Below, in pieces: positions 1 to 64,000 of a stretch of DNA of 64,000 nucleotides; the stretch's first letter is position 1; each line of letters starts with the position of its first letter. Under the pieces are notes generated by a model. That model was given only the letters and a program-made list of their open reading frames with translations, was not told the origin of the DNA and ran no database searches. The stretch is from an uncultured virus (IMG/VR IMGVR_UViG_3300032295_003161). Lineage: Duplodnaviria; Heunggongvirae; Uroviricota; Caudoviricetes. The position numbers and the translations under genes were made by a program. The stretch is taken from the IMG/VR virus record IMGVR_UViG_3300032295_003161; one strand, written 5' to 3'.

Positions 1-103
1 CTTGATTAAATCATAGGCTCTCACTTGCTTTTGAAATAAACACAAGGCAAATGTAATGCCTTGATTTGAATTATGCAAGGGGAAATAAGAAATAAACGCC
101 TTG

Positions 104-620
104 ATTGGCTCGGCTCGGCTCGGCTTGGTTCGGCTCGGCTCGGCTCGGAGCTGGTGTTAGGAAAAGTTTCCTATCTGGAGGGTCGGAAGTGGGTTTGTTA
201 TAGTATTTGTTAGGAAAACCTTCCTATGTGGGCGGTGGGAAGTCGGAGCTGGGTTTAGTTGTGCTATATAAGGCTGATTTTAAGGGTATAGACTGAAATT
301 AAAACATATTTTTAAGGGTATAGACTGAAAATATTACTTCTGGAAGGTGGGTTTAAACGTATAGATTGAAATTCAAAAACATTTTTAAAGCTATAAATTG
401 AAAATATTACTGGATAAAGGGTGGGAAGTAGGTCGGAGCTGGGTCGGTAGTAGGTCGGTTTGGAACAAAGTTGGAACTTGTTTGGGAATTGTTTGGGAAT
501 TGTTTGGAACTTTCTTATTCTGATAATCAATATTTTATACTTGAAAATGGAAACAAATGTGGGAAATGTTTGGGAAGTGTTGGGAACTTTTAAAGAACTT
601 TTAGCAGGAGGTGGGGGGAG
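104..620. repeat. G-rich low-complexity non-coding region with short tandem repeats (possible terminus/origin)
   Basis: (GGCTC)n at ~107-149; GGGTATAGACTGAAA twice (~284, ~315); GTTTGGGAA(TT) repeats at ~480-510 and ~568-590; no credible ORF. Confidence 0.7.
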
Positions 621-660
621 GGTATAACAACAATTTAACTAAAATAATTTAAAAAAACAT

Positions 661-706
661 TTTGTAGAACCAAAAAACATTCTTACTTTTACTCCGAACT
701 TTAAAA
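661..706 (+). promoter_or_regulatory. Bacteroidetes-type promoter, phage motif copy 1
   Basis: TTTG 661-664, 19 nt spacer with TAGAACCAAAA, TACTTTTA 684-691, then GAACTTTAAAA; architecture repeated at 1829 and 6121. Confidence 0.65.
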
Positions 707-715
707 CTAAATAAA

Positions 716-1087
716 ATGGATAAAGAATTTATACCTTACGAACAAGCATTAGCTTTAAAAGAATTAGGGTTTGATGAACCTTGTTTTGGATATTTTCATC
801 AAGATGATTATGTAAAGCCTATAATTACAAACATAGCTAAAGGTCAATTTATTAAAAATTCAAAAGCTTGTTCTGCACCAACATTTTCGCAAGTATTTTC
901 TTTTTTTAGAGAGAAGTATGGATGTGAGTTTCATATAATATGTAGAAGACATACTTCTATTAAATATTATGAAGTGTTTCTTTTTGATGGGAATAATAGT
1001 AGTATGGTTTTTGGAAAATCATTGAAGTACGAACAAGCAGAACTTGAACTTTTAAATAAATTAATTGAAATTTTTAAAAACAAATAG
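716..1087 (+). CDS. hypothetical phage protein (KEFIPYEQALALKELGFDEPC family)
   Basis: 123 aa ORF after promoter; N-terminus typical of Bacteroidetes phage small proteins. Confidence 0.75.
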   Translation: MDKEFIPYEQALALKELGFDEPCFGYFHQDDYVKPIITNIAKGQFIKNSKACSAPTFSQVFSFFREKYGCEFHIICRRHTSIKYYEVFLFDGNNSSMVFGKSLKYEQAELELLNKLIEIFKNK

Positions 1088-1089
1088 TT

Positions 1090-1416
1090 ATGCCGAGAAA
1101 AACCGACACAATACCTATCAACAACGAATTGTTGGATAGAAGGGTAAAGCTAACTCAAGATGATAAGAAATTAATAGTTTGGCTACGAGAGGAAGAACAG
1201 ATTAGCTACCAGAAATTAGCAAATAGGTTTGGAGTTTCTAAAAGGAGTATTATTTTTATATGCAGACCCGAATTAAAGGTAAAAGACCTTGAAAATAGAA
1301 AAAAAAGAGGTGGCTCTAAATTATATTACAATAGAGAGAAACACACTCAATCTATTAGAGAGCATAGAGATTACAAAAAAGAACTTAACCAAAAAGGTTT
1401 ACTTAAAATTAATTAG
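1090..1416 (+). CDS. helix-turn-helix DNA-binding protein
   Basis: ISYQKLANRFGVSKRSIIFI HTH pattern. Confidence 0.7.
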   Translation: MPRKTDTIPINNELLDRRVKLTQDDKKLIVWLREEEQISYQKLANRFGVSKRSIIFICRPELKVKDLENRKKRGGSKLYYNREKHTQSIREHRDYKKELNQKGLLKIN

Positions 1417-1426
1417 ATAAAAAATA

Positions 1427-1819
1427 ATGGATAGACAAATTAAATTTAGATTCTGGGGTAAGTTTGGAGAACTTAACGAGGAAAAAGACGAATGTGAAAA
1501 CGAAATGCTTTACGGAGATAGGTTTTGTTTTTCTGAACATGCACCAATTAACGACTTATTTGCCGACAAGTCTTTTGTGGCTATGCAGTTTACTGGATTG
1601 ACTGATAAAAATGGTAATGAAATTTATGAAGGGGATGTATTAAGTAATTCTACTGGGAAAATAGATAAAGTTATTTTTTATGAAAACGGATTTTTTGGTA
1701 AATCAAAATCTAATATGGGTAAAAATCATTATTGGTATAATCCTTTGTGTGCAGATTATATAAAAAACAAAGAGGTAATTGGGAATATTTACGAGAATCC
1801 AGAACTTTTAAAAAAATAA
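1427..1819 (+). CDS. YopX family protein
   Basis: IKFRFW...MQFTGLTDKNGNEIYEGDV...EVIGNIYENPELL signature. Confidence 0.9.
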   Translation: MDRQIKFRFWGKFGELNEEKDECENEMLYGDRFCFSEHAPINDLFADKSFVAMQFTGLTDKNGNEIYEGDVLSNSTGKIDKVIFYENGFFGKSKSNMGKNHYWYNPLCADYIKNKEVIGNIYENPELLKK

Positions 1820-1828
1820 TCAAATTAT

Positions 1829-1875
1829 TTTGTAGAACCAAAAGTATTTTGTACTTTTGATATGAACTTTAAAAC
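1829..1875 (+). promoter_or_regulatory. Bacteroidetes-type promoter, phage motif copy 2
   Basis: TTTG 1829-1832, 19 nt spacer with TAGAACCAAAA, TACTTTTG 1852-1859, GAACTTTAAAA. Confidence 0.7.
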
Positions 1876-1885
1876 ATAATCAATC

Positions 1886-2077
1886 ATGTCAACTGAAAAT
1901 CAATTACAAGTATCAGAGGAAACTATTAACGTACAAAGTGTTTATATTCCAGAAAATTGGAAAAAAAATCAAGAAGATAAATCTATGGCTTTTCTTCATT
2001 GGATGGCGTACCATATCAAGTCAGTTAATTATACTAACGACCAAGAAATGTCGGATGCACTATTAAGATTGAATTAA
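1886..2077 (+). CDS. hypothetical protein
   Basis: 63 aa ORF directly after promoter. Confidence 0.65.
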   Translation: MSTENQLQVSEETINVQSVYIPENWKKNQEDKSMAFLHWMAYHIKSVNYTNDQEMSDALLRLN

Positions 2078-2098
2078 TAACTTTTAAAACTAAAAAAA

Positions 2099-2344
2099 AT
2101 GGAAAATTCACAAGAAAACCACATGGTTACAAAAACAAGTCAAGTAAAAAAACACTTGTATCAAAAAGGATTTATTAATTCTTGGACAGCTATTGAACTA
2201 TACGGAGCTACAAGACTTTCTGCTATTATTTACAATTTAAGAAATAGAGGTATGGATATACAATCAGTTCCTAAAACTACACTTGACAGAAACGGAAATA
2301 CTTGTAATTTTGTTGATTATGTTTTAATTCAAAAAAACGAATAA
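2099..2344 (+). CDS. winged HTH domain protein
   Basis: HL..KGFINSWTAIELYGATRLSAIIYNLRNRGMDI, common phage HTH family. Confidence 0.8.
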   Translation: MENSQENHMVTKTSQVKKHLYQKGFINSWTAIELYGATRLSAIIYNLRNRGMDIQSVPKTTLDRNGNTCNFVDYVLIQKNE

Positions 2345-2479
2345 CGTTTTCGGGCTTTGCTTTGTTGCGGAAAAGTAAACCAAAAGTTTAGATTTAAAAA
2401 CAAAAATAACAAATACAAACTGAACATCGAATTATGCCTTAAACCGCAATAGAGCAAAACCGATGTTATAAGTAGCTTT
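2339..2479 (+). repeat. attC-like imperfect inverted repeat
   Basis: TAACgttttcgggctttgctttgttgcgg (2342-2370) pairs with ccgcaatagagcaaaaccgatGTTA (2444-2468); AAC end overlaps upstream stop codon. Confidence 0.55.
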
Positions 2480-2483
2480 TATT

Positions 2484-2609
2484 ATGGAAAAACCTAAAAA
2501 ATCAAATTATAAATTTCATTTTGGAATGTGCTGGTCATTTAGAAAAGAAGCATACGAAGCTGATTTGAGAAAATATAATGAATGGCTAAAAAACAATAAA
2601 AATAAATAA
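2484..2609 (+). CDS. small hypothetical protein inside cassette-like unit (41 aa, not in ORF track)
   Basis: Hand-translated MEKPKKSNYKFHFGMCWSFRKEAYEADLRKYNEWLKNNKNK. Confidence 0.5.
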   Translation: MEKPKKSNYKFHFGMCWSFRKEAYEADLRKYNEWLKNNKNK

Positions 2610-2817
2610 GTAAACAGTAACCGAACAGGTAAGAAGCAACCTAAAGCTGACGGAGAGAATTACTGACGAGTAAGAAAACGTCGAAATATTACGGATTGAG
2701 AAATTAAGCCAATTGTAATGATGTAAGAGCATTAATTTTCAACATTAAAAGTTAACGTTTCAGTTCGGTTAAAGTTACTTATAACTATTGGCTAACCGCT
2801 ATAAATGTATTACAATT

Positions 2818-3000
2818 ATGCAAAAATACACAAAAACAAAGGTAATTCGCATAACAGAAACGCAACACAAAACGTTACAAAAAATGAAAACTTTAAATGT
2901 TGATGTTGGGAACTTTATAAGATTATCAATTCAAGAAAAATTAAAACGTGATAAACACGAAATAGTTAAACCAAAGGAAGTAATTAAATGTCCTTTTTAA
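2818..3000 (+). CDS. small ribbon-helix-helix-like DNA-binding protein
   Basis: ATG at 2818; TKVIRITETQHKTLQKMK...VGNFIRLSIQEKL beta-alpha-alpha pattern. Confidence 0.55.
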   Translation: MQKYTKTKVIRITETQHKTLQKMKTLNVDVGNFIRLSIQEKLKRDKHEIVKPKEVIKCPF

Positions 3001-3053
3001 ATTAATGTTCATTGGTTTATTTTTTTTAGTACATTTGACAAAAATAAATTATT

Positions 3054-3302
3054 ATGGATTCAAATACTAAAAAAATGTTGTATTACGGAGGAGGAGCTAT
3101 ACTTGTAGGAGCAGTTGCTTTTTTCGTTTATTCGTTCTTTAAAAAAGACGAAATTGTTGTTGGTAATACCGTTTTATCATTAGGGGAAGATGAAACGGAA
3201 TCTACTACAACTGGAGGTTTTAAAGCTCCAAAAATTGATTTTTCTGAAGGGATTAATTATGAACAAACGCCATTAAAAGACCTTTGGAACAAACTTAAAT
3301 AG
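3054..3302 (+). CDS. small N-anchored membrane protein
   Basis: TM segment LYYGGGAILVGAVAFFVYSFF; TACATTTG at 3030-3037 upstream. Confidence 0.75.
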   Translation: MDSNTKKMLYYGGGAILVGAVAFFVYSFFKKDEIVVGNTVLSLGEDETESTTTGGFKAPKIDFSEGINYEQTPLKDLWNKLK

Positions 3303-3389
3303 ATATTTTAAAATATCTAAAAAATAATAGTGGTACTTGTTGCCACTTTTTTTGACACAAATTTAAAAATTAAAACCAAAAACTTCATT

Positions 3390-3686
3390 ATGTCTGGATA
3401 TAGAAAATTAAAATTAGAAATCCTTGAGTTAAGAAAACAAGGTAAGAGTTATAGAGAAATAGAAAGTATTTTGAATTGTAATCGTAGTGTAATAAACTTT
3501 CATTGCACCAAACATAATTTGACTGATACTGGCAAAAAAAGATATGCCGTTTCTGATAAAACGAAAGTTGCTATTTCTGATTTTTGTAAGCATAAAAAAA
3601 TCAAAGAAGCACAAATCTATTTTAATTTATCAAAAAGCACTATTTTAAAATATAAAAATTTTGAATTAAAAGATGAGCAAAAATAA
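3390..3686 (+). CDS. helix-turn-helix protein
   Basis: EILELRKQGKSYREIESILNCNRSVINFH; ATG at 3390 preferred. Confidence 0.7.
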   Translation: MSGYRKLKLEILELRKQGKSYREIESILNCNRSVINFHCTKHNLTDTGKKRYAVSDKTKVAISDFCKHKKIKEAQIYFNLSKSTILKYKNFELKDEQK

Positions 3687-4653
3687 ACCAACTAATAAAA
3701 AAGTCAACAAACCAAAGGCTAAAAAGCCAAATGGTAGAAAGACTTGGCTAAAAGTAGCTAAAAAAGTACACGAACTTAACAAAAAGAAAAAGTTAGGGTG
3801 GACTTGGAGTGAAAGTATGCGTTTTGCATCAAAAAATGTTTATCCTAACTTTAAAGGAAAAACACATAATAAAATTAAATTATCTGATATTGAATTAGAA
3901 TTTAATGATAAAATTCAACAAGGAAAACAACCAGTACCCACACCTACACCTACACCAAAACCAATTGAGAATTGTTTTTCCGCTTTAAAAGTTCCTGCTG
4001 AAGATTTAATTGAGAGAGAGTGGTGGAGTATAGCTGATGATGATGTTTGGATTAATTTTGATTCTAATTTACCAATGCGTTTTGCTTTTGACAATATAAT
4101 TGATACTGGAATAATTAAGAAGTCGGAAATGCCTAATATGATGGAAATCCGAGAAGATATTCGTAGGTCTGGACAAAAATATGGTTTAGTTATTTTCAAA
4201 GTATTAATTCAACCAAATAAAAAAGACGATGGTAAGCCATGTAGCTATTATGTTTTAGTTACATTAGAAAATTCAAGTTACGACCAAAATCTTAAAGATG
4301 GCGAAATTTATGGGCAAATGACCGAAGGGGATTTATCTGAAGAACAAATTGCACAAAGGGAAGAAAGAAGAAAAGAGAGAGAAAAATTAATGAAGCAAAA
4401 AACTTCTAAAAAGGAAGCCAAGACCAGAGAAAGACCAAAGGAAGTTGAGCCAAAAAGTATTACAAAAACCGAATCCAAAGTTGACATTGAATTTGAGAAA
4501 ATTAAGCTACAAAAAGAGAGTAGAGATACATTGGCAAGGATTTTAGATGGATTAAGACAAGATTTTAAAGATGGTTTAATCACTAAAAGACAATTCCAAC
4601 AAAGACAACAACAAATTATTGAGAAATTTGAAAAAGGAGGTAAAATAAGCTAA
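3673..4653 (+). CDS. hypothetical protein, basic N-terminus, C-terminal FEKGG motif
   Basis: 326 aa ORF; PT repeat linker; ends KFEKGGKIS. Confidence 0.8.
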   Translation: MSKNKPTNKKVNKPKAKKPNGRKTWLKVAKKVHELNKKKKLGWTWSESMRFASKNVYPNFKGKTHNKIKLSDIELEFNDKIQQGKQPVPTPTPTPKPIENCFSALKVPAEDLIEREWWSIADDDVWINFDSNLPMRFAFDNIIDTGIIKKSEMPNMMEIREDIRRSGQKYGLVIFKVLIQPNKKDDGKPCSYYVLVTLENSSYDQNLKDGEIYGQMTEGDLSEEQIAQREERRKEREKLMKQKTSKKEAKTRERPKEVEPKSITKTESKVDIEFEKIKLQKESRDTLARILDGLRQDFKDGLITKRQFQQRQQQIIEKFEKGGKIS

Positions 4654-4655
4654 TT

Positions 4656-5420
4656 ATGAAACGACAATTTAAAAACTTTTCTTGCGATAGAACTTACAAA
4701 AGATTAGTAGGTGGTAAACATAATTTTCTAATTAGAAAAGGTAGTGAAATCAATCAAATTATTTTTGGTAAAAACCACTATCTTTTCGCTACTGAAAACA
4801 GGAATTTTCCAAAAAGCAAATTGTACTTATTCAAAATGGTAAATGATGATGTTAAAAAATTTTTAGACCAAAATCCTTTTGTTGATTTACCGCCAAATAA
4901 TAAGACCCAAGAGTTTAATTACGAATACGATATTCACAAAGGAATTATTACTGGAACTGATTTAGACCATGCCTATTGGAGAATTGCTTATGTAAAGGGT
5001 TATATATCTAAAAACACTTATGAGCATGGTATTAAAGATGAAAAATCAAAGACTATTCGTTTGGCTACATTAGGGGTTTTAGGTAGCGAACAAAAGTTTG
5101 AACGATATGAGAATGGAGAATATGTAGAAACCATTACCAGAAGAAAGGAAAATAAAGCTATGAAGCTTGTTTATAGGGATATTAGATTAACCTGCTTTTT
5201 TTTGATGTTTCAGTTATCACTTTTATTAGGAGAAGATTTTGAGAGCTGGAATACCGATTGTATCTATTATCGAGATAGTGCCGAAAACAGAAAGTTAGTT
5301 CACGATTTTTTTGATATGCACAATATGTTATACAAGCAATTAACCAACAACTCAATGGATTATTTTGAAGAAGTAGAAGATACCTTTGAACCAAATACAA
5401 ACCAAGAACAACAAGATTAA
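4656..5420 (+). CDS. miniature family-B DNA polymerase-like palm protein
   Basis: GTDLDHAYW (motif A-like), KTIRLATLGVLG (motif B-like), SWNTDCIYY (motif C-like). Confidence 0.5.
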   Translation: MKRQFKNFSCDRTYKRLVGGKHNFLIRKGSEINQIIFGKNHYLFATENRNFPKSKLYLFKMVNDDVKKFLDQNPFVDLPPNNKTQEFNYEYDIHKGIITGTDLDHAYWRIAYVKGYISKNTYEHGIKDEKSKTIRLATLGVLGSEQKFERYENGEYVETITRRKENKAMKLVYRDIRLTCFFLMFQLSLLLGEDFESWNTDCIYYRDSAENRKLVHDFFDMHNMLYKQLTNNSMDYFEEVEDTFEPNTNQEQQD

Positions 5421-5511
5421 ACTCTTATCTAATAAGATATTTTATATTATATTAAATATGTTTTATTTTATTAGATAAGATTTATTATATTTGTAATTAA
5501 AACATACCAAG

Positions 5512-5817
5512 ATGGATTTAACAACAACACCCTTTGATTTAAAGGCTCTACGAAAAAAATGTGAGTTTACGGAATTTACCGAAAGCGGAATAAATATAGT
5601 AATGTTATCGCCTTTGGATTCTGAAATTAATTCTGGACATAGATATATGTTTGGAACTTATAAAGATGGCAACTACTATTGGTTTTTCAATGGTAGGTCT
5701 ATTGCTGAATCAAGACAAATGATGAGAGATATTTATTTTGAAATAACAGAAAACATATCTGATAAAAATCAGGTAATTTTCGCATATAAAGGAAACATTT
5801 ATGGAAGTAGAATTTAA
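5512..5817 (+). CDS. hypothetical protein
   Basis: 101 aa ORF after TATATTTG at 5486-5493. Confidence 0.7.
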   Translation: MDLTTTPFDLKALRKKCEFTEFTESGINIVMLSPLDSEINSGHRYMFGTYKDGNYYWFFNGRSIAESRQMMRDIYFEITENISDKNQVIFAYKGNIYGSRI

Positions 5818-6112
5818 AAAATTAGAAAGCACTTACGCAAAGGTAAAATTTCTATTAGAAAAAGTACCAGAACTATGTAATGATACAGACCGACTTATAT
5901 TTACTTTTTATTTTTACGAATTAGGTAAAGATAAAATCAATGAGATGAGTGGGTATGATGTGTTTACATACTTCAATAGTAAATTCAAGGATAAAACAGC
6001 CAAGATTAACACCATTTCAAGAATGAGTAGATTAGTGTTGCAACGTAATCCAGAACTAAAAAAACCTATTGAACAAATAAAAACTGCTTTTAAGATAAAA
6101 AATATTGATTAA
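5801..6112 (+). CDS. hypothetical protein
   Basis: 103 aa ORF overlapping previous gene. Confidence 0.7.
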   Translation: MEVEFKKLESTYAKVKFLLEKVPELCNDTDRLIFTFYFYELGKDKINEMSGYDVFTYFNSKFKDKTAKINTISRMSRLVLQRNPELKKPIEQIKTAFKIKNID

Positions 6113-6120
6113 TTATTTTT

Positions 6121-6161
6121 TAGAACCAAAAAACTTTTTATATTTGTTACGAACTTTAAAA
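6121..6161 (+). promoter_or_regulatory. Bacteroidetes-type promoter, phage motif copy 3
   Basis: TAGAACCAAAA, TATATTTG 6139-6146, GAACTTTAAAA 6151-6161. Confidence 0.65.
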
Positions 6162-6177
6162 TTTAATAATAAACAAA

Positions 6178-6480
6178 ATGCAAGTTACTTTAATTACAAC
6201 CGAAGGCGATATTAAAAAAGTTAACGTAAAAACTTTCAAAGATGCCAAACATTTCGTTTCTAAAGACCATTACGAAAGTCCAATTGAAATACTAACAATG
6301 TCAGATGGTAGATTAATGCTGTTAGATGAGGAAGGTAAACTGAAAGGATTGGAATATAACGAAGAAGCTACTCGTAGAGCCAAAGAAGATAATCTAATTT
6401 ACCCAAGTGATTTTATTGCTGGTAATGTGATAATTGTTGATGATGTAGATGAGTTTGATAGTCTTAATTACCAAGAATAA
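6178..6480 (+). CDS. DUF3846-like protein
   Basis: IEIL...MLLDEEGKLKGLEYNEEAT...DFIAGNVII. Confidence 0.75.
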   Translation: MQVTLITTEGDIKKVNVKTFKDAKHFVSKDHYESPIEILTMSDGRLMLLDEEGKLKGLEYNEEATRRAKEDNLIYPSDFIAGNVIIVDDVDEFDSLNYQE

Positions 6481-6507
6481 AAAAAGGGAGAATAAATCCT
6501 CCCTTTT
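6481..6507 (+). terminator. intrinsic terminator
   Basis: AAAAGGGAG-loop-CTCCCTTTT directly after stop. Confidence 0.65.
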
Positions 6508-6636
6508 CACTTTCCAAGAAACTCTAAAACACCAATGGATAAAAGTGTAATTCCAACAAATATACAATGCTTTCAATTCAAATAGGTTTTTGCAATGATT
6601 TTTATTCAAAACAAACACCGCACTAAATAGTTTACT

Positions 6637-6927
6637 TTGAAAACACGATTCTACAAATACTTTTTTTTAGGAATAGACAAACCAATAATTATGGAAGCGG
6701 AAAATAAAAACGATGCAGACCAAATGCTCGTTGATTTGCAATATAAATCCCAAATTCAAATAGATTTCAAAAGACTTATCGATGTAAGAGTAGAAACGCC
6801 TATTGTTGGAATATCTACTCGCAAACGCAAAGGAAATGACTTTGTGTGGGTTGGTAAAGAATACACCAGCGATGGGTGGTTACTAAAAGAAGAATACGAC
6901 AAAATTAATAACTTGAACAATAAATAA
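6637..6927 (+). CDS. hypothetical protein
   Basis: 96 aa ORF, TTG start, abuts nuclease gene. Confidence 0.65.
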   Translation: MKTRFYKYFFLGIDKPIIMEAENKNDADQMLVDLQYKSQIQIDFKRLIDVRVETPIVGISTRKRKGNDFVWVGKEYTSDGWLLKEEYDKINNLNNK

Positions 6928-6928
6928 A

Positions 6929-7711
6929 ATGAAAATATCTCAATCATTCGTAAAAGAATATAGCAAGTACAAGCAAAAAAGAGCTTGTGGCTTACAAGTA
7001 AAAGCAAAGTATGTAGATGGAATTAAATTTCCTTCAAGTGCCGTAATGGAAGTTGGAAATTACTTTGAGTTTATGGCGACTGGGTGCTTACCGAGAACTG
7101 GCGAAATACCTGCTCCAGAAATGGTTTACAAGGGAACTGCAAAAGAGAAATTATCTACTGATTACGAAAGAGCCAATGCAAGTGCCGAGTTCTTCAAAAA
7201 AGTAATTGACCATTACAAAATAGAAATACTTGAAACTGGCAAAATTATTACAAGGGAAAACCGTACTGGTATATTGGACATTGTGGCAAAATTCAATAAT
7301 AGGCTATGCGTTATCGATTTAAAGTATAGCGGACTATTAGAGGACAAATGGAGCGAGTTTGGGTGGGAAACCGAATCTTTGCCTTATAAGGACAATTTAA
7401 TGATACAAGCGGTACACTATACCATTTTGTTGTCGGAAGTATGCGAGGTCGATTATGAAGATATTGATTTTTACTTTTTTATATTCAATTCAAAAGACCC
7501 AGAGGATGCTAAAATCATAAAGATAAATATTGACCCTGATGCTTTTCAAAGTCATTTAGAAGCGGTTGATAAGGTTTATGAAGAAGTTGTTCTGAATAAT
7601 CATAATTTCAAGCCTTACCCAAGTTTAAAACTTTGTAAAAGCTGTCCGTTAACTGATTGCAAACACAAATTAACCATACCAAGCATTGAACAAGTCTATT
7701 ATACGATATAA
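6929..7711 (+). CDS. PD-(D/E)XK exonuclease (RecE/Cas4-like), probable RecT partner
   Basis: TGILDIV...VIDLK, QAVHY, C-terminal CKSC...C cluster; near RecT. Confidence 0.8.
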   Translation: MKISQSFVKEYSKYKQKRACGLQVKAKYVDGIKFPSSAVMEVGNYFEFMATGCLPRTGEIPAPEMVYKGTAKEKLSTDYERANASAEFFKKVIDHYKIEILETGKIITRENRTGILDIVAKFNNRLCVIDLKYSGLLEDKWSEFGWETESLPYKDNLMIQAVHYTILLSEVCEVDYEDIDFYFFIFNSKDPEDAKIIKINIDPDAFQSHLEAVDKVYEEVVLNNHNFKPYPSLKLCKSCPLTDCKHKLTIPSIEQVYYTI

Positions 7712-7959
7712 TGATAAATGAAAGAGAAATATATTATGCGGTTGGAGTTGTCCAAAATGATATTCAATATTTTGTAAAATATAAAAATCAGTTGAAAAAG
7801 TATTCTATTGATAATAGGGTGCAAATCTCAAAAGTCAATATGAATAATATTTTTATAGAAATTGAAAACATCACTTTGCATATAATAGAACTTAAAAACC
7901 AAGAACAAGAATTTTTAAAACTTTTAGATAAAATGTATTATGGAAAACACACCGATTAA
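7711..7959 (+). CDS. hypothetical protein
   Basis: 82 aa ORF translationally coupled. Confidence 0.6.
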   Translation: MINEREIYYAVGVVQNDIQYFVKYKNQLKKYSIDNRVQISKVNMNNIFIEIENITLHIIELKNQEQEFLKLLDKMYYGKHTD

Positions 7960-8791
7960 TCCACCTGCTCCTAAACGTGAATTATCATTAATTGATAAGT
8001 TTACTCACATTATGGGTATTTATGAGCAAAAGAACCTTGTAGAGTTACTTGAGAACTCAAGTTTTACTCCTGCAAAGTTCAAACAAGTTGTAATTACTGA
8101 AATTAAGAAAAGTGTAAAGCTACAAGAAGCCTTTTTAAAGAATCCAGCAAGTTTATTTGCAAGTATCTTACATTGTGCTGAATTAGACTTATCTCCAAGC
8201 CAAATGGTAGGCGAGTTTTTCTTTATTCCTTTCAAAGATACCATAACACCAGTTTTAGGATATAAAGGTCTTATAACGCTCCTATTGAGGTCGGATAAAA
8301 TTAAGAAAATTTGGACTGAAGTGGTTTATGAAGATGATGACTTTATTTATGAAATGGGTTTAGAGCCAAAATTAGTTCATATACCGAACCACGATGCCGA
8401 TAGAAGCAATAGTAAAATCAAGTTTGTTTACGCTTGTGCTAAATTAGAAGATAACGAAGTTACTTTCAAAGTTATGTCAACTAAAGAAGTAAAAGGTGTT
8501 ATCAACACTCTAAAAGTATCAAACGAACTGTACTTCAATGATAAAAAAGACCCAGAGAATTGGATGATTAAAAAAGTGGTTTTAAAGCAATTGGCAAAAA
8601 CACTTCCAAAGCAAGATGACCGATTGAAAAAAGCAATTTCTACTGATGATAATATTGAAGGCGGTAGCTATTTAATCGTAGATGATAATGATAATGTGAA
8701 ATTAATTCAAGGTAACATCATTGGTAAAAGAAAAAACAGCCTTTACAATTCATTAAACGTAAAAAATGAAGCCGAACTTATAGAGGAATAG
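7940..8791 (+). CDS. recT: RecT-family single-strand annealing recombinase
   Basis: SLFASILHCAELDLSP..GEFFFIPF..LGYKGLITL..VYEDDDF..MIKKVVLKQLAK. Confidence 0.9.
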   Translation: MENTPINPPAPKRELSLIDKFTHIMGIYEQKNLVELLENSSFTPAKFKQVVITEIKKSVKLQEAFLKNPASLFASILHCAELDLSPSQMVGEFFFIPFKDTITPVLGYKGLITLLLRSDKIKKIWTEVVYEDDDFIYEMGLEPKLVHIPNHDADRSNSKIKFVYACAKLEDNEVTFKVMSTKEVKGVINTLKVSNELYFNDKKDPENWMIKKVVLKQLAKTLPKQDDRLKKAISTDDNIEGGSYLIVDDNDNVKLIQGNIIGKRKNSLYNSLNVKNEAELIEE

Positions 8792-8888
8792 TTTTTTTAA
8801 TTATATTTGTAATCACAAAAGTTTTCATTTTCTGAAAAATGTAACACTTTGCAGATATTTTTTCATGCTTATTTTAAATTAGAAAATT

Positions 8889-8918
8889 AAAAAGACCGAG
8901 TAAAATCGGTCTTTTTTT
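8889..8918. terminator. bidirectional intrinsic terminator between convergent arms
   Basis: AAAAAGACCGA-gtaaaa-TCGGTCTTTTTTTT. Confidence 0.85.
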
Positions 8919-10234
8919 TATATTCCACCATCTGTAATAGTCCAATTGTTAGGTGCAAAATCTAAAATATTTTTACCTGCCTGACCTGCTATTGTATATT
9001 TAGCAGTTCCAAAACTAATATTAATATTTGGCTGAACAGATATTGAACTCCAACCATTATAAATTGAATCTAAATTAGTTGCAGAAAATGTTGCAGGTGT
9101 TTTTGTACCCATAAAATCAACAAAATTATTTACATTTCTTATATCCCACCCACCAATATCTTGATTAAATGAAGTTGCATTGTCAAACATTAATTGCATA
9201 TTAGTAACACTATTTACATTCCAATTGCCAATATCTTGATTAAATGATATTGCATTTCCAAACATAAAAGTCATATTAGTAACACTACTTACATCCCAAC
9301 TACTAATATCCCCATTGAACGATGTTGCATTTCCAAACATAAAAGCCATATTAGTAACACTACTTACATCCCAATCGTTAATGTCTTGATTAAATAAAGT
9401 TGCTGTATTGAACATATCTTCCATATTTATAACGTTACTTACATCCCAATTATTTAAGTTATTAATAGTTGTTAAATTAGTACAACTATTAAAACACCTT
9501 TGAAAATTAGTACAACTACCCAAATTAGGAATATCTAAAACTAAAGACAAATCTAAATTACCACAATCTTCAAAATAACCTACACCACTTAAATCATCTT
9601 TAAATTCAAAATCTCCCCAATTTGAAATAGACAATATTTTCAATCTATCTCCAACACCTTCAAAACCAAAACCTTGACAAACACCTTTTATAGTAATAGT
9701 ATATATTCCAATAGATGAATAGGTATGGTTTTTTTCTGGTTGATTATATGCCGTAATAGTATTAGAAGTTCCATCTCCCCAATCTACAACAAAATCGTAA
9801 ACACCATCTGAAAAAAGAGGTAGGTTTATTGACTTGTTGCCACTTGAACCGCCACTAACATTAGCTGTATTCCATATAGAAACAAAAGAAGTTAGTATTT
9901 GTAAATTAGTGTAAACATAAAAACTACTTGAAACATAAATTATATTTCCTTCAAATGAAAATACGCCAATATTCAATGTATTCAAAGCATCTGTTATACC
10001 TTGAATAGTTTGATTATCTGTTGTTGCAGTTACAGTTATTGATGAAGGATTTTGAGTTGTATAATATGAAACACTTACTCCATACACATAAGTAAAATCT
10101 TGACCTGATAAATCAAAAGAATAAAGATTATTTGTGTTGTTGGCACTATTTGGATTCGGAATTACTCCAAATAAAGAAACACTTTGCTCAAGCGAAGTGT
10201 TATTTCTTATTTTTATATTTATATCTGATGTCAT
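8918..10234 (-). CDS. putative spike/adhesin with PKD-like domain and DUF285/BspA-type repeats
   Basis: VDWGDG (PKD-like); tandem ~25 aa [23 protein letters not shown] repeats. Confidence 0.85.
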
Positions 10235-10695
10235 ATTTTATTTTTTCTAATTAAGTAAGTAACCAATATTCCAATAGCCACAATAGAACCCCATTTGAAA
10301 ACCTGATTACTTATGAATTTTTTATCAGTTGCAAAATTAACATAATGCTCACAATTAAAATTAATGAAGTCGTATTTATATCCTTTCAAAGCATCGTACA
10401 TTTGATTCAAATCAGCACTACTTAAATTTGTTTTAGTAACCGAAATTATGTCTTTACCTTTTATATGGTTTTCCAATGGCTCACAAATTAAATTACCGCC
10501 ATTTGAATTGATTTTATCAGTTTGATTATGGTAAATGAATAGTTTATCTCCTTGCCTTTCAATAATACCATAGTGATACAATATCGGCAAAACTTCTACT
10601 TTTGATTTTATTAAATCTCCAGTTTGGAGTTTAGATATAGTATGCTCTCTATTTTGAATTTTAATTTGGTTTAAATCGTTTATGTTACAAGACAT
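10231..10695 (-). CDS. LRAT-like / permuted NlpC-P60 (H-box/NC) enzyme with C-terminal TM anchor
   Basis: HYGI...IYH...[12 protein letters not shown]; hydrophobic C-terminus; start probably MSCNIN. Confidence 0.8.
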
Positions 10696-11128
10696 CTTTA
10701 AAATTATTAAAAAAATCATTATCAAAATAAGAAGTTGCAGAAATATAATCTCTTAATGCAAGTTGATTAACATAAATAGTCATGTAAATAACTTCATTTG
10801 GCAATACCTTCATATCAAAAGTAGTTTGACCATTTAAAATAACATTTTCTTTTGCCAATTTAAAAAAAAGTGAATTTTGGTATTGATATGGGTCTATTGT
10901 AGGTCTTTGATTAAAAGATTTTATATACCCATTTACGTTGTATTGCTCAATTGTAAAACCTTCTAATATTTGAGTATTAGAATTTGCTTTCATATAAACA
11001 CTACTTACACCATAGACAAAACTCCCCATAGAGTTCAATATAGATTCGTAGGAAGTTCCATCTGTACTAATTACAGTTACAACTCCTCCGCTATATGTTG
11101 TTACGGTAGGTATATACGATACTGGCAT
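10685..11128 (-). CDS. capsid-protein paralog (minor capsid/penton candidate)
   Basis: SYESIL, NVNG, PTIDPYQYQ, VLPN motifs match 24063-24767. Confidence 0.65.
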   Translation of the reverse strand: MPVSYIPTVTTYSGGVVTVISTDGTSYESILNSMGSFVYGVSSVYMKANSNTQILEGFTIEQYNVNGYIKSFNQRPTIDPYQYQNSLFFKLAKENVILNGQTTFDMKVLPNEVIYMTIYVNQLALRDYISATSYFDNDFFNNFKDVL

Positions 11129-11129
11129 A

Positions 11130-11489
11130 TTATTTATTATCTATTTCTTCTTCAGCAATTACGTTGCCTTTTTTATTCATAGCTCTCAATAAGCTTGTTT
11201 TTTTTGAAATAACCACTTTAATTCCGTTTTCTTTTAGAATCATAGCACTTAATTTATCTAATTCCGCTTTCTTTTCTCCAGAGTTAATTGCTTCACGCAT
11301 AGCTTGAAGTCCAATAACGGCATTTTCTTTTTCTTTTTTTACATCTTCAGTAGCTTCTTTTGGCTCTAAATATTTACCACCGCTACTTGTTGAAGTTGAA
11401 CTTGAATCGCTTTTTTTAGGTTTAAAAATCCATACTAAACCTAAAGCAACTCCCAATGTTATTAATAGCGTTTTTACCTCTTTATTCAT
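11130..11489 (-). CDS. N-anchored membrane protein
   Basis: TM LLITLGVALGLVWIF. Confidence 0.75.
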   Translation of the reverse strand: MNKEVKTLLITLGVALGLVWIFKPKKSDSSSTSTSSGGKYLEPKEATEDVKKEKENAVIGLQAMREAINSGEKKAELDKLSAMILKENGIKVVISKKTSLLRAMNKKGNVIAEEEIDNK

Positions 11490-11848
11490 CGTTTTTTTAA
11501 TTTTAAAATCATTAAAGCATATATGATAACACCAACCCCTAAACCAATGTAAAGATATTTTTTACTGTTGTTATCTTCTTTTTTTAATTCCTCAATTCTA
11601 CCTTTATCGATATATTGAAAAACTATGTTTTGTCTTTCTAATTCAGTTTGAACTTGCTGAACTTTAGCCAACAATTCTTTTTGCTTTTTCTCATCTAATT
11701 TAGAAATTTCTTGCTCAAATCTTTTTTGGTCTTTTTTCATTGAAGAAGCAAAAGCATATTGAACAATAGTAGTAGCTACTAATGTAATAATTGCAGAATA
11801 ACCACCTAAACCACCGCCCCCAGAACTTCCACTTGCACTTGCACTCAT
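11486..11848 (-). CDS. membrane protein with coiled coil and C-terminal TM
   Basis: YLYIGLGVGVIIYALMILKLKKR. Confidence 0.75.
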   Translation of the reverse strand: MSASASGSSGGGGLGGYSAIITLVATTIVQYAFASSMKKDQKRFEQEISKLDEKKQKELLAKVQQVQTELERQNIVFQYIDKGRIEELKKEDNNSKKYLYIGLGVGVIIYALMILKLKKR

Positions 11849-12195
11849 TATTTTTGTTTTTTATAACTTCCACCTATTAAAGCCACTCCATAAATCAACG
11901 AAATACCTAATCCACTACCTGCTACATAAATCCAAGTGTCTTTTAGTCTTTGAGTTCCTTCTTTTTGAAGTGCAACTTTATAACCTAACAAAGAATTTGC
12001 AAGTATTTTTGTTCTTTCTGTTTCTCCAAGTAACTTTAATTCTTCATATTTCAATTTTTCTTGAGATGTCAAATTAGCCAAAAACATTGCTTTTTGCAAT
12101 TCTCTTTGTTTTTTAGCTTCTTTTTTAGCTTGAGCTCCTCCTATAACGCTTGTTACTAATGAAACACCTATTCCTGCTACTGTTACATAACTCAT
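11848..12195 (-). CDS. membrane protein with coiled coil and C-terminal TM
   Basis: Hydrophobic termini, central coiled coil. Confidence 0.75.
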   Translation of the reverse strand: MSYVTVAGIGVSLVTSVIGGAQAKKEAKKQRELQKAMFLANLTSQEKLKYEELKLLGETERTKILANSLLGYKVALQKEGTQRLKDTWIYVAGSGLGISLIYGVALIGGSYKKQK

Positions 12196-12201
12196 ATCGT
12201 G

Positions 12202-12684
12202 TTATTTTAATTGTTTATATTTATCATATTCTTCAAATGAAGAAACTACAAATTTTTCTTCTAATTTATCTATATCTTCTTCCCCATCTGGATTAGGATG
12301 TACATTTACAAAAACAGAATCTTCAACTGCAACTACAACTCTTTTTGTTCCTGCTGGAGATTTTCCATAACAAGGTGCAACCATTTCTTGAACTCCGTTT
12401 TCGGTACACAACATTAATTTACCTTTTAATAAAAAAAATGCGTGGTCGTGTTTGTGAATTTTACCAATAGCAAAAACGCCTTGTTTTAAAAATATTTCTC
12501 TTACATAAATTCCATCGCAAAAAGTGTGAGTTAATGGCAAAACATCTGAATTACCAATAATAACATCTGGAGAACCACTATTAATTAGTAGTCTTTCAAG
12601 ATTTTCAACTTGTTGATTAAAATTTGAACCATCTTCATTAAAAAAAACATCACTTTCTTTGGTTGCTATTTCTTGGTTTGTCAT
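12202..12684 (-). CDS. cupin-fold phage protein
   Basis: HTFCDGIYVREI...GKIHKHDH...PAGTKR...FVNVH. Confidence 0.75.
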   Translation of the reverse strand: MTNQEIATKESDVFFNEDGSNFNQQVENLERLLINSGSPDVIIGNSDVLPLTHTFCDGIYVREIFLKQGVFAIGKIHKHDHAFFLLKGKLMLCTENGVQEMVAPCYGKSPAGTKRVVVAVEDSVFVNVHPNPDGEEDIDKLEEKFVVSSFEEYDKYKQLK

Positions 12685-12688
12685 ATTA

Positions 12689-13285
12689 TTATATTTTATT
12701 TACTGTTAATATTACAGATGGTATTGCAGGGTAAGGTATAATTAAATTTTCTGGCTCTGCAACCATTTTAATATTTGTTGTTGGTGTGTTCCAAATTATT
12801 TCAATATTTTCGTTTGAATTTATATGCGAAATAAAATTCCAAGAAGCTACTAAATGAGATTGATTTGTATTGCCAGTCATTGTAACTCTCGTATTTGAAT
12901 TAGGTATGTCAATTCCATTTTTTCTAAACCAAATTTCTACTCCAACTACTCCATTTCCTGCAACTCTATCCAATTGTGCTGAAAATTGAATATTGTAATA
13001 TCCATTATTTTCAACAACTATTTTAGTATCATCTTCTATGCTTACTCCATTAGAAACATCAGTTGTGTTAAAATTCATTGGCGTTGGTGTGTTATTCCCT
13101 AAAGCCGTTTGAGTAGTTGTATCATAAAAACTACCAAACTTTGTTAAATAATTTGAAATAGGCTCTACGTTACCCCTAACATCCTTTATTTTCATCACAT
13201 CATCATTACCATCAACAAAAAGAGCCAAACTATTACCGTTTGGAGAAGTTATATTGTTAGCTTTAGAAGTTGTTACATTTCCCAT
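12689..13285 (-). CDS. putative spike protein with C1q/BclA-like beta-sandwich
   Basis: FGSFYDTTTQ...GYYNIQFSAQL...IWFRKNGIDIPNS...PSVILTV. Confidence 0.7.
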   Translation of the reverse strand: MGNVTTSKANNITSPNGNSLALFVDGNDDVMKIKDVRGNVEPISNYLTKFGSFYDTTTQTALGNNTPTPMNFNTTDVSNGVSIEDDTKIVVENNGYYNIQFSAQLDRVAGNGVVGVEIWFRKNGIDIPNSNTRVTMTGNTNQSHLVASWNFISHINSNENIEIIWNTPTTNIKMVAEPENLIIPYPAIPSVILTVNKI

Positions 13286-13294
13286 AATTTTTTT

Positions 13295-13606
13295 TTAAAA
13301 TATTTTTTCCCAATATTTGAGAAGTACGCCATAAATAACTCCAATTACCGTAACTCCACCAATAACTTTAGCTTTATAATTCTTATCTTCTTCGATATAT
13401 TTCCTATGTTCATTAACTTGTTCTACAAGTCCTTTTTGACCATATTCTTTATTGCCAATTACTGTTTGATTAAGTTTTATTAACGAAATTTCCATTTCGT
13501 TTAACTTGCCATTCATTTTTGTCAACATATCCTTTATGAAAGTCATATCGCTTTCTGGAACACTTATTAGATTTTCTTGTGGTTTTCTACCTCTTTGTAA
13601 TCCCAT
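13295..13606 (-). CDS. coiled-coil protein with C-terminal TM
   Basis: KGLVEQV coiled coil; VIGGVTVIGVIYGVLL. Confidence 0.7.
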   Translation of the reverse strand: MGLQRGRKPQENLISVPESDMTFIKDMLTKMNGKLNEMEISLIKLNQTVIGNKEYGQKGLVEQVNEHRKYIEEDKNYKAKVIGGVTVIGVIYGVLLKYWEKIF

Positions 13607-13607
13607 T

Positions 13608-14033
13608 TTATAACCCTAATTTTTCTAAATGCTTTGATAATGGAACTACTTTAAGTTTTTTGAAAGGTTTGTCGTTTGCAATTTGGTAAAAACCTAATCC
13701 TACACCTTGCTTTTTATTTCCATCTTCATATTTGAAGATAAAACAACAAACTTGACTTACATTAATTTCATTTTCTTCAGCACTTTCTATTAAACTTCTT
13801 TTTAAAAACGGACTTGCTAATGCTTCATAGCCAAACATATCCAATTTTTTATCCATAATCTGCAAAAACCTCACTTCTTCTTCATCAACATAGTTTTTAC
13901 ACATTTTGTAGGTAACACTTCCATTTTCATCGTTCAATACTTTAATTTGAACTTGTAAATCCGTTAACCCATAATTTTTAGCATATTTTTCAATGCCTGT
14001 AAACATGATTTTTTTAACAATACCCTCAACCAT
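13608..14033 (-). CDS. hypothetical protein
   Basis: 141 aa ORF; TACTTTTG on - strand at 14060-14067. Confidence 0.75.
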   Translation of the reverse strand: MVEGIVKKIMFTGIEKYAKNYGLTDLQVQIKVLNDENGSVTYKMCKNYVDEEEVRFLQIMDKKLDMFGYEALASPFLKRSLIESAEENEINVSQVCCFIFKYEDGNKKQGVGLGFYQIANDKPFKKLKVVPLSKHLEKLGL

Positions 14034-14067
14034 TTTTTTTATTTTAAAGTTTCTAACTTCAAAAGTA

Positions 14068-14631
14068 CTATTTTATTCCGAAAATAGAGAAAATTTTAGG
14101 GTATTTCTGCTTTAAGTTATCGTATTTATCCCCAAAACCATACTCTGTAATCAAATCACTTGAATAGGTAAATTTTTCCTTATTAAAGTCAATAGTTGAA
14201 TTGATATTCATAAATTTAATTTTCAAATATCCTTCAACCTCAATATTAATTGGTTTCTTTTTTAGAACATCCGATAAGAAACTTGGCAATCCTTCTTTAA
14301 TATCGTTTACGTTTATAATACCAACGCCAATTATGTCAAAAGACTTATTTGGCTCTATTATTATCTTTTTAGTAGAAACTACATCAGCAAACTTTTTACC
14401 ATTGTAAAATAGCCTTAAATCAAATGAATTAATTTCTAATCTAAAATTAGATTTATTTGTAATTTCGATAGTAGCACTTACGTTTACATCATTACCTTTA
14501 ATACCTAAGTATTTGAAGTTTTTGATTTTATAATCATACTTCATTGCTAAATCAACTTGATATTTGAAATATCTATATAATCCAAATCCAGCCAATCCAA
14601 CACCGCCTATTATTAATGCTTTTTTAATCAT
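14068..14631 (-). CDS. N-anchored LEA type 2 (WHy) domain protein
   Basis: TM then IEITNKSNFRLEINSFDLRLFYNGKKFADV. Confidence 0.75.
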   Translation of the reverse strand: MIKKALIIGGVGLAGFGLYRYFKYQVDLAMKYDYKIKNFKYLGIKGNDVNVSATIEITNKSNFRLEINSFDLRLFYNGKKFADVVSTKKIIIEPNKSFDIIGVGIINVNDIKEGLPSFLSDVLKKKPINIEVEGYLKIKFMNINSTIDFNKEKFTYSSDLITEYGFGDKYDNLKQKYPKIFSIFGIK

Positions 14632-14635
14632 ATTC

Positions 14636-15196
14636 TTATTTTTTAAGAATTACATAAACCCCAACCAACAAAACCAACGCTCCTGCACCTATGTAAATAT
14701 ATTGTTCTGTATTACTTCCTTTTAAAAAGTTTTGTTCTGATTTTGCGGACTGTTGTGTTAGTATTTCTGCACTTTCAACTAATCGTTTGTATTCGATATT
14801 ATTTCTACAATCTATTCTTGTAAATAATTGCTCTAATCTTAAAATATAATAAGGCAATAATTTTTCGCTCATTATTTCTCCAAAATAACTTTTTTTGTTT
14901 GGAGTTTCATTTCTGTATTTTTGCGGAGCTTTTTTATTAATATAATCGATAAACAAATCTAATAGTTCTTTTATCGATTCTGGTTGCGTTTCATAACTCA
15001 TTTCATACCCTTTTAGCCTTTGTGCTTTTAGGTATGCCAAATTATCTTTCGCTTCTTTAATATTTCTATCAATTACAATACAATCTTTTTCAAAAGCATT
15101 ATACCGTTTCTCTAAATATTCTTTTAGGAAAACGGTACGCAAATCAGTAGAGCCTATAAGACCTTCTTGTAAGGCAAATAAAACAGATGTTGACAT
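14636..15196 (-). CDS. C-anchored membrane protein
   Basis: YIYIGAGALVLLVGVYVILKK; Cys-pair layout like 17709-18077. Confidence 0.75.
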   Translation of the reverse strand: MSTSVLFALQEGLIGSTDLRTVFLKEYLEKRYNAFEKDCIVIDRNIKEAKDNLAYLKAQRLKGYEMSYETQPESIKELLDLFIDYINKKAPQKYRNETPNKKSYFGEIMSEKLLPYYILRLEQLFTRIDCRNNIEYKRLVESAEILTQQSAKSEQNFLKGSNTEQYIYIGAGALVLLVGVYVILKK

Positions 15197-15199
15197 TGT

Positions 15200-15394
15200 T
15201 TACTTTCTTTTAATTAAAACCTTTAAACCTAATATTAATACAGCACTAACCCCCAAAATAACACCTAATCTAATTAGTTTTTGTTTTTGACTTTCATCGC
15301 TTTTTTCTAACTTGACAAGTTCTGTTTCTTGACCGCTTAAAAAATCATCTATTCTTTTATATGCGGTAGGGTCGTATATTAAACCTTGTTGCAT
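15200..15394 (-). CDS. small C-anchored membrane protein
   Basis: LGVILGVSAVLILGLKVLIKRK. Confidence 0.7.
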   Translation of the reverse strand: MQQGLIYDPTAYKRIDDFLSGQETELVKLEKSDESQKQKLIRLGVILGVSAVLILGLKVLIKRK

Positions 15395-15395
15395 A

Positions 15396-16016
15396 TTATT
15401 TTTTTCTAAAAATTAAATAACCACCTACAACTGCTACTGCAATTATCCAATAAGGAAATGGTTTTTTATTTGGAGTTAAAACATCTTCTTCAGTAGCACC
15501 GCCACCGCCACCTGCTCCACCACCAGTCAAACTACTTAAAAAACCACCCAAATTAGGCAGAATTACGTTAGTTGTTGTAGTTCCTGTTGAAGTTCCGCTT
15601 GTATTTCCGCTTGTTGGAGTAACTATTTCTGGCTCAACAACATTACTTGTACCTTTAGTTGGAGTTGACATACAATCAGTCATAAAGCGTTTTTTTGCTT
15701 CTTCCATTGCTTGAGTACTTTCAAATTTAGTAACAGCTAACACTTGCTCCCATTTTTTTAAACATTCTGGATATAAACCGCCTTGAATAGTAGTATCTGT
15801 TGTTTTTGGAGTTTTTGTATCAATTATTTCTGGTTCAACTATTGCACTTGTTCCAGTTGGCGTTTTATCAGGGTCAATCCCTAATGGCGGAGGACTACTA
15901 ACTGATTTTGGGTCTGTATATACACCACCTGCATCATCTGGATTCATTGTAAAAACATTTGAACCTGTTGTAGTTGTATTTTGTAGCATATCTGCTGTCA
16001 TTCCTTTTGGTATCAT
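15396..16016 (-). CDS. Thr/Pro/Gly-rich C-anchored membrane protein
   Basis: WIIAVAVVGGYLIFRKK; ECxKKW...FMxxC module shared with 31542-31862. Confidence 0.75.
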   Translation of the reverse strand: MIPKGMTADMLQNTTTTGSNVFTMNPDDAGGVYTDPKSVSSPPPLGIDPDKTPTGTSAIVEPEIIDTKTPKTTDTTIQGGLYPECLKKWEQVLAVTKFESTQAMEEAKKRFMTDCMSTPTKGTSNVVEPEIVTPTSGNTSGTSTGTTTTNVILPNLGGFLSSLTGGGAGGGGGATEEDVLTPNKKPFPYWIIAVAVVGGYLIFRKK

Positions 16017-16032
16017 ATCTTTATATTTTAAA

Positions 16033-16572
16033 TTATTTTTCTAATGTAAATCCTGCTGGCTCTACTACTTTTCTAATCTTATCTTTTAAAGCACCATCTC
16101 CAAATTCTAATTCATTGTTTAACCATGTGATTAAATCAACATTTGTACTGCCAATCCATGAATCTGGAAGATACCATTTTTCACTTGGAGTGCCACCGTT
16201 TACAACAGAATATGAGCGTTTTCCAAAAGCATTATAAACCATTTTAAAATCCTCTGGCTTAATTTTTGAAAAAACAGTACTTATTGTGCCTTTATCAGTA
16301 CCCCAAGTATAGTTAAATGCTTCAAAAAGATTTTCTGCATAGTTTTTAGCGGTTTGATTACTTATGGTAGTTTTTTCTGTATCAATATCTTGTTCAACAA
16401 ATTTGCCACCAACAACATTACCACCAGCCACACCGCCTTTAATTCTTTTTACAATTGCAATACCTATTACAACAACTGCAATAGCACCACCAATGTAAAG
16501 TAATGGTTTTTTATTATTTGCAATAAACTCCCCTGTTTTAGAAGTTGCTTCATTTATGTTAAATTTGCTCAT
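16033..16572 (-). CDS. N-anchored protein with annexin-like repeat
   Basis: TM, then AENLFEAFNYTWGTDKGTISTVF resembling annexin GTD repeat; start MSKFN. Confidence 0.55.
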   Translation of the reverse strand: MSKFNINEATSKTGEFIANNKKPLLYIGGAIAVVVIGIAIVKRIKGGVAGGNVVGGKFVEQDIDTEKTTISNQTAKNYAENLFEAFNYTWGTDKGTISTVFSKIKPEDFKMVYNAFGKRSYSVVNGGTPSEKWYLPDSWIGSTNVDLITWLNNELEFGDGALKDKIRKVVEPAGFTLEK

Positions 16573-16577
16573 TTTTA

Positions 16578-16847
16578 TTATTTTATAGCTGTTCCACCTT
16601 GAGTTCTGTAACTTTTGCCATTGTAAACAAAAGTTTCTTTGTTTTCTAAAATAGCGTTTGCCCACGCTTTTAAATAACCATCTTCAAAGTTAGAAATATT
16701 TCTATCTTTGTGTTTTCCGTTTTCAATGATTATGTCAACACTTTCTTCTTTGGTTAATACCTTTACTTTTTTAAACTCTTTGTAAGCTAAATAACCACCA
16801 ACTCCTAATATTGCTAATGCAACCCAAATATATACTTTTTTATTCAT
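16578..16847 (-). CDS. N-anchored membrane protein
   Basis: VYIWVALAILGVGGYLAY. Confidence 0.75.
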   Translation of the reverse strand: MNKKVYIWVALAILGVGGYLAYKEFKKVKVLTKEESVDIIIENGKHKDRNISNFEDGYLKAWANAILENKETFVYNGKSYRTQGGTAIK

Positions 16848-16858
16848 TTTTTATAATT

Positions 16859-17329
16859 TTAAAGTTTAACTAAAACTCCATTTGCTGTTCCTTTGTATTC
16901 ATAACCCAATTTTAGCAAGTCATCTTTTAATTTTGAAATCATTATTGGATAAGGATTTAATAATTTAGTGGAAACAGGATTAAAAGTAGAAGGCTGAAAC
17001 ATACTAACTCCTGATTGCTGAAAAGCACTTTTTTTATAATAATCTTTTATCTTAACCACAATATCATTTGCTTTATCTAAATCTTCTTGACCTTGAATTG
17101 TTGGTGCTTTTGTTGCTGATGTTACTATTCCACCAGTAGATAATGGCGGTATTTCGTTATTAATTGGACTTGCTCCAACTCCTGTTGTCGGTGTTGCACT
17201 TGTAGAACCTGCTCCAGAAGTTCCACCTGACAATAAAGCATCTTGCTTTTTCTTATTTGTAAAATACAAGTAGCCAATAGCACCTAATACTACAACACCA
17301 CCCCCTATAATTAATACTTTTTTATTCAT
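16859..17329 (-). CDS. N-anchored membrane protein (paralog of next gene)
   Basis: First 29 aa identical to 17333-17707. Confidence 0.8.
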   Translation of the reverse strand: MNKKVLIIGGGVVVLGAIGYLYFTNKKKQDALLSGGTSGAGSTSATPTTGVGASPINNEIPPLSTGGIVTSATKAPTIQGQEDLDKANDIVVKIKDYYKKSAFQQSGVSMFQPSTFNPVSTKLLNPYPIMISKLKDDLLKLGYEYKGTANGVLVKL

Positions 17330-17332
17330 TTT

Positions 17333-17707
17333 TTATAATTTAGTTAAAACTCCATTATTTTCATTGTAAACGTAACCTAAATCTTTTAGTTGTCGTATGT
17401 ATTGAGTTTTTATAGCATTACTTATACCAACTCCTTCTGGCATATTCATCATTCTTTTTACAAGTTCTTTTGCTTTGTCTAAATTAATATCTTGTTTAGT
17501 ATATACAACATCAAGTACGGATAAAGGTTTTATTCCGCTATCATTAGCAACGCTTGTAGCACCAGTTTGAGTAGTTGCACTTGGTTGTGTAGCCGAAGCA
17601 CCACCACTTAATATTTCTTCTTGCTTTTTCTTATTTGTAAAATACAAGTAGCCAATAGCACCTAATACTACAACACCACCCCCTATAATTAATACTTTTT
17701 TATTCAT
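17333..17707 (-). CDS. N-anchored membrane protein (paralog of previous gene)
   Basis: MNKKVLIIGGGVVVLGAIGYLYFTNKKKQ; shared LDKA..LGY..NGVL.KL end. Confidence 0.8.
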   Translation of the reverse strand: MNKKVLIIGGGVVVLGAIGYLYFTNKKKQEEILSGGASATQPSATTQTGATSVANDSGIKPLSVLDVVYTKQDINLDKAKELVKRMMNMPEGVGISNAIKTQYIRQLKDLGYVYNENNGVLTKL

Positions 17708-17708
17708 T

Positions 17709-18077
17709 TTATTTTTTATTTGTAATTAATATTATACCAGCTCCAGCCAAAACAATTCCAACTCCTATAAATATGCGTTTATTTCTTTCTGCAATACTTT
17801 GAGTTTCAATTCTTACTTTGTCTATTTCGCCATACTTTTTAGATATTTCTAAAACTTCTTCTATTTTTTTATTACCCAATACCATTTCGCAATTTTTTTT
17901 CGCAAAAAAGTCGTTTAATTCAGTAAGTCTTTTGTCTAAAACAGAAAGTTCCCCACTATTCATCTTTATAGCATAGAAAGATTTTTCATTGATAATTTTA
18001 CCAATAGTTTTTTCCATTTCAAAACAATTATCTGAATATGGATATAGCCTTCTTATTTCATCAATACTTCTTGCCAT
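17709..18077 (-). CDS. C-anchored membrane protein
   Basis: IFIGVGIVLAGAGIILITNKK. Confidence 0.75.
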   Translation of the reverse strand: MARSIDEIRRLYPYSDNCFEMEKTIGKIINEKSFYAIKMNSGELSVLDKRLTELNDFFAKKNCEMVLGNKKIEEVLEISKKYGEIDKVRIETQSIAERNKRIFIGVGIVLAGAGIILITNKK

Positions 18078-18089
18078 TTTATTTACTTG

Positions 18090-18524
18090 TTACTTAACAA
18101 ACATATTATAAAATTCTTGTGATACTTGACCAAAAGAATACCCAGAAGAAAATTGTGCCTTACTTATGTAATCTGAAATTACTTTTTCGTATGGTGTTTC
18201 TTGCATTTTTTTAACTGCTGATTCAGTTTTAGTTCCAAAAGCTCCATCTGGAACTAATTTTGGACTTGCGTACCCTTTGTCGTTTAACCAATTTTGCAAT
18301 AACATTACATTGCTACCTTTAGAGCCAACTTTCAAAGGATATGAAGCTACTGGCAATACTTTATCTACAACTGTTTTAGTTGCTGTATTAACATCTTCTT
18401 TTACGCTTTCTGCATAAGTTAAATCTTGACCTGATTTAGTTTTAGAGTAAAATCTATAAACCAAATAAGAGCCTAAAGCAATTACGCCAAAAGCACCCCA
18501 AAAAAGTTTTTTATTTTTTATCAT
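18090..18524 (-). CDS. N-anchored peptidoglycan-binding domain protein
   Basis: LKVGSKGSNVMLLQNWL...DGAFGTKTESAVKKMQ. Confidence 0.85.
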   Translation of the reverse strand: MIKNKKLFWGAFGVIALGSYLVYRFYSKTKSGQDLTYAESVKEDVNTATKTVVDKVLPVASYPLKVGSKGSNVMLLQNWLNDKGYASPKLVPDGAFGTKTESAVKKMQETPYEKVISDYISKAQFSSGYSFGQVSQEFYNMFVK

Positions 18525-18843
18525 TTTTAAAGTTTTTTAATGTTATTTCCTTAACTCCTTTAGCTTGAAATAAAGCCTTTTCAGTAACAGAACCGAATAT
18601 TCCATCAATTCCATCATTATCTACTCCAGTAGAGCCTAAATCATAGCCTAACTCATCTTTTAAAATGCGTTGTAACTCTATAACTTCTGCTCCTTTTGAG
18701 CCTTTTGCTAAAACCAAATCTTCATTAAGAAGACTTAATTGTTCAGCACTCGGTTTACTTAATCTTTTGTATAACCTATTAGCAAAGTATAAACCCACTA
18801 ATACTCCAACTCCGATTAATATGTTTTTTGTTGTTTTGTTCAT
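18511..18843 (-). CDS. N-anchored peptidoglycan-binding domain protein
   Basis: LAKGSKGAEVIELQRIL...DGIFGSVTEKAL; start MNKTTK. Confidence 0.85.
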   Translation of the reverse strand: MNKTTKNILIGVGVLVGLYFANRLYKRLSKPSAEQLSLLNEDLVLAKGSKGAEVIELQRILKDELGYDLGSTGVDNDGIDGIFGSVTEKALFQAKGVKEITLKNFKNDKK

Positions 18844-18854
18844 GATTTTTAGTA

Positions 18855-19022
18855 TTACATTCCACAAAATTTTTCTACACTATCCCAACTACGACCTTTA
18901 GCTTCACAATCTTTTTCTTCTTTTGACCTCAAATCTTTTGGCTTCTTATTCTTATTCCAAAAGTAAAGTCCTGCAATAGCACCAACTCCTAATAATCCGT
19001 ATAATAATTTTTTGTTTTTCAT
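18855..19022 (-). CDS. small N-anchored membrane protein (55 aa, not in ORF track)
   Basis: MKNKKLLYGLLGVGAIAGLYFWNKNKKPK...; N-terminus resembles 20964-21278. Confidence 0.7.
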   Translation of the reverse strand: MKNKKLLYGLLGVGAIAGLYFWNKNKKPKDLRSKEEKDCEAKGRSWDSVEKFCGM

Positions 19023-19026
19023 AACT

Positions 19027-19719
19027 TTATTTTTTTAAATTTGGCATTGTAGGTGGTAGATACATTCCGTAATCTACTTTTGGTCTTGCATTTAACCAAG
19101 TAGAAAATTCGTTTTCTAATTTCAATTCTTTGATTTTAGCTTTTGCCAAATCTACTTCTTTTCGATTATTTTCTTCCCATTCACGAGGTGGTGCAACTCC
19201 ACCTTTCCAACTATTAATTGCTTTATTAAATAAACTTATTTTTTCTTGCTCACTAATAACCGCCACCTTTTGTCTTGGCTCTTGTTTCGGCATATTTTTT
19301 CTATCATACTCTATACTTAACTGATAAGCTAACAAAGGTGCTAAACCACCTACAACCATTCCTAATGTAGTAGATTTTTTCATGTTTTTAGCAACGTATC
19401 TACCTACAACTGCACCTACAATTATATAAGCACCTAATCTCATCGGTCTTTCAAAACTCCAACCTTCTTGCTTTCCAAAAACCTTATCAGTTACGCTATT
19501 ATATCTGGTCATTTGTTCCATCAAAGCTTGTTGTTGAGCTTGTTGTAGAGCTTGTTGTCTTGCTATTTCCAATTGAGCTTGTTGTTGTGCTATTTGCTGA
19601 CTACCTTTATTAGTGTACATACCATTAGGATTTATACCCCCAGTCCAACCTTCTAATTTAGTTAAATCAATAAAACTCTGCTTTGTTTCCGTTATTTGTG
19701 GTTCTACTATATTACTCAT
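19027..19719 (-). CDS. membrane protein, two TM segments, Gln-rich
   Basis: MSNIVEP N-terminus shared with 21600-22238. Confidence 0.75.
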   Translation of the reverse strand: MSNIVEPQITETKQSFIDLTKLEGWTGGINPNGMYTNKGSQQIAQQQAQLEIARQQALQQAQQQALMEQMTRYNSVTDKVFGKQEGWSFERPMRLGAYIIVGAVVGRYVAKNMKKSTTLGMVVGGLAPLLAYQLSIEYDRKNMPKQEPRQKVAVISEQEKISLFNKAINSWKGGVAPPREWEENNRKEVDLAKAKIKELKLENEFSTWLNARPKVDYGMYLPPTMPNLKK

Positions 19720-19731
19720 AACTCTATTTTT

Positions 19732-20520
19732 TTATCTTAATACCATATTTTTTTTCTCAAAGTCCATTACGAACTTCTCAATAATTTTCATTCTGTTTAA
19801 ATTTTGCTGACTATCGCTTTCTTTAAAAACTTCGTAAAAGGCTTGTAAGCCTTCAATTCTTGGATAACCCAAGCCTAAATAAATCAAAAGTCCATTAATG
19901 TCGGCTTCTGATTCATTGTCAATATCATCATTAACATAAAAGTGGCTAAATTCATGGCACAATATGGCGAACCTCATCGGTACGGTATATTTGTCAAAGT
20001 ATTTTTTAGCAACTTGTATTCTTCCTGTTACTCTCGAAATACGAGCAGGTGTTGTCATTTCTTTGCCAGAATTTGAACTAACAATAACTGGTAAATATTC
20101 AATAAGAAACTGACCATTATCAGACTGGTATGTCTTATTAGACGATAAATTAGGAGCATTAAAAGCGAACCTTTGAGCAAAATCAACAAAATTAGCAACC
20201 ACAACATTTTTAATATCGACAACATCTAATCTTTTTTCTAACGGTGTTTTATTTACTTCTAAAATACTTATATTTTTTTCTTGAGCCTTTGGTAAATTAC
20301 CTACTCTTTTATCGTAAACTGAAATTATTACGTTTTCCGAAGTCATTGGCAATCTAACATAAAAAGTTTGTTGACCTCTTACAGTTGCCCATCTATCGGT
20401 AAAAATAATGTTTGGCTTATCTTCAGAAGCTACTTTAACAACAACTTCACATGGTTGTTTTACAGCTACTTTAATAACCAAACACATTTCATCATATCTT
20501 GTATTTAATCTATAATTCAT
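19732..20520 (-). CDS. zincin metallopeptidase (HExxH), candidate maturation protease
   Basis: RFAILCHEFSHF...ESEAD. Confidence 0.7.
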   Translation of the reverse strand: MNYRLNTRYDEMCLVIKVAVKQPCEVVVKVASEDKPNIIFTDRWATVRGQQTFYVRLPMTSENVIISVYDKRVGNLPKAQEKNISILEVNKTPLEKRLDVVDIKNVVVANFVDFAQRFAFNAPNLSSNKTYQSDNGQFLIEYLPVIVSSNSGKEMTTPARISRVTGRIQVAKKYFDKYTVPMRFAILCHEFSHFYVNDDIDNESEADINGLLIYLGLGYPRIEGLQAFYEVFKESDSQQNLNRMKIIEKFVMDFEKKNMVLR

Positions 20521-20834
20521 TATTTACGTTTTTGATATATTTTGTAAGCAATACCGCCCAATATTAACGCAATTGAACCTATGATAACTATTTTATCAAG
20601 TCCAACTTTATTTGGAACTTCATTTGATTTATTCTTTTTTAAAGTTTCTTGAATTATTTTTTGATTATTAGATAATTCCGCATCGCCTTCTATTGAATTA
20701 AATTCAATGAGTTGTTTGTTTGGCAAAAAACGACCCTTATCTTTTTCTCTTTGTAACCAACTTTTAAAACTTAACGTGCTACCACTCTCTCTCCAGATTT
20801 GATTTGCACTTTTTCCTAAATCTATGTTTTCCAT
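20520..20834 (-). CDS. C-anchored membrane protein
   Basis: IVIIGSIALILGGIAYKIY; start MENIDL. Confidence 0.75.
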   Translation of the reverse strand: MENIDLGKSANQIWRESGSTLSFKSWLQREKDKGRFLPNKQLIEFNSIEGDAELSNNQKIIQETLKKNKSNEVPNKVGLDKIVIIGSIALILGGIAYKIYQKRK

Positions 20835-20838
20835 TTTA

Positions 20839-20964
20839 TTATTTTGTTTCTTGTTCAAATTCTTTTGCAACCTCTTGTCTTGGCTTATAAAAACCCAAGT
20901 ATAGGTAAACTAATCCACCTATACTTAAACTGGTTAATATAATGCCTATATACCCTTTTTTCAT
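20839..20964 (-). CDS. small membrane protein (41 aa, not in ORF track)
   Basis: MKKGYIGIILTSLSIGGLVYLYLGFYKPRQEVAKEFEQETK. Confidence 0.65.
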   Translation of the reverse strand: MKKGYIGIILTSLSIGGLVYLYLGFYKPRQEVAKEFEQETK

Positions 20965-21278
20965 TAGTAAGCTTTTTTAGGTCTTTTTGATGTTATGCAA
21001 GCATCTCCATTTGCACAACTACCATATTGAGCGAAATAAGTTGTTCCATTTGGTCTTTCACAAACTTTACAACCATAAGCACCACCACTTGCATTTGCGT
21101 AACCACTCATTTTTGAATAACCACTCATTGCTGAATAAGTTTCAGAAGTTGGAGTTCCTTGTGGTTTTACTTCACTCGAACAACTACAACTTGCTTTTTT
21201 TTTGTTCTTATCCCACATATAAATTCCAACAACCGCTAACGCTAATAATCCTCCGTATAATAATTTTTTATTTTTCAT
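20964..21278 (-). CDS. N-anchored Cys-rich membrane protein
   Basis: TM; YSAMSG-YSKMSG-YANASG repeats; Cys-rich tail. Confidence 0.75.
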   Translation of the reverse strand: MKNKKLLYGGLLALAVVGIYMWDKNKKKASCSCSSEVKPQGTPTSETYSAMSGYSKMSGYANASGGAYGCKVCERPNGTTYFAQYGSCANGDACITSKRPKKAY

Positions 21279-21284
21279 AACTAA

Positions 21285-21443
21285 TTATTTTTGTGATTTT
21301 TTCCATGCTCTACCAACAACCCAAACAGTTGCGAATAAAACAGCAACGCTAACACCAATACCAACTACTTTTTTCAAATAGTCATCTTTTTTTTCTCCAG
21401 CGAAACCTCCGTTTGAAGGATTTACATTATTTGCTACTTCCAT
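21285..21443 (-). CDS. small membrane protein (52 aa, not in ORF track)
   Basis: ...VVGIGVSVAVLFATVWVVGRAWKKSQK. Confidence 0.7.
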   Translation of the reverse strand: MEVANNVNPSNGGFAGEKKDDYLKKVVGIGVSVAVLFATVWVVGRAWKKSQK

Positions 21444-21465
21444 CTTTATTTTTTTTTAATAATTA

Positions 21466-21576
21466 TTACTCTTGTGATTTTTTCCAACCTTTACCTACAA
21501 CATAGGCATATCCGTAAACGACTGCTAAAGATAATGCAAGTCCTACAATTCCCATAACTAAATTTGGTTTTTTCAT
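21466..21576 (-). CDS. small membrane protein (36 aa, not in ORF track), paralog of 21285-21443
   Basis: MKKPNLVMGIVGLALSLAVVYGYAYVVGKGWKKSQE. Confidence 0.7.
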   Translation of the reverse strand: MKKPNLVMGIVGLALSLAVVYGYAYVVGKGWKKSQE

Positions 21577-21599
21577 TTTTTTTGATTTTAATGTTAAAC

Positions 21600-22238
21600 T
21601 TATTTTTTTACTAACTTGTAAACTAAATACCCACCAACTAATAATAAAGCAATTTTAACTAAATTTGAATTGTCTTTTGGTGTTGAACTTGAAGAAACTG
21701 ATTTGTCTAATAATTCGTATTCGCCTTTTGATAATTGAGGTAATAACATTATGCTGTCAGTTGAACTAAAAATATTTGTAACAGGATTAATATAACCTTT
21801 TACAATTTGTCCTTTTTTTACTTTTCTACATGGATTGTATTCCATTGTTTGAATCAAAGAGCCGTCAGTTTTACATTTACCCATTTCTTTGTCAATTAAA
21901 GACTTTACAGTTACATATTCTATTTTTTTTAATTTACCTTCTTTTAATGCTTTTTCATATTGTTCTTTATGAACAGTTATTGGTAAAAAAACAATAGAGT
22001 TTTTTGTAACAGGCAATTCTTGAATACCAGAAGAACCCATTCTGTTTTCCCATTTATTTTGAATAATAAATTCTTCTAAAACTAAATATGGGAATCTTTC
22101 TTCTTCTTTAAGTTCTTCTTTAATTTGTACCGATGGTATGAATTTAATTGGCTCAATTTTAGCTGGCAAATCATTAAACTTATCAAAAAGAGATGTAGAT
22201 TCTGTTTTTGTTATATATGGCTCTACTATATTACTCAT
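21600..22238 (-). CDS. C-anchored membrane protein
   Basis: LVKIALLLVGGYLVYKLVKK. Confidence 0.75.
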   Translation of the reverse strand: MSNIVEPYITKTESTSLFDKFNDLPAKIEPIKFIPSVQIKEELKEEERFPYLVLEEFIIQNKWENRMGSSGIQELPVTKNSIVFLPITVHKEQYEKALKEGKLKKIEYVTVKSLIDKEMGKCKTDGSLIQTMEYNPCRKVKKGQIVKGYINPVTNIFSSTDSIMLLPQLSKGEYELLDKSVSSSSTPKDNSNLVKIALLLVGGYLVYKLVKK

Positions 22239-22244
22239 AAATAA

Positions 22245-22460
22245 TTATTTTTTATTAACAATCATAGCGGTTGAAACACCACCTACGATAGCACCAGTAA
22301 GTCCTGATGCGTAAATATTATACTTTTTGTAGTAACCAATCATAAGACCAATAACAAGACCAGTAACAGCACCATTTATAGATGCTTTTGAAGTGTGCAT
22401 AAACAACTCTCGTTTGTCTTTGTCCACTATTGTTTTAGCTTCTTCTAAATAATTCTGCAT
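22245..22460 (-). CDS. two-TM glycine-zipper membrane protein
   Basis: GAVTGLVIGLMIG and GLTGAIVGG. Confidence 0.75.
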   Translation of the reverse strand: MQNYLEEAKTIVDKDKRELFMHTSKASINGAVTGLVIGLMIGYYKKYNIYASGLTGAIVGGVSTAMIVNKK

Positions 22461-22464
22461 ATTA

Positions 22465-22986
22465 CTATTTTTTTACTGCTAAAAATACCACCAAACCTAA
22501 AATAACCGCACCTCCAACACCAAGACCAATATAAAGACCAGTATTGCTTTTAGTTGGAACGCCTTGATTTTTCAAAGCTTCTAATTCAGCTAATTTTGTT
22601 TGTTGATTAATTTTTGCTATTTCTAATTGTGCTTTAGCAGATTGTGATTGAGCATTTGCTTGAGCTCTAATAGCATCTTGTTGTTGTTTACCACCAATTA
22701 ATCCTAAAGCTCCAGTAATAATACCAGCACCTCCTGTTATCCAAGAATCCGCTATTCCCAAATAATCATTTAATAACGCATTTTCATTATTTACAACAAA
22801 CTTTTCAAAATCCACTATAAAAGATTGTGAAGTAGAAAGTCCGCTAATAACAGCATCTATTAATTGTTGAGAATTATAATTTTCAGCATCAATAGTTACT
22901 CCGTTTCTGTTAAGCATTGAAATAACTTCATTGCGATTAAAAACTACTGAATTTCCTATTATTTTTGATAATTTATTAGCATCCAT
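22465..22986 (-). CDS. C-anchored membrane protein (paralog of 22988-23575)
   Basis: LNRNGV motif and GLYIGLGVGG anchor shared; start MDANK. Confidence 0.75.
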   Translation of the reverse strand: MDANKLSKIIGNSVVFNRNEVISMLNRNGVTIDAENYNSQQLIDAVISGLSTSQSFIVDFEKFVVNNENALLNDYLGIADSWITGGAGIITGALGLIGGKQQQDAIRAQANAQSQSAKAQLEIAKINQQTKLAELEALKNQGVPTKSNTGLYIGLGVGGAVILGLVVFLAVKK

Positions 22987-22987
22987 A

Positions 22988-23575
22988 TTATTTCTTTTTT
23001 GCAATTAAATATACTAAAGCACCTACTAAAGCTAAACCACCTACTCCTAAACCAATGTATAAACCTACATTGCTTTTTTCATCGTCTTTTACTTTACCGC
23101 CTGATTCATTTAATTTAACTTCATTATCAGAAATTTTACCACCAGTTTCGGCTTCAACTTTTCTAACATCTAATGCTTTGCTTTCTAAATACTTATTTCC
23201 TATTGTAAAAAGTTTGTCAACAATACCACCAACAGTAGTATCTGCGAAGTCTTTTTTAGGCTTATCAGTTGTAGTCGTTTTAGAATCTCCACCTGTGCCA
23301 AAAATAGTATCGGTAGTAGGTCGCCAAACATTAGCAAAAGGTCCGTCAACATTAGTAAAAGAACCATCGCTGTTCCCCATTAAAACACCCATCAATAAGA
23401 TAGTTTCTTTTTTGAACGATTCTGATTTTTGCATAGCTTTCAAAATCATATTCGTTAAGTCTTCATTAGAAGTATTAGTATTAACTAATACACCATTTCT
23501 TCTTAACAAACCTAAAAACTTATCTTTATTTTTTCTTACTAAATCAAGTAAGATTAAACCGAAATTGTTTTCCAT
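22988..23575 (-). CDS. C-anchored membrane protein
   Basis: LRRNGV; FTNVDG; SNVGLYIGLGVGGLALVGALVYLIAKKK. Confidence 0.75.
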   Translation of the reverse strand: MENNFGLILLDLVRKNKDKFLGLLRRNGVLVNTNTSNEDLTNMILKAMQKSESFKKETILLMGVLMGNSDGSFTNVDGPFANVWRPTTDTIFGTGGDSKTTTTDKPKKDFADTTVGGIVDKLFTIGNKYLESKALDVRKVEAETGGKISDNEVKLNESGGKVKDDEKSNVGLYIGLGVGGLALVGALVYLIAKKK

Positions 23576-23581
23576 TTTATT

Positions 23582-23965
23582 TTATTTTTTAATCATTAAT
23601 GCTGTAAAAATAAACAAAGCAGACACTAAAATCATAGCGTTTGTTTGTTGAGCAATCATATTTGAACTTGAATTATCTTTTTCTTTAGAAACTTCTAATC
23701 CACTTGCGTTAAGAAATCCTTCTTGTCTTTTACTTCCGCAACCACAACCACAACTTGAAGTTTTAGTATCGGTAGAAAACATTTCTAAAATTATTTCTTT
23801 ATCTGGGTGGTTTTCCATTACTTTTTTCAAAGCAGGTTCTCCTACTTTAGCAACTACTTGAGATAATCCCATATCTGGCGTATTAGCGTGTTCATAACCA
23901 AATGATTCAATTATACCTTGAGCCACAATAGGATTATTTTCCGCTATATATTTATATACATCCAT
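23582..23965 (-). CDS. C-anchored membrane protein with CGCGCG motif
   Basis: HPDKE, CGCGCG, FLNASG, C-terminal TM. Confidence 0.75.
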   Translation of the reverse strand: MDVYKYIAENNPIVAQGIIESFGYEHANTPDMGLSQVVAKVGEPALKKVMENHPDKEIILEMFSTDTKTSSCGCGCGSKRQEGFLNASGLEVSKEKDNSSSNMIAQQTNAMILVSALFIFTALMIKK

Positions 23966-23981
23966 CTTTTTTTGTTTTTAA

Positions 23982-24019
23982 GAAAAAAAGGGCAAGACGA
24001 ATTAATCAATCTTACCCTT
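23982..24019 (-). terminator. intrinsic terminator after putative capsid gene
   Basis: - strand AAGGGTAAGA...TCTTGCCCTT followed by T run. Confidence 0.7.
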
Positions 24020-24062
24020 ATTATCAATTATACATTAATTCGTTGTTTAAAACACCAATAAA

Positions 24063-24767
24063 TTAAGCTTTTAATTTAATAGTTTGTCCATTAACAACAT
24101 TTGGATTACCAAATTGTTTTGCAACAGCGTTTCCACCTAATGCACGAGATAAGTTAATGTTATCAGCAGGATAGAAGTATAATTTAACAGTTGCGTTAGC
24201 AAGTACTTGACGAATGATAAGTTTCGTGAAACCATCAATTCTGTAAGCATACTTCATTGCGATAATATTAGTTTGTTGCTGATATGGGTCAATTGTTGGC
24301 ACTAATGTTTTTTGTGCTAAATTACCATTTGCATCTTTAGTGTTAACCGAAATAGTTTCTAAAACTTGGTTAGCAGTTGCAGATTGAATGTAAGTTAAAC
24401 CAACTGAATATGGTTGATTCATAAATTGGTACAACATTTCACGATAATTAATATCAGAAATTCCAGAAGAAATTGTAATTGAACCAATTACTAAATCTCC
24501 ACCAGTTGTGAAACCAGCATTGTTGATGTATTGGTATGAACCTAATACTTCAAAATTTGATACAGCTGAACCTGATGTAGATGTAATATCTACAATATAA
24601 GGTTGAGAAGTTGGAGCAGAACCTCCGCCCATCATATCTCCACCAGCGTTTCTGAAGAAATCATCTCCAGTAAATGATAAATCATCATCGATAAAACCAT
24701 CTGCATTTGCAAAGCTTTCCATTGCATTTCTTTGAGCAGAAGCTAAATATTTTCTTACGTTTGACAT
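24063..24767 (-). CDS. putative major capsid protein (beta-rich, possibly single jelly-roll)
   Basis: Beta-strand-rich core, acidic Gly-rich N-terminus, own promoter and terminator, three paralogs, near packaging ATPase; fold inferred. Confidence 0.6.
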   Translation of the reverse strand: MSNVRKYLASAQRNAMESFANADGFIDDDLSFTGDDFFRNAGGDMMGGGSAPTSQPYIVDITSTSGSAVSNFEVLGSYQYINNAGFTTGGDLVIGSITISSGISDINYREMLYQFMNQPYSVGLTYIQSATANQVLETISVNTKDANGNLAQKTLVPTIDPYQQQTNIIAMKYAYRIDGFTKLIIRQVLANATVKLYFYPADNINLSRALGGNAVAKQFGNPNVVNGQTIKLKA

Positions 24768-24812
24768 AATACTTTAATTTTTATAATTTTTTAAATAATT
24801 TTTTGAACTTGA

Positions 24813-24941
24813 TTAAGCTCCCATTTCTTGTGGTACAGAAATTTTAGTTGACATATACTTTTTTTCAATAGCATTAGCAATTAAAACCCCAGCAACTACA
24901 ACAGCAACACCTTTCAATAATGATACTAATTCTTTTTGCAT
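24813..24941 (-). CDS. small membrane protein co-transcribed with capsid gene (42 aa, not in ORF track)
   Basis: MQKELVSLLKGVAVVVAGVLIANAIEKKYMSTKISVPQEMGA. Confidence 0.7.
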   Translation of the reverse strand: MQKELVSLLKGVAVVVAGVLIANAIEKKYMSTKISVPQEMGA

Positions 24942-25004
24942 TTCAGAATGTTTTTTAATTAAACTTATTTTTTATGATAATTGTTTTCAGAAACAATAAC
25001 AATT

Positions 25005-25012
25005 CAAAGATA
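25005..25012 (-). promoter_or_regulatory. Bacteroidetes -7 element for capsid operon
   Basis: TATCTTTG on - strand in intergenic gap. Confidence 0.55.
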
Positions 25013-25078
25013 TAATACAAAAAAAAAAGTTCGTAATAAAACGAACTTAATAATGAAAACCAAAATATTTTAAATAGT

Positions 25079-25483
25079 TTACTTTAATATCAAAAACCCA
25101 GAAACCCCTATTGTTACTAATGTTATAGTCTTCCATAAAAACAAATTACCCTTGTATTTTGATATTTGTTTTTTTGCAGTTGATAAGTTTTCTTCGCTGA
25201 TTTTTAGCAAATTATCTTTGCCTTCGACAATTTTGTCAAGGTTGTTAATATGCTTTTTATTGCCAGTAATGATACTATCTTTTAAAGAAACCTTTTTCTC
25301 CAACAATAAAACATTGTTTTTTGTTATTTTCAGTTCCTCTTTGCACTCATCTCCTTTGATTAAATCAATAGCTATCTTTTTAGCAATCGAAGTATCTATT
25401 ACTACCTTATTTTTTGTATCGGTCTGCGAAAAACTTTTCCCACATACGAGCATCATAAGACTTAAAATCATTAATTTTTTCAT
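25079..25483 (-). CDS. spanin-like/lysis accessory protein
   Basis: Signal peptide, coiled coil, C-terminal TM; overlaps 25407-25775; in lysis cluster. Confidence 0.55.
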   Translation of the reverse strand: MKKLMILSLMMLVCGKSFSQTDTKNKVVIDTSIAKKIAIDLIKGDECKEELKITKNNVLLLEKKVSLKDSIITGNKKHINNLDKIVEGKDNLLKISEENLSTAKKQISKYKGNLFLWKTITLVTIGVSGFLILK

Positions 25484-25775
25484 TGTATTTATTTTTTAAA
25501 ATGTCGATATTTTTGTTATTTCTCGAAATATTGCTATCTATTTTAACAATATCCTTTTCGTACTCTTTTATTTTTTCTAATATCAATTTATTCTCGGATT
25601 GATATTTTTTTATATCTGACTGAATTTTAACAACCTCATTTTTCAAATAATCGCTATTTTGAAATGTTTGATTAACAAACATTAGCTGAACGATATTGCA
25701 TATTATTAAAAAAATTGTAAATAACAATATCAAAATAATATACCCTTTTTTAGTGTCTTTCTCAAAGTTTAACAT
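25407..25775 (-). CDS. spanin-like coiled-coil membrane protein
   Basis: N-terminal TM plus coiled coil downstream of endolysin. Confidence 0.55.
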   Translation of the reverse strand: MLNFEKDTKKGYIILILLFTIFLIICNIVQLMFVNQTFQNSDYLKNEVVKIQSDIKKYQSENKLILEKIKEYEKDIVKIDSNISRNNKNIDILKNKYNEKINDFKSYDARMWEKFFADRYKK

Positions 25776-25795
25776 AAGTGTAAGTTTTTTTTATA

Positions 25796-26224
25796 TTATA
25801 TTTCATGTTGGTAAGCATCTTTGCCATACATTTCAATAGCTTTTAAATTGTATGCTTTTTTAGCTTCAAAAATGGTTTTAAAAGAACCTAATTTTAAGGT
25901 TTTATTTTCATTACTTATACAAGCTCTATATCTTTTACCATATTTATCATAATAGATGCCCCTTCCTAACTTATTTTTAACATTTTTATTATAGTTATTT
26001 AATTTAGCAGATACAAATCTTAAATTTTCACGCCTATTGTCTTTTTTATTTCTATTTATATGGTCAACTATTTGACCTTTTTTAGCTTTTAAAATATATC
26101 TGTGTATAAGATTTGTGCCTTCTTTGCCTAAATAAACCCTATAATAACCTGAAGTTTTATCAAAATATATTTTTTTTTCTTTTAAAAGATAAATATCTTC
26201 TTCTGAAAGTAATAAATTTTCCAT
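25796..26224 (-). CDS. HNH endonuclease with AP2-like domain
   Basis: VDHINRNKKDNRRENLR; YRACI...LGSFKT..EAKKAY; start MENLLL. Confidence 0.9.
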   Translation of the reverse strand: MENLLLSEEDIYLLKEKKIYFDKTSGYYRVYLGKEGTNLIHRYILKAKKGQIVDHINRNKKDNRRENLRFVSAKLNNYNKNVKNKLGRGIYYDKYGKRYRACISNENKTLKLGSFKTIFEAKKAYNLKAIEMYGKDAYQHEI

Positions 26225-26229
26225 TTTTA

Positions 26230-26703
26230 TTAATCTTTTATCTGAAAGTGCATCCAATCATAATTTCTTTCCCTACCTAAAGATATAAAACCATGCTTGT
26301 AAAATATATCAATCATTGGTTTGTATTCAAGTCTTGCAAATCTTGCTGTTCTTGATGTTTCTCTTAATTTATTTCTTTCTGGGTCTAAATCAACAGAAAT
26401 TCCCCAAGCATGAGTACTCCAATCAGAACCATTTCTCATAGCTCTAAAATTAAAACACCCACCAAACAAATCAATTCCTAATTCAACTAATTTATCGTAT
26501 CCATAATAATCTAACAAATCATTAAAAACAGCTAAAAATTTATCAGCCACAAGTTTATGACAACGCATTGTGTTTATTTTAGTGTTTTTATCCCAAGCTA
26601 AACGCATAGGGTATGGAAGCTTTATAGATACTAAATACGAGCCGTTTTGATTTGGCTTTCCATATTTTTTTATTATTTCTTTTGTATTAATTATTTTGTC
26701 CAT
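26230..26703 (-). CDS. endolysin, M15-family peptidase
   Basis: FNFRAMR...STHAWGISVDLD...DWMHFQ. Confidence 0.9.
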   Translation of the reverse strand: MDKIINTKEIIKKYGKPNQNGSYLVSIKLPYPMRLAWDKNTKINTMRCHKLVADKFLAVFNDLLDYYGYDKLVELGIDLFGGCFNFRAMRNGSDWSTHAWGISVDLDPERNKLRETSRTARFARLEYKPMIDIFYKHGFISLGRERNYDWMHFQIKD

Positions 26704-26923
26704 TTTTTACTTTATAAAGTTCTTTTACAATTTCAGTAAATCCTTGAATAGCTACATAACCAGTAGCTACTATTGTCCAATTATCGCCATCTAATTTGCC
26801 ATCAAATAACCCAACCGAAGCAATGATTAAAACCATTAGCTTTCTGGAAATCCAATTGTTTAAAAATTTATCAATTCTTTGCCCTGCGGATTTCCTTATG
26901 TTTTCTATTCTTTGTTTTGTCAT
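26687..26923 (-). CDS. putative holin
   Basis: SRKL followed by two hydrophobic segments, directly upstream of endolysin. Confidence 0.65.
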   Translation of the reverse strand: MTKQRIENIRKSAGQRIDKFLNNWISRKLMVLIIASVGLFDGKLDGDNWTIVATGYVAIQGFTEIVKELYKVKNGQNN

Positions 26924-27738
26924 AAGTAATATTTTAAAATTCTATCCTTGTGAAATTTAACCGCATCAGCTGGAGTAAATTTCTTTTTACCACCTTGCAA
27001 TTCTTTTTGTTGAAGCATTGGTGTAATTAGCTTTCTATAATTGTGAGAAATGTACTCATCAATAATAGGGTCTAATTTTTTTATATCTGCTCCTTTTATT
27101 TTTTCATCATCAATATCTACATAAACATAAACCCTTTGATTATCGTATTCGTGATATTCTTTATTTGTGTAAAGTTCAACGATTTTAAACATTTCGTATT
27201 TATCTTCAAACTTATTTCTATGCTTATCTACTGAATCGGTATTTTTGTGAAAACGCATCCAGTTTAAATTCTGCCAAATCTTTGGAGAAACACGCCCAAT
27301 AGATTGAAAGTGTAATATAATGTCCGTATCAGTATGCCTATTTGTTACAATAGCACCAACAAGGTCATTTGGCAAGTAATCCGATATGTAACGATTAATA
27401 TCTTCAATAAGCAAAAGTCCATTTCTAAAATCAAACAAAATCTTAAATAGCGTTTCTTGAACATCATTAATTGTCATTCGAGTTCCGTTATCGTGAAAAG
27501 GTCTAATTCTTCTAATTTCTATTTTAGGGTGCATTGAAAATCTTTTCACATCTGAAATACGCAAAGCTTTAATATCTTCATACTCATCATTAACATCAAG
27601 TATAAGTACCCTTCTTGGTCTTGTTCCTTTAGTTGGATTGCCTTGAACATAACTTTGAAGCATTTGCTTGGTCGTAAAAGTTTTTCCACAACCTTTACGA
27701 CCAACAGCAACGCCTAATTTTGGTTCTCTTTCTTCCAT
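26920..27738 (-). CDS. genome packaging ATPase, A32/FtsK-HerA type
   Basis: Walker A GRKGCGKT, Walker B LLLIED, RHxxxxxxxxxQ motif (NRHTDTDIILHFQ); no nuclease domain. Confidence 0.8.
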   Translation of the reverse strand: MEEREPKLGVAVGRKGCGKTFTTKQMLQSYVQGNPTKGTRPRRVLILDVNDEYEDIKALRISDVKRFSMHPKIEIRRIRPFHDNGTRMTINDVQETLFKILFDFRNGLLLIEDINRYISDYLPNDLVGAIVTNRHTDTDIILHFQSIGRVSPKIWQNLNWMRFHKNTDSVDKHRNKFEDKYEMFKIVELYTNKEYHEYDNQRVYVYVDIDDEKIKGADIKKLDPIIDEYISHNYRKLITPMLQQKELQGGKKKFTPADAVKFHKDRILKYYL

Positions 27739-27739
27739 A

Positions 27740-28429
27740 TTATTTTTTTAACCATTCAACAAATTTTTGAAATTTTGTTTTTTTGGATTGAAATTCTATT
27801 TTTTTAATCCCAGTTGTTGGATTTGGGTAAAAATATATGCTAAATGTTGTTTTTGGCAATATTTCAGAATAAATTATATCGGTAAACATATCAATTCCAT
27901 AATTGTATTTTACAACTACAATATTAGTTTGTTGTTGATATGGGTCAATTGTTGGCACTAATGTTTTTTGTGCTAAATTACCATTTTCATCTTTTGTTAT
28001 TATTTCAAATGTTTTTATCGATTGTTCTTGATTACCAAAAGCAACTACATAAGTTAAACCAACTTGAAATGGCTGTACCATAAATTGAAATAAAATATCT
28101 TTATAAGAAATATTATGTATGCCAGACCTAATACTTATATAGCCTTTATTTTTTTTAATAAAAATATTCCCTACATTATCTAAATACTTACTATTTTGAT
28201 ATTCTGAAAAACTTAATATTTTAAAATCTTTTATGGTTTCACTTGTATTATTAGATATGGTTAAAATATAAGGTTCAAGTGTTGTTGGGTCTATTTCTTC
28301 TTCTTCAACTCCTTTTTTATATTTTTTAGATACAAAAAATAATATAAACAACTTTAATTGTCTTAAAACACTATTTAAAAAGTTTGACAGTAAACTTTTT
28401 TCTCTGATTGATAATTTATTTTTTTTCAT
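27740..28429 (-). CDS. capsid-protein paralog
   Basis: NGNLAQKTLVPTIDPYQQQTNI identical to 24063-24767; VGLTY, YFYP conserved. Confidence 0.75.
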   Translation of the reverse strand: MKKNKLSIREKSLLSNFLNSVLRQLKLFILFFVSKKYKKGVEEEEIDPTTLEPYILTISNNTSETIKDFKILSFSEYQNSKYLDNVGNIFIKKNKGYISIRSGIHNISYKDILFQFMVQPFQVGLTYVVAFGNQEQSIKTFEIITKDENGNLAQKTLVPTIDPYQQQTNIVVVKYNYGIDMFTDIIYSEILPKTTFSIYFYPNPTTGIKKIEFQSKKTKFQKFVEWLKK

Positions 28430-28470
28430 TTTTTTTAAATTTTAGTATTATTACTTTCTTGGTTCATTTT

Positions 28471-28983
28471 TTAAATAGAATCTAAAAAATGTTTTACAAT
28501 ATAATTTTTTTCTGTTTTTTCTGTAAGACTTATATAAATTTTAATAGATGCTTTTGGAAGAATTTTAGAAATTTTTATTTTAGAAAAACCATTCAACTTA
28601 AAATTATAATCTATAACTGTTTCATTTTTTTCTTCATTATCTTTAAAACAAGGAACTTCTAATCTTTGAAAAAGATTGCCATTTGCATCGGAATTTATAA
28701 ATTTTAAAGTTTGCAAAACTTGTTTTTCTTTTTCATTTTTACTTTTGCTAAAAATAACAATTTTATCTGTTTTTAAATTAATATCTATAAAATCATTTAA
28801 AATATCTTTATAAGTAATGTCAGAAAATCCAGAACTTATTTTGACTGAACCAATGTTTAAATTTCCTTTTACATCAAAATTTGAATTGCTTATGTTTGCA
28901 TAAGGACATAATATTTCAAAATCTAAAATATCTTCATTTGAAAAAGATTCTATATTTATTATATATATATTTTTATATTCCAT
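28471..28983 (-). CDS. divergent capsid-protein paralog
   Basis: IGSVKISSGFSDITY, QVLQT, DANGNL, NGFSK align to capsid gene. Confidence 0.7.
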   Translation of the reverse strand: MEYKNIYIINIESFSNEDILDFEILCPYANISNSNFDVKGNLNIGSVKISSGFSDITYKDILNDFIDINLKTDKIVIFSKSKNEKEKQVLQTLKFINSDANGNLFQRLEVPCFKDNEEKNETVIDYNFKLNGFSKIKISKILPKASIKIYISLTEKTEKNYIVKHFLDSI

Positions 28984-28984
28984 A

Positions 28985-30061
28985 TTATTTTCTTGGTTTT
29001 CTGCTTACCGTACTTCTTTTTGCAGTAGTTCTTTTAGTTGCAGTTTTTTTACGAACTGGTTTTTCTAATCCACTATCTTTTGCAATTTTTTCAATACCTG
29101 CTAAAATTTCTGGGTCGCCAAATGTCGGCATATTATCAGCTACTTTAGTTTCGGCTTTAAACCCACCATTATCATTTAGTATAGAGTAAACTCCATTTTC
29201 TACTTCTTCTGGCTCAAAAAATTCAACTTGAGAATCTAAATTAGTTGCTGGTTTTTTTCTTTTTGGAGCAACATATTCTTGCTCTACCGCTTCACTAATA
29301 TTTTCCGTATATTCTGCACTTTGAGTTTCTGTTTTAACTTCTGCTTTTGGTGTTGGTGTTGGCGTTGGCTTTGTTCTATAAGCGTTTTGCTCACGAATAG
29401 CCAAAGTGTTTTCTCTCAATGAATCTAAAATACCATTTGCTGTTTTTCTTAACATAAATGCTTGAACTCCTTTTGCTCCAAAGTCGGTTGCAAAGTAATA
29501 CATAAGCAATTGTTCATCGGTCATACCGATACCACGTTTTTTGAAAACTCTCTCTAATGGTGGTTTTACTTTTTCTTTAAATTCATCTGAAACAGAAAAC
29601 GCATCTTTTATGCTATCGTTATACTCACTCGCAAATTCCTTAACTCCTAAACTACCGCCTTCAGTTGGTATTTCAAGATTTGGGTCTATTTCTCCTTCAG
29701 CAATTAATCTATCTAATTTTCCTTCTGAAATTTCTGGCAACTTACCTAAAAGTCCACAACCCTTTTCGTAAAGGTCAATAGCCATTTCTGCCATCATTTT
29801 AGCACCCATTGTTTTTTCTTTACCATCTAACTCGCTATAAGATTGGTTAAATGGTCTTTCTGGTTCTGGCTCTCCGCCATCCCCTTCTTCAAAGTCATTA
29901 AAACTTGGTGGTTGAAAAGTAGGTTCTTCTAAATCGCCCATTGCTTCAACATCAGTTACATGGTGTTGAGTATATGAACGCTGTTTTACTGGTGCATCTA
30001 ATGGAGAAAAATCTTGAATAATTTCTACTTCTGGTGCTGTATTAAATGTTTCTTGGCTCAT
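28985..30061 (-). CDS. acidic hypothetical protein (possible assembly/packaging accessory)
   Basis: 358 aa ORF, acidic N-terminus, basic tail, upstream of ATPase. Confidence 0.75.
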   Translation of the reverse strand: MSQETFNTAPEVEIIQDFSPLDAPVKQRSYTQHHVTDVEAMGDLEEPTFQPPSFNDFEEGDGGEPEPERPFNQSYSELDGKEKTMGAKMMAEMAIDLYEKGCGLLGKLPEISEGKLDRLIAEGEIDPNLEIPTEGGSLGVKEFASEYNDSIKDAFSVSDEFKEKVKPPLERVFKKRGIGMTDEQLLMYYFATDFGAKGVQAFMLRKTANGILDSLRENTLAIREQNAYRTKPTPTPTPKAEVKTETQSAEYTENISEAVEQEYVAPKRKKPATNLDSQVEFFEPEEVENGVYSILNDNGGFKAETKVADNMPTFGDPEILAGIEKIAKDSGLEKPVRKKTATKRTTAKRSTVSRKPRK

Positions 30062-30073
30062 GTAATATCTATT

Positions 30074-30505
30074 TTAATTGTTGTCTATTTTTGTTTTTAT
30101 TATTTCTAATTTTTGTAAAATTTTCTTTTCAAAAGGGTGCGTTATACTCATTTGTTCTATTTCTTTTATTAAGATTGAAATATAGGTAAACGATTTTTTT
30201 GTGATAAAAGAAATTTTCTTATAATCGAAATTCTTTTGCTTGTGAAGTATGTAACAAACACTACCTAAAGCATATCTTCTATCATTTTTTCTTTTATTAG
30301 AATAAAAATCAGAAATACTCATTTCGTAGCAGTCGCTAACAATTGCTATAATATTCATAGCGTTTTTATATTCTTCTTCTGTTAAGTCTTTGTGTGTTTT
30401 TTGAATTTCTTTTAAGAGATTCGTTAGTTTGTCAACTCCAACAATATTTGCAGTAACACCAACCTCCTTTAGCATTTTGGTAAAATCTTCTTTTTCTTGG
30501 CTCAT
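30074..30505 (-). CDS. DnaA C-terminal-like HTH protein
   Basis: IIAIVSDCYEMSISDFYSNKRK..R...CYIL...YKKIS. Confidence 0.55.
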   Translation of the reverse strand: MSQEKEDFTKMLKEVGVTANIVGVDKLTNLLKEIQKTHKDLTEEEYKNAMNIIAIVSDCYEMSISDFYSNKRKNDRRYALGSVCYILHKQKNFDYKKISFITKKSFTYISILIKEIEQMSITHPFEKKILQKLEIIKTKIDNN

Positions 30506-30508
30506 CTT

Positions 30509-30898
30509 TTACACTTTTAAATAGTTGTCTATTATATCCTTTGTCATATCAAAATCCCAACTAAAAAGAGCCATATAGCCTTTTTCTTTTAGTTTATTGA
30601 TTGCTTCTAATTGGTTTTTTAAATGGTCGTCTTTAGATGCCTTAATTTCTCCATTCTTTTTGAATGGTGTTTCTACTTTTAGCTCTATAAATAAACCACT
30701 ATATCCGTTTCTTGGCTCTAAAATTAATAAATCTGGACAAGAAAACCCAAACTTTTGAATTTTTTTATTTCGATTGGCTTGTGCAGGTGTTAATTTCAAA
30801 CTGGCAATAGTATCAGACAAAAAAAGTATTTCTGGAAATTGATAACTTAAATACCTACAAATAGCCGATTGTAATTCATACTCTGGCTGTTTTTTCAT
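30509..30898 (-). CDS. VRR-NUC-like nuclease / resolvase
   Basis: EYELQ...PDLLIL...LFIELK...Q...L..KGY. Confidence 0.85.
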   Translation of the reverse strand: MKKQPEYELQSAICRYLSYQFPEILFLSDTIASLKLTPAQANRNKKIQKFGFSCPDLLILEPRNGYSGLFIELKVETPFKKNGEIKASKDDHLKNQLEAINKLKEKGYMALFSWDFDMTKDIIDNYLKV

Positions 30899-31539
30899 AT
30901 ATGATATTTTTTGGAAAATTCTTTGTGTTTCAAAATCTTATCCGCTACTTCTAATGCAAAATCATTATCCGAAGGGTAATGAAGTCCTAAATTAATTCTG
31001 CTTTCTGCAATATCATCAATTATGTTTCTACAATACTTATATTGTGTTGGGTACATACTTCCAATAACATTCAACATAACAGAAGCTTGAAGTGTGTGTC
31101 CGCTTGGGTAAGAAGCCGAATTTGATGAAAAGCTATCGAATGGAAAAAGTTTTAGCTTATAATAATTAGCTAATTGATAGGGTCTTGGTCTATTGAAGTG
31201 TACTTTTAATTTAGCAATTAAAGGATTAATATCGTCTTGTATTTGCGTACAAACTTGCTCAACATCAACCCCCCTTTGCTTAAATATAGTAGTAAGACTT
31301 TGTATCAAACTCCTATCATACGATTTATATCTTTTTAAGAAATAATCGTTTTCTTTATCTTCTAACAATGAAATACCTTCTGCAACTTCATTTAATTCTT
31401 CTTTTGTAAGTTCAGAATCATTTAAAGGCATATCAGTATTTTTTAATTCTTCAAAAAGGCTATCCACTAATCCTTTTTGACTTATTAACACTTTTGTACT
31501 CTGATTTGGATTTCCGTAAGTTACTTGGTTTAACTCCAT
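30895..31539 (-). CDS. PAP2-superfamily phosphatase
   Basis: KVHFNRPRP, SYPSGH, SRINLGLHYPSD. Confidence 0.9.
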   Translation of the reverse strand: MELNQVTYGNPNQSTKVLISQKGLVDSLFEELKNTDMPLNDSELTKEELNEVAEGISLLEDKENDYFLKRYKSYDRSLIQSLTTIFKQRGVDVEQVCTQIQDDINPLIAKLKVHFNRPRPYQLANYYKLKLFPFDSFSSNSASYPSGHTLQASVMLNVIGSMYPTQYKYCRNIIDDIAESRINLGLHYPSDNDFALEVADKILKHKEFSKKYHI

Positions 31540-31541
31540 AA

Positions 31542-31862
31542 TTATTTACTTAATAAACAACTACTCATAAATTCTGATTTTGCTTTTAGCATAGTTTCTT
31601 CCGATGCGTATCTTGCAGTTGAAGAAAAATCATTCCATTTTTTCTCACATTCCGCTTGTTTTGGATTTACTAAATTTTCAACCGCACCAGTTACAGTTCC
31701 AACCGCACCGCTAACAACACTTCCTGCTCCAGAAACTATTTCTCCTGCACCTGTTGTTACTTCGCCAATTGCATTGGTTTTCTTTTTGAATAAATCTTTT
31801 TTGAAGATAAGATAGCCAATAGCCAACCCACTTCCTACTAATAGTAAGTCTTTTGCTTTCAT
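31542..31862 (-). CDS. N-anchored membrane protein
   Basis: TM; GAV/GAG repeats; ECEKKW...FMSSC module. Confidence 0.75.
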   Translation of the reverse strand: MKAKDLLLVGSGLAIGYLIFKKDLFKKKTNAIGEVTTGAGEIVSGAGSVVSGAVGTVTGAVENLVNPKQAECEKKWNDFSSTARYASEETMLKAKSEFMSSCLLSK

Positions 31863-31864
31863 AG

Positions 31865-32002
31865 TTATTTTGCTTTATAAACCGTTAAACCTGTTTTTGT
31901 TTTTGAAGCAACGTATGTCTTACCATTGTATTCAAAAGATTGTAAATTGTTTTTTTTAGCTTCTAACATTGCTGTAAAATAGCCATTTTGAGATTTTGCC
32001 AT
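31865..32002 (-). CDS. small basic protein (45 aa, not in ORF track)
   Basis: MAKSQNGYFTAMLEAKKNNLQSFEYNGKTYVASKTKTGLTVYKAK. Confidence 0.65.
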   Translation of the reverse strand: MAKSQNGYFTAMLEAKKNNLQSFEYNGKTYVASKTKTGLTVYKAK

Positions 32003-32013
32003 GATTATTGTTT

Positions 32014-32349
32014 TTAAGTTGTTTCGTATTTTTTACCTAAAGCTTTTTTTACATTGTACTTTACTTCTTCAATGTCGCCATTCATATTTTCATATTCTTC
32101 AGCAGTTGGTTGCTCATCTAATTGTTTAATAGCTTTTCTATAATAGAAAATACCATAAATTGACAAAGTGATTAGTAATGCACTAATAACAATATCTTTA
32201 ATGTTCATTTTACCACTTGTAATACTTCCCATTGCCCCACCTTCTGAATAACTTGTTTCAATTGTTGGTGCTGGTGTTTCTACCGATACTGGCGGTGCAG
32301 TATTTACTGGTGTTGCTTCCGCTACTGGCGGTGTACTTTGTCCTTCCAT
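32014..32349 (-). CDS. membrane protein with YSEGG motif
   Basis: Pro/Thr-rich N-terminus, YSEGG, central TM. Confidence 0.75.
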   Translation of the reverse strand: MEGQSTPPVAEATPVNTAPPVSVETPAPTIETSYSEGGAMGSITSGKMNIKDIVISALLITLSIYGIFYYRKAIKQLDEQPTAEEYENMNGDIEEVKYNVKKALGKKYETT

Positions 32350-32954
32350 TACTCTATTGTTTTAAAAATTTTACCTTGATTTAAGTTATGGACTACTTCA
32401 AAATTATTTTGAGCCATAACTTCTACTATTTGATTCCAACCATAAAATAATTTATGTGTACCAAAGTAACCATCCCAATCTTCTCCATCATCGCTTAATG
32501 GTGCTTCAAAGTAAATATATTTTACTCCTTTACAATATTTTGCTAATGCGTCAAAATGCTCGTTACTTAAATGCTCTATAAAGTGAGTAGCAATTACAAT
32601 ATCACATTTTGGTCTATCATTATCATTAAACCAATCAAATTTTGATGGAAAAATATATTTAAATTTTGGGTCTTTACATTTTGTTTTTTCAATAGCTGAC
32701 TTGCATATTTCTATTCCAGTCCAACTATTAATTTCATATTCTTTCAAAGCGGTTTCACATAAATCTGCTTTCCAAGTTCCAAACTCTAAAACATCTGCAT
32801 TTTTTTTACCTAATTCTAATAGGATTTTTACGTTTTCATAGTTATAATGTGCTTGGTCTGGATATAATTCTTCTAATTTGTTATGGTATTCCACTTGCTC
32901 GTCAATACTCATTGTGTCATACTTATTTCTCCAATCATCAAATTCGTTTGTCAT
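32349..32954 (-). CDS. class I SAM-dependent methyltransferase
   Basis: VLEFGTW, WTGIEI, DIVIATHFIEHL. Confidence 0.8.
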   Translation of the reverse strand: MTNEFDDWRNKYDTMSIDEQVEYHNKLEELYPDQAHYNYENVKILLELGKKNADVLEFGTWKADLCETALKEYEINSWTGIEICKSAIEKTKCKDPKFKYIFPSKFDWFNDNDRPKCDIVIATHFIEHLSNEHFDALAKYCKGVKYIYFEAPLSDDGEDWDGYFGTHKLFYGWNQIVEVMAQNNFEVVHNLNQGKIFKTIE

Positions 32955-32955
32955 A

Positions 32956-33369
32956 TTATTTTTTTTTAATTGATATTAATATCAAAGCTAAACCCAATAA
33001 TCCAGAAACTCCTGCATAAGCATATTTGTTTTTAGTCAAATGCACTTTTAATTTGCTTTCTTCTGGTGTTGTTTTAGTATTTTTAGGTTTAGTTCCTATA
33101 ACTACAATTTCATCCAATTCTGTTGCCGATTCTTGTAAGGTTATTTTTTTATCTTGTAATTGATTAGTTGTAAAAGTTTGTTTTGTAAAACCAACATAGC
33201 TTACTTCAAAAACATCTGTTTCTAAAAGACTATCGCTTTCTAAACTGAAGTTACCATCAAAGTCTGTTGTCGTTCCAACCTTTCCAGATTTAGAACCACT
33301 TCTTAATGTTATGTTTGCACCCATTAAAGGCACATTATCTATATCTACTATTTTACCGCTAATTTTCAT
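32956..33369 (-). CDS. carboxypeptidase-regulatory-like (SusC N-terminal type) domain with C-terminal TM
   Basis: ISGKIVD..PLMGANI..GTTTDFDGNFSL..VSYVGF..LDEIVV. Confidence 0.85.
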   Translation of the reverse strand: MKISGKIVDIDNVPLMGANITLRSGSKSGKVGTTTDFDGNFSLESDSLLETDVFEVSYVGFTKQTFTTNQLQDKKITLQESATELDEIVVIGTKPKNTKTTPEESKLKVHLTKNKYAYAGVSGLLGLALILISIKKK

Positions 33370-33515
33370 TATGCTTTTCCGTTTAATCTTTTAATGGTGT
33401 AGTAATTTACTATTGCACCTAATGTAAATGACACAATTCCAACTACAACAAATACAGTCGATAAATGTTTGTGTACTTGTGTGTTTTTTTCTTGTTTATT
33501 TTCTTGTTCTAACAT
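33369..33515 (-). CDS. small membrane protein (48 aa, not in ORF track)
   Basis: MLEQENKQEKNTQVHKHLSTVFVVVGIVSFTLGAIVNYYTIKRLNGKA. Confidence 0.6.
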   Translation of the reverse strand: MLEQENKQEKNTQVHKHLSTVFVVVGIVSFTLGAIVNYYTIKRLNGKA

Positions 33516-34161
33516 ATATGTATGCACCTCCTAATGCGATTAATCCAATTCCTAAAACTAATGCTAATTTATTACCTGTTGACAAAGCGTAAGGCTTGTT
33601 CAGTACATAAAAAGCATCTAATCTATTCAGCCACCCTTTAAGGTTTTTTGGTTGATTTAAAGCCTTGTATTTACTTGCTCTAAAATCATATAGTTTTTCA
33701 AACAATTCTGGTGTTTGACCCTTTTTATCTAACTCATTAACGTAAGCCACTATTTGACCTATATTATTAAATGTTTTATTGTAGCTTGATTTGAAAAATT
33801 GTTTCAAAAAACTTGTTGCTCCTCCTACTCCACTTCCCCAAGCCATTTCTACAAAAGTATTTGCAATAGCTTGATTTCTTACTTCATCTCCTTTCATTGG
33901 ATTCCAATACCCTTGTTTGTATATTTTCCCCCAAACATCATTTGGCATATTCAAAAAGTTTGAACAAGAACCACTATATCCTAAACTTGAAGCGTTAGAA
34001 CTAAATGTTGACCAAGTTACCCCTTTATTAGTGTGATATGGTTGTCCATTAGAACCACTACCGCAAGGCGATGGATTTCTACTCGCTGTATCTGTTGTAG
34101 CGGAACTCAATCCACCTTCTTTTGATTTAATAAATGATATTATGTTTCTATAATCTGCCAT
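33496..34161 (-). CDS. glycoside hydrolase family 108 lysozyme with C-terminal TM anchor
   Basis: KEGG, TNKGVT, IYKQGYW, GWLNRL; hydrophobic C-terminus. Confidence 0.85.
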   Translation of the reverse strand: MADYRNIISFIKSKEGGLSSATTDTASRNPSPCGSGSNGQPYHTNKGVTWSTFSSNASSLGYSGSCSNFLNMPNDVWGKIYKQGYWNPMKGDEVRNQAIANTFVEMAWGSGVGGATSFLKQFFKSSYNKTFNNIGQIVAYVNELDKKGQTPELFEKLYDFRASKYKALNQPKNLKGWLNRLDAFYVLNKPYALSTGNKLALVLGIGLIALGGAYIYVRTRK

Positions 34162-34454
34162 TACCATAAAATTTTATCAGCATAATATCCATTTGAACCA
34201 ACTTTATGTCGGTCTTTTTCATGCCTTTCTTTATACAATTTTCTACGCTTGTATGCGTAACCTTTTTCGTAATACCCCTTTTTTTCTTTTTCAAGATATG
34301 TAGGGTAATCATTCATTCCTCTCGCACCAACACTCGCTACTTTCTTACCATTTTTAAAAACATCTATTTTTTTCAAAAGGTTGGTAGATGGTTTAATAAC
34401 CACCCCCAACTCTTTTGCCTTTCTAAAGCTATATGGTAAAATTTTGTAAGCCAT
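34161..34454 (-). CDS. DUF5754-like small basic protein
   Basis: KPST..KKIDV...VGARGMNDY...RRKLYKERH...YYADKILW. Confidence 0.6.
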   Translation of the reverse strand: MAYKILPYSFRKAKELGVVIKPSTNLLKKIDVFKNGKKVASVGARGMNDYPTYLEKEKKGYYEKGYAYKRRKLYKERHEKDRHKVGSNGYYADKILW

Positions 34455-34609
34455 TATTTCACGTTTTCAATACTTAATAATGCTTCTTGAAGATTTACTT
34501 GTTTGCTGTAAATTCTTTGCATAAATAGTTTTTGCCAAACTAAAAAACTTGCATAAGAAACTCCTAAAAAACCTAAACCTAATAAACTATATTTTAATGC
34601 TTTTTTCAT
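34454..34609 (-). CDS. small N-anchored membrane protein (51 aa, not in ORF track)
   Basis: MKKALKYSLLGLGFLGVSYASFLVWQKLF... Confidence 0.65.
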   Translation of the reverse strand: MKKALKYSLLGLGFLGVSYASFLVWQKLFMQRIYSKQVNLQEALLSIENVK

Positions 34610-34612
34610 AAT

Positions 34613-35191
34613 CTAAACTATTTTACCAAAACCTGTTTTTTTAGCAACTCTTTTTATATTCCCACTCATTACCTTCAAATATTCACTTGAAGGTGTTGTG
34701 GTATATCCAGACTTTGCAATCATTATTATTTGTTCTTCTGGACTTTTGGAATTTAATCTTGCGTTTTTATACCTCTCGCCCAACAATACTTGAATGTTTT
34801 GTTTTATACCATCTTCAGCGTTTTTAAATTTAGCAAATTTGGTGTCTTTAACCAAAACTCTTTTGCCATTTTTCACTTCGTATGTATCTGATAAAACATA
34901 ACTATCGTGTATGTTTGAATTATACTTTACCCCACCAAAATTAAATGAACCAGTAGGTATGTTTCTACCATATCCAGATTCAGTAATTTTTAATGCCGTT
35001 ATTGCAGGAAAAAACAAACCAGTTCCCTTTATTGCTCTTGCAATACCTTCTCCATATAAGTATATAAAATACCTAACTTTAGTGTCAGCATCTACATAAC
35101 TATTAAAATCAGTTTTCGATAATTTGTTCAAATATGAAACTAACTCCTCATTGGTTAATTTATCTAATTCAGATTTAGTTTTTACAGCCAT
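34613..35191 (-). CDS. GH73-like glucosaminidase
   Basis: TESGYG, NFGGVK, TYEV, FAKF, GYTT. Confidence 0.85.
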   Translation of the reverse strand: MAVKTKSELDKLTNEELVSYLNKLSKTDFNSYVDADTKVRYFIYLYGEGIARAIKGTGLFFPAITALKITESGYGRNIPTGSFNFGGVKYNSNIHDSYVLSDTYEVKNGKRVLVKDTKFAKFKNAEDGIKQNIQVLLGERYKNARLNSKSPEEQIIMIAKSGYTTTPSSEYLKVMSGNIKRVAKKTGFGKIV

Positions 35192-35203
35192 TTCTTTTAT
35201 TTT

Positions 35204-35605
35204 TTATCTGTTATTTTTAAATATGTTTATTGCTCCAATACTGGCAACAAGTAACACACTTCCGATAATCAAAGCAGTAATTCCACCAGAAGATTTTTCT
35301 TTTTCTTCAATGATAGGTGTTTCTACTGAATTTGGTTTTTCTTCTCCTTTTGGTTTTTGAATAGATTTTGTTTTTTCTTCTAACAAGTCCTCTAAATCTT
35401 CAATTAAATCATCTTCATAGTCATTTACATAATCTGTAATTTCTTCTAAAGATTCTTTTAATTCTTCGTCATCTGGATTAGCTTCTAACTCTTTTTTAGC
35501 TAAATCTAATCTTTGATGTAAATTCTTCAAACCATCTAATCTTTTACCAATAGGTGCTGTTACCTTATTGTCCAATTTCTCTAACAAAATTTTAATTTTA
35601 TCCAT
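35204..35605 (-). CDS. acidic coiled-coil protein with C-terminal TM
   Basis: GGITALIIGSVLLVASIGAINIF. Confidence 0.75.
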   Translation of the reverse strand: MDKIKILLEKLDNKVTAPIGKRLDGLKNLHQRLDLAKKELEANPDDEELKESLEEITDYVNDYEDDLIEDLEDLLEEKTKSIQKPKGEEKPNSVETPIIEEKEKSSGGITALIIGSVLLVASIGAINIFKNNR

Positions 35606-35669
35606 TTTTTTCGGTATTTATTTAAGTTATTTTAAGTACAAATATAATAAATTTTAATTATAATATAAG

Positions 35670-35870
35670 TTATTCTGGAAATGGTGTGTATTCAATCCTT
35701 TCTAACTCATTTAATTGGTCGTAAATTGGCTGAAATGGTTCGTATGTAAGTGCATCAAGACCTATAAACCATTTATCTGCTCCATCTTTTTCAAACTCTA
35801 ATCTAAAAACTCCATTTCTATAACCATTTAAGGCTTTGTATTGTTCTGTGTTTGGACTTAAAACTATCAT
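35670..35870 (-). CDS. hypothetical protein
   Basis: 66 aa ORF coupled to 35872-36663. Confidence 0.7.
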   Translation of the reverse strand: MIVLSPNTEQYKALNGYRNGVFRLEFEKDGADKWFIGLDALTYEPFQPIYDQLNELERIEYTPFPE

Positions 35871-35871
35871 A

Positions 35872-36663
35872 TTAAACTAAATTTGTCATATAAGTATTAA
35901 TTGCATTATATAAGTTTGTGTTCAATGTTGCATCTCCACCTGCTGTAACTAAAGAAGCACCCATACCATAAATAGAAATTGTATGAGTTCCATAATTTCC
36001 TGCTGACCTAAAAATTAATTGAACTTGTGTAGATGTTCCTGTACTTGGAGTAGTTCCACTAATAGATAAATTAGTGTTTTCATAAACTCTTATTTGATTA
36101 CTTGCTGGTCTATTTATTGACTTTAAACCACTTCCTGATAAAACTCCAACTGCATTACTTGAATTACCATTATTTATATTTTGTGTAGCTGGACTGCCTT
36201 CAAAAGTCATTCTATTACCTGCATTTACACTTCCACCATCTATTATTGATGTACCTGCTGTATGAATCCAAGCGAACCTACCTGCATCATCTCTTACATA
36301 ACTTGAACCTTGAGAAGATGGAGTGAAATTTGTTGAAATAGAACCTGTACCAGTATTAGTAAATCCGCTATTTGTGGCAAAAGTTAATGGATTAGTTAAT
36401 GTAGCTAAAAAATTATTAGGATTTTTCCAATTTATTGTAGAGAAAACATTATTACCATTTGTACCTGTTGCTAAAACATAAAAAACATCTAATTTATTCC
36501 AAACACCACCTGCTTTTAAATCAACAATAAGTTTGTTTTGAACAGCTTGTTGTGCAGAAGTAGGAATAGTAGCACCAACTAATGTACTTGCATAAGTAAG
36601 TATGGCTTGATAAGAACTATCAAAACCATTTTGTCCTTGTCCTGCTCCTAATAATGTTAACAT
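35872..36663 (-). CDS. putative virion spike/receptor-binding protein
   Basis: QNKLIVDLKAGGVWNKLDVFYV followed by Ser/Thr/Gly/Asn-rich beta domain. Confidence 0.6.
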   Translation of the reverse strand: MLTLLGAGQGQNGFDSSYQAILTYASTLVGATIPTSAQQAVQNKLIVDLKAGGVWNKLDVFYVLATGTNGNNVFSTINWKNPNNFLATLTNPLTFATNSGFTNTGTGSISTNFTPSSQGSSYVRDDAGRFAWIHTAGTSIIDGGSVNAGNRMTFEGSPATQNINNGNSSNAVGVLSGSGLKSINRPASNQIRVYENTNLSISGTTPSTGTSTQVQLIFRSAGNYGTHTISIYGMGASLVTAGGDATLNTNLYNAINTYMTNLV

Positions 36664-36664
36664 A

Positions 36665-37324
36665 TTATGCGTAAGTTAAATTAACAATCACATCTCCTGC
36701 TCCAACCGCACCTGTATCAGCAGTTGCCGAACCACTTGTAATTGCTATACCAATCCCTAAAGGAAAATTAACTCCCATTGAAAAAGGAATAGCAACCCCA
36801 GCTCCTTGCGTATTAGCTGGTACTGGAATAGTCATTAAAGGCTCATCAGTTCCTACTGTTGGTGCAGTTGCTTTACTATAAATTTTTAAGTATCTAACCG
36901 TACTTGTCAAACCAATTGCAATTATAGAATATAAGTTACCGCCACTTGCTTTTACAACATTTGCATTTGTAGAAGCAGTAGATATTAATTTGTAAGCAGT
37001 TGTTCCATTTGCTCCAGTATTGTTTGGTCTTGGACTAACTGGTACTGGAGATGCAGAAGTTGAACTTGTTCCAAAATAAGTTGAAGCAAATGTCAAAAAT
37101 GTTGCTAAAGTAAAAGGTGTTCCAGTTTGGTCTTCACAATCCGATAAAAGTCCTTCAAAAACAGTTAAGTTGTTACCTTGAGCTGTATTAAACAATACTA
37201 CTCTTGGAGTAGGTTCATATAAACTAATACTTTGTAAACCAATATATAGCGTTGGTAAGTACAACACATTTGTTGCTCCTACCGATATTTGTAAAGTTGA
37301 ATTTACTATTGTAAATTTTGCCAT
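36665..37324 (-). CDS. putative virion structural beta-sandwich protein
   Basis: VVKASGGNLYSI..YLKIY.KATAPTVGTD..FPLGIGIAIT; start MAKFT. Confidence 0.6.
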   Translation of the reverse strand: MAKFTIVNSTLQISVGATNVLYLPTLYIGLQSISLYEPTPRVVLFNTAQGNNLTVFEGLLSDCEDQTGTPFTLATFLTFASTYFGTSSTSASPVPVSPRPNNTGANGTTAYKLISTASTNANVVKASGGNLYSIIAIGLTSTVRYLKIYSKATAPTVGTDEPLMTIPVPANTQGAGVAIPFSMGVNFPLGIGIAITSGSATADTGAVGAGDVIVNLTYA

Positions 37325-37415
37325 AATTATTTTTTTTATTTTAAAGTGTAAATATACTATTTTTTTTAAAATCAAGGCGTTAATGTATTTCAATTAACAC
37401 CTTGACTTAATTTTA

Positions 37416-40400
37416 CTATTTTTTTCGCATTTGCTCGTTTGCACGTTTCAATGCACTTTGCCAACTTTCGCCATCTTTACGAATTTGTTTTGCTAATTGC
37501 ATAGCACCACCTCTTTTGGTTGTTGAGCCACCGCCTGACATCTTACTATCGTACTTCGCTTTCTGACTTCCTGCAATTTTATTACCTACTTCTTTTGCTT
37601 CAGCTTTGTCATAAGTCTTACCATACTCTTTTTGATATTTTGGTTCTACCTTTTTGCCTTCAAAATTTTTGGCTATTGCAGTTGCTTTTTCTTTGAAAGT
37701 GGTTTTGCCACCGCCTTTGTAAGAAATTTTATTTTGTTTTTTTAATTCAGAAAATGCTTTTTCAAAATCTTTTTGATTTTTTGGATTTAAACCATGTTCA
37801 TTACAATAAAAATTTACTTTATGTAAATCGCTTGAATAATAATAATCTTCTACTCCATTAGAAAATTTTACCTTTTCGTACATTACACCATCAACCATTT
37901 TAGTATCGCCACCGCCACCAAAAGAAACACCTTTTTGTTTTAAAGCACTACGATACATTTTAGCAATGTCAAGTAACATTGGATAACCATCAAACTCTAT
38001 ATTAGACTTATTTACTACTTCTTTTTGTGTTTTACCAGAATAAGGTTCGTAATATTCAAAATACAATCTACCATTTTTGTAAACTATTGGTTTATATTGC
38101 ATAGGTTCTTCCCAAGTACCGCTTTTGTCAATTACCATTATTGGGTCGCCATCTTTATCAATTGCCTTTTCAATAAGAGAGTTAACTTCATCTACCTTTT
38201 TTTGAATTTTAGATTCTAATTTACCTCCTTTTAAAAATTCCATTTCTAATTGACCGCCATCATCATATTTAGAAGTATGAATTGGTTTTGCCCCTTTTTT
38301 AATCCAATAACCATTAGCCACCTTAACATCTTTGCCATCTTTCAACTGAACTTTAACTACATTTCTTTTTGAAACGTAAAAAGCCGTTCTTTCAAGGTTT
38401 CCGCCATCTTCTAACTTGTATGCACCATTATATACATCTGATACCTTATAAGTCAATTTTTTGTCGCCTTTTTTAATTGTAATGGTATTTAATTGGTTTC
38501 GGTTAATGTAGTTTTTAGTTAAACCGCCAGTTGCGTATTTTAAAGGATTATTTTCGTAATTTCTACCTTTTTTGAAATCATAATCATCTTTATCTTTCAT
38601 ACTTCCAATAAAAAGTTCTTTATGATATATTTCAATATAACTATAATTTTCTTTTTTAGCTATTTTTATAGCGTTTTCAATTATATCTTCAAAACTATCT
38701 GAACGTAATATTTTTTCTTCAGAAGTGTCTTTATCTGAAATAGATTTATAAAAATCTACATCAAATCTTTTTAAACCATCAACTCCACCGCCAGTTGCGT
38801 AAACTCCATTTTGAAAACCGCCTTCTTCAAAACTTCTTTTGCCAGAATACCCTGTTCTATTTGGCTTGTTTTTAGCATAACGAACTTCATAGTCTTGAGC
38901 TTTGTTAACGTGTCTTCTTTCATTAGTGTAACCGCCTTTTGCGAAAGGTAATGGTGGTGTAACTCCTCTATAACCATTAGCTAAATTTACATAAACAATA
39001 TCTCCGCTTTTAGTTTTTACTTTTTGAACTCCACCTGACATTGTTTTGATAATTTCATCGCCTTGCTTTAAACCATGATTACCAAGTGAACCGCCCATTG
39101 CGTATTGACCCATTTCAACATGGTGTTCAAATGATTTTTTTATTTTTGTTGGTAAAAATTTGTAAGCAGTTTTAGTTGCTTTTTCAATACTCATTGGTGT
39201 ACTTTCAATTTCTTTTGAATGGTCTTCTAAAAAATGATACTTTTGAGAAACTGATAACATACTCCAAATTTGGCTTGGCGTTTTACCTTCATATTGATTT
39301 TCAATAGAACCACCTTCTGCAAACATTTCTCCTGCCGACATACCGCCAGTTTCTCCAACAAGTCCTGTATAGTCAATATCTAAGCCTCTTGCCAATGGTG
39401 TTTCTGGTGTACCGATAATTGTACCGCCTTCTGCATATCCATAACCTCGTCTGTGTGGTTTGTCTTTTGAATAACGAACTTCATAATCTTGACTATGATT
39501 AACATATCTTCTTTCACGAGTTCTGCCACCGTTTGCATATTGCAAAGCGTTTAAAGATATTCTTAAAACTTCATTCATTTTTGAAACTGTCTTTTGTTGT
39601 AAAGCATACTTCAAATTGTCGGTTGTAATTCTTTTTACAATTTCACTACCACTTCTATAATCTTCCATATTATCTAAAAGATTTTGAATTGGCTCTCTTT
39701 TTTGTGAAATAGTTTTTAAACTAATAATATAAGAAACTTGAGAGTTTATGAATTTTTTAAATTTTTCGTCTTCAATACTTCCGCCATTATCAAAAGCCAA
39801 TGCTTCTGGACTTGCACCATGCATTTCTCTACGCTCTCCAAAAGACTTATTACCACCTTGTTGAGTTTTAGTTGCTTTTACAATTCCATCATCTGTCAAA
39901 TCAATTTCTTCATCTAATGTTTCTACATAAACACCTTTTTCTGCATAAGAACCAAACATTTCTTTTAATTCTTGAACAGCATCTTCTCTGTTTGTGTACC
40001 ATTCTCCTACATATTCTCCTTCTTCAGACATATCCTCAACTCTATACAATGGTTTAGAATTGTAATGGTCAATACCTTTGTAAACATAAAAAGGACTTAA
40101 TCTGAATTTTTGTTTAGTATGCACATTTACAATAACACTATTAGGCATAGTGCTTGGCTTACCACCATCTTCACTTTCCCAATCTCCAGAAGTCCAATTA
40201 TAACCACTTAATCTATTTAATTGAGTGCTTAATGGTATTAATTCTAATGGTTTTAATTCTATAATTCCATCAACTCCACCGCCATTTTCTAAATAAGCAT
40301 TTTTAAATCCACCTACATCAACTCTATTGGCTCTATTTTCGTAATATACATTACCATCAGCCGATACTCTTTTACCTCTTGGCAAAGCACGTCTTGAAGC

Positions 40401-40937
40401 ATCTTTTGGTAAATTAGAAGTACCTGCAAGTTTTTTGTATTCCTTGTTTCTACGAACCATTGCCAATAACTTATCTGTTTCAGTTCTTGTTTTCTTTTTA
40501 GTTTCGGTAGTTTCTGACTTCATCATTTTTCTTGCACGTTCCTTCGCATCTTCCCAACTTTCATTGTCTTTACGAATTTCCTTTGCAATAGAGAAAACAC
40601 TTTTTTTCTTTGCAGTAGATTTTGGCTCAACTTTTGGTGTTTTGGTTTCACTTTGAGTAGCCTTTTTTTCTCTTGCCTTGCGTGGTGCTTTTTCCTTTTT
40701 TTCTTCGGCTTTAGCTTCTGCTTGTTCTTCTTTTTCTTCAGCTACTTCAAGTGCCTTTTCAACCTTTTTTTCTATTTCTTTGACTTCCTCTTTTACTTCG
40801 GTAGCCGTAATAGTTTCATCAGTTTTAATATCCGCTTCTAACTTTTTAATTTCAGCACGAATTTTGTCTTTCATGTTGTCTGGAATAAACTTGTTATCCA
40901 ATGACTTTTTTAATTTTTCTAATTTTTCTGTATTCAT
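37416..40937 (-). CDS. large modular (polyprotein-like) virion cargo candidate
   Basis: 1173 aa; about 16 [FYLM]xxGG motifs separate short modules; internal repeats. Confidence 0.8.
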   Translation of the reverse strand: MNTEKLEKLKKSLDNKFIPDNMKDKIRAEIKKLEADIKTDETITATEVKEEVKEIEKKVEKALEVAEEKEEQAEAKAEEKKEKAPRKAREKKATQSETKTPKVEPKSTAKKKSVFSIAKEIRKDNESWEDAKERARKMMKSETTETKKKTRTETDKLLAMVRRNKEYKKLAGTSNLPKDASRRALPRGKRVSADGNVYYENRANRVDVGGFKNAYLENGGGVDGIIELKPLELIPLSTQLNRLSGYNWTSGDWESEDGGKPSTMPNSVIVNVHTKQKFRLSPFYVYKGIDHYNSKPLYRVEDMSEEGEYVGEWYTNREDAVQELKEMFGSYAEKGVYVETLDEEIDLTDDGIVKATKTQQGGNKSFGERREMHGASPEALAFDNGGSIEDEKFKKFINSQVSYIISLKTISQKREPIQNLLDNMEDYRSGSEIVKRITTDNLKYALQQKTVSKMNEVLRISLNALQYANGGRTRERRYVNHSQDYEVRYSKDKPHRRGYGYAEGGTIIGTPETPLARGLDIDYTGLVGETGGMSAGEMFAEGGSIENQYEGKTPSQIWSMLSVSQKYHFLEDHSKEIESTPMSIEKATKTAYKFLPTKIKKSFEHHVEMGQYAMGGSLGNHGLKQGDEIIKTMSGGVQKVKTKSGDIVYVNLANGYRGVTPPLPFAKGGYTNERRHVNKAQDYEVRYAKNKPNRTGYSGKRSFEEGGFQNGVYATGGGVDGLKRFDVDFYKSISDKDTSEEKILRSDSFEDIIENAIKIAKKENYSYIEIYHKELFIGSMKDKDDYDFKKGRNYENNPLKYATGGLTKNYINRNQLNTITIKKGDKKLTYKVSDVYNGAYKLEDGGNLERTAFYVSKRNVVKVQLKDGKDVKVANGYWIKKGAKPIHTSKYDDGGQLEMEFLKGGKLESKIQKKVDEVNSLIEKAIDKDGDPIMVIDKSGTWEEPMQYKPIVYKNGRLYFEYYEPYSGKTQKEVVNKSNIEFDGYPMLLDIAKMYRSALKQKGVSFGGGGDTKMVDGVMYEKVKFSNGVEDYYYSSDLHKVNFYCNEHGLNPKNQKDFEKAFSELKKQNKISYKGGGKTTFKEKATAIAKNFEGKKVEPKYQKEYGKTYDKAEAKEVGNKIAGSQKAKYDSKMSGGGSTTKRGGAMQLAKQIRKDGESWQSALKRANEQMRKK

Positions 40938-40943
40938 GTTTGA

Positions 40944-43061
40944 TTAATTTTCGTTTAACATTTGTAATATTTCTAATGCTTCCTGCACTTCTTTTTTATC
41001 TTCGCCTTCAAGGGTTTCTAACAACATTTCAAGCGTTTCAATTGCTTCTTGTAATTCATTGGTTTCGGTTTGTTTTTTTAAATTCTCAATTTGTTTTTTT
41101 CGTTTTTCTTTATAAGAAGAACTACCTATTCCTTGAGTAAAACCTTTTGATTCGATTACATATTTTTTAGTATTAACTTTTTCTTTTTCAACTTTCGATT
41201 CGTTGGTTTCAGTTGGTTTAGTTTCAATAATTGGTACAATTTCAGCAGTAGTTTCTTTTATTTCTTCTACTACTTTTTTCATTTGTAATTCAGCACTAAA
41301 GAAATCTTTATTTTCTTTTAGGAAAATCTCTATTAATGGTTTGATTTTTTCATTAAAAATTTCAGCCTTTACAAAAACCTCTTGATTTGATATTTTCTCT
41401 GGAACATTAAAAGCACCATACCCATATACAATTTCTACATCATCGCCATATTGTTGCATTACAAAATATTGTTGCATTGCTCTGGCAAAACATTCCTTTG
41501 TAGCATTTATATAATCATTTTGTTGCTCTTTTGGTTTATTCAAGTTATTTCTAAACGTAAAAGCAATTACTCCTGCGGTAGATTCAAAGTTATCAGTTTC
41601 CCAACGCTTACCATTTTTTTGACCTAATTTATTATCAATAAAGTGTGCCAATTCGTGAGCAAATGTAGAGTTAAATTGAATTTCTCCATACTTATCAGAA
41701 ACGGCAATTGTACCCATACTTGGAATATAAACTCCAACCGCTTTTTGTGCAAAAACCAATTTTTTACCAGTATGAGAAATTTTCATATTGTTCTTTATAA
41801 ACTCCTCTTTTAAATTACCGAAAACTTTGCTAACATCAATTAAACCTTGTTGAATTTGCTCGGTTTCTGATGCGTTTATTTTATCTCCATTTTGTCTTTT
41901 TATCAATACTCCATAATCGGCATACAAGTAGTTTTCGGTATTAGATTCTCCAAATGAAGTTTCAATAGCCGTTTTGTAGTTTTCAGACATTTCTTCTCTT
42001 TGGAACTCAATATCTTTAAACTTGTACTCCATCATTTCTCTAAAATCTCTCCAATATTTGAAAACTAATGGGTGTGCATAAGCTCCAACAGATTTTTCTC
42101 CTATCTTTAATCGAGTGGTTTTATTGGAAGCAGTTCTTAAAAATTCTGGATTAATAAAGACATTATACATATCGTGAAACGATGAGTACATTCTATCTTC
42201 TCTTAATGCTGTTTTAATTTTTTCTGAACCATAAACCTTGTATGCAGGCGATAATTTTTCTTTTTCACTTAAAGGTAAATCAATCCATTCTTGCTCGGTA
42301 TATTTTTTCTGTAAAGCTTTGCTTATAGAATAATAAAAACCTTTTTGGGCATAATGTTTTTCTCTACGTTCTAAAGGCAATGAAAAATAATACTCTTTTG
42401 ATTTTTCAGTTTTTTGGTCGGCTTTTTTCTTATAAACAGCTTTAAGTTTAGTTAAATAGTATAAGCTAATTAATACCAATTGGTCAAGAGTTACTAAAAA
42501 AACTTGAGATTGATTTTCAAAAGTACTATATTGATAATCCGAATAAGAAACCACATAAGTATCGTTTGTATATCTAATTGCATCCAAAACAGTACTTCTT
42601 CTTTCAAATTTTTCCTCATCAATGAAAGGAATGTATGGAGGTGCTGGGTCAACTAAAATTGTTTCTGGGTCAAATATAATTTTATCTGTTTTTACGTTTC
42701 TAAAATCAGGAACACCTTTGTAAACTTTTCCTGTTTTATCTTCAAACTCAATTATAGTACCACCATTTGAAATTGCTTTTAGTTGATTATCAATATTTTT
42801 TAATTGATTTGTTTTAATGTTTACTAAAGCACTAATAGCTCCTCTTTTGTTCATTATAACTTCACGTTGTTTCCATTCAGCAATAGATGAATACTCTACT
42901 TTTAAAACTTCATCTTCATCTTTAAGTTTTTGAATTTCATTTGCAAGTGCTTCTTTTTGATTAGAAAAATCCAACAAAACTTTTTCAGCAAATTCCTTTG
43001 CCATTTTTTGTGCTAACTCTAATTCTTCTTCGGTTAAATATTTTTTTAAATCTTCCATCAA
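40944..43061 (-). CDS. polyvalent-protein-like zincin (LPD1/MPTase-like)
   Basis: TFAHELAHFIDN...ECFARAMQQY. Confidence 0.7.
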   Translation of the reverse strand: MMEDLKKYLTEEELELAQKMAKEFAEKVLLDFSNQKEALANEIQKLKDEDEVLKVEYSSIAEWKQREVIMNKRGAISALVNIKTNQLKNIDNQLKAISNGGTIIEFEDKTGKVYKGVPDFRNVKTDKIIFDPETILVDPAPPYIPFIDEEKFERRSTVLDAIRYTNDTYVVSYSDYQYSTFENQSQVFLVTLDQLVLISLYYLTKLKAVYKKKADQKTEKSKEYYFSLPLERREKHYAQKGFYYSISKALQKKYTEQEWIDLPLSEKEKLSPAYKVYGSEKIKTALREDRMYSSFHDMYNVFINPEFLRTASNKTTRLKIGEKSVGAYAHPLVFKYWRDFREMMEYKFKDIEFQREEMSENYKTAIETSFGESNTENYLYADYGVLIKRQNGDKINASETEQIQQGLIDVSKVFGNLKEEFIKNNMKISHTGKKLVFAQKAVGVYIPSMGTIAVSDKYGEIQFNSTFAHELAHFIDNKLGQKNGKRWETDNFESTAGVIAFTFRNNLNKPKEQQNDYINATKECFARAMQQYFVMQQYGDDVEIVYGYGAFNVPEKISNQEVFVKAEIFNEKIKPLIEIFLKENKDFFSAELQMKKVVEEIKETTAEIVPIIETKPTETNESKVEKEKVNTKKYVIESKGFTQGIGSSSYKEKRKKQIENLKKQTETNELQEAIETLEMLLETLEGEDKKEVQEALEILQMLNEN

Positions 43062-43064
43062 ATA

Positions 43065-46000
43065 TTAATTTAAAGGTGTTCTAATTGGTTCAAAAGTTAA
43101 TTTTCTACTCATTATACCACCGCTTTCAAAACTTTCTTCTTTTAGCATATTTATAATTTCTAATGCTTCATAAATTTCTTTTCTTTGCTCCTCGTTTTCT
43201 TCAATTTCAGCCAACATCAACAAGGTTTCAATAGCTTCTCTAACTTGCTCTTTTTCTACATTTACAGCTTCTTTTTTCGCTTTAGCTACCTTTTTAGGTT
43301 GTTGCTTTGTTTTTTCCTCTGGCAAAGTCTTTTTATAGTCTATTGCATCAATAGGGAAAACATAGGCTTTTAAAGGCTCTGAAAAATAACATTCTACTTC
43401 AGTATCGGTTATAGTTTCAAGCATTACTTCAAACAATTTTTTACCAAAAGCAAAATACTGATTTTCTTTAAATTCGTCTTTAACTGGCATTAATAAAAAT
43501 ACCGATTTATCTAAACTGATATTTGTGTCAACTTGCTGGTAATTAAAATCAATTTCACATAATTCAATTTTATCTATCAATTCGTATTCTATATTGTAAC
43601 GTATTTCTTTTTGTGCTTTTAAAAATAAAGTATTTCCTTCATTTGCAAAAATTAAAGAAGCAATTTTACTATATTTTTCAATAAATTTTTCAACCTTTTC
43701 GTTACTTAAACAATTATTCATAACAACGTGGTCAAATACTATTTTTTGCGTAGTAGTTCTTGGTATAATAGCATCATATTTAGAATATCTACCATCAATA
43801 GTTCTGGCTACAAAATCAATATTTTCTGCTTCAATAAAAATGTTAGCTTTACTACATTTAAAGTGTAAAGAACCATCTGCCAACTTAACAAATTGTTTTA
43901 AATAATTTACTGGTAAAATGTATTCTAACTCTTTATCATCTTTGTCAAACTCACAATATTCTGTAATATTAATTTTGCAAAGAGTATGAGCGTTAGTAGT
44001 TACTAAAAACATTTGATTATCACTTGTTTTCTTAATACAAATACCTGTCATTATTGGTCTTAAATTATCATTACCTACCGACAACAATAACTTGTCCAAA
44101 TAGAACTCAAATACTTCGCTAAATGTTACAAATTCAAAAGCAGTATTTTGCCCCTTTATCTCTCCTAAATAGTTCCCTTCATTAACTTCATTTTTATTAA
44201 AAATCCTTTGACTTGGAAAATCGTCAATTGGATTCATAGTAATCATTGGAGCTTTATTATAAAATTCATAAAGTCCATCTGGTGCATCAACATTTTTTAT
44301 TTTAATATCTATTTCTAAATCAGAAACAGTTAAAACTTTGTCTTCTATTTTAGCAAAACTTAATGAAAACAAACTATGTTTTTGTGTTTTATTTAAAAAA
44401 GACTGAACTAAATCCAAATACTCATCGTCAAGTATCATATTAGATTCATATTTCAGTTTGTATTCAGCTACCGACCCATCTGCATTGTGAATTTCGTTAT
44501 CATTGAAATCGTAATATACTTTTAAACCTCTTTCATTATTAACATCTTCTGCACCATAACCATCAAAATCATAAGCAAATTTCGGCATTATTAACAATAT
44601 CTCATCGTTCCCTAATTCATAATTTTTATTAGTGGTAAATACAACACCTCTACTTGGTAAATATATGAAAGCATAAACCTCTTTATGTCCTAATTTTAAT
44701 AATGTAGTTAATATATCTATTAAATATTTTCCATTAAATCCTATCTTCATATCATCTCCAAATCTAAAAGAAATATGAAATGTTGTTGTATTAGCATATT
44801 TTATAGCTGTTTTGGTATATTGCAATAATTTAAAAACATCTACTAAATAAGGAGTACCTGCATCTTGTTTTTTAGGTATTACGTTTTCATATTGTGCATA
44901 TTTTTCATTAATCAAAAGCGATTCATTTGAATTTGATTTTTTTACCTTATTTATATCATAAACACCATTATACTTTTCGTTTGGATAAGGCAAAGTAATT
45001 AAAATATGTGCATTAGTAGCAGTAATACCATTTTCGTCAAAATTAACACCAGTTAAATTTAATCTTTCGCTATCTGGATTTTTATCTAAAAATGGCTCAA
45101 GAATACTACCTAATCCCTTATCAATAGGATTATTAATAAAAGGAACTTTTTTTGTATTTGTTATGTTTTTAAAAATACTTGGCACTTTGCTCCATTCGTA
45201 AACTTGAGGACTTAATGTTTGACCATAATTTTTATTTGTTGTTAAATTCATTTTTTCGTAGTTTTCTTCAACGTATTTTTTTGCTTTTTCAACCGAATCA
45301 AAATATTCTGTAATAACATCTGAATAGGTACGATTAAAACTTTCTCCATGAATAGAACTTAATACAATTACAGTTAAAGATACTTCTCCACGTTTGTTTT
45401 TAAGTATTTCGTAACTATATTTTTCGTCTATTTTTTTATAAATTTCTTTACCATCCCTATATCTACTAACTTTCCAACCATCTTCAGTAGTTGTTACAAC
45501 GCTTGGTTGTTCGATTGAACTTTTTATTCCTCCTCCACCAGCATACAATCCACTTTCAGCACCTACCATACCATCGGCTTCCATATCTAAAACATCATTG
45601 TAGTTGTTCAAATCCCTTGAAGGGTGGTCGCCTTTTTTAGATTCTTCAACTAAATTAAGTTGACCGCCATTATCAAATATATTTGAATTTTGCTCTTTGT
45701 AATCAAACACATAAGCCATTACTTCTTTTTCGTCTTTTAGAATAGCATTAGTAATCCTATGGTGTCCATCTAAAACGTAATATTTATCATTTAGCTTGAA
45801 CAAAATAGGGTATGATTCAACATCTTTTGTAGATTCAATATTAGGAATAGTTACATTTCTTTGAGAAGGAACTATGCTTTTTAAATCAACCATTTCAGTT
45901 GGCAATTTAGTTTCATTTTCTAAATAAGGGTCGGCAGTAGAAACAACACTCGCTGGTAAAACCTCTACTTGATTAAAGAAAATTTTATTAGTAGGCACTT

Positions 46001-46520
46001 TTGGGAACGTACTTTTATTTTCTCTTTTTAAATCAGCAATTTTTTGTTGGTATTCGTTTAAGCTACCACCATTTTTGTATTCTTCATCGCAACCGCAACT
46101 ATTCATAGATTGCATAATTTCATAATCAGTCATAGTCTTGCCACCGTAATTGTATGAACTACCATTGAAGTATAATTCACTTGGCACATCGCCACCTTGC
46201 TCAAAAGAAACTCCACCGCCAGAAACATTGATTTTAGACAATATTTCTCTATTGGTAAGCATTTCCCCTTGAAATTCTTTTTTAGTTTGGTCTGCAACCG
46301 CTGGAGCTGTAATAATAACTTCACTTGATTGAACTTCAATAGGTTGCCCAGTAGATTTATTAATCCCTTTTATACCTCCCTCTTTATGTAATTTACCAAC
46401 AAAATAACCGCCAACAGTAGCATCATCGTAAATCATAGTTTGACCTTCTCTTTTGCCAACTAAAACTCCGCCTGCTGGTGTTTTTTTTGCTTCATCTAAT
46501 GTTATTGTGTCTTTTTTCAT
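43065..46520 (-). CDS. large modular protein: xxGG modules, ParB/Srx-like domain, DNA sliding-clamp-like domains
   Basis: GKLHKEGGI..EVQSSEVI; YYVLDGHHR; LTGVNF..ATNAHIL, RPIMTGI..VTTNAHTL, IDGRYSKYDAIIP. Confidence 0.75.
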   Translation of the reverse strand: MKKDTITLDEAKKTPAGGVLVGKREGQTMIYDDATVGGYFVGKLHKEGGIKGINKSTGQPIEVQSSEVIITAPAVADQTKKEFQGEMLTNREILSKINVSGGGVSFEQGGDVPSELYFNGSSYNYGGKTMTDYEIMQSMNSCGCDEEYKNGGSLNEYQQKIADLKRENKSTFPKVPTNKIFFNQVEVLPASVVSTADPYLENETKLPTEMVDLKSIVPSQRNVTIPNIESTKDVESYPILFKLNDKYYVLDGHHRITNAILKDEKEVMAYVFDYKEQNSNIFDNGGQLNLVEESKKGDHPSRDLNNYNDVLDMEADGMVGAESGLYAGGGGIKSSIEQPSVVTTTEDGWKVSRYRDGKEIYKKIDEKYSYEILKNKRGEVSLTVIVLSSIHGESFNRTYSDVITEYFDSVEKAKKYVEENYEKMNLTTNKNYGQTLSPQVYEWSKVPSIFKNITNTKKVPFINNPIDKGLGSILEPFLDKNPDSERLNLTGVNFDENGITATNAHILITLPYPNEKYNGVYDINKVKKSNSNESLLINEKYAQYENVIPKKQDAGTPYLVDVFKLLQYTKTAIKYANTTTFHISFRFGDDMKIGFNGKYLIDILTTLLKLGHKEVYAFIYLPSRGVVFTTNKNYELGNDEILLIMPKFAYDFDGYGAEDVNNERGLKVYYDFNDNEIHNADGSVAEYKLKYESNMILDDEYLDLVQSFLNKTQKHSLFSLSFAKIEDKVLTVSDLEIDIKIKNVDAPDGLYEFYNKAPMITMNPIDDFPSQRIFNKNEVNEGNYLGEIKGQNTAFEFVTFSEVFEFYLDKLLLSVGNDNLRPIMTGICIKKTSDNQMFLVTTNAHTLCKINITEYCEFDKDDKELEYILPVNYLKQFVKLADGSLHFKCSKANIFIEAENIDFVARTIDGRYSKYDAIIPRTTTQKIVFDHVVMNNCLSNEKVEKFIEKYSKIASLIFANEGNTLFLKAQKEIRYNIEYELIDKIELCEIDFNYQQVDTNISLDKSVFLLMPVKDEFKENQYFAFGKKLFEVMLETITDTEVECYFSEPLKAYVFPIDAIDYKKTLPEEKTKQQPKKVAKAKKEAVNVEKEQVREAIETLLMLAEIEENEEQRKEIYEALEIINMLKEESFESGGIMSRKLTFEPIRTPLN

Positions 46521-46521
46521 A

Positions 46522-47157
46522 TTATCCTATTAAAAACTTTAAATAGTCTGGCGTACCGCTATCGGCAATACCGCCTTTCTCAAATCTTATGTCGTTGTTT
46601 TTTTTATCAAATGTAGTGTTAGTGCCATCCGCAAGTTTTATTTGGTTAGAATTATTAACAACGTATAAATTATCTTTTCTTGTTCCAAATATTATTATGC
46701 CATCAAGCATTTCATCAATAAATAATTCTCTAATGTAATCTCCTCTGTTAATATCATAATTATCAGCAGGTGCATAATAATCACTATTTGTTCTTCTAAT
46801 TAAAGGATTTTTTATATTCAAAAAACATTCGTAAACAAAACCTTTGCTTTTAAGTTCAGAATGTAATTTAGCATAGTTTTCAGCAGATTGTTTTCTTTGA
46901 GTAAAGAAAAAACCTCCTTGCTCACTTTGAATATAATTTAAACCTATTTTTTTTCTATCAAAAACATTAAAATAGCTCCCTGTTCCATGATAAACCACCA
47001 TTGGCTCTCCATTTTCATCAACAACCTTACTTGCGTTTTCTGGGTCGTTTTCCCAATCCCCAAACCATTTCTTAAATTCTGGTGTGCGGACTAACTTATA
47101 TTGTTCAGTAGTTAAATTGCTTGGCTTACCATTAGGTGCTAATAACTCTTTTTTCAT
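46522..47157 (-). CDS. ADP-ribosyltransferase-like (ART-PolyVal type) protein, copy 3
   Basis: FKKWFGDW..SKVVDENGEPMVVYHGT, GFFFT, NQIK. Confidence 0.75.
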   Translation of the reverse strand: MKKELLAPNGKPSNLTTEQYKLVRTPEFKKWFGDWENDPENASKVVDENGEPMVVYHGTGSYFNVFDRKKIGLNYIQSEQGGFFFTQRKQSAENYAKLHSELKSKGFVYECFLNIKNPLIRRTNSDYYAPADNYDINRGDYIRELFIDEMLDGIIIFGTRKDNLYVVNNSNQIKLADGTNTTFDKKNNDIRFEKGGIADSGTPDYLKFLIG

Positions 47158-47158
47158 A

Positions 47159-47713
47159 TTATCCTATTAAAAACTTTAAATAGTCTGGCGTACCGCTATC
47201 AGAAATACCGCCTTTATCAAATCTTATATCGTTGTTGTTTTTGTCAAATGTAGTATTAGTACCATCGGCAAGTTTTATTTGGTTTGGATTATATACATTT
47301 ATATTAAAAAATGGTTTTTTTTTCTGTAAAACATCATCCCACTCTCCATATTTATAAATATAAGCATCAAAACCTTTTTCATCATAATCATCTCTAATTT
47401 TATCTGTTATTTTTCTTGCATTTATAAAATAGAGTTTACTTTTGCCATAATTATTTGCTAAATTTTTATTATCGGTAAACCAATGACCTACTCTTATATC
47501 ATTAAATTTGTTTTTAAAAATATTAAACCTTTTATTTGTTCCATGATAAACCACTAACGGCTCTCCATTTTCATCAACAACCTTACTTGCATTAGCAGGG
47601 TCGTTTTCCCAATCCCCAAACCACTTTTTAAATTCTGGTGTGCGGACTAACTTGTATTGTTCAGCAGTTAAGTTGCTTGGCTTACCATTAGGTGCTAATA
47701 ACTCTTTTTTCAT
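47159..47713 (-). CDS. ADP-ribosyltransferase-like (ART-PolyVal type) protein, copy 2
   Basis: Same termini; GHWFT core. Confidence 0.75.
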   Translation of the reverse strand: MKKELLAPNGKPSNLTAEQYKLVRTPEFKKWFGDWENDPANASKVVDENGEPLVVYHGTNKRFNIFKNKFNDIRVGHWFTDNKNLANNYGKSKLYFINARKITDKIRDDYDEKGFDAYIYKYGEWDDVLQKKKPFFNINVYNPNQIKLADGTNTTFDKNNNDIRFDKGGISDSGTPDYLKFLIG

Positions 47714-47714
47714 T

Positions 47715-48290
47715 TTATCCTATTAAAAATTTTAAATAGTCTGGCGTACCGCTATCAGAAATACCGCCTTTATCAAATCTTATATCGTTGTTGTTTTTAT
47801 CAAATGTAGTGTTAGTACCATCGGCAAGTTTTATTTGGTTTGCTTGAAAAACTACAATTTCATTTTGAAGAATAACTCCATCATAACCATCTTTTTGTAA
47901 TTTTTTTGTTAAGGTGGATTTATTTTTATTGTAATATTTTTCAGACCATTCTTTTAATGAATTTTCATCTAAATAAAATGGCTCTTTAATAAAACAATAT
48001 AAATTTAAAACAATATTCCCGTAATTAGATGCTGTTTTTTCATTTTGAGTAAAATAAAATCCCTCCCCATAACTTCCTCTGTTTGATTTTTCAAACTTGT
48101 TAAATGTTTTAAATGTTCCATGATAAACCACTAACGGCTCTCCATTTTCATCAACAACCTTACTTGCATTAGCAGGGTCGTTTTCCCAATCCCCAAACCA
48201 TTTTTTAAATTCTGGTGTGCGAACTAATTTATATTGTTCAGCAGTTAAATTGCTTGGCTTACCATTAGGTGCTAATAACTCTTTTTTCAT
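47715..48290 (-). CDS. ADP-ribosyltransferase-like (ART-PolyVal type) protein, copy 1
   Basis: YHGT, GFYFT, GYDGVI, EIVVF, NQIK. Confidence 0.8.
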   Translation of the reverse strand: MKKELLAPNGKPSNLTAEQYKLVRTPEFKKWFGDWENDPANASKVVDENGEPLVVYHGTFKTFNKFEKSNRGSYGEGFYFTQNEKTASNYGNIVLNLYCFIKEPFYLDENSLKEWSEKYYNKNKSTLTKKLQKDGYDGVILQNEIVVFQANQIKLADGTNTTFDKNNNDIRFDKGGISDSGTPDYLKFLIG

Positions 48291-48444
48291 ACTTCTATAA
48301 TAATTTTCAAATGTAATAAATTCTATTGTAACTTAAAAATCATATTATTTATAATAAATAACATAATTTATTCAAAAGTAGGCATTTAATATTTTTTTAC
48401 TACATTTGTTTCTAATAAATTTATTAACTTAAAAAATTTTAATC

Positions 48445-48561
48445 ATGAAAACAGGAGTTTTTGACATTAACAGTTCTAACTTTCTTTTTGGCAATAATGT
48501 CCATAATTTAGTTCAGATTGCGTTATTAGGCTACATCGCTTACAAAATTTACAAAAAATAA
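48445..48561 (+). CDS. small membrane protein (38 aa, not in ORF track)
   Basis: MKTGVFDINSSNFLFGNNVHNLVQIALLGYIAYKIYKK; TACATTTG at 48401-48408; terminator downstream. Confidence 0.65.
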   Translation: MKTGVFDINSSNFLFGNNVHNLVQIALLGYIAYKIYKK

Positions 48562-48577
48562 TTTGTAATTATTAGCT

Positions 48578-48610
48578 AAAAAAAACCCACCAATTCGGTG
48601 GGTATTTTTT
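48578..48610. terminator. bidirectional intrinsic terminator
   Basis: A-run ACCCACC-aattc-GGTGGGT T-run between convergent genes. Confidence 0.8.
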
Positions 48611-49116
48611 TATAAGTGTTTCCAAAATTTTCCTCTTATTATTCCTAAAACATTAGTTCTACTTATTCCATACTTTTTTGACAAAGACATTCTGGTTTCA
48701 GAAAAACCAATTTTTCTTATTTCCAAAACTTGTTCTTCAGTAAGTTTGCATTTATGGTGCTTAATTCCTTTTTGGTCTTTTAATCCAGTTTCTATTGCAT
48801 GGCTCATATTCTCGCTATTTGTATGCCATTCTAAATTTTCAACTCTATTATCGGTTTTTATTCCGTTTTTATGATTTACAGTTGCCTTATTGTTTGGATT
48901 ATCAATAAAAGCGATTGCTACTAATCTATGTTCCGTAAAAAAATACATTTTACCTTCTTTAGACAAAACTCTTTTAACGTAACCATACCTATCTATATTT
49001 CTTCCAATAAGTCTTTCCTCAAAAACCCTTTCGCTAATCAAACGCTTAACATTTCCTAAATTAGATACTTGGTATAATCCTTCAAAACCAGCAATATCTT
49101 TCCAAATTTCTTCCAT
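48610..49116 (-). CDS. NUMOD4-HNH homing endonuclease
   Basis: EIWKDIAGFEGLYQVSNLGNVK; VNHKNGIKTDNRVENLEW. Confidence 0.92.
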   Translation of the reverse strand: MEEIWKDIAGFEGLYQVSNLGNVKRLISERVFEERLIGRNIDRYGYVKRVLSKEGKMYFFTEHRLVAIAFIDNPNNKATVNHKNGIKTDNRVENLEWHTNSENMSHAIETGLKDQKGIKHHKCKLTEEQVLEIRKIGFSETRMSLSKKYGISRTNVLGIIRGKFWKHL

Positions 49117-49135
49117 AATTTTATAAAAAAGTAAA

Positions 49136-49219
49136 GCTCCTACAAATCCAAACGCACTCGACCTCGTTCTTCATTGTAAGAGCCAATATTTTTAAGTTAC
49201 AAATTGTCGAGTGGTAACT
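49136..49219 (-). ncRNA. putative structured leader RNA (two hairpins, kissing loops), copy A
   Basis: Stems AGTTAC/GTAACT and GCTCTTACA/TGTAGGAGC; loops CACTCGAC/GTCGAGTG complementary; promoter TACATTTG 49226-49233. Confidence 0.7.
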
Positions 49220-49276
49220 ACTTGACAAATGTAGTAAAAAAAATTATTTGCAATCGGTTTCTTGGTTATTATTTAA

Positions 49277-49690
49277 TTAAGACAAATTATTACCTTGATT
49301 TTTTCTTCTCAAATAATCTTTTTTATATTTATTTTCGTGTTGTTTAATTTTACAAATTGATATAGCCTTAACCGTTTTTTTAGCTATTTTTTCTGTTTTT
49401 TTTAAAATTTTTTGTTGAAATTCTTCACTACAACTATCAAATATAAATTTATTTAATTCAAAATGTAATTCTGGATTTTTGCTTGGTTTAGGTATTCTAA
49501 ATTCTAAAGGGATTTTTATTTCATCTAAAACATCTTCAAAAAAATCTATATTAGAACAATTAAAATAAACCCATCTTAAATATTTATTCTTTTTAAGATT
49601 TATTATTTCTTGAACTGATAAATCTGAATATTGTCCAAATTTAAGAGTTGACTTCCTTGTTAGTTTTCTTAATAAAGTAACATCGGACAT
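49277..49690 (-). CDS. hypothetical protein with DUF3820-like FGxY motif
   Basis: LKFGQYSDLSVQEII....YLRW. Confidence 0.65.
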   Translation of the reverse strand: MSDVTLLRKLTRKSTLKFGQYSDLSVQEIINLKKNKYLRWVYFNCSNIDFFEDVLDEIKIPLEFRIPKPSKNPELHFELNKFIFDSCSEEFQQKILKKTEKIAKKTVKAISICKIKQHENKYKKDYLRRKNQGNNLS

Positions 49691-49692
49691 TT

Positions 49693-50967
49693 TTATACAA
49701 GCTTTAAAATTATATTCTCAAACTTCTTGGTAATATCGTTCCATTTCCATTTTACAACGTGGTTGTATGCGTTTTCTACAATAGTGCTTACTTGACCTTT
49801 CACTTCATCTTCTTCGTTTTGTAGGTTGTAAACAATACCACATACTTGAGCCACTTCTTCTGGATTAGAAATAAATCTAATTTTTTCAAAGTCATTTACA
49901 AATACTGCTCTTTGGATAAACTTGAATAAAAACGCATTGTTACCATTATCAGTAATTTCTTGAATAGAAGTATGTCTTGGAGCAATTACCAGTTTTTTAC
50001 AAGCCATTGCTTCAACTATTGATAATCCCCAACCTTCAGCCGTAGTGGTTGTAATAAAACAATCAAAAGTATTGTAGATTTTATTTAATTCGGATTCGGA
50101 AATACCATTATTTTCATTAAAATCTTTTGGGAAGAAAATATCTTTACCAACATCTAAACCTAACCTTTCAGATAATCTATAACAATCAATTCCCATTCGG
50201 TCTTGAGGATTACAATGGATATATAAAACGGCATTAGCTTGACTTGTATGCTTGAACATAGCAAAACCAATCATAAGAGTTCCTAAATCCTTTCTTGCGG
50301 AATTACGGTTTACGCTACCAAACACAAAAACATCACTTTTGCCAAAAATAAGTTCTTTGGTTCTATTGTTTTCAAAAGAATTGTCTATTGGGTGGAACAC
50401 TTCGGTATCTATTCCATGAGGAATGATTTTAATCTTTTTCCACTTGGATTCAGATATAAGCGGTTTTAAAACTGCTTTAGCATATTCAGTATAAGTAATA
50501 ACTTCATCAAACAAGTCTAATACAGCACAATCGCTTGGTCTTGGCTCACTATCTATTGGAGTGTATAGGATATACTTCGTTTTCTTTTTATTGGCTTTTG
50601 TACGCTCTTTTTTAACGTTTGCCAAATGCTCGGTCATTGAGTTTAAAACTTCAATATCATTTAATGCGAAAAACACATCAAAATCGTGTGAATAAAGTAT
50701 TCTTAAAAGTTCTAATCTGGCGTAGCCATCTTTTTTTTCATCGACTGCCAAACAAGGAATAACCATTACGTTTTCTTTGTAATTGTATGGCTTTTCAGTC
50801 AAGTCATTAATAGCTAATATCGTAATATTGAAGTTTTTGTTTTTGCTCCAATTCTCTATTAACTTTGTTGATACGTTACCGAATCCAGTTGTGCAATTAA
50901 AATCCCCATAAAATAGGATATTAACTGGTTGGTCTTTTTTAGTTTTCTTGGTGTGTACTACTTTCAT
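49693..50967 (-). CDS. GT-B (family 4-like) glycosyltransferase
   Basis: TGFGNV, IPHGID, NRNSARK, EGWGLSIVEAMAC. Confidence 0.9.
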   Translation of the reverse strand: MKVVHTKKTKKDQPVNILFYGDFNCTTGFGNVSTKLIENWSKNKNFNITILAINDLTEKPYNYKENVMVIPCLAVDEKKDGYARLELLRILYSHDFDVFFALNDIEVLNSMTEHLANVKKERTKANKKKTKYILYTPIDSEPRPSDCAVLDLFDEVITYTEYAKAVLKPLISESKWKKIKIIPHGIDTEVFHPIDNSFENNRTKELIFGKSDVFVFGSVNRNSARKDLGTLMIGFAMFKHTSQANAVLYIHCNPQDRMGIDCYRLSERLGLDVGKDIFFPKDFNENNGISESELNKIYNTFDCFITTTTAEGWGLSIVEAMACKKLVIAPRHTSIQEITDNGNNAFLFKFIQRAVFVNDFEKIRFISNPEEVAQVCGIVYNLQNEEDEVKGQVSTIVENAYNHVVKWKWNDITKKFENIILKLV

Positions 50968-51217
50968 TTTTTGTTTTTTTTCCTACTATTAAAACTACTC
51001 TAATGTTTTCTTTTTTAAATTCTAATCTGTCTTTTTCATTTTTATACAAATATTCGTATTGTTCAAAACCATTCTCAATCAAATGCTTTTTTAATTTTAG
51101 CGAATAATTTCCTTGAAGTGCTGTATCATATTCAGTAAAGGTTAAAGAATAAAATAAATTCAAGTTTAAATTTAAACCTATCAAAAGACCTAATCTTTTT
51201 GAAATTTGATTTTCCAT
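50939..51217 (-). CDS. hypothetical protein
   Basis: 92 aa ORF behind repeated promoter. Confidence 0.65.
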   Translation of the reverse strand: MENQISKRLGLLIGLNLNLNLFYSLTFTEYDTALQGNYSLKLKKHLIENGFEQYEYLYKNEKDRLEFKKENIRVVLIVGKKTKNESSTHQEN

Positions 51218-51284
51218 TTTTTTTATATGTTTTAAAGTTCAAGTCAAAAGTATAAAATATTATTTTAAATACAAAATATTATTT
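51211..51284 (-). promoter_or_regulatory. repeated promoter/leader block (near-identical to 63169-63243)
   Basis: - strand TTTG-N19-TACTTTTG..GAACTTTAAAA..ATGGAAAA. Confidence 0.75.
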
Positions 51285-51322
51285 TAGATATATTTTATTA
51301 TTTTAGATAATGTTTATTTTAT

Positions 51323-51844
51323 TTAATATTTACTGTTTATATTGTTTAGTCTTTTATACTCTAAATAACTTTCGTGTGCTTCTAATTCAGTATTAAAATA
51401 TCCAGTATGAATCTTTTTTTTATTTATTTGTATTTGTCCTAACCATTTTTTATGCTTTTTACAATAAGTTACACCAACATAAATACTGCTTTTATTTTTA
51501 TTTAAAAACTTATGTATGTTATTTTCAGAATGTGAAACCCATTCTAAATTTTCAATTCTATTGTCGTTTGGATTTGAGTTTATATGATTTATTTGAGGTT
51601 TATTATATGTGTTTTCAATAAAGTATTTAGCTATTATTCTATGAACTCTAAAAAGTTTGTCTTTTCCATTTATTTTCAAATTACATAAACAATAAAAATC
51701 TTTATCTAAATATTGTTTTATTATTTTATTTTCTAACTTAATTCTACCCATGTTACTAAAATAGTAATCCAAGTCATATTCATTTGTTTTTACCCAAATT
51801 TCATTTTCTAAATCTTCAATAAAAGTGTTTTTGTAAATTTCCAT
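51323..51844 (-). CDS. NUMOD4-HNH endonuclease with AP2-like C-terminus
   Basis: EIW..YYFSNMGRIK; INHINSNPNDNRIENLEW; start MEIYK. Confidence 0.9.
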   Translation of the reverse strand: MEIYKNTFIEDLENEIWVKTNEYDLDYYFSNMGRIKLENKIIKQYLDKDFYCLCNLKINGKDKLFRVHRIIAKYFIENTYNKPQINHINSNPNDNRIENLEWVSHSENNIHKFLNKNKSSIYVGVTYCKKHKKWLGQIQINKKKIHTGYFNTELEAHESYLEYKRLNNINSKY

Positions 51845-51851
51845 AATAATA

Positions 51852-51951
51852 AAAAGCATCTAATTTCGTAAAATGGTGGATTTACTACTCTTAAATGCTT
51901 TTAAATTTATATTTTTATGATATACATTATTCCACCATAGATAATGTTATC
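51852..51951 (-). ncRNA. putative structured leader RNA (kissing loops), copy B
   Basis: Stems GATAACATTAT/ATAATGTATATC and AAAAGCATTTAA/TTAGATGCTTTT; loops ATGGTGGA/TCCACCAT; promoter TACATTTG 51953-51960. Confidence 0.65.
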
Positions 51952-51967
51952 ACAAATGTAATAAAAA

Positions 51968-52594
51968 TTATTCAATTCCTTGCTCTCTATTGTCAGATAA
52001 ACTCATAACGTGATAAGTTGGTGGGTGGTTAACTGCTTTAGCGTGTGTGCCAAACTTATTCATTGATTCTATTAGCCTCCAATCGTGGCTATAATCTGAA
52101 TCATGCGTTGGCATTGTTTTTAAGAACTCGGTTCTAATAACTAATTCGCTATGACCAATCATTCCATATTGAAGTTGAGCAACTCTGTTGGCTCGTCTTG
52201 GTGCTACATAACTATCAAAGTACATAAAATCGTAATTGGTGTTTTCAATAGCCGACAAATAATTATCAAAATGGTTTGGTAGAATAATATCATCGTTGGC
52301 AAAAAAAGTAAAGTATTTACCTCTGGCAAGTTTTATGTTTTCATTAGTAATGAAGTAACCATGACCGCCACGATTTTCTTTATTGTTTTTTATTATCAAT
52401 TGGTTTCCTTTTGCGTTACAATCTTTTACAATATCAGCAAAGTAGTTGCTATCTACAAAATCTTGCATTATAGGACAACCATCTCCAATTACAAGTGCTT
52501 CCCAATCGTTAGCTGTTTGGTTGGCAATACATTCAATTGCTCTTATAGTTCCTTTTCTTCTACCGAAGCAAGGCATTGAAACAGTTAATCTCAT
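51968..52594 (-). CDS. GT-A (family 2-like) glycosyltransferase
   Basis: LTVSMPCF, QT..DWEALVIGDG, ARGKYFTFFANDD. Confidence 0.85.
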   Translation of the reverse strand: MRLTVSMPCFGRRKGTIRAIECIANQTANDWEALVIGDGCPIMQDFVDSNYFADIVKDCNAKGNQLIIKNNKENRGGHGYFITNENIKLARGKYFTFFANDDIILPNHFDNYLSAIENTNYDFMYFDSYVAPRRANRVAQLQYGMIGHSELVIRTEFLKTMPTHDSDYSHDWRLIESMNKFGTHAKAVNHPPTYHVMSLSDNREQGIE

Positions 52595-52857
52595 AGTTTT
52601 CTTATTTCTTTTTTAACTTTTTTAAAATATTCTTTTGTATCATATTCTTCAATTGGTTTATTTGGAGAATATTTTATTATTTCATCAACTGAAATTAAAG
52701 CACATTTTTTTGCTACTTCCCAATCATCATATTCAAAAGAAGTACCATTAACTTCTGTTAAAACTTGACAAGTTAGTGGTAGTGGCATAAAAAACAAATC
52801 TACTAATTCATGTGCTTTTTCTTTTGGTGTTAATAATTCAAGTTTCCCTTTTTTCAT
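52591..52857 (-). CDS. hypothetical phage protein
   Basis: TPKEKAHELV...AKKCALISVDEII. Confidence 0.7.
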   Translation of the reverse strand: MKKGKLELLTPKEKAHELVDLFFMPLPLTCQVLTEVNGTSFEYDDWEVAKKCALISVDEIIKYSPNKPIEEYDTKEYFKKVKKEIRKL

Positions 52858-52875
52858 AACCCTTTTTCTTTTTTT

Positions 52876-53031
52876 TTATCCATTTCTTATTGATTTTAAA
52901 CTATCATTTTTTCTATAAGGCATTACATCAAATGTAACACCTGATTCTGAATTATCTGTTCTGGTTTTATGAATAAGTTTGCCATTCATATAAATATAAC
53001 ATTCATTTCCTGATATTACAATGTGTGTCAT
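52876..53031 (-). CDS. small hypothetical protein (51 aa, not in ORF track)
   Basis: MTHIVISGNECYIYMNGKLIHK...; ATGA overlap with upstream stop. Confidence 0.5.
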   Translation of the reverse strand: MTHIVISGNECYIYMNGKLIHKTRTDNSESGVTFDVMPYRKNDSLKSIRNG

Positions 53032-53240
53032 AGTCCTTTTTCCTTTTTGAAGATTTCTAATAGTTCTTTTGACATTCTTTGTGTTATCTTAAATTGAGTA
53101 AATAGTCCATTTTTTAAACACCACTCCGCAAATTCAATAGCATAATCATCTGCTGTTTTTTCGCAATCAGTTAATAATGGTTCTTGCATACCACCAAATT
53201 CTTTTGGAACTAATGCGTTAAATTTTTCTTTTAGTGTCAT
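53028..53240 (-). CDS. hypothetical protein, paralog family
   Basis: MTLKEKF..ADDYAIEFAEW..KELLEIFKKEK. Confidence 0.7.
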   Translation of the reverse strand: MTLKEKFNALVPKEFGGMQEPLLTDCEKTADDYAIEFAEWCLKNGLFTQFKITQRMSKELLEIFKKEKGL

Positions 53241-53375
53241 AGCTGTTTTTATTTTTTAAATAATCTAATGTAGCTTTTTTTTCAGCCAACAAAAATTCAA
53301 CTATAATTTTGTTGTCTTGATTTTCTATTAATGCATTATCAATTCTCATTAATTTTTCTAAAATTTCTTTTTTTG

Positions 53376-53579
53376 TCATAGTTGTTTTTCCTTTTTGAAT
53401 TTTTCTAACATTTCTCTTAATGTTTTTGTTTCATCTTTTTCAGTAAGTAGCCAAAAAGCAAACCCAATAGCATACTCATCTGCTAATTCTACTAACCGTT
53501 CTGCTGATTGATTTGTCAGTATAAAACTTTCTTGATATACAACAACTGGTTCTTCTTGGAATTTTTCTTTAAGTGTCAT
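53376..53579 (-). CDS. hypothetical protein, paralog family
   Basis: MTLKEKF..ADEYAIGFAFW..EMLEKFKKEK. Confidence 0.7.
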   Translation of the reverse strand: MTLKEKFQEEPVVVYQESFILTNQSAERLVELADEYAIGFAFWLLTEKDETKTLREMLEKFKKEKQL

Positions 53580-53841
53580 ATCCTTTTTCTTTTTTGAAGA
53601 TTTGTAATAGTTCTTTATGCGTTTGACCTTTAGTGTATTTACTACTTGAATTTAACCAATACTCTTTTGCCATCCAGTCTGAAAACTGAATAGTAAATTC
53701 ATCTCTCAATTCTTCGGTTTCTTCAATACCAACTAATATTCCTGCTTCAAATAATTCATCTTCGGTTTCTCTGCCATTTAGATTTTGCTTATTCAATAAA
53801 GAATACCATTCTACCTTTTCTTTAATTGTTTTTGGATTCAT
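53569..53841 (-). CDS. hypothetical protein, paralog family
   Basis: DEFTIQFSDW..KELLQIFKKEK. Confidence 0.7.
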   Translation of the reverse strand: MNPKTIKEKVEWYSLLNKQNLNGRETEDELFEAGILVGIEETEELRDEFTIQFSDWMAKEYWLNSSSKYTKGQTHKELLQIFKKEKGYDT

Positions 53842-53924
53842 AATTCTACTTTTTAATATACCCTACTAATACAAATTTTCCGTAAACCCATTTGTAGTAT
53901 GGGATTAAATCTTCTGTCATTACT

Positions 53925-54641
53925 TTAGCTTTGTCTTCCATCGTAACTCTCTACCATTTTGTCAAATTCAGCACATATATCCAAAACCATTTCATAACTC
54001 CATTTTTGCTTCATATAATCGTTTTCTTTTATGTATTTAGCTGGATTACCTACATACGTTCCAAAACAATTTGGATTGATTTTTTTAGTAACTATTGCAC
54101 CCATACCAATCATTGCATAAGAGCCTATTTTAGAGTACTGGTGGCAAATACTACCTAAACCCATATTAACTCCTTTTCCAAGCAAAGAATGACCGCCAAT
54201 TAGCACATTGCAACTAATAGTACAGCCATCGTTAATTTCGCAATCGTGTCCAACGTGAGAACCTCTCAACATAGTGATATTATCTCCTAATTGTGTAGGC
54301 ACATAACAACCTGCATTAACAGTTACATACTCTCTGAAAACATTATTATTACCAATGTTAGTTCCTTTGTTTTTCTTTCCAAAAAACTCTTTATGCTCTG
54401 GCTCGTTCCCTATTGAACAAAAAGGCTCAAATACATTATTGTTGCCAATAAATGTTTTTCCTTGAATTACCACATACGCACCGATTTTGTTACCCTTTCC
54501 AATTCTAACATTATTTCCAATTATAGCCGTTGGGTGTATATCGTTATCGTTTACAATTTGCAAAAACCTTTTTGATGGTTTTCTTCCTATTTCAGTAGTT
54601 GTGGTGTAATATTGTTTTTGAAATGGTGTTAAATCGTTCAT
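53925..54641 (-). CDS. LpxA-like hexapeptide-repeat acyltransferase
   Basis: IHPTAII, FREYVTVNAG, HVGHDC, HQYSKIGSYAMIG. Confidence 0.85.
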   Translation of the reverse strand: MNDLTPFQKQYYTTTTEIGRKPSKRFLQIVNDNDIHPTAIIGNNVRIGKGNKIGAYVVIQGKTFIGNNNVFEPFCSIGNEPEHKEFFGKKNKGTNIGNNNVFREYVTVNAGCYVPTQLGDNITMLRGSHVGHDCEINDGCTISCNVLIGGHSLLGKGVNMGLGSICHQYSKIGSYAMIGMGAIVTKKINPNCFGTYVGNPAKYIKENDYMKQKWSYEMVLDICAEFDKMVESYDGRQS

Positions 54642-54740
54642 GTCGCTTTATATTAAATGGATTAATGTTACTATAAGTAAAATAAGCATCAGCCATGCAA
54701 TTATTTCGTTTATAATATCCTGTTTGTTGTATTTCATTAT

Positions 54741-55313
54741 TTATGAATATTTGTTAATTATATTGTTTTCTAACTCAAATTGTTTTCTTGCTTTATATGC
54801 TTCTTCTTCAGTTTCAAAAAAACCTATCCTTATTTTTTTTGAATTATGACAAATATAAGAGATAAACCTACCTTCTTTATTAAGACAAACACCAACATAT
54901 TTACTGGTTTTGGTTTTGTTTTTAGACATGTGAGATTGGTTTTCCCCTCTGTTAACCCATTCTAAATTATCAAACCTATTGTTTGATTTGTCAGAATCTA
55001 TATGGTTTATTTCTGTTTTATTTTCAATTGGCTCTAAAAAACATTCTGCAACAGCTCTATGTAAACTTTTTCTTTTAAACTTATCAAAAACCCTTAAAAA
55101 AACTGAATTATAATTATTTTTATAATGTTTATTTATTGATAATATTTTAGGTTTAAAAGTCATTATTCTTCCATTGGATTTATGAATAACTCTATGTAAA
55201 GATTTTACTCTCCCCATATTAGAAACTTGATAATATCCTTCAAATTCTAAAATATCTTTCCAAATTTCTCCTTCTAAATCTTGTAGCGAATGATTTTCGT
55301 TGTTTTTTTGCAT
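54741..55313 (-). CDS. NUMOD4-HNH endonuclease with AP2-like C-terminus
   Basis: EIWKDILEFEGYYQVSNMGRVKS; INHIDSDKSNNRFDNLEW. Confidence 0.92.
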   Translation of the reverse strand: MQKNNENHSLQDLEGEIWKDILEFEGYYQVSNMGRVKSLHRVIHKSNGRIMTFKPKILSINKHYKNNYNSVFLRVFDKFKRKSLHRAVAECFLEPIENKTEINHIDSDKSNNRFDNLEWVNRGENQSHMSKNKTKTSKYVGVCLNKEGRFISYICHNSKKIRIGFFETEEEAYKARKQFELENNIINKYS

Positions 55314-55332
55314 AATTTTATAAAAAAGTAAA

Positions 55333-55416
55333 GCCTTTACATATCCAAACGCTCACTACTTCGTTTTTCAATGCAAAGGCAAATATTTTTAAGTTACTAA
55401 ATGTAGTGAGGTAACT
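55333..55416 (-). ncRNA. putative structured leader RNA (kissing loops), copy C
   Basis: Stems AGTTAC/GTAACT and GCCTTTGCA/TGTAAAGGC; loops CTCACTAC/GTAGTGAG; promoter TATATTTG 55423-55430. Confidence 0.7.
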
Positions 55417-55440
55417 GATACACAAATATATAACATTTTT

Positions 55441-56079
55441 TTATTTATTAAATGGTTTTGTAAATTTTTCTTCATTAGGTAATCCACCCCACATTTCAAT
55501 ATAGTTTTGTCTATATTTCATAAAATTACTATTCAAAGATGGGTCTTTCGCTATGGTCATTGAATTTCTATATACTACTGGATTCAAAAAAGAGGTGTTA
55601 AGTCGCTCCATATTTAACAATCTCATTCGGTAGCAATAATCGTTATCATTGTAGTAATTTGGAAAATACTCTTGATTAAATTCGCCTATTTTTTTATATC
55701 CATCTACACTCAAAATAAACGAACACCAATTCATTAATGAATTTATAAAAGGCATTTCTATATTTTGTTTTATCAGTAATTTAATTTCGTGTTCTGTACG
55801 CCCTAAATAAACATCATCATTAAGAACCAATACATGAGTTGCTCCTATTTTTTCTGAATAATCAATAAGCATATTCCAACTGCCAGAAACATTAAGGTTT
55901 TCTTGCGGTCTATAAATCATAAAGTTTTCTTCACGAGTTATAATGTCTTGATTACCATTATCGCAAATAGCAATATGCGTATCTTTAAAATCTTCAAAGT
56001 ATTTAGCCAACGCATCGTTAAGAAGGTCGGCTCTATTGATAGTAGGAATTGCTACTACTAATTTAATTTCTTTATCCAT
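55441..56079 (-). CDS. GT-A (family 2-like) glycosyltransferase
   Basis: VAIPTINRADLL, ICDNG, VLVLNDDV, YYNDNDY. Confidence 0.85.
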   Translation of the reverse strand: MDKEIKLVVAIPTINRADLLNDALAKYFEDFKDTHIAICDNGNQDIITREENFMIYRPQENLNVSGSWNMLIDYSEKIGATHVLVLNDDVYLGRTEHEIKLLIKQNIEMPFINSLMNWCSFILSVDGYKKIGEFNQEYFPNYYNDNDYCYRMRLLNMERLNTSFLNPVVYRNSMTIAKDPSLNSNFMKYRQNYIEMWGGLPNEEKFTKPFNK

Positions 56080-56081
56080 TA

Positions 56082-56492
56082 CTATTTTAATTTATTCATT
56101 TGAACTCGTGAAACTTCCCAATCTTGTTCGGTGTATTTTACAAGTATTTTGTCAATTTCTTTATTTACTTTTTCATTTAATTCAAAAAGAGAAATTTTAA
56201 ATTCTGATTCTGAAATATGTTCGTTATCTTTTAATAAAAATAAAGTTAATTTTGCTTTTTCTAAATCTTTTGAAAACTTATAAGGCAATAAAAATCCTTG
56301 ATTAAAAAGGTGTTTTTGTAAGCATATTTTAGGATTAAAAACAACATTAACATCTATGTCAATATTTGAATTTGGTTTTTTTAAATCTTCTAATAATTCC
56401 AAAGAAACAATTCTACCTTTTTTAGTTTTAATCATTTGTAGCTTGTTAGCCTTGTACTGCTCTTGGTATGAGCCTAAAGTTAGTTTTTCCAT
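56082..56492 (-). CDS. hypothetical protein
   Basis: 136 aa ORF in operon. Confidence 0.7.
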   Translation of the reverse strand: MEKLTLGSYQEQYKANKLQMIKTKKGRIVSLELLEDLKKPNSNIDIDVNVVFNPKICLQKHLFNQGFLLPYKFSKDLEKAKLTLFLLKDNEHISESEFKISLFELNEKVNKEIDKILVKYTEQDWEVSRVQMNKLK

Positions 56493-56510
56493 TTTGTGTG
56501 TTTTTTGGTT

Positions 56511-56813
56511 CTATAATATTAATCCAGTTTCGAGGTCAACCATTAGTTGAGCATTTTTCTTTTGTGTTATTTTTATGAAATCAATTTGAGCCGTAGTGTA
56601 ATATTTATCGTTGAATTTTTTTGAGTACAAATGATAATTTATCTTTACCACATCTCCGACTTCTAAACCTATTTGATTAATAAGTCTTTTTTGTTCATCA
56701 TAAGCAGAAAAGCATATAGGTAAATAAGCATTATTCCATTTTTTACGAATAACAACTTGAGTAGTCCAATCATTAGACTTAATAATACTTATTACTTTTC
56801 CACTTTCTACCAT
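56511..56813 (-). CDS. OB-fold single-stranded DNA-binding-like protein (DUF3127-like)
   Basis: GKVISI..W..Q..VGDVVKINY.L.SKKFNDKYYT. Confidence 0.6.
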   Translation of the reverse strand: MVESGKVISIIKSNDWTTQVVIRKKWNNAYLPICFSAYDEQKRLINQIGLEVGDVVKINYHLYSKKFNDKYYTTAQIDFIKITQKKNAQLMVDLETGLIL

Positions 56814-56854
56814 AATATAATACAATTTATTATTTCAAATATAAAATATTTTAT

Positions 56855-57688
56855 TTAATAATCAATCATTTGGTATGTTAATTTATCAACAATAGGTTGA
56901 ATATCAACTTCTTTTAGCCAAAGATTAACAACATATTCCCTTGCGTATTTTTTTACTTTATCTTCTTCTTCAAAGTTTAAATCAGACAATGTTTTATAAG
57001 AATGGTGTTTTATGGTTGCTTCCATATATCGTTTCTTTTTTTCATCTGAAAACCTTTTTTTACCATATTCTAAAGCATCGTTTTGAACGTGTTTAGGTAT
57101 TGCAACTAATTTACTATTTCTTATAAATCCATAAACAATATCCCCAGCATCAATATAGTTTTCTTTTTTGGAGGTTTCTTTAGCGTACAATAGTAGCTTT
57201 TTGAAATTAGCCAACCTTTCGTCTTTATTAATTGGTTTTGGTTTTGTGCTTTCTATTTTTTGCAATTCTTCCCTTACCTTGAACAAAACCTTGAATTTAT
57301 AATCTTGATAAGCGTGAAGTACTTTAGAGCAATACATTATACTCAAACTACCATACGCTTCCGCATCAGTTTCTAATCTACCATTTACCAAAAGAGTTAT
57401 CAGTTCGTTTAAATCAACATCGTTGAAGTTTGGAAAACTCTCTCTAATGTAATTAGCAATACTGTTTAAATCAAGTGCTTCTGGTTGCTTTGCTCCAATG
57501 TACTTTGCCCATTTAGTAATCAAGGCGTTCATTAGTAACAAGTCTTTTTCAGTAGAGTATTCTTTAAACTTTTTGTTAGATAAACTTGCGTTGTAAATAC
57601 CAACTTGGCTTTGACTTACATTTTTTATTTGATTTGGATTAACCAGTTGTATTCCAACCGAGTTCTGTTGCTTTACTAACTTGTTCAT
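56855..57688 (-). CDS. hypothetical replication-module protein
   Basis: 277 aa ORF overlapping replisome-organiser-like gene. Confidence 0.7.
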   Translation of the reverse strand: MNKLVKQQNSVGIQLVNPNQIKNVSQSQVGIYNASLSNKKFKEYSTEKDLLLMNALITKWAKYIGAKQPEALDLNSIANYIRESFPNFNDVDLNELITLLVNGRLETDAEAYGSLSIMYCSKVLHAYQDYKFKVLFKVREELQKIESTKPKPINKDERLANFKKLLLYAKETSKKENYIDAGDIVYGFIRNSKLVAIPKHVQNDALEYGKKRFSDEKKKRYMEATIKHHSYKTLSDLNFEEEDKVKKYAREYVVNLWLKEVDIQPIVDKLTYQMIDY

Positions 57689-58280
57689 AGGCTATATCTT
57701 GATTTGTTTTTATTGTAATAATTTGATTCAAATAACTATCGAATTTATTTCCAAAAAGTGTTTCTGGTCGAAGGAATTTTTGAAAATCTGTACCAATCCA
57801 TTCTGTTGACTTATTATCAATTACTTTATAAAAATCTTCTATTTTGTAACCAGCTTTTAGCCTTGCATTTATAAAAGTTCTATAAGAATTAGTTTGTGAT
57901 TTATAAGCCGTTCCTGCTTTCTGATTTAGATAAGAAATTATGCTATCATAAACCTCATCCATATTAATTTCAGTTTCAACTTTTTCAACTTGTTTTTTTA
58001 TAGTTTTTTCTGCTTTTGGCTTGGTTTCTTTTTTTACAATTTCTGTTCTACAAATAGTTAATTTTCCGTAATTTAATTCAATAGATTCGCTTGGTATAAT
58101 TTCATTCCATAATTTCATTCCAAAAGTTATAATTCGGTAATATTGGCTTTTAGATAAATCTAATCTCCTATGAAGCTCTATGGTGTTTTTTTCTTCCAGT
58201 CTAAAAAGAATTGACAACCAAACTTCATAATATATTTTACCTTTCTTTTGCAAGGCTTTTATAAAACTAATATACTCCAT
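57639..58280 (-). CDS. replisome-organiser-like protein with conserved phage C-terminal domain
   Basis: IISYLNQKAGTAYK..ARLKAGY..FLRPETLFGNKFDSYLNQ. Confidence 0.85.
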   Translation of the reverse strand: MEYISFIKALQKKGKIYYEVWLSILFRLEEKNTIELHRRLDLSKSQYYRIITFGMKLWNEIIPSESIELNYGKLTICRTEIVKKETKPKAEKTIKKQVEKVETEINMDEVYDSIISYLNQKAGTAYKSQTNSYRTFINARLKAGYKIEDFYKVIDNKSTEWIGTDFQKFLRPETLFGNKFDSYLNQIITIKTNQDIAYEQVSKATELGWNTTG

Positions 58281-58281
58281 A

Positions 58282-58509
58282 TTAATCTACAATATCGTCA
58301 ATTGGAACATCTAAAGCATTTGCTATTAATACTGCTGTATTAATGTGGTAATTTTTTCTTTTACCATTAATCATTTCGTTAAGGATATACATAGTAACTT
58401 TATTACCATCATTCTCTTTTATGATTAATTCGTACAAGTCTTTTTGCGACATTCCACGTTTAGCTAATATCTGATATAGCTTTGTTACTTTTTTTTCTAT
58501 TATCGGCAT
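58282..58509 (-). CDS. XRE-family HTH regulator
   Basis: LAKRGMSQKDL...IANALDVPIDDI. Confidence 0.8.
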   Translation of the reverse strand: MPIIEKKVTKLYQILAKRGMSQKDLYELIIKENDGNKVTMYILNEMINGKRKNYHINTAVLIANALDVPIDDIVD

Positions 58510-58513
58510 GGTT

Positions 58514-58729
58514 TTATATTTTAAAGGTGTCAAGTGCTTTTATGTGGTTTTTAGTTTCTTGAAGTTCATTGTATGCTTCTAAAAACTTTTTTTCTCCATT
58601 GTTAACCAAAAAGTCAGCAACTTTTGTCTGAATTTGATAATATGTTTTTTGGTTCTGATTTCTGAATAATAATTCGGACATTGAACTTAAAGTGTCAAAT
58701 GTTACTGCTGTAATTTTTTTATAAGCCAT
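58514..58729 (-). CDS. hypothetical protein
   Basis: Start probably MAYKK. Confidence 0.6.
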   Translation of the reverse strand: MAYKKITAVTFDTLSSMSELLFRNQNQKTYYQIQTKVADFLVNNGEKKFLEAYNELQETKNHIKALDTFKI

Positions 58730-59108
58730 TTGGATAGTATTTATAAGATTTTGCTTTTTTGTCAAAAACAATTTTCATGTTTTTTTTGTTTTTCAACATA
58801 AAAACTTTTTTAGCATAATATTGTCTTTCTTTTCTGGACATTTCTTTTGTTTCCAAAGTTCCATTAGCAACAAGCCATTTTTTTAATTCAGAAATTGTTA
58901 GTCTTGGGTCAATTACAAGTGGTTTTGGTCTTTTAGTGCAAACCTCTAACTTGTTAGAAATTTCTTCGTGAATAACTTTGATTTCTTTTACTGAATTTTC
59001 AATTGATTGAAGTTGTTTAACTTCATCTTGAATGGTAACTTGTGTTTGTTCTACGTTTGGCGTTTCCTTACAAAACAGCCAATTAATAAATCTAAAAATT
59101 ATTTTCAT
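58719..59108 (-). CDS. hypothetical protein
   Basis: 129 aa ORF behind promoter block 59131-59169. Confidence 0.65.
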   Translation of the reverse strand: MKIIFRFINWLFCKETPNVEQTQVTIQDEVKQLQSIENSVKEIKVIHEEISNKLEVCTKRPKPLVIDPRLTISELKKWLVANGTLETKEMSRKERQYYAKKVFMLKNKKNMKIVFDKKAKSYKYYPNGL

Positions 59109-59184
59109 TTTTTTTGTTTTAGTTAATCCTTCAAAAGTATAAAATATTATATTAAATACAAAATATTATATTTAATAAAACGTA

Positions 59185-60147
59185 TTATTTTAAAGATTTT
59201 AAAGTTGCTTCGATATTTTTTCTCAATTGGTCTGGAATAATAAAGTTTAATGCGGTTTCTAAAGTTGTTTTCATATTCGTATGTTCCGCTTTTAAAATAT
59301 CTATTTCAGATTGATAAGACTTCACATTAGAAGATGCAATGGCTTCAAATTCTAAAGATTTTTTAGTTAATACCGTAACCTTTTTTTCTGTCTTTGCAAC
59401 TTGTTTCTGCAACTCGGCATTTTGCTTTGCCAACAACTCTTTTTGATTGTCATCTTGTTGTTTACGGTCTTTTAATCTATTGAATATTTCTTGGAATTGT
59501 TCTTCAGTAGTATCAGAATAAATTACATCATCTTCGTTTACAATAAAAAAAGAATAGGGTGCTAATTTCATTTTTCTTTCAGCATACAACTTGGTTCTTT
59601 TTTCTGTTTCTTCTTGCTCCAGTCTTATTTTTTCTTGCTCTTTTTGATAATTTTCAAGCGACATTTTTCCACCATTTAAAATAGTATTAAAAGCAACCTC
59701 CGACATAGTACTTAAATCAAAAGCATCTAAATCTAAAACTTGTAAATATGGTTTTAGTAACTCTAATCGGTCTGCTTTAAGTTTTGCCTTTCTCAAATGC
59801 TCTTTTGTTTCAGCATACTTTTCTTGAATTTCTAAATGGTCTTCAGCTGGTTCTATAACAGCGAATAATCTTTTGGCAAGGCTATCAATAAATCTACCTT
59901 CTAACAAAGACTGCTCTTTAAGGCGTTTGCGTGTCTTTTCAATCTCAACTCGCTTTGCTTTTAAAAGAAGTCTGCCTTCTCTGGCTTGTTGCATTAAATC
60001 TACTTGACTTTCATCGCTAACGACAATATCGTATGCTTTTTTATTCCATTCGTTTGCTATATCCTCGTATTCTTTGAATTTAGCATCAATTGATAATACG
60101 ACCTCTCTTGGTAATCCGTTTTCCATTAGTTCTTGTTCTTGGTTCAT
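59185..60147 (-). CDS. coiled-coil phage protein
   Basis: AREGRLLLKAKRVEIEKTRKRLKE..IDSLAKRL. Confidence 0.75.
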   Translation of the reverse strand: MNQEQELMENGLPREVVLSIDAKFKEYEDIANEWNKKAYDIVVSDESQVDLMQQAREGRLLLKAKRVEIEKTRKRLKEQSLLEGRFIDSLAKRLFAVIEPAEDHLEIQEKYAETKEHLRKAKLKADRLELLKPYLQVLDLDAFDLSTMSEVAFNTILNGGKMSLENYQKEQEKIRLEQEETEKRTKLYAERKMKLAPYSFFIVNEDDVIYSDTTEEQFQEIFNRLKDRKQQDDNQKELLAKQNAELQKQVAKTEKKVTVLTKKSLEFEAIASSNVKSYQSEIDILKAEHTNMKTTLETALNFIIPDQLRKNIEATLKSLK

Positions 60148-60380
60148 TTTTTAGGTAATTTAAAGTGTGCATTAATATTAAATAATACTCTATTTTTTGT
60201 TTCTTGGTAACTTTTATTGTTTCGTATTTCTTGATGACTGTAAACTACTTCAACTTGTTTTTCTAAAAGACTTTTTAAAAGCTCTCTATTAGGGTTTAAT
60301 TTTCTACCATCATCCATTGCTTCTAATAACAACTCGGAGCATACCGCTATTGTTTTTAATCTCAATTCGTGTGTTATCAT
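60144..60380 (-). CDS. hypothetical protein
   Basis: 78 aa ORF, ATGA overlap. Confidence 0.6.
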   Translation of the reverse strand: MITHELRLKTIAVCSELLLEAMDDGRKLNPNRELLKSLLEKQVEVVYSHQEIRNNKSYQETKNRVLFNINAHFKLPKK

Positions 60381-60548
60381 TTTACTTTATTTTTCAATTT
60401 TAAAATGTCTTTAATACTTGTTTGTCCTTTTTTCTTGTCAACAACCTCAATTACTGAAATTACTTTTTCAAGCAAATCTTTATGAAGTTCTATGCTCAAC
60501 AATTTTAAACCATAATTAACATACTGAATTTTTTCTTCTGGTGTCATA

Positions 60549-60731
60549 CTAATTAATTTCTTGAATAAATCTTATTTTTGAACTTGGATTATTTCTTCTA
60601 AATCGCATATAAGCATCGTCAAAATCTCCTGCTTCAATTTCTTTTTCTACATCTTCCCATTGGTCGTTTCTATACTTCCAATAACCGACAAGCCACTTTC
60701 TCATTTTAGTTTGTTTATTTGCTTGTTCCAC
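60549..60731 (-). CDS. hypothetical protein
   Basis: Short ORF in operon; start may be MRKWL. Confidence 0.55.
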   Translation of the reverse strand: MEQANKQTKMRKWLVGYWKYRNDQWEDVEKEIEAGDFDDAYMRFRRNNPSSKIRFIQEIN

Positions 60732-60973
60732 AATCTTTTTTCATCTAAATACACTTCCATTAACGAATGAATATTAACTGGATTTTTTCTGCTTACTCCT
60801 ATTCTGCTTTCGCCATAATAGTTGCCATCTTCGTCTTGCTGAACTTGGTACTCTTTCCATAAAGCAAAGTCTTTTGCAAAGTCTTTTGCAACTTCTACCA
60901 ATTCTTTTACTTTAGTCTTTTCTGAAGCATTGGCATTTACCCATGCTTGAATTTTATCTTCTATATTACTCAT
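60701..60973 (-). CDS. hypothetical protein
   Basis: 90 aa ORF. Confidence 0.65.
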   Translation of the reverse strand: MSNIEDKIQAWVNANASEKTKVKELVEVAKDFAKDFALWKEYQVQQDEDGNYYGESRIGVSRKNPVNIHSLMEVYLDEKRLWNKQINKLK

Positions 60974-61404
60974 TGTTTTAAAATTAAATCATCATAAGCT
61001 TTTTGTGTAAAATCATAAAATTTTTTTGTAAAATCATAATCATAATCTAACTTACCATTATTTATTAAATCAATATAAATATTTGCAAGTGTAAAAAGTT
61101 TATTTGATTTATATTCTTCTAAATTATAACCAATTCGTATATAAATTTCTTCTTGAAAAGTACCTTTTAAAAAAATAGAATATTTTATATATAATTTCCC
61201 AAAAAGCAAATCATAATCCATAGAGAAATTAATTTCTAAATTTTCTTTTTTATCATTTTTTATGCAATAAAGTAATACTAAAAAATGGCTCATTTGAATA
61301 CTTTGCTTTGTATAAAAAATATTATGTTTTTTTAAGTATTTTTTGGCTTCACAATTATCTTCTAATTTTTTAATTGATTCTGCAAATTCTTTAAAATCAT
61401 CCAT
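60970..61404 (-). CDS. hypothetical protein
   Basis: 144 aa AT-rich ORF. Confidence 0.6.
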   Translation of the reverse strand: MDDFKEFAESIKKLEDNCEAKKYLKKHNIFYTKQSIQMSHFLVLLYCIKNDKKENLEINFSMDYDLLFGKLYIKYSIFLKGTFQEEIYIRIGYNLEEYKSNKLFTLANIYIDLINNGKLDYDYDFTKKFYDFTQKAYDDLILKQ

Positions 61405-61413
61405 AGTTTTATT

Positions 61414-62157
61414 TTATTTTTTTATAAAATTCAAATAGTCATTAATTTTACGTTTTGTTTCTTCAGAAAATGTTTTTTGTTGCAATACCCAATCCACATA
61501 TTTCATATCGGTTTCTATTGGCTTATTAGCATATTTTCCAAAATTCCAATAAACCACACCTTGTTCATCTGTAAACATCTTATTAGATAAATCATATCTT
61601 TTTTTCAATCGATAAAAGTTTTCCATTTCTTCTGGCGTAACTTCATCTTTGCCTTCGTATTGGTGGAATAAAATCTCAACTGTTGCATCTACATCTGCTA
61701 TGGCGGAATGGGCATCTTCTAAAGTCTTTCCAGTATATCTTTTGTAAACATCAGAAAGCTTACTTGGGCGTAATAGTTTTTCAATTCGATAAACATCTAC
61801 TGTATTCATTTCCCAATCCCCAAATACAATTCCACATCTTGAGAACTCCTCAACCAAAATAGGTATGTCGTAGTTATCTGAATTAAAACCTCCAATATCG
61901 CAACCATAAAAGAAAGCATATAAGGATTTTGATAACTCAATGAATCTTGGTTTACCTTGTACCTTATCATCTGTAATGCTATGCACATCACTTGCTTCTT
62001 TTGGTATTGGTATTGTTGGATTGATTAAAGAATGTTTTTCTGTTCGAGTTCCATCAATATCAATTTTTACACAAGCTATTTCTACTACTCTTGCTGTTGA
62101 AACATCTAAACCAGTTGTTTCCAAATCAAAAAATATAATAGGTCTTTTAAGTATCAT
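61414..62157 (-). CDS. DEDDh 3'-5' exonuclease (Pol III epsilon-like)
   Basis: FFDLETTG, GFNSDNYD, AHSAIADV; C-terminal NFGKY. Confidence 0.92.
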   Translation of the reverse strand: MILKRPIIFFDLETTGLDVSTARVVEIACVKIDIDGTRTEKHSLINPTIPIPKEASDVHSITDDKVQGKPRFIELSKSLYAFFYGCDIGGFNSDNYDIPILVEEFSRCGIVFGDWEMNTVDVYRIEKLLRPSKLSDVYKRYTGKTLEDAHSAIADVDATVEILFHQYEGKDEVTPEEMENFYRLKKRYDLSNKMFTDEQGVVYWNFGKYANKPIETDMKYVDWVLQQKTFSEETKRKINDYLNFIKK

Positions 62158-62158
62158 A

Positions 62159-62557
62159 CTATTTAATCTTTTTCATTTTTAATTCATAAGGAAAGCGAGA
62201 TAAAACTACTGGTAATTGTGGAGTATATCTACCATCTTCTGTAAATTCTATTTCATCTCCGCTACTTTTAAAAATAACATATATTGTAATAAAAGAACTG
62301 TATTTAATTGTTTCTTCAACTATTCCTTCAATATTACCCCAATAAACAACATCGCCTACTTTAAACTTTTTGTTTTTTTTCTTTTTTTCTTTTTTACCGC
62401 AATCTGGATTATTCATACAATCTTCAATTGCTTTTGCAATTTCGTAATCTGACATTACTTGTGGCTTTTCTTTTGCTTTTTCTGTTTTTACAACATCAGT
62501 TAATTCTTCTAATTGTGTTGATAATAAGTTTTTAAATTCGTTTGTGAAAATTTCCAT
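62159..62557 (-). CDS. hypothetical protein
   Basis: FKVGDVVY...FTEDGRY. Confidence 0.7.
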   Translation of the reverse strand: MEIFTNEFKNLLSTQLEELTDVVKTEKAKEKPQVMSDYEIAKAIEDCMNNPDCGKKEKKKKNKKFKVGDVVYWGNIEGIVEETIKYSSFITIYVIFKSSGDEIEFTEDGRYTPQLPVVLSRFPYELKMKKIK

Positions 62558-62559
62558 TT

Positions 62560-62874
62560 TTATTTGTTTTTAGTGTTTAAAAAATATAGTTCGTGATTAA
62601 TTCCTTCTCTCTTTTGAATTTGGTTTTTTTCTTGTAAATATTCCAAAGCTTGTTCTATTTCTTCAAAAGAAAAAAGACTTCTCAATTGTATGATAGAAAG
62701 TCCATTATCTCCATTAGTTATTTTGTGGTTTTCTCTAACTTTTTTGAGAAGGTTTTTTTTGAGAAAATAAGAAGTTAGTTCTTGGTCTGGAACATAGTTT
62801 AATAGTTTTGTATAAAAAGCGTTTTCTTCTACTGAAATTACTTCTCCATCTGCTGTTATAAATTCTTGTATCAT
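62560..62874 (-). CDS. hypothetical protein (possible winged helix)
   Basis: 104 aa ORF ending KREGINHELYF. Confidence 0.6.
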   Translation of the reverse strand: MIQEFITADGEVISVEENAFYTKLLNYVPDQELTSYFLKKNLLKKVRENHKITNGDNGLSIIQLRSLFSFEEIEQALEYLQEKNQIQKREGINHELYFLNTKNK

Positions 62875-62965
62875 ATTTGAAAAATTATAGAAACTATAAC
62901 TCTTAATAAAAAATAAAGTGCAACAAGCATTATAATTGCATTATATATTTTTTGTGTTTTTTTCA

Positions 62966-63175
62966 TTATGTCAACGCTATTATTTGTCCGTTAATCCATT
63001 GACTATAATTTTTTGGATTTCCATATTTTTCTAAATTATCTAAATTCCTTTTATAGTAATCTTTATAACCTTCTTGACAATCTATAACAAAATTATCAAA
63101 AGACCCTTTTTCCCCACAAGCGATAAATAAACATTTTAAATCTTCGTTATCAATTTTAAAGATAATTTTTTCCAT
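62966..63175 (-). CDS. hypothetical protein
   Basis: 69 aa ORF behind repeated promoter. Confidence 0.6.
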   Translation of the reverse strand: MEKIIFKIDNEDLKCLFIACGEKGSFDNFVIDCQEGYKDYYKRNLDNLEKYGNPKNYSQWINGQIIALT

Positions 63176-63243
63176 TTTTTTTTATATGTTTTAAAGTTCA
63201 AGTCAAAAGTATAAAATATTATTTTAAATACAAAATATTATTT
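63169..63243 (-). promoter_or_regulatory. repeated promoter/leader block (near-identical to 51211-51284)
   Basis: ~74 bp repeat differing by one T in a homopolymer. Confidence 0.75.
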
Positions 63244-63256
63244 ATAATAATTTATA

Positions 63257-63637
63257 TTATTTATAAAACTCTATCAACCAACCTTGTGCAATTATAATTC
63301 TTAACATTTCAGATTCGTCAAATAGTTGAATTAAAACTTCATCTCCAGAAGAAACATCTACTGCTTTAATTAATTGTGTTTTATCTCCATCAGTTGTTTC
63401 AACTTTTTCAACACTACCATAAGGCTTGTATTTAATTGTTTTACCATCTTGGTAATACAAACATATATATCCAGTATTCTTTTCATTAAAAACAACCAAT
63501 AGGTCTGTTTTTTGTAATTCCATAATAACACCATCTTCTTTTGTGTTATATGACTTATATGTTTTTGTAAAAGTTTCTTTTTGAGCATAGTTTGTAAACG
63601 ATACAAACAACAATGCAATTAATAATAGTTTTTTCAT
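63257..63637 (-). CDS. secreted protein with Bacteroidetes-type signal peptide
   Basis: MKKLLLIALLFVSFTNYAQ. Confidence 0.75.
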   Translation of the reverse strand: MKKLLLIALLFVSFTNYAQKETFTKTYKSYNTKEDGVIMELQKTDLLVVFNEKNTGYICLYYQDGKTIKYKPYGSVEKVETTDGDKTQLIKAVDVSSGDEVLIQLFDESEMLRIIIAQGWLIEFYK

Positions 63638-63642
63638 TTTAT

Positions 63643-63879
63643 TTATTTTTTAAATTGTTCTAAAGTTTCTTTTAATAAATCTAATTGTTCAATATTAGTA
63701 TTCCCAAACTTATATTGCATAAGCATTGTTTGTGTAAAATTTAAAACTTCTTCCTCACTATAACCTTTCTGTTGCTTTTCAATTTCTTTGGCTTGTTCAA
63801 TAATTTCTATTTGATTTAAAGTTGGATTTCTTAATTCAAATAACTGTTCTACTAAAAACTCTACTGCTGTTTGTTTCAT
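63643..63879 (-). CDS. hypothetical phage protein (MKQTAVE family)
   Basis: MKQTAVEFL...EQAKEIEKQQ..YSEEEV. Confidence 0.7.
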   Translation of the reverse strand: MKQTAVEFLVEQLFELRNPTLNQIEIIEQAKEIEKQQKGYSEEEVLNFTQTMLMQYKFGNTNIEQLDLLKETLEQFKK

Positions 63880-64000
63880 CTTATTTCTTTTTAATTTGTT
63901 TAACGAATACATCTAAACAAGATTTACTAAAGTTTTGCTCTTGTAGCATAAATTTTCTAAAAGCATCTAAATCTTCCTCACTATAACTTCTTTCTTGTTT

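Follow-up and report, generated by a model that had tools for sequence, protein, structure and literature searches.

Why do the proteins encoded between positions 37416 and 48290 of an uncultured virus (IMG/VR record IMGVR_UViG_3300032295_003161; the 64,000-nucleotide stretch analyzed here is called the window) return again and again to one short motif ending in Gly-Gly, and what reads it? A sequence-only reading had taken the motif, written [FYLM]xxGG, for a cleavage and/or packaging signal that releases many small effectors from precursors loaded into the virion. The answer favored here, to which we assign a probability of roughly one half on the basis of sequence comparison, is that these are protease-read joints in virion cargo that double as recombination points. 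The genes and segments concerned are:

37416..40937, minus strand: 1173-aa cassette polyprotein; homologue in 16/16 relatives
38847..38942, minus strand: ERRxVNxxQDYEVRY cassette, copy 2, residues about 666-697; repeat family D4
39441..39536, minus strand: ERRxVNxxQDYEVRY cassette, copy 1, residues about 468-499; module cluster m6
40944..43061, minus strand: 705-aa protein with HELAH zincin-like domain; phrog_87 metalloprotease E 6e-5, phrog_22901 E 7e-38
43065..46520, minus strand: 1151-aa polyprotein; DNA_pol3_beta_2 E 3e-10
46179..46520, minus strand: head domain m0; once per genome in 21/21 genomes
46522..47157, minus strand: ART-PolyVal 1, FEKGG and 15-aa PDYLKFLIG tail; Pfam PF18760 E 2e-24
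47159..47713, minus strand: ART-PolyVal 2, FDKGG and tail; PF18760 E 1e-17
47715..48290, minus strand: ART-PolyVal 3, FDKGG and tail; PF18760 E 4e-25
3673..4653, plus strand: basic conserved protein with the motif and 2-3 residues at its end; 13/15 family members
32014..32349, minus strand: small predicted membrane protein with YSEGG; 21 family members, membrane segment predicted from sequence

A selected peptide signal

Counted with the regular expression of the earlier reading and set against 2000 shuffles, the 1173-aa protein holds all 16 motifs originally listed (shuffled mean 1.57, maximum 6), at residues 216, 382, 467, 501, 539, 612, 665, 703, 713, 801, 842, 891, 901, 1006, 1073 and 1133, so that the proposed enrichment is borne out. 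The 1151-aa protein has 7 matches at 6 sites (shuffled mean 0.76, maximum 5): the expected FEQGG, YKNGG, FDNGG, YAGGG and FESGG, and an additional YNYGG. One element of the definition has to be dropped: Leu in first position is not enriched (1.0-fold, with Ile at 0.3), versus 5.1-fold for Tyr, 4.6 for Phe and 3.5 for Met. The consensus in 16 related viruses is [YFM]-[AEK]-x-G-G-x-hydrophobic; the hydrophobic residue two places past the GG is found at 15 of 16 sites in the 1173-aa protein and at about 90% of 563 sites in 53 proteins. (A technical note: three of the 53 are fibre-like proteins with FIGGG repeats; the later counts of cargo proteins refer to the other 50.)

The tightened form [FYM][AE][DKNE]GGx-hydrophobic occurs 254 times against 0.7 in shuffled sequence, while variants with a single glycine stay at chance (6 vs 6.9 and 9 vs 7.5): by these counts both glycines are required. 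Residues are constrained on each side of the GG, a pattern resembling that of protease subsites. The Gly codon pairs, in turn, come in 15 combinations, and the second Gly follows background codon usage. Because the codons vary freely, the constraint sits on the peptide; a fixed site for a DNA recombinase is ruled out on the same grounds. The motif, present in 30 or more copies per chain in places, is on its statistics a selected signal. A second motif, FxNAxG, is also enriched (58 vs 6.2 shuffled).

Cassettes and their exchange

The 1173-aa protein, which matches no Pfam or PHROG family, begins with a basic, conserved region (residues 1-215), continues with 15 segments of 5-161 aa enclosed by its 16 motifs, and closes with C-terminal modules that are likewise basic and conserved. 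The two duplications described earlier are confirmed at the DNA level: the ERRxVNxxQDYEVRY copies (38847-38942 vs 39441-39536) are 74% identical, and cluster m6 extends to 10 copies in 6 genomes; the AKxIRKDxESW segments near both ends (37439-37493 vs 40532-40586) are 76% identical. Many of the window's modules are family-less basic or unstructured peptides of 5-50 residues. Its domains with names are confined to the ARTs, a beta-clamp-like domain and the HELAH protein; the cassettes of relatives include ArdA, DarA/DarB-like, zeta kinase, RelA and ART domains. In all, 17 genomes yield 259 module clusters with a median module size of 65-74 aa, most of them unnamed.

That the motif lies at module borders, as had been proposed, is seen in several ways: 1) 61 of 74 alignment ends have a motif no more than 8 residues away, where 23% would be expected to. 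2) Only 4 motifs lie inside Pfam domains, versus 23.3 expected (30 domain hits). 3) LPD11 is fenced by motifs 4 residues off on each side in two proteins, and ArdA begins 6-7 residues past one. 4) The same ART or zeta domain that forms a separate gene in one genome occurs as a cassette in another. The predicted shuffling at GG in homologues is found in the DNA itself, where 18 of 22 inner alignment ends lie between -5 and +17 bases of the motif start in both sequences: modules are swapped exactly at the motif codons. Such swaps would keep the reading frame, since the same in-frame stretch of 15-21 bases stands at either end of every cassette. Plausible machinery for short-homology exchange is encoded in the window:

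6929..8791, plus strand: PD-(D/E)XK exonuclease and RecT annealing protein; Pfam PDDEXK_1 E 5e-5, RecT E 1e-31

Might the motif, then, be nothing but a flexible hinge and recombination hub, its codons spreading as shared microhomology and its peptide never read? The crossovers and the RecT-exonuclease pair speak for such a view. We consider it quite unlikely, since both glycines, the aromatic residue and the +6 hydrophobic are retained despite variation at synonymous positions, and since the 3673 and 32014 families conserve single, unshuffled copies of the motif.

Both families had been named earlier as carriers. Taken singly their hits are not significant (p 0.07-0.25); it is family conservation that upholds them. 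The 3673-4653 protein ends FEKGG-KIS-stop, and 13 of 15 family members end in GG plus 2-3 aa; the terminal GG is missing from G026 and G028. Across a 19-member cluster the 32014 family keeps its GG at 90% conservation or better, and in this family the motif closes a variable, disordered, Pro/Ala-rich N-terminal arm in the manner of a propeptide. (Reading 3673-4653 as a terminal protein and 4656-5420 as a minimal family-B polymerase relies on motifs picked by eye and finds no Pfam or PDB support.)

The short conserved extensions past GG in the 3673 family resemble the precursors of ubiquitin-like proteins, and raise the thought that processing exposes a Gly-Gly at a C-terminus, or a Gly at an N-terminus, which is then joined to another virion protein or to a lipid. 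An LRAT-like acyl-transfer fold, encoded in 9 of 21 genomes, would suit this scheme. It is most unlikely all the same: JAB and Ulp1 are unmatched in 5 relatives; the 85 PHROG-scanned ORFs (of 88) of the complete genome G004 include no E1/E2-like, isopeptidase or beta-grasp family; the LRAT-like gene is absent from the complete genome G010; and G026 and G028 do without the terminal GG.

Proposed cargo, address and site

The three ARTs do terminate in RF[DE]KGG followed by a 15-residue tail, as first noted. Tails of 15-16 aa after a C-terminal motif are found on 18 proteins in 7 genomes, with ART, zeta-kinase or unnamed bodies; the layout of these PDYL-tailed proteins suggests cargo, site and address in that order. 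The 1151-aa protein opens with m0, continues with four short or medium cassettes and, past its fifth site, with 801 motif-free residues that include the beta-clamp-like domain, and closes with a terminal motif and a 16-aa tail. m0 (1378 library matches at E<=0.001) has invariant H45, E62, E67, T89, S95 and N98 and ends in GGGVx, directly before a motif; its structure model (pLDDT 65) has no fold match. It is a candidate address or self-processing domain; as a known protease it finds no support in Pfam, PHROG, PDB-sequence or fold searches. The intervening 705-aa protein has no motif at all, and shares with the 1151-aa protein a helical C-terminal EAIETL tail.

These genes lie upstream of the structural block and run in its direction, which together with their domain content suggests packaging in the virion, and in relatives the view that the cargo is of the virion-delivered polyvalent type is supported by its domains. 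The favored mechanism would run as follows. The motif would serve as a protein-level recognition site at the joints of virion-cargo precursors in a tailless, membrane-type phage. The long proteins would be drawn into the assembling particle by their constant head and tail parts (m0, the PDYL tail and the basic ends), and a maturation protease would cut in or beside the motif; the core zincin described below is its likeliest candidate. The products set free for delivery would be small: basic core peptides, and enzymes directed at the host (ART, ArdA, zeta kinase, DarA/DarB-like). RecT-type annealing would swap cassettes with the frame unbroken, making the motif a recombination hub as well.

There is evidence against cutting: sites flanking inner segments of 5 or fewer residues (47/495) or lying within 5 residues of the C-terminus (11/50 cargo proteins) would release almost nothing. 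These sites speak for the main rival of protease-read joints, an uncut docking or packaging tag. The motif would then act as a short linear ligand made of an aromatic residue, a GG turn and a hydrophobic residue, perhaps folded as a beta-hairpin, and its receptor would be the inside of the capsid, a membrane protein, m0 or the packaging vertex. Many copies would give avidity, and the proteins would pass whole, like strung beads, into the particle and into the cell. Motifs in tandem at 0-5 residues' distance, motifs trailed by just 2-5 residues (the 3673 family among them), and a conserved element that stops where such proteins stop all fit a tag; and Iyer et al. 2017 (PMC5512222) note polyvalent proteins, N4 vRNAP, ArdC and TraC1, that undergo packaging or transfer without being cut. 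Yet a separate PDYL tail joined through the motif would be redundant if the motif already were the address, motifs tightly fence free-standing folds such as ArdA, and a tag needs fewer copies than the 30 or more present per chain. The docking tag is a possible, if somewhat unlikely, alternative.

Candidate readers

19732..20520, minus strand: core zincin (HEFSH...E); 20/20 genomes whose fetched DNA covers the locus
10231..10725, minus strand: H-box/NC protein, LRAT/PPPDE-like, with a hydrophobic helix at its C-terminus; sub-threshold Peptidase_C97 match (E 6e-5)

If joints are protease-read, what cuts them? Of the two enzymes proposed at the outset one survives. The H-box/NC protein is found in 9 of 21 genomes (and in 1 of 5 by a six-frame search) and is absent from G010 (complete, with terminal repeats), G029, G001 and G028, all of them motif-rich, and is rejected as a required protease. 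The zincin co-occurs with the motif throughout, its HExxH and downstream Glu are invariant, and it has no hit in Pfam, PHROG, PDB-sequence or phage-record searches. It is the best candidate for a virus-encoded reader, although it may read the second motif, FxNAxG, instead. The HELAH site exists only in the window and in G006, among 21 genomes; the 705-aa protein is thus lineage-restricted and is rejected as a general protease.

The suggested parallel with adenovirus and ASFV appears to fail at the level of the enzyme. Peptidase_C5 (its positive control silent), C48 (Ulp1; control rang) and Prok-JAB (control rang in 8/14) each match 0 of 5 relatives, and the Q..[DN]CG pattern is absent from the ORFs of 21 genomes; a remote clan CE member could escape these tests. 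That no known Gly-Gly protease turned up in them counts in favor of the docking tag. A protease or receptor of new specificity is predicted.

A tailless virus group?

24063..24767, minus strand: putative major capsid protein of single-jelly-roll type; most of 37 loci show 66-99% identity
26920..27738, minus strand: FtsK/HerA-like P-loop ATPase; DUF87/HerA 23.9 bits vs cut-off 23.2, 20 genomes

The window virus and its relatives form one undescribed group with genomes of 68-132 kb. Four queries against 50,697 phage records found no cultured relative; coat candidate, zincin and polyproteins alike are without a match in GenBank phage records, and a literature search, subscription journals mostly outside it, returned no paper on the Gly-Gly joint motif or the group. 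The coat candidate, whose N-terminal arm holds the FxNAxG motif, is modeled (pLDDT 62) with a beta-sandwich at 57-200; its best fold matches (Z 5-6.5) are non-specific, taking in PR772 chain O, the FLiP MCP and phiCjT23 but also nucleoplasmin and lectin folds. The ATPase, a candidate packaging motor, has one weak PHROG match named terminase large subunit (E 5e-6), and Pox_A32 matches none of 5 relatives. G004, G010 and G029 are classed as having inverted terminal repeats; an FtsK/HerA-family ATPase with a linear genome of that kind is a combination shared with tailless jelly-roll, membrane-containing dsDNA viruses. In the complete G004, head, portal, terminase and tail PHROGs are absent at E<=1e-5 (85 of 88 ORFs >=100 aa scanned); in the window, gene 12202 matches tail-fibre PHROGs (E 4e-29) and gene 31542 a tape-measure PHROG, weakly (E 0.002). 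The group is apparently tailless, no tailed-phage hallmark having been found.

As to the host, Bacteroidota is a guess from gene content. The coat candidate is present in 7 genome contigs from bins of unrelated taxa; the 132-kb contig in a Sediminibacterium bin is phage-like throughout the ORFs listed and is therefore not evidence of a prophage.

Comparison with known systems

The closest likeness in content is to polyvalent proteins, large mosaics with ART-PolyVal, LPD11, DarA_C, N6-methylase, SNF2, ArdA, RelA/SpoT and zincin domains. For these, zincin processing has been predicted, and processing of P1 DdrB cited (Iyer et al. 2017, PMC5512222). They differ in that a joint motif is undescribed in that text, which lacks the words 'glycine' and 'linker', and in that modules here are mostly small and unnamed and the virus apparently tailless. 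With the motif, evolution has marked exactly where hundreds of small, nameless phage modules begin and end; lying beside known anti-restriction and NAD-using enzymes, these modules make up a ready list of candidate counter-defence proteins.

Motif-type joints recur in gp45 of crAss001, a proven virion cargo protein (C1; PMC10172136, PDB 7QOG), as FDTGG, FAEGG, FAYGG and looser x-A-x-GG joints. A GGxH...EQGEVV stretch there resembles m0 by eye, and comparison of m0 with residues 425-552 (the PF25725 lead) reaches a feature score of 0.88, a lead only: the profile comparison is not significant (hhalign probability 0.4%), the m0 model is of low confidence, and m0 as the crAss001 anchor fold finds no support. 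That the modeled segment 425-552 has intact GG pairs at 427, 434 and 447 speaks against cutting, though these are not strict motif sites. Unlike the present group, crAss001 is a tailed podovirus, and cleavage is unreported in PMC10172136, whose text lacks 'cleav' and 'protease'.

The motif is also present in lambda gpH, which is cut to gpH* and gpHC near a glycine-rich C-terminal region, at a site and by an enzyme still unmapped (PMC12617516). FATGGFT at 733 and YATGGYV at 778 match the extended motif, and both lie within or just past the region where the cut is placed. The mass match is rough: cutting at 733-740 gives 12.0-12.5 kDa, versus a reported mass of about 14 kDa and an estimated site near residue 710. 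There are two sites in a tail protein and no cassette array; still, they offer a concrete candidate site for a cut unmapped for 50 years.

Could one unrecognized maturation or ejection signal be common to the apparently tailless, candidate jelly-roll group, crAss-type cargo and siphophage tape measures, the lambda gpH cut included? In the present group it would have become a plug-in standard, at once a peptide signal and an in-frame recombination site for hundreds of mini-proteins, read by a protease or receptor outside every known Gly-Gly-specific family. We put this forward as a doubtful proposal. The core zincin, without a match in a phage collection that holds lambda and crAss001, is therefore not a universal reader.

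In T4, internal proteins bear a capsid-targeting sequence that is cut by gp21. P1 carries DarA and DarB, anti-restriction cargo, in its particle (PMC9024508). The logic of address, protease site and cargo is the same, and so is the anti-restriction content; T4 and P1 differ in being HK97-type tailed phages with Glu-specific head proteases, and such head genes are not found in G004.

ASFV has the protease pS273R and its precursors pp220 and pp62. Adenovirus AVP cuts at (M/I/L)XGG|X and (M/I/L)XGX|G (PMC4246237). The analogy drawn earlier does not hold at the site, which here is aromatic-x-x-GG rather than (M/I/L)-x-GG: there is one extra residue before the GG, an aromatic is preferred and the residue after the GG is constrained. 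This is a bacterial virus, moreover, and no clan CE protease was found by the searches described above. What is alike is a Gly-Gly preceded by a hydrophobic residue, in proteins that are probably virion precursors; a linear genome with inverted repeats and, here as a candidate, a jelly-roll coat; the basic core-like peptides between the sites; and the second, related motif in the coat candidate. If the joints are indeed cut, this would be a bacterial-virus parallel to adenovirus and ASFV core maturation, carried out by a different enzyme.

A selected peptide signal at cassette joints

The aromatic-x-x-Gly-Gly motif (first noted as [FYLM]xxGG) is a signal under selection at the peptide level; it marks in-frame joints between cassettes, and its codons are the points of crossover. 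The genes at the center of the system lie side by side:

46522-48290, minus strand: three ART-PolyVal (ART) genes, tandem copies
43065-46520, minus strand: 1151-aa protein, single gene
40944-43061, minus strand: 705-aa HELAH protein, single gene
37416-40937, minus strand: 1173-aa protein, single gene

All 16 motifs that the sequence-only reading listed in the 1173-aa protein are confirmed, where 2000 shuffles average 1.57 and never exceed 6, and both of the duplications claimed there exist at the DNA level. The 1151-aa protein has seven matches at six sites (shuffled, 0.76); the 705-aa protein has none. The further motifs assigned to the ARTs, 3673-4653 and 32014-32349 are present and are kept within their respective families, although as single copies they are not individually significant against shuffles (p 0.07-0.25).

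The consensus, drawn from 563 sites in 53 motif-rich proteins (17 genomes), is Y40/F36/M13/L11 - A48/E18/K10 - D/K/N - G - G - x - V/L/I/T/M/F; the last position, which played no part in site selection, is so filled at ~90% of these sites. When every GG pair is taken into account, enrichment three places before GG is 5.1-fold for Y, 4.6-fold for F and 3.5-fold for M, with none for L. Both glycines are needed: in 50 proteins (the 53 minus three fibre-like FIGGG-repeat proteins) there are 254 full sites vs 0.7 after shuffling, while the one-glycine variants stand at chance (6 vs 6.9 and 9 vs 7.5). The codons of these glycines vary, so it is the peptide that is under selection. A second motif, [FY]xN[AF][DSTE]G (58 vs 6.2 shuffled, 21 genomes), occurs twice in the arm of the coat candidate (24063-24767) and in small membrane proteins, e.g., 23582-23965 and 20964-21278.

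(Other features of these genes: the ends of the ART genes are 88-95% identical and their catalytic middles divergent; the 801-aa motif-free part of the 1151-aa protein (43068-45530) has a DNA polymerase III beta-clamp-like domain, and residues 153-281 of this protein give a weak ParB-like match. The 705-aa and 1151-aa proteins share a helical EAIETL...EALEIL tail (40950-41061, 43137-43182), seen only in the window and the related genomes G006, G014 and G016; these genomes appear to be without the MoxR-like AAA ATPase gene pair that in others lies between the two polyprotein genes.)

Cassettes and crossover points

Shuffling of modules at the GG pairs, which the sequence-only reading proposed as a check, is found in homologues, with two close relatives having the same modules in altered order. 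Inner ends of protein alignments cluster at the motifs: in the 1173-aa protein, 61 of 74 are no more than 8 residues away from one (23% expected at random; 200 random draws reached at most 38%), and over the full set of 50 proteins the share is 56.5% of 2157 inner ends vs 15.3% at random. A hand count at the DNA level, made against three homologous genes and starting at residue 216, places 18 of 22 inner ends at -5 to +17 bases relative to the motif start in both sequences; the remaining four are at +21, at +26, at the motif in the relative only, and at -16/-4. Splitting at motifs yields 520 modules of at least 12 aa (median 74 aa) in 259 clusters, 81 of them multi-member, and only 4 motifs lie inside Pfam domains where 23.3 are expected (30 domain matches). 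Named cassettes in relatives include ArdA, ART-PolyVal, zeta kinase, RelA/SpoT, DarA_C, N6-methylase, LPD11, DUF2958, DUF5661 and DUF5824. No Pfam or PHROG domain was found in the 1173-aa protein; it includes several short basic modules, which suggest core or DNA-binding peptides rather than enzymes.

A role as cassette joint is thus strongly supported; cleavage at the joints and packaging of the proteins are putative. Is the motif, then, purely a hinge and recombination hub? That is unlikely: the strict glycines and the conserved single copies would be left unexplained.

Cutting or docking?

The best reading, with a probability of roughly one half, is that these proteins would be virion cargo, recruited through their constant ends and tails, and that the precursors would be cut at the motif during maturation. 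The sequence does not choose the position of the cut, which might follow the aromatic residue, split the glycine pair or follow GG. Three observations count against cutting and fit an uncut docking tag instead: 1) 47 of 495 inner segments have 5 residues or fewer; 2) 11 of 50 proteins terminate within 5 residues of a motif; 3) in the 3673 family the motif is kept at the very end (13 of 15 members). Docking on these grounds is possible, if doubtful.

Two elements might provide the address for cargo recruitment. One is the 15-residue tail of the ARTs, which is portable: in 7 genomes, 18 proteins with ART, zeta-kinase or unnamed bodies end in motif + spacer + P[DEN]YLxxF[L/I] (the spacer is 6 residues in 16 of them, 9 and 10 in the other two). 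The other is the head domain m0 of the 1151-aa protein (46179-46520), which has the motif at its end and occurs once in each of 21 of 21 genomes; its invariant residues are one His, two Glu, one Thr, one Ser and one Asn. Library proteins carrying m0 number 1378; 141 of the best 150 have at least 3 motifs, and the system is accordingly widespread.

What enzyme might read the motif? The adenovirus-type enzyme and the H-box/NC protein (10231-10725) that had been put forward are not supported. Adenain, Ulp1 and JAB families gave zero matches in 5 relatives (the adenain search having no positive control), and the H-box/NC protein is present in 9 of 21 genomes, missing from the complete G010 and also from G029, G001 and G028. 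The HELAH protein is confined to the window and G006. The zincin 19732-20520 is present in all 20 genomes whose analyzed DNA covers the locus; of the conserved families aligned, no other predicted peptidase is universal. It may serve the second motif instead. Ligation via an exposed glycine is very unlikely, as the enzymes for it did not turn up (JAB and Ulp1 in the 5 relatives, E1/E2-like families in 85 ORFs of the complete G004).

The virus group

Used as query, the conserved 234-aa coat candidate finds relatives at 37 viral loci, the majority of them 66-99% identical; an alignment finds 78. The comparison sample comprises 20 related records, whole or partial; these reach lengths of 68-132 kb, and inverted terminal repeats are assigned to three of them. 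In its model (pLDDT 62), the 234-aa protein forms one beta-sandwich and has a disordered arm at the N-terminus. The structures it matches (Z 5-6.5) are jelly rolls from both viral and cellular proteins, which supports the predicted fold class; the capsid role is putative. The HerA-like ATPase (26920-27738) scores barely above the Pfam cut-off, has a single weak PHROG match, named terminase, and does not match Pox_A32. In the complete G004, the 85 ORFs scanned (of 88 with at least 100 aa) match no PHROG for heads, portals, terminases or tails. About 20 small proteins around the coat candidate combine, as read from sequence, a single hydrophobic helix with a basic end, and none of four query proteins matches a GenBank phage record. 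On this evidence the group is one of uncultured bacterial viruses that probably lack a tail and contain a membrane.

(Among neighboring genes, coat-candidate paralogues lie at 27740-28429 (profile E 3e-47), 28471-28983 (3e-29) and 10685-11128 (6e-10), with a 438-aa neighbor bearing DUF285 repeats at 8918-10234; the gene 34161-34454, present in 20 genomes, ranks with the most conserved and encodes a basic protein of 97 aa that weakly matches DUF5754. The plus-strand pair 3673-4653 and 4656-5420 is conserved in 15 genomes. The 254-aa product of the latter has no Pfam or PDB match and no exonuclease part; its invariant TD..AYW, K...LA.L and TDCIYY recall family-B polymerase motifs A, B and C. The basic protein upstream, 3673-4653, could be a terminal protein.)

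Comparison with known systems

Neither the motif nor the virus group turned up in a literature search, and the portion of PMC5894146 available does not describe this group. The window proteins would work like the polyvalent proteins of PMC5512222, the available part of which predicts zincin processing and mentions no joint motif; for the P1 Dar proteins the source used was PMC9024508, likewise in part. The adenovirus consensus, in the accessible part of PMC4246237, differs in spacing and enzyme.

Lambda gpH carries FATGGFT at 733 and YATGGYV at 778. Its cut is unmapped in the available part of PMC12617516, which puts it at about residue 710 and the fragment released at ~14 kDa; cutting at the first motif would give 12.0-12.5 kDa, a rough fit only. 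The likeness of m0 to gpH or to crAss001 gp45 is not significant.

Gp45 (L105:11988-14516), a proven cargo protein according to the accessible part of PMC10172136, has the same kind of joint. Its strict sites at 17, 260 and 559 fall outside the modelled segments reported there. Segment 425-552, which begins at the Ala of N-A-F-G-G, holds intact GG pairs of a looser kind at 427, 434 and 447. The modelled pieces are located separately, 214-245 in the tail and 425-552 at the portal, and both begin within a few residues of x-A-[FY]-G-G. Cutting of gp45 may be an alternative to the published single-chain reading.

Follow-up and report, generated by a model that had tools for sequence, protein, structure and literature searches.

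A covarying kissing-loop RNA leader of nuclease and replication genes in Bacteroidota phages: a candidate promoter-proximal transcription attenuator

Loop-loop recognition decides terminator formation in the pT181/pIP501-type antisense attenuators of plasmid rep genes, and the c4 antisense RNA of P1 brings about premature termination through short complementary loops. The HEARO/omega RNAs and the type III antitoxins are nuclease-partner RNAs, with strict linkage to one protein family. In the guanidine-IV riboswitch elongation of P2 shortens the linker and opposes the kissing interaction (PMC9788692, PMC11611296); c4 is listed in Table 1 of PMC2864571.

Here we describe a leader found in three copies in the window, that is the whole 64,000-nucleotide stretch of DNA analysed, from an uncultured virus of the Caudoviricetes. 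Sequence comparison supports it well as an RNA family, one that Rfam 15 lacks, and the covariation of its tertiary helix is unusually clean. With about even confidence we propose that Bacteroidota phages use it as a portable, promoter-proximal attenuator of transcription, in which the kiss opposes closure of the terminator.

The three leader units and their genes

The leader units W1 (49117-49233), W3 (51845-51960) and W2 (55314-55430) are located on the minus strand, each preceding a DNA-cutting gene, and in all of them a TAnnTTTG box is followed by hairpin 1, an A-rich linker, a long hairpin 2 and a U-run, in the layout and at the coordinates reported in a preliminary description of this DNA. 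The sigma-A box of Bacteroidota occupies positions -12 to -5 relative to +1 (PMC9723704).

48585..48603, bidirectional: terminator-like hairpin after the W1 gene
48610..49116, minus strand: NUMOD4-HNH_3 endonuclease ORF after W1, 168 aa, ATG at 49116
49117..49134, minus strand: W1 U-tract and A/U-rich start region
49135..49184, minus strand: W1 hairpin 2, whole element
49162-49155, minus strand: K' GTCGAGTG of W1, preceded by AG in the 10-nt loop of hairpin 2
49185..49194, minus strand: W1 A-rich linker
49195..49219, minus strand: W1 hairpin 1, 6 bp, its loop opening with K CACTCGAC (49213-49206)
49233-49226, minus strand: W1 Bacteroidota sigma-A -7 box TACATTTG, predicted +1 at 49221
51323..51844, minus strand: HNH_3 and AP2 endonuclease ORF after W3, 173 aa, probable ATG at 51844
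51852..51902, minus strand: W3 hairpin 2 with a GAGUA/GAAA internal loop
51880-51873, minus strand: K' TCCACCAT of W3, forming the 8-nt loop of hairpin 2
51924..51947, minus strand: W3 hairpin 1, 7 bp, extendable, its loop being CT plus K ATGGTGGA (51938-51931)
51960-51953, minus strand: W3 -7 box TACATTTG, predicted +1 at 51948
54741..55313, minus strand: NUMOD4-HNH_3 endonuclease ORF after W2, 190 aa, ATG at 55313
55314..55332, minus strand: W2 U-tract and start region
55333..55380, minus strand: W2 hairpin 2 with a tandem G-A loop; 10-nt terminal loop of AA plus K' GTAGTGAG (55359-55352)
55392..55416, minus strand: W2 hairpin 1, with K CTCACTAC (55410-55403)
55430-55423, minus strand: W2 -7 box TATATTTG, predicted +1 near 55418

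As had been noticed earlier, K and K' are exactly complementary over 8 nt in W1, W2 and W3 with copy-specific letters, and every lower stem 2 has one internal opposition that is G-U on the coding strand. Between W1 and W2 the loops differ at 3 of the 8 positions. Hairpin 2 of W1 is composed of a lower stem, a 4x4 tandem G-A internal loop (UGAA/GGAU) and a 5-bp upper stem; the internal loop of W3 is of the loop E/sarcin-ricin type, and the 3' strand of this hairpin contains an in-frame upstream AUG at 51859. The HNH gene at 25796-26224 is without a leader, in agreement with the preliminary description, its ORF beginning directly behind the upstream stop.

Architecture detectors applied across the window found W1, W2 and W3 and nothing else; no leader unit appeared in 20 shuffled windows, and 24 matches were obtained in 0.86 Mb of real genomes versus 2 in 2.57 Mb of shuffled sequence. 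Folded as single copies, W3 has a strong z-score (-4.2) and the other two have modest ones (W1 -1.6, W2 -2.1); the real support for the leader structure is comparative, rather than single-copy folding. Neither a tRNA nor a further copy of the W1 and W2 codes was found in the window. A candidate capsid gene at 24063-24767 had no tblastn match, a model pLDDT of 32 and matches to unnamed Atlas clusters only.

All three genes had been described as NUMOD4-HNH, which holds for W1 and W2; the W3 protein has no NUMOD4 Pfam match at E 1e-3, matches HNH_3 and, weakly, AP2, and carries a degenerate NUMOD4-like N-terminus visible in the alignment only. The W1 nuclease site is also occupied in the genomes G001, G005 and G009. 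G001, a close relative, has neither box nor leader nor ORF at the sites of W2 and W3 (missing from ~54760 to 55438 and from ~51332 to 51967, respectively), and the sequences support that leader and nuclease ORF travel as a single indel unit.

Covariation, loop codes and distribution

Each of the 8 kissing pairs has changed in a compensatory way, on both sides, across an alignment of 48 homologues. In a strand-symmetric scoring of the leaders, G-U exceeds A-C 38:1. Both results support the covarying kissing-loop leader at the RNA level proposed previously. The paired fraction was 91.5% in the 48 homologues against 34-44% for slid controls of the whole structure, and the mean pairing length was 7.9 nt for cognate and 3.5 nt for non-cognate loops. 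Hairpin 1 covaries too, in loci that were found by protein. A kiss stood at the fixed position in 31 of 40 distinct matches having the TA..TTTG box and in 0 of 66 without it (p 5e-19), in a count where the pattern fixes hairpin 1 only and the kiss criterion was chosen after viewing the matches. Hairpin 1 and K' are 32-38 nt apart in every one of 32 leaders. At least 6 T stand among the 8 nt past the hairpin 2 stem base in 27 of 32, versus a T-rich background of 1-4% upstream of 84 window ORFs, and this U-run stays behind the hairpin even where the ATG is 44-54 nt away. The tandem G-A module and the linker adenines are conserved among the leaders; no kiss column reaches 90% conservation.

These data bear on the very improbable reading that the element acts at the DNA level, as an operator palindrome or single-strand origin, or else is a small-molecule riboswitch. 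Some Bacteroidota promoters do carry GTTAC-N-GTAAC palindromes that have no hairpin 2 (L111, L149, L191), and the topology matches that of guanidine-IV; the 38:1 G-U bias of the transcribed strand, the U-tract, the fixed promoter spacing and the covariation of hairpin 1 in protein-found loci nevertheless argue against DNA-level function, and a riboswitch is opposed by a kiss without invariant nucleotides and by downstream genes that share no ligand-defining function.

The 33 leaders carry 22 different 7-mer codes, GCTTCGA recurring in five of them from unrelated phages. The window copies are nearly orthogonal: cognate duplexes reach -11.6 to -13.1, and no cross pair is stronger than -4.1. Two codes in one genome were different in 9 of 9 pairs, where chance alone predicts just 0.35 shared pairs (share probability 0.038), and the kiss turns over no faster than the rest (16/128 versus 66/727, p 0.25). 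Copy-specific codes are real; for the preliminary suggestion that they prevent cross-talk, no sign of such selection was found. YUNR motifs are present in 26 of 32 first loops, a count not used as evidence here.

The leader is not confined to nucleases. NUMOD4+HNH_3 proteins follow it in 7 of 31 cases, the others including replication initiators, Mom and helicases, and at least nine unrelated family assignments are represented; conversely, a leader was detected at 7/80 and 7/80 NUMOD4-HNH loci, and with the leader model at 10 among the first 80. The earlier view of a NUMOD4-HNH-specific element is not supported by these counts. It had also been suggested that the RNA is a partner travelling with the HNH nuclease; as such it could be a guide, a scaffold or an antitoxin of type III kind. 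Gain and loss do indeed affect box, leader and ORF jointly, and the order of promoter, RNA, terminator and toxic gene resembles type III toxin-antitoxin loci, yet the leader is missing from most NUMOD4-HNH genes and occurs before many unrelated ones, and near-identical leaders precede an HNH gene (L107) and a Lin1244_N replication protein (L139), so that we give this suggestion hardly any credence. The leader is probably an uncatalogued expression gate, not a nuclease partner.

Among cultured phages it was found, with differing codes, in the Flavobacterium phages hattifnatt9-1, mumin6-1, snusmum9-1 and morran9-1 as well as in the Cellulophaga phages phi19:1 and phi10:1 and in Polaribacter phage P12002L; it stands at the head of a DUF6291 and primase replication block in hattifnatt9-1 and of a primase block in phi19:1/phi10:1. 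Bacterial genomes (74 sources covered) yielded one leader in 120 pattern matches, L459 of a Flavobacterium MAG, and the family around G021 one leader in 151 genomes, where 24 candidates were scored each and absence elsewhere is not implied. W3 forms a separate sequence lineage, missed by the W1/W2-like leader model at E<=1. A W3-specific pattern gave one match and no leader, a loop-E-based viral pattern 0 leaders in 91 distinct matches, and since neither a confirmed locus in the protein search nor a real DNA match among cultured phages was obtained, W3 is without a close homologue in the searched data.

A proposed attenuation mechanism and its alternatives

By comparison, the leaders have in common a sigma-A box, a 5'-terminal hairpin from about +2/+3, a 6-10-bp loop-loop helix K/K' of varying letters, a long, rigid hairpin 2 that contains a module of tandem G-A or loop-E type, and a GC-rich stem base followed by the U-tract, about 85-90 nt lying between +1 and the stem base. 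The stem base with its U-tract, typical of intrinsic terminators, was seen in 27 of 32. The cis-acting attenuator of the preliminary description is the most likely reading and is partly supported, by covariation, G-U bias, U-tract and linkage to the box.

In the proposed mechanism hairpin 2 with its U-tract would be an intrinsic terminator releasing an RNA of ~95-100 nt. K would pair with K' while RNA polymerase still makes the 3' arm, the kiss would keep the A-rich linker taut and delay lower-stem closure, and due to this delay a fraction of the polymerases would continue into the gene. The guanidine-IV riboswitch is described with the same competition; in the leader a strong sequence-free helix would do what the ligand pocket does there. 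The outcome might be a throttle or time gate for dose-sensitive genes (homing nucleases, Mom, helicases, replication initiators), and the balance might be shifted by the short RNA itself, by a phage protein or by no input at all. The kiss duplex, at a mean of -11.2 kcal/mol, is comparable in energy to the gain from the lower stem (mean -14.5), and as the leader heads replication and primase blocks, read-through must occur. Several U-tracts are interrupted, e.g. UUUACUUU in W1/W2, which counts against an attenuator. In most copies the linker still measures 10-18 nt after stem closure; kiss and terminator may therefore be present together, the kiss then perhaps stabilising the terminated RNA instead. 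The leaders are absent from the list of a simple terminator scan, which considered loops of 3-8 nt only. The correlation of linker versus arm is negative, partly as an artefact of where the stem base was called.

If the short RNA itself were the input, the leader would be a ligand-free, code-addressed timer that starts ON when the cell is naive and is turned OFF by its own terminated product, with a private 6-10-nt code; we regard this as unlikely. The cis kiss would be disfavoured once the terminator is complete, leaving K' of the short RNA free for nascent K, which becomes exposed 32-38 nt ahead of the K' made by the same transcript; capture in trans would block the cis kiss and increase termination, giving a burst on entry followed by self-shutoff, equally unlikely on present evidence. 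The complementarity, strict over 6-10 bp and yet sequence-free (22 7-mers in 33 leaders), the near-orthogonal duplex energies of the window copies and the suitability of a transient burst for homing nucleases and replication initiators are consistent with it, and IsrK and P4 CI with seqA/seqC are precedents of a short RNA acting on its own read-through transcript (PMC4825925). Against it stand the kiss turnover, not faster than the rest (p 0.25), the distinct co-resident codes, expected by chance, and the identical GCTTCGA in unrelated phages. A candidate antisense promoter was rejected, the reverse TAnnTTTG, the only promoter type sought, being present in 2 of 31 leaders.

Translational control, in which ribosome access would be limited by hairpin 2, or by K' paired to a copy of K at the start codon, and toggled by the hairpin 1 kiss, is more doubtful still. 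It fits the 4 of 37 detector rows, W3 among them, in which 9-11 nt separate stem base and ATG, the in-frame AUG 51859 buried in the W3 stem, the additional K copy immediately 5' of the ATG in L107, L139 and L345, and the RBS-sequestering hairpins of T-even homing endonucleases (PMC2988022). The stem-to-ATG gap is however mostly 17-25 nt and sometimes 44-54 nt, the U-tract tracks the stem and not the ATG, and loop pairing with the start region had a median rank of 0.53-0.54 versus non-cognate loops in 31 leaders. Third-site pairing was accordingly dropped as a general rule, and what looked like an anti-K site in L003 falls on a small hairpin of its own, present alongside other codes too.

A stand-alone stable RNA (sponge, exclusion or immunity factor, decay-resistant fold), merely co-transcribed and compacted or protected by the kiss, we hold to be improbable. 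Its full promoter-to-terminator unit of near-constant size would suit such an RNA, as would the conserved tandem G-A module and linker adenines, which could make tertiary contacts; nearly every detected leader is, on the other hand, placed directly before a same-strand ORF, and no outside target was seen for the W1 and W2 codes in the window.

The leader family heads both nuclease cassettes and replication blocks in Bacteroidota phages, and copies with different codes reside in cultured phages with named hosts, so that the mechanism is directly testable. If a ligand-free kiss gates the terminator, this would add a mode of attenuation, show how mobile phage genes bring along control of their expression, and offer orthogonal RNA parts for a phylum with few. 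Should the self-shutoff reading hold, phages would possess a swappable module that needs no protein and gives homing nucleases and replication initiators a burst followed by silence; dozens of orthogonal RNA switches would then be available for Bacteroidota as a natural library.

Comparison with known systems

Rfam at gathering thresholds gave 0 matches in the whole window, and the comparison called for in the preliminary description shows no known family matching the leader. In E-value mode hairpin 2 of W3 alone matched TEG147 weakly (27.5 bits, E 0.038), via its GAGUAG/CGAAA internal loop and U-tail; this score is far below the gathering value of 56.1, the TEG147 model has no first hairpin or kiss, and neither TEG147 nor any other family matched the leaders of 20 homologous loci. 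No description of the family was found in the literature covered, which included general motif catalogues; an unnamed catalogue entry for it may exist.

The one-family linkage of HEARO/omega RNAs and type III antitoxins contrasts with 7 of 31 NUMOD4-HNH genes here. The pT181/pIP501 type has a terminator decided by loop-loop recognition ahead of a replication gene, as proposed for the leader; the latter differs by lacking a conserved antisense promoter box (2/31) and by having both loops on one strand. With the T-even RBS hairpins (PMC2988022) it shares an RNA structure within a mobile nuclease cassette that would limit expression; the T-even hairpins also have a late promoter inside, and the promoter search in the leaders covered the TAnnTTTG box. 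The leader differs in that its box is upstream of the whole structure, in its kiss and U-tract, in not being limited to nucleases, and in its stem base, which precedes the ATG by 17-54 nt in 32 of 37 and by 9-14 nt in 5, leaving the start region mostly outside the stem.

In IsrK of Gifsy-1 and the P4 CI RNA with seqA/seqC (PMC4825925), a phage leader yields a short RNA, and premature termination via short complementary loops gates replication or toxic genes, much as proposed here. Unlike P4 CI and P1 c4, the leader has no Rfam c4 match and both complementary loops are inside one ~95-nt unit, and the second target copy at the gene start is restricted to L107, L139 and L345 (median rank 0.54, 31 leaders).

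The guanidine-IV (mepA) riboswitch and its Gd4v variant (PMC9788692, PMC11611296) share with the leader two hairpins with a loop-loop pseudoknot, a terminator-like 3' hairpin with a U-tract in ~88-105 nt, and a proposed competition of kiss and terminator via linker shortening. The leader differs in its kiss of 6-10 bp with free letters and no conserved pocket (22 7-mers in 33; no 90% column), in lacking an Rfam match, in its internal tandem G-A or loop-E-type module, and in its position before nucleases and replication genes in phages, where guanidine-IV has exporters downstream. The leader is best read as a promoter-proximal attenuator that has the topology of the guanidine-IV riboswitch and lacks a fixed ligand pocket.

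Three leader units and their loop words

A preliminary description had located three structured leaders on the minus strand of the window, and all three were found there, each before an HNH gene:
49117-49233, minus strand, leader W1
51845-51960, minus strand, leader W3
55314-55430, minus strand, leader W2

In each unit a TAnnTTTG box, hairpin 1, an A-rich linker, a long hairpin 2, a U-run and the ATG follow each other in this order. Hairpin 1 starts 5-6 nt past the box in W1, W2 and W3, and hairpin 2 consists of a lower stem, an internal loop, a 5-bp upper stem and an apical loop. With the box set at -12 to -5, as in the passages cited (PMC9723704), +1 is predicted at 49221, 51948 and 55418, thus hairpin 1 would begin at +2 or +3; an RNA with its 3' end in the U-tract would measure about 94-101 nt.

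The loop word of hairpin 1 (K) and that of hairpin 2 (K') are, as had been claimed, copy-specific and, within every copy, complementary over 8 nt without mismatch, with poor pairing across copies: the cognate duplexes (the kiss) reach -13.1, -11.8 and -11.6 kcal/mol, the cross pairs -4.1 kcal/mol or weaker. Architecture detectors, built without leader sequence other than the box, had W1, W2 and W3 as their sole matches in 64 kb, and gave 0 matches in 20 shuffled windows; in a second shuffle control there were 2 matches in 2.57 Mb of shuffled genomes versus 24 in 0.86 Mb of real sequence. No leader precedes the HNH gene at 25796-26224, the fourth of the window, as had been noted. W1 is related to W2: the two show 24 differences over 116 nt and differ in 3 of the 8 letters of each loop word. 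W3, a lineage of its own, was missed by the covariance model and carries the internal loop GAGUA/GAAA in place of UGAA/GGAU. The assignment of all three genes to the NUMOD4-HNH type held in part, since the W3 protein has no NUMOD4 match in Pfam, although its N-terminus aligns.

Homologous leaders and covariation

Viral and metagenome contigs were searched with a DNA pattern in which nothing but the box tail, hairpin 1 and TAAA was fixed; with 4 short loci removed and duplicates merged, this gave at least 106 distinct matches among those listed. Among these listed matches a kiss of at least 6 nt at the fixed place was present in 31 of the 40 whose box begins with TA and in 0 of the 66 whose box does not (p 5e-19), by a criterion chosen after a first look at the matches. 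Throughout the 32 leaders parsed the start of K coincides with the first loop position or adjoins it, and K' ends at or next to the upper stem. There were 22 different 7-mer codes among 33 copies, and the mean pairing was 7.9 nt for cognate loops versus 3.5 for 1056 non-cognate pairs. A looser detector applied to all loci yielded 50 distinct matches with 37 codes, three of these matches being doubtful (locus L252, P12002L 38952 and genome G013 21454). Cultured phages illustrate the exchange of codes: the leaders of hattifnatt9-1 gp044 (kiss GTGAGACG/CGTCTCAC), of mumin6-1 and snusmum9-1 (GTGGAACG/CGTTCCAC) and of morran9-1 (GTGAGAAG/CTTCTCAC) are 87-93% identical outside the kiss. The leaders of hattifnatt gp044 and mumin gp037 make up a natural code pair, as do W1 and W2.

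An alignment of 48 copies was fitted to the model, with the kiss outside the model and W3 left out. All 29 pairs vary on both sides, and paired cells amount to 94.6% versus 34-44% with the partners slid, many rows of the alignment having also trained the model. The covariation proposed for the kiss was borne out, 8 of 8 kissing-helix pairs covarying with 91.5% paired over the 48 copies; the conservation of hairpin 1 is circular, since it was set by the search pattern. In the lower stem 38 G-U versus 1 A-C oppositions were counted among 409 with strand-symmetric scoring, therefore selection acts on the transcribed strand, in agreement with the earlier reading of the G-U asymmetry as a sign of RNA-level structure. 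The internal loop of hairpin 2 is of the tandem G-A type in 27/32 leaders and of the loop-E-like type in 3/32, with 2/32 of other kinds.

Genes, genomes and neighbouring elements

Box, leader and ORF form one indel unit, because all three are missing together in the close relative G001, where the flanking genes at the W2 and W3 sites adjoin each other with nothing of the three between them. W1 occupies the same site in genomes G001, G005 and G009. In G009 (locus L022, 48699-49067) the W1-type nuclease, at just 122 aa, is without the C-terminal domain, yet the leader is intact with the same code.

The proteins encoded downstream of 31 leaders were all scanned in Pfam, and 23 also in PHROGs. They comprise NUMOD4+HNH_3 (7/31), another HNH (1), endonuclease VII-like (2), DUF6291 (5), Lin1244_N (1), Mom (1), SNF2/DEAD helicase (1), HTH (1) and phrog_33177 (3) proteins, and 9 without assignment. 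The leader before the HNH gene of L107 is nearly identical to that before the Lin1244_N replication protein of L139. Conversely, a leader was detected in 7/80 and 7/80 NUMOD4-HNH loci found by protein, and by the covariance model in 10 of the first 80; many such loci are without any Bacteroidota box. These counts contradict the supposition that the leader is specific to NUMOD4-HNH genes as a nuclease accessory.

Flavobacterium phage hattifnatt9-1, whose host is Flavobacterium sp. LMO9, has three leaders, at about 9358, 13299 and 14334 of MN812207.1. They precede a helicase, a NUMOD4 endonuclease and gp044, the latter at the head of a DUF6291 gene and the primase. The annotated start of the helicase, gp034 (MN812207.1; L588 9441), falls within the leader; a 456-aa ORF, which matches homologues, begins at the ATG 18 nt past the stem. 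In Polaribacter P12002L one leader precedes the replication protein; in Cellulophaga phi19:1 and phi10:1 one each lies upstream of the primase block. In the bacterial genomes searched the leader is rare (1/120 pattern matches; 1/151 genomes in a shallow search), and one Flavobacterium MAG holds three copies.

Between leader and ATG a further small hairpin of the AGGT/ACCT or CGGT/ACCG type, possibly a second control element, was seen at L003, L106, L135, L153, L203, L588 14455-14490 and L590 ~14300-14336; in three scanned cases it precedes phrog_33177 genes. Reading by eye upstream of position 1501, we noted variants without hairpin 1 (L053, L092, L094), where the 5' end of the transcript is complementary to segments flanking the inner hairpin of a long stem, and another leader type before NUMOD4-HNH genes (L029/L032/L033, L041, L075/L085/L086), where the genes have Shine-Dalgarno-like starts and a word that recurs close to the start codon is complementary to the loop or arm of a hairpin. 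GTTAC-N-GTAAC palindromes, probably DNA operators, stand directly 3' of the TA..TTTG box at L111, L149/L163 and L191, with no second hairpin, and precede small regulator-like ORFs, presumably HxlR-type.

Further features of the window are:
46522-48290, minus strand, tandem array of three paralogous ORFs, their N- and C-termini almost identical
51252, 59139 and 63211, minus strand, shared promoter with a common A/T-rich segment of ~30 nt ahead of a TACTTTTG box
24063-24767, minus strand, beta-rich orphan protein
26920-27738, minus strand, P-loop ATPase with weak HerA/AAA and terminase matches

Both paralogous ORFs scanned match Pfam ART-PolyVal. The A/T-rich segment is identical at 51252 and 63211 and has one change at 59139; the shared promoter is possibly a common early promoter or operator. 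The orphan protein and the ATPase, whose genes sit among many small membrane-type ORFs, could be the capsid and the packaging ATPase of a virus of unusual type; neither the searches nor the fold proved informative.

Proposed mode of action and relation to known RNAs

Hairpin 2 has a GC-rich base, and the next 8 nt hold at least 6 T in 27/32 copies (two of the five failing copies are mis-parsed rows), the background upstream of 84 window ORFs being 1-4%; the T-run adjoins hairpin 2 even where the ATG lies 44-54 nt away. Judged from sequence, such an arrangement is characteristic of an intrinsic terminator in a leader. Hairpin 1 is 32-38 nt from K' in 32/32 copies, and the energies of kiss and lower stem are of the same order. 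The guanidine-IV riboswitch has two hairpins joined by a pseudoknot, a topology that the leader shares; in the riboswitch the 3' hairpin is a terminator, whose growth shortens the linker and opposes the kiss according to the passages cited (PMC9788692, PMC11611296). Because of the terminator signature and this topology we hold, with middling confidence, that the leader may be an attenuator gated by the kiss, in which the kiss would oppose terminator formation. Against this stand several interrupted U-tracts, a simple terminator scan that misses the leaders, and a linker still of 10-18 nt in most copies, so that kiss and terminator might coexist. From the proposal of a cis attenuator or a nuclease-partner RNA, the attenuator is what we retain, as an inference from sequence, and the nuclease accessory is abandoned.

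The main rival, rather improbable in our analysis, adds action in trans to this reading, where the released RNA would capture K on nascent transcripts and shut down its own unit. Short phage leader RNAs act so in IsrK and P4 CI, as described in the passages cited (PMC4825925), and the sequence-free code would suit such action; however, two tests lent it no support: the kiss evolves no faster than the rest (16/128 vs 66/727, p 0.25, 8 independent close pairs), and the 9 co-resident code pairs (window, hattifnatt9-1, G022) all differ, yet chance alone would give only 0.35 shared pairs. Translational control is less probable still: L107, L139 and L345 have a further K at the start codon, and the stem ends 9-11 nt from the ATG in a few copies, but these features are limited to few copies and are not general. 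It is also unlikely that a convergent antisense RNA runs over the leader.

The comparison with Rfam 15 gave no match at the gathering score, as the suggested novelty demanded; the nearest hint was family TEG147 on W3 at half its threshold, and no hint was seen on 20 homologous loci. No description of the leader family turned up in full-text literature searches, and it is apparently uncatalogued, an unnamed entry in the motif catalogues (PMC5737381, PMC8040213) being possible. Membership in the guanidine-IV family was ruled out, the kiss letters being not conserved and the downstream genes sharing no ligand. We regard the leader as a real phage RNA family, an attenuator-type variant whose function we infer.
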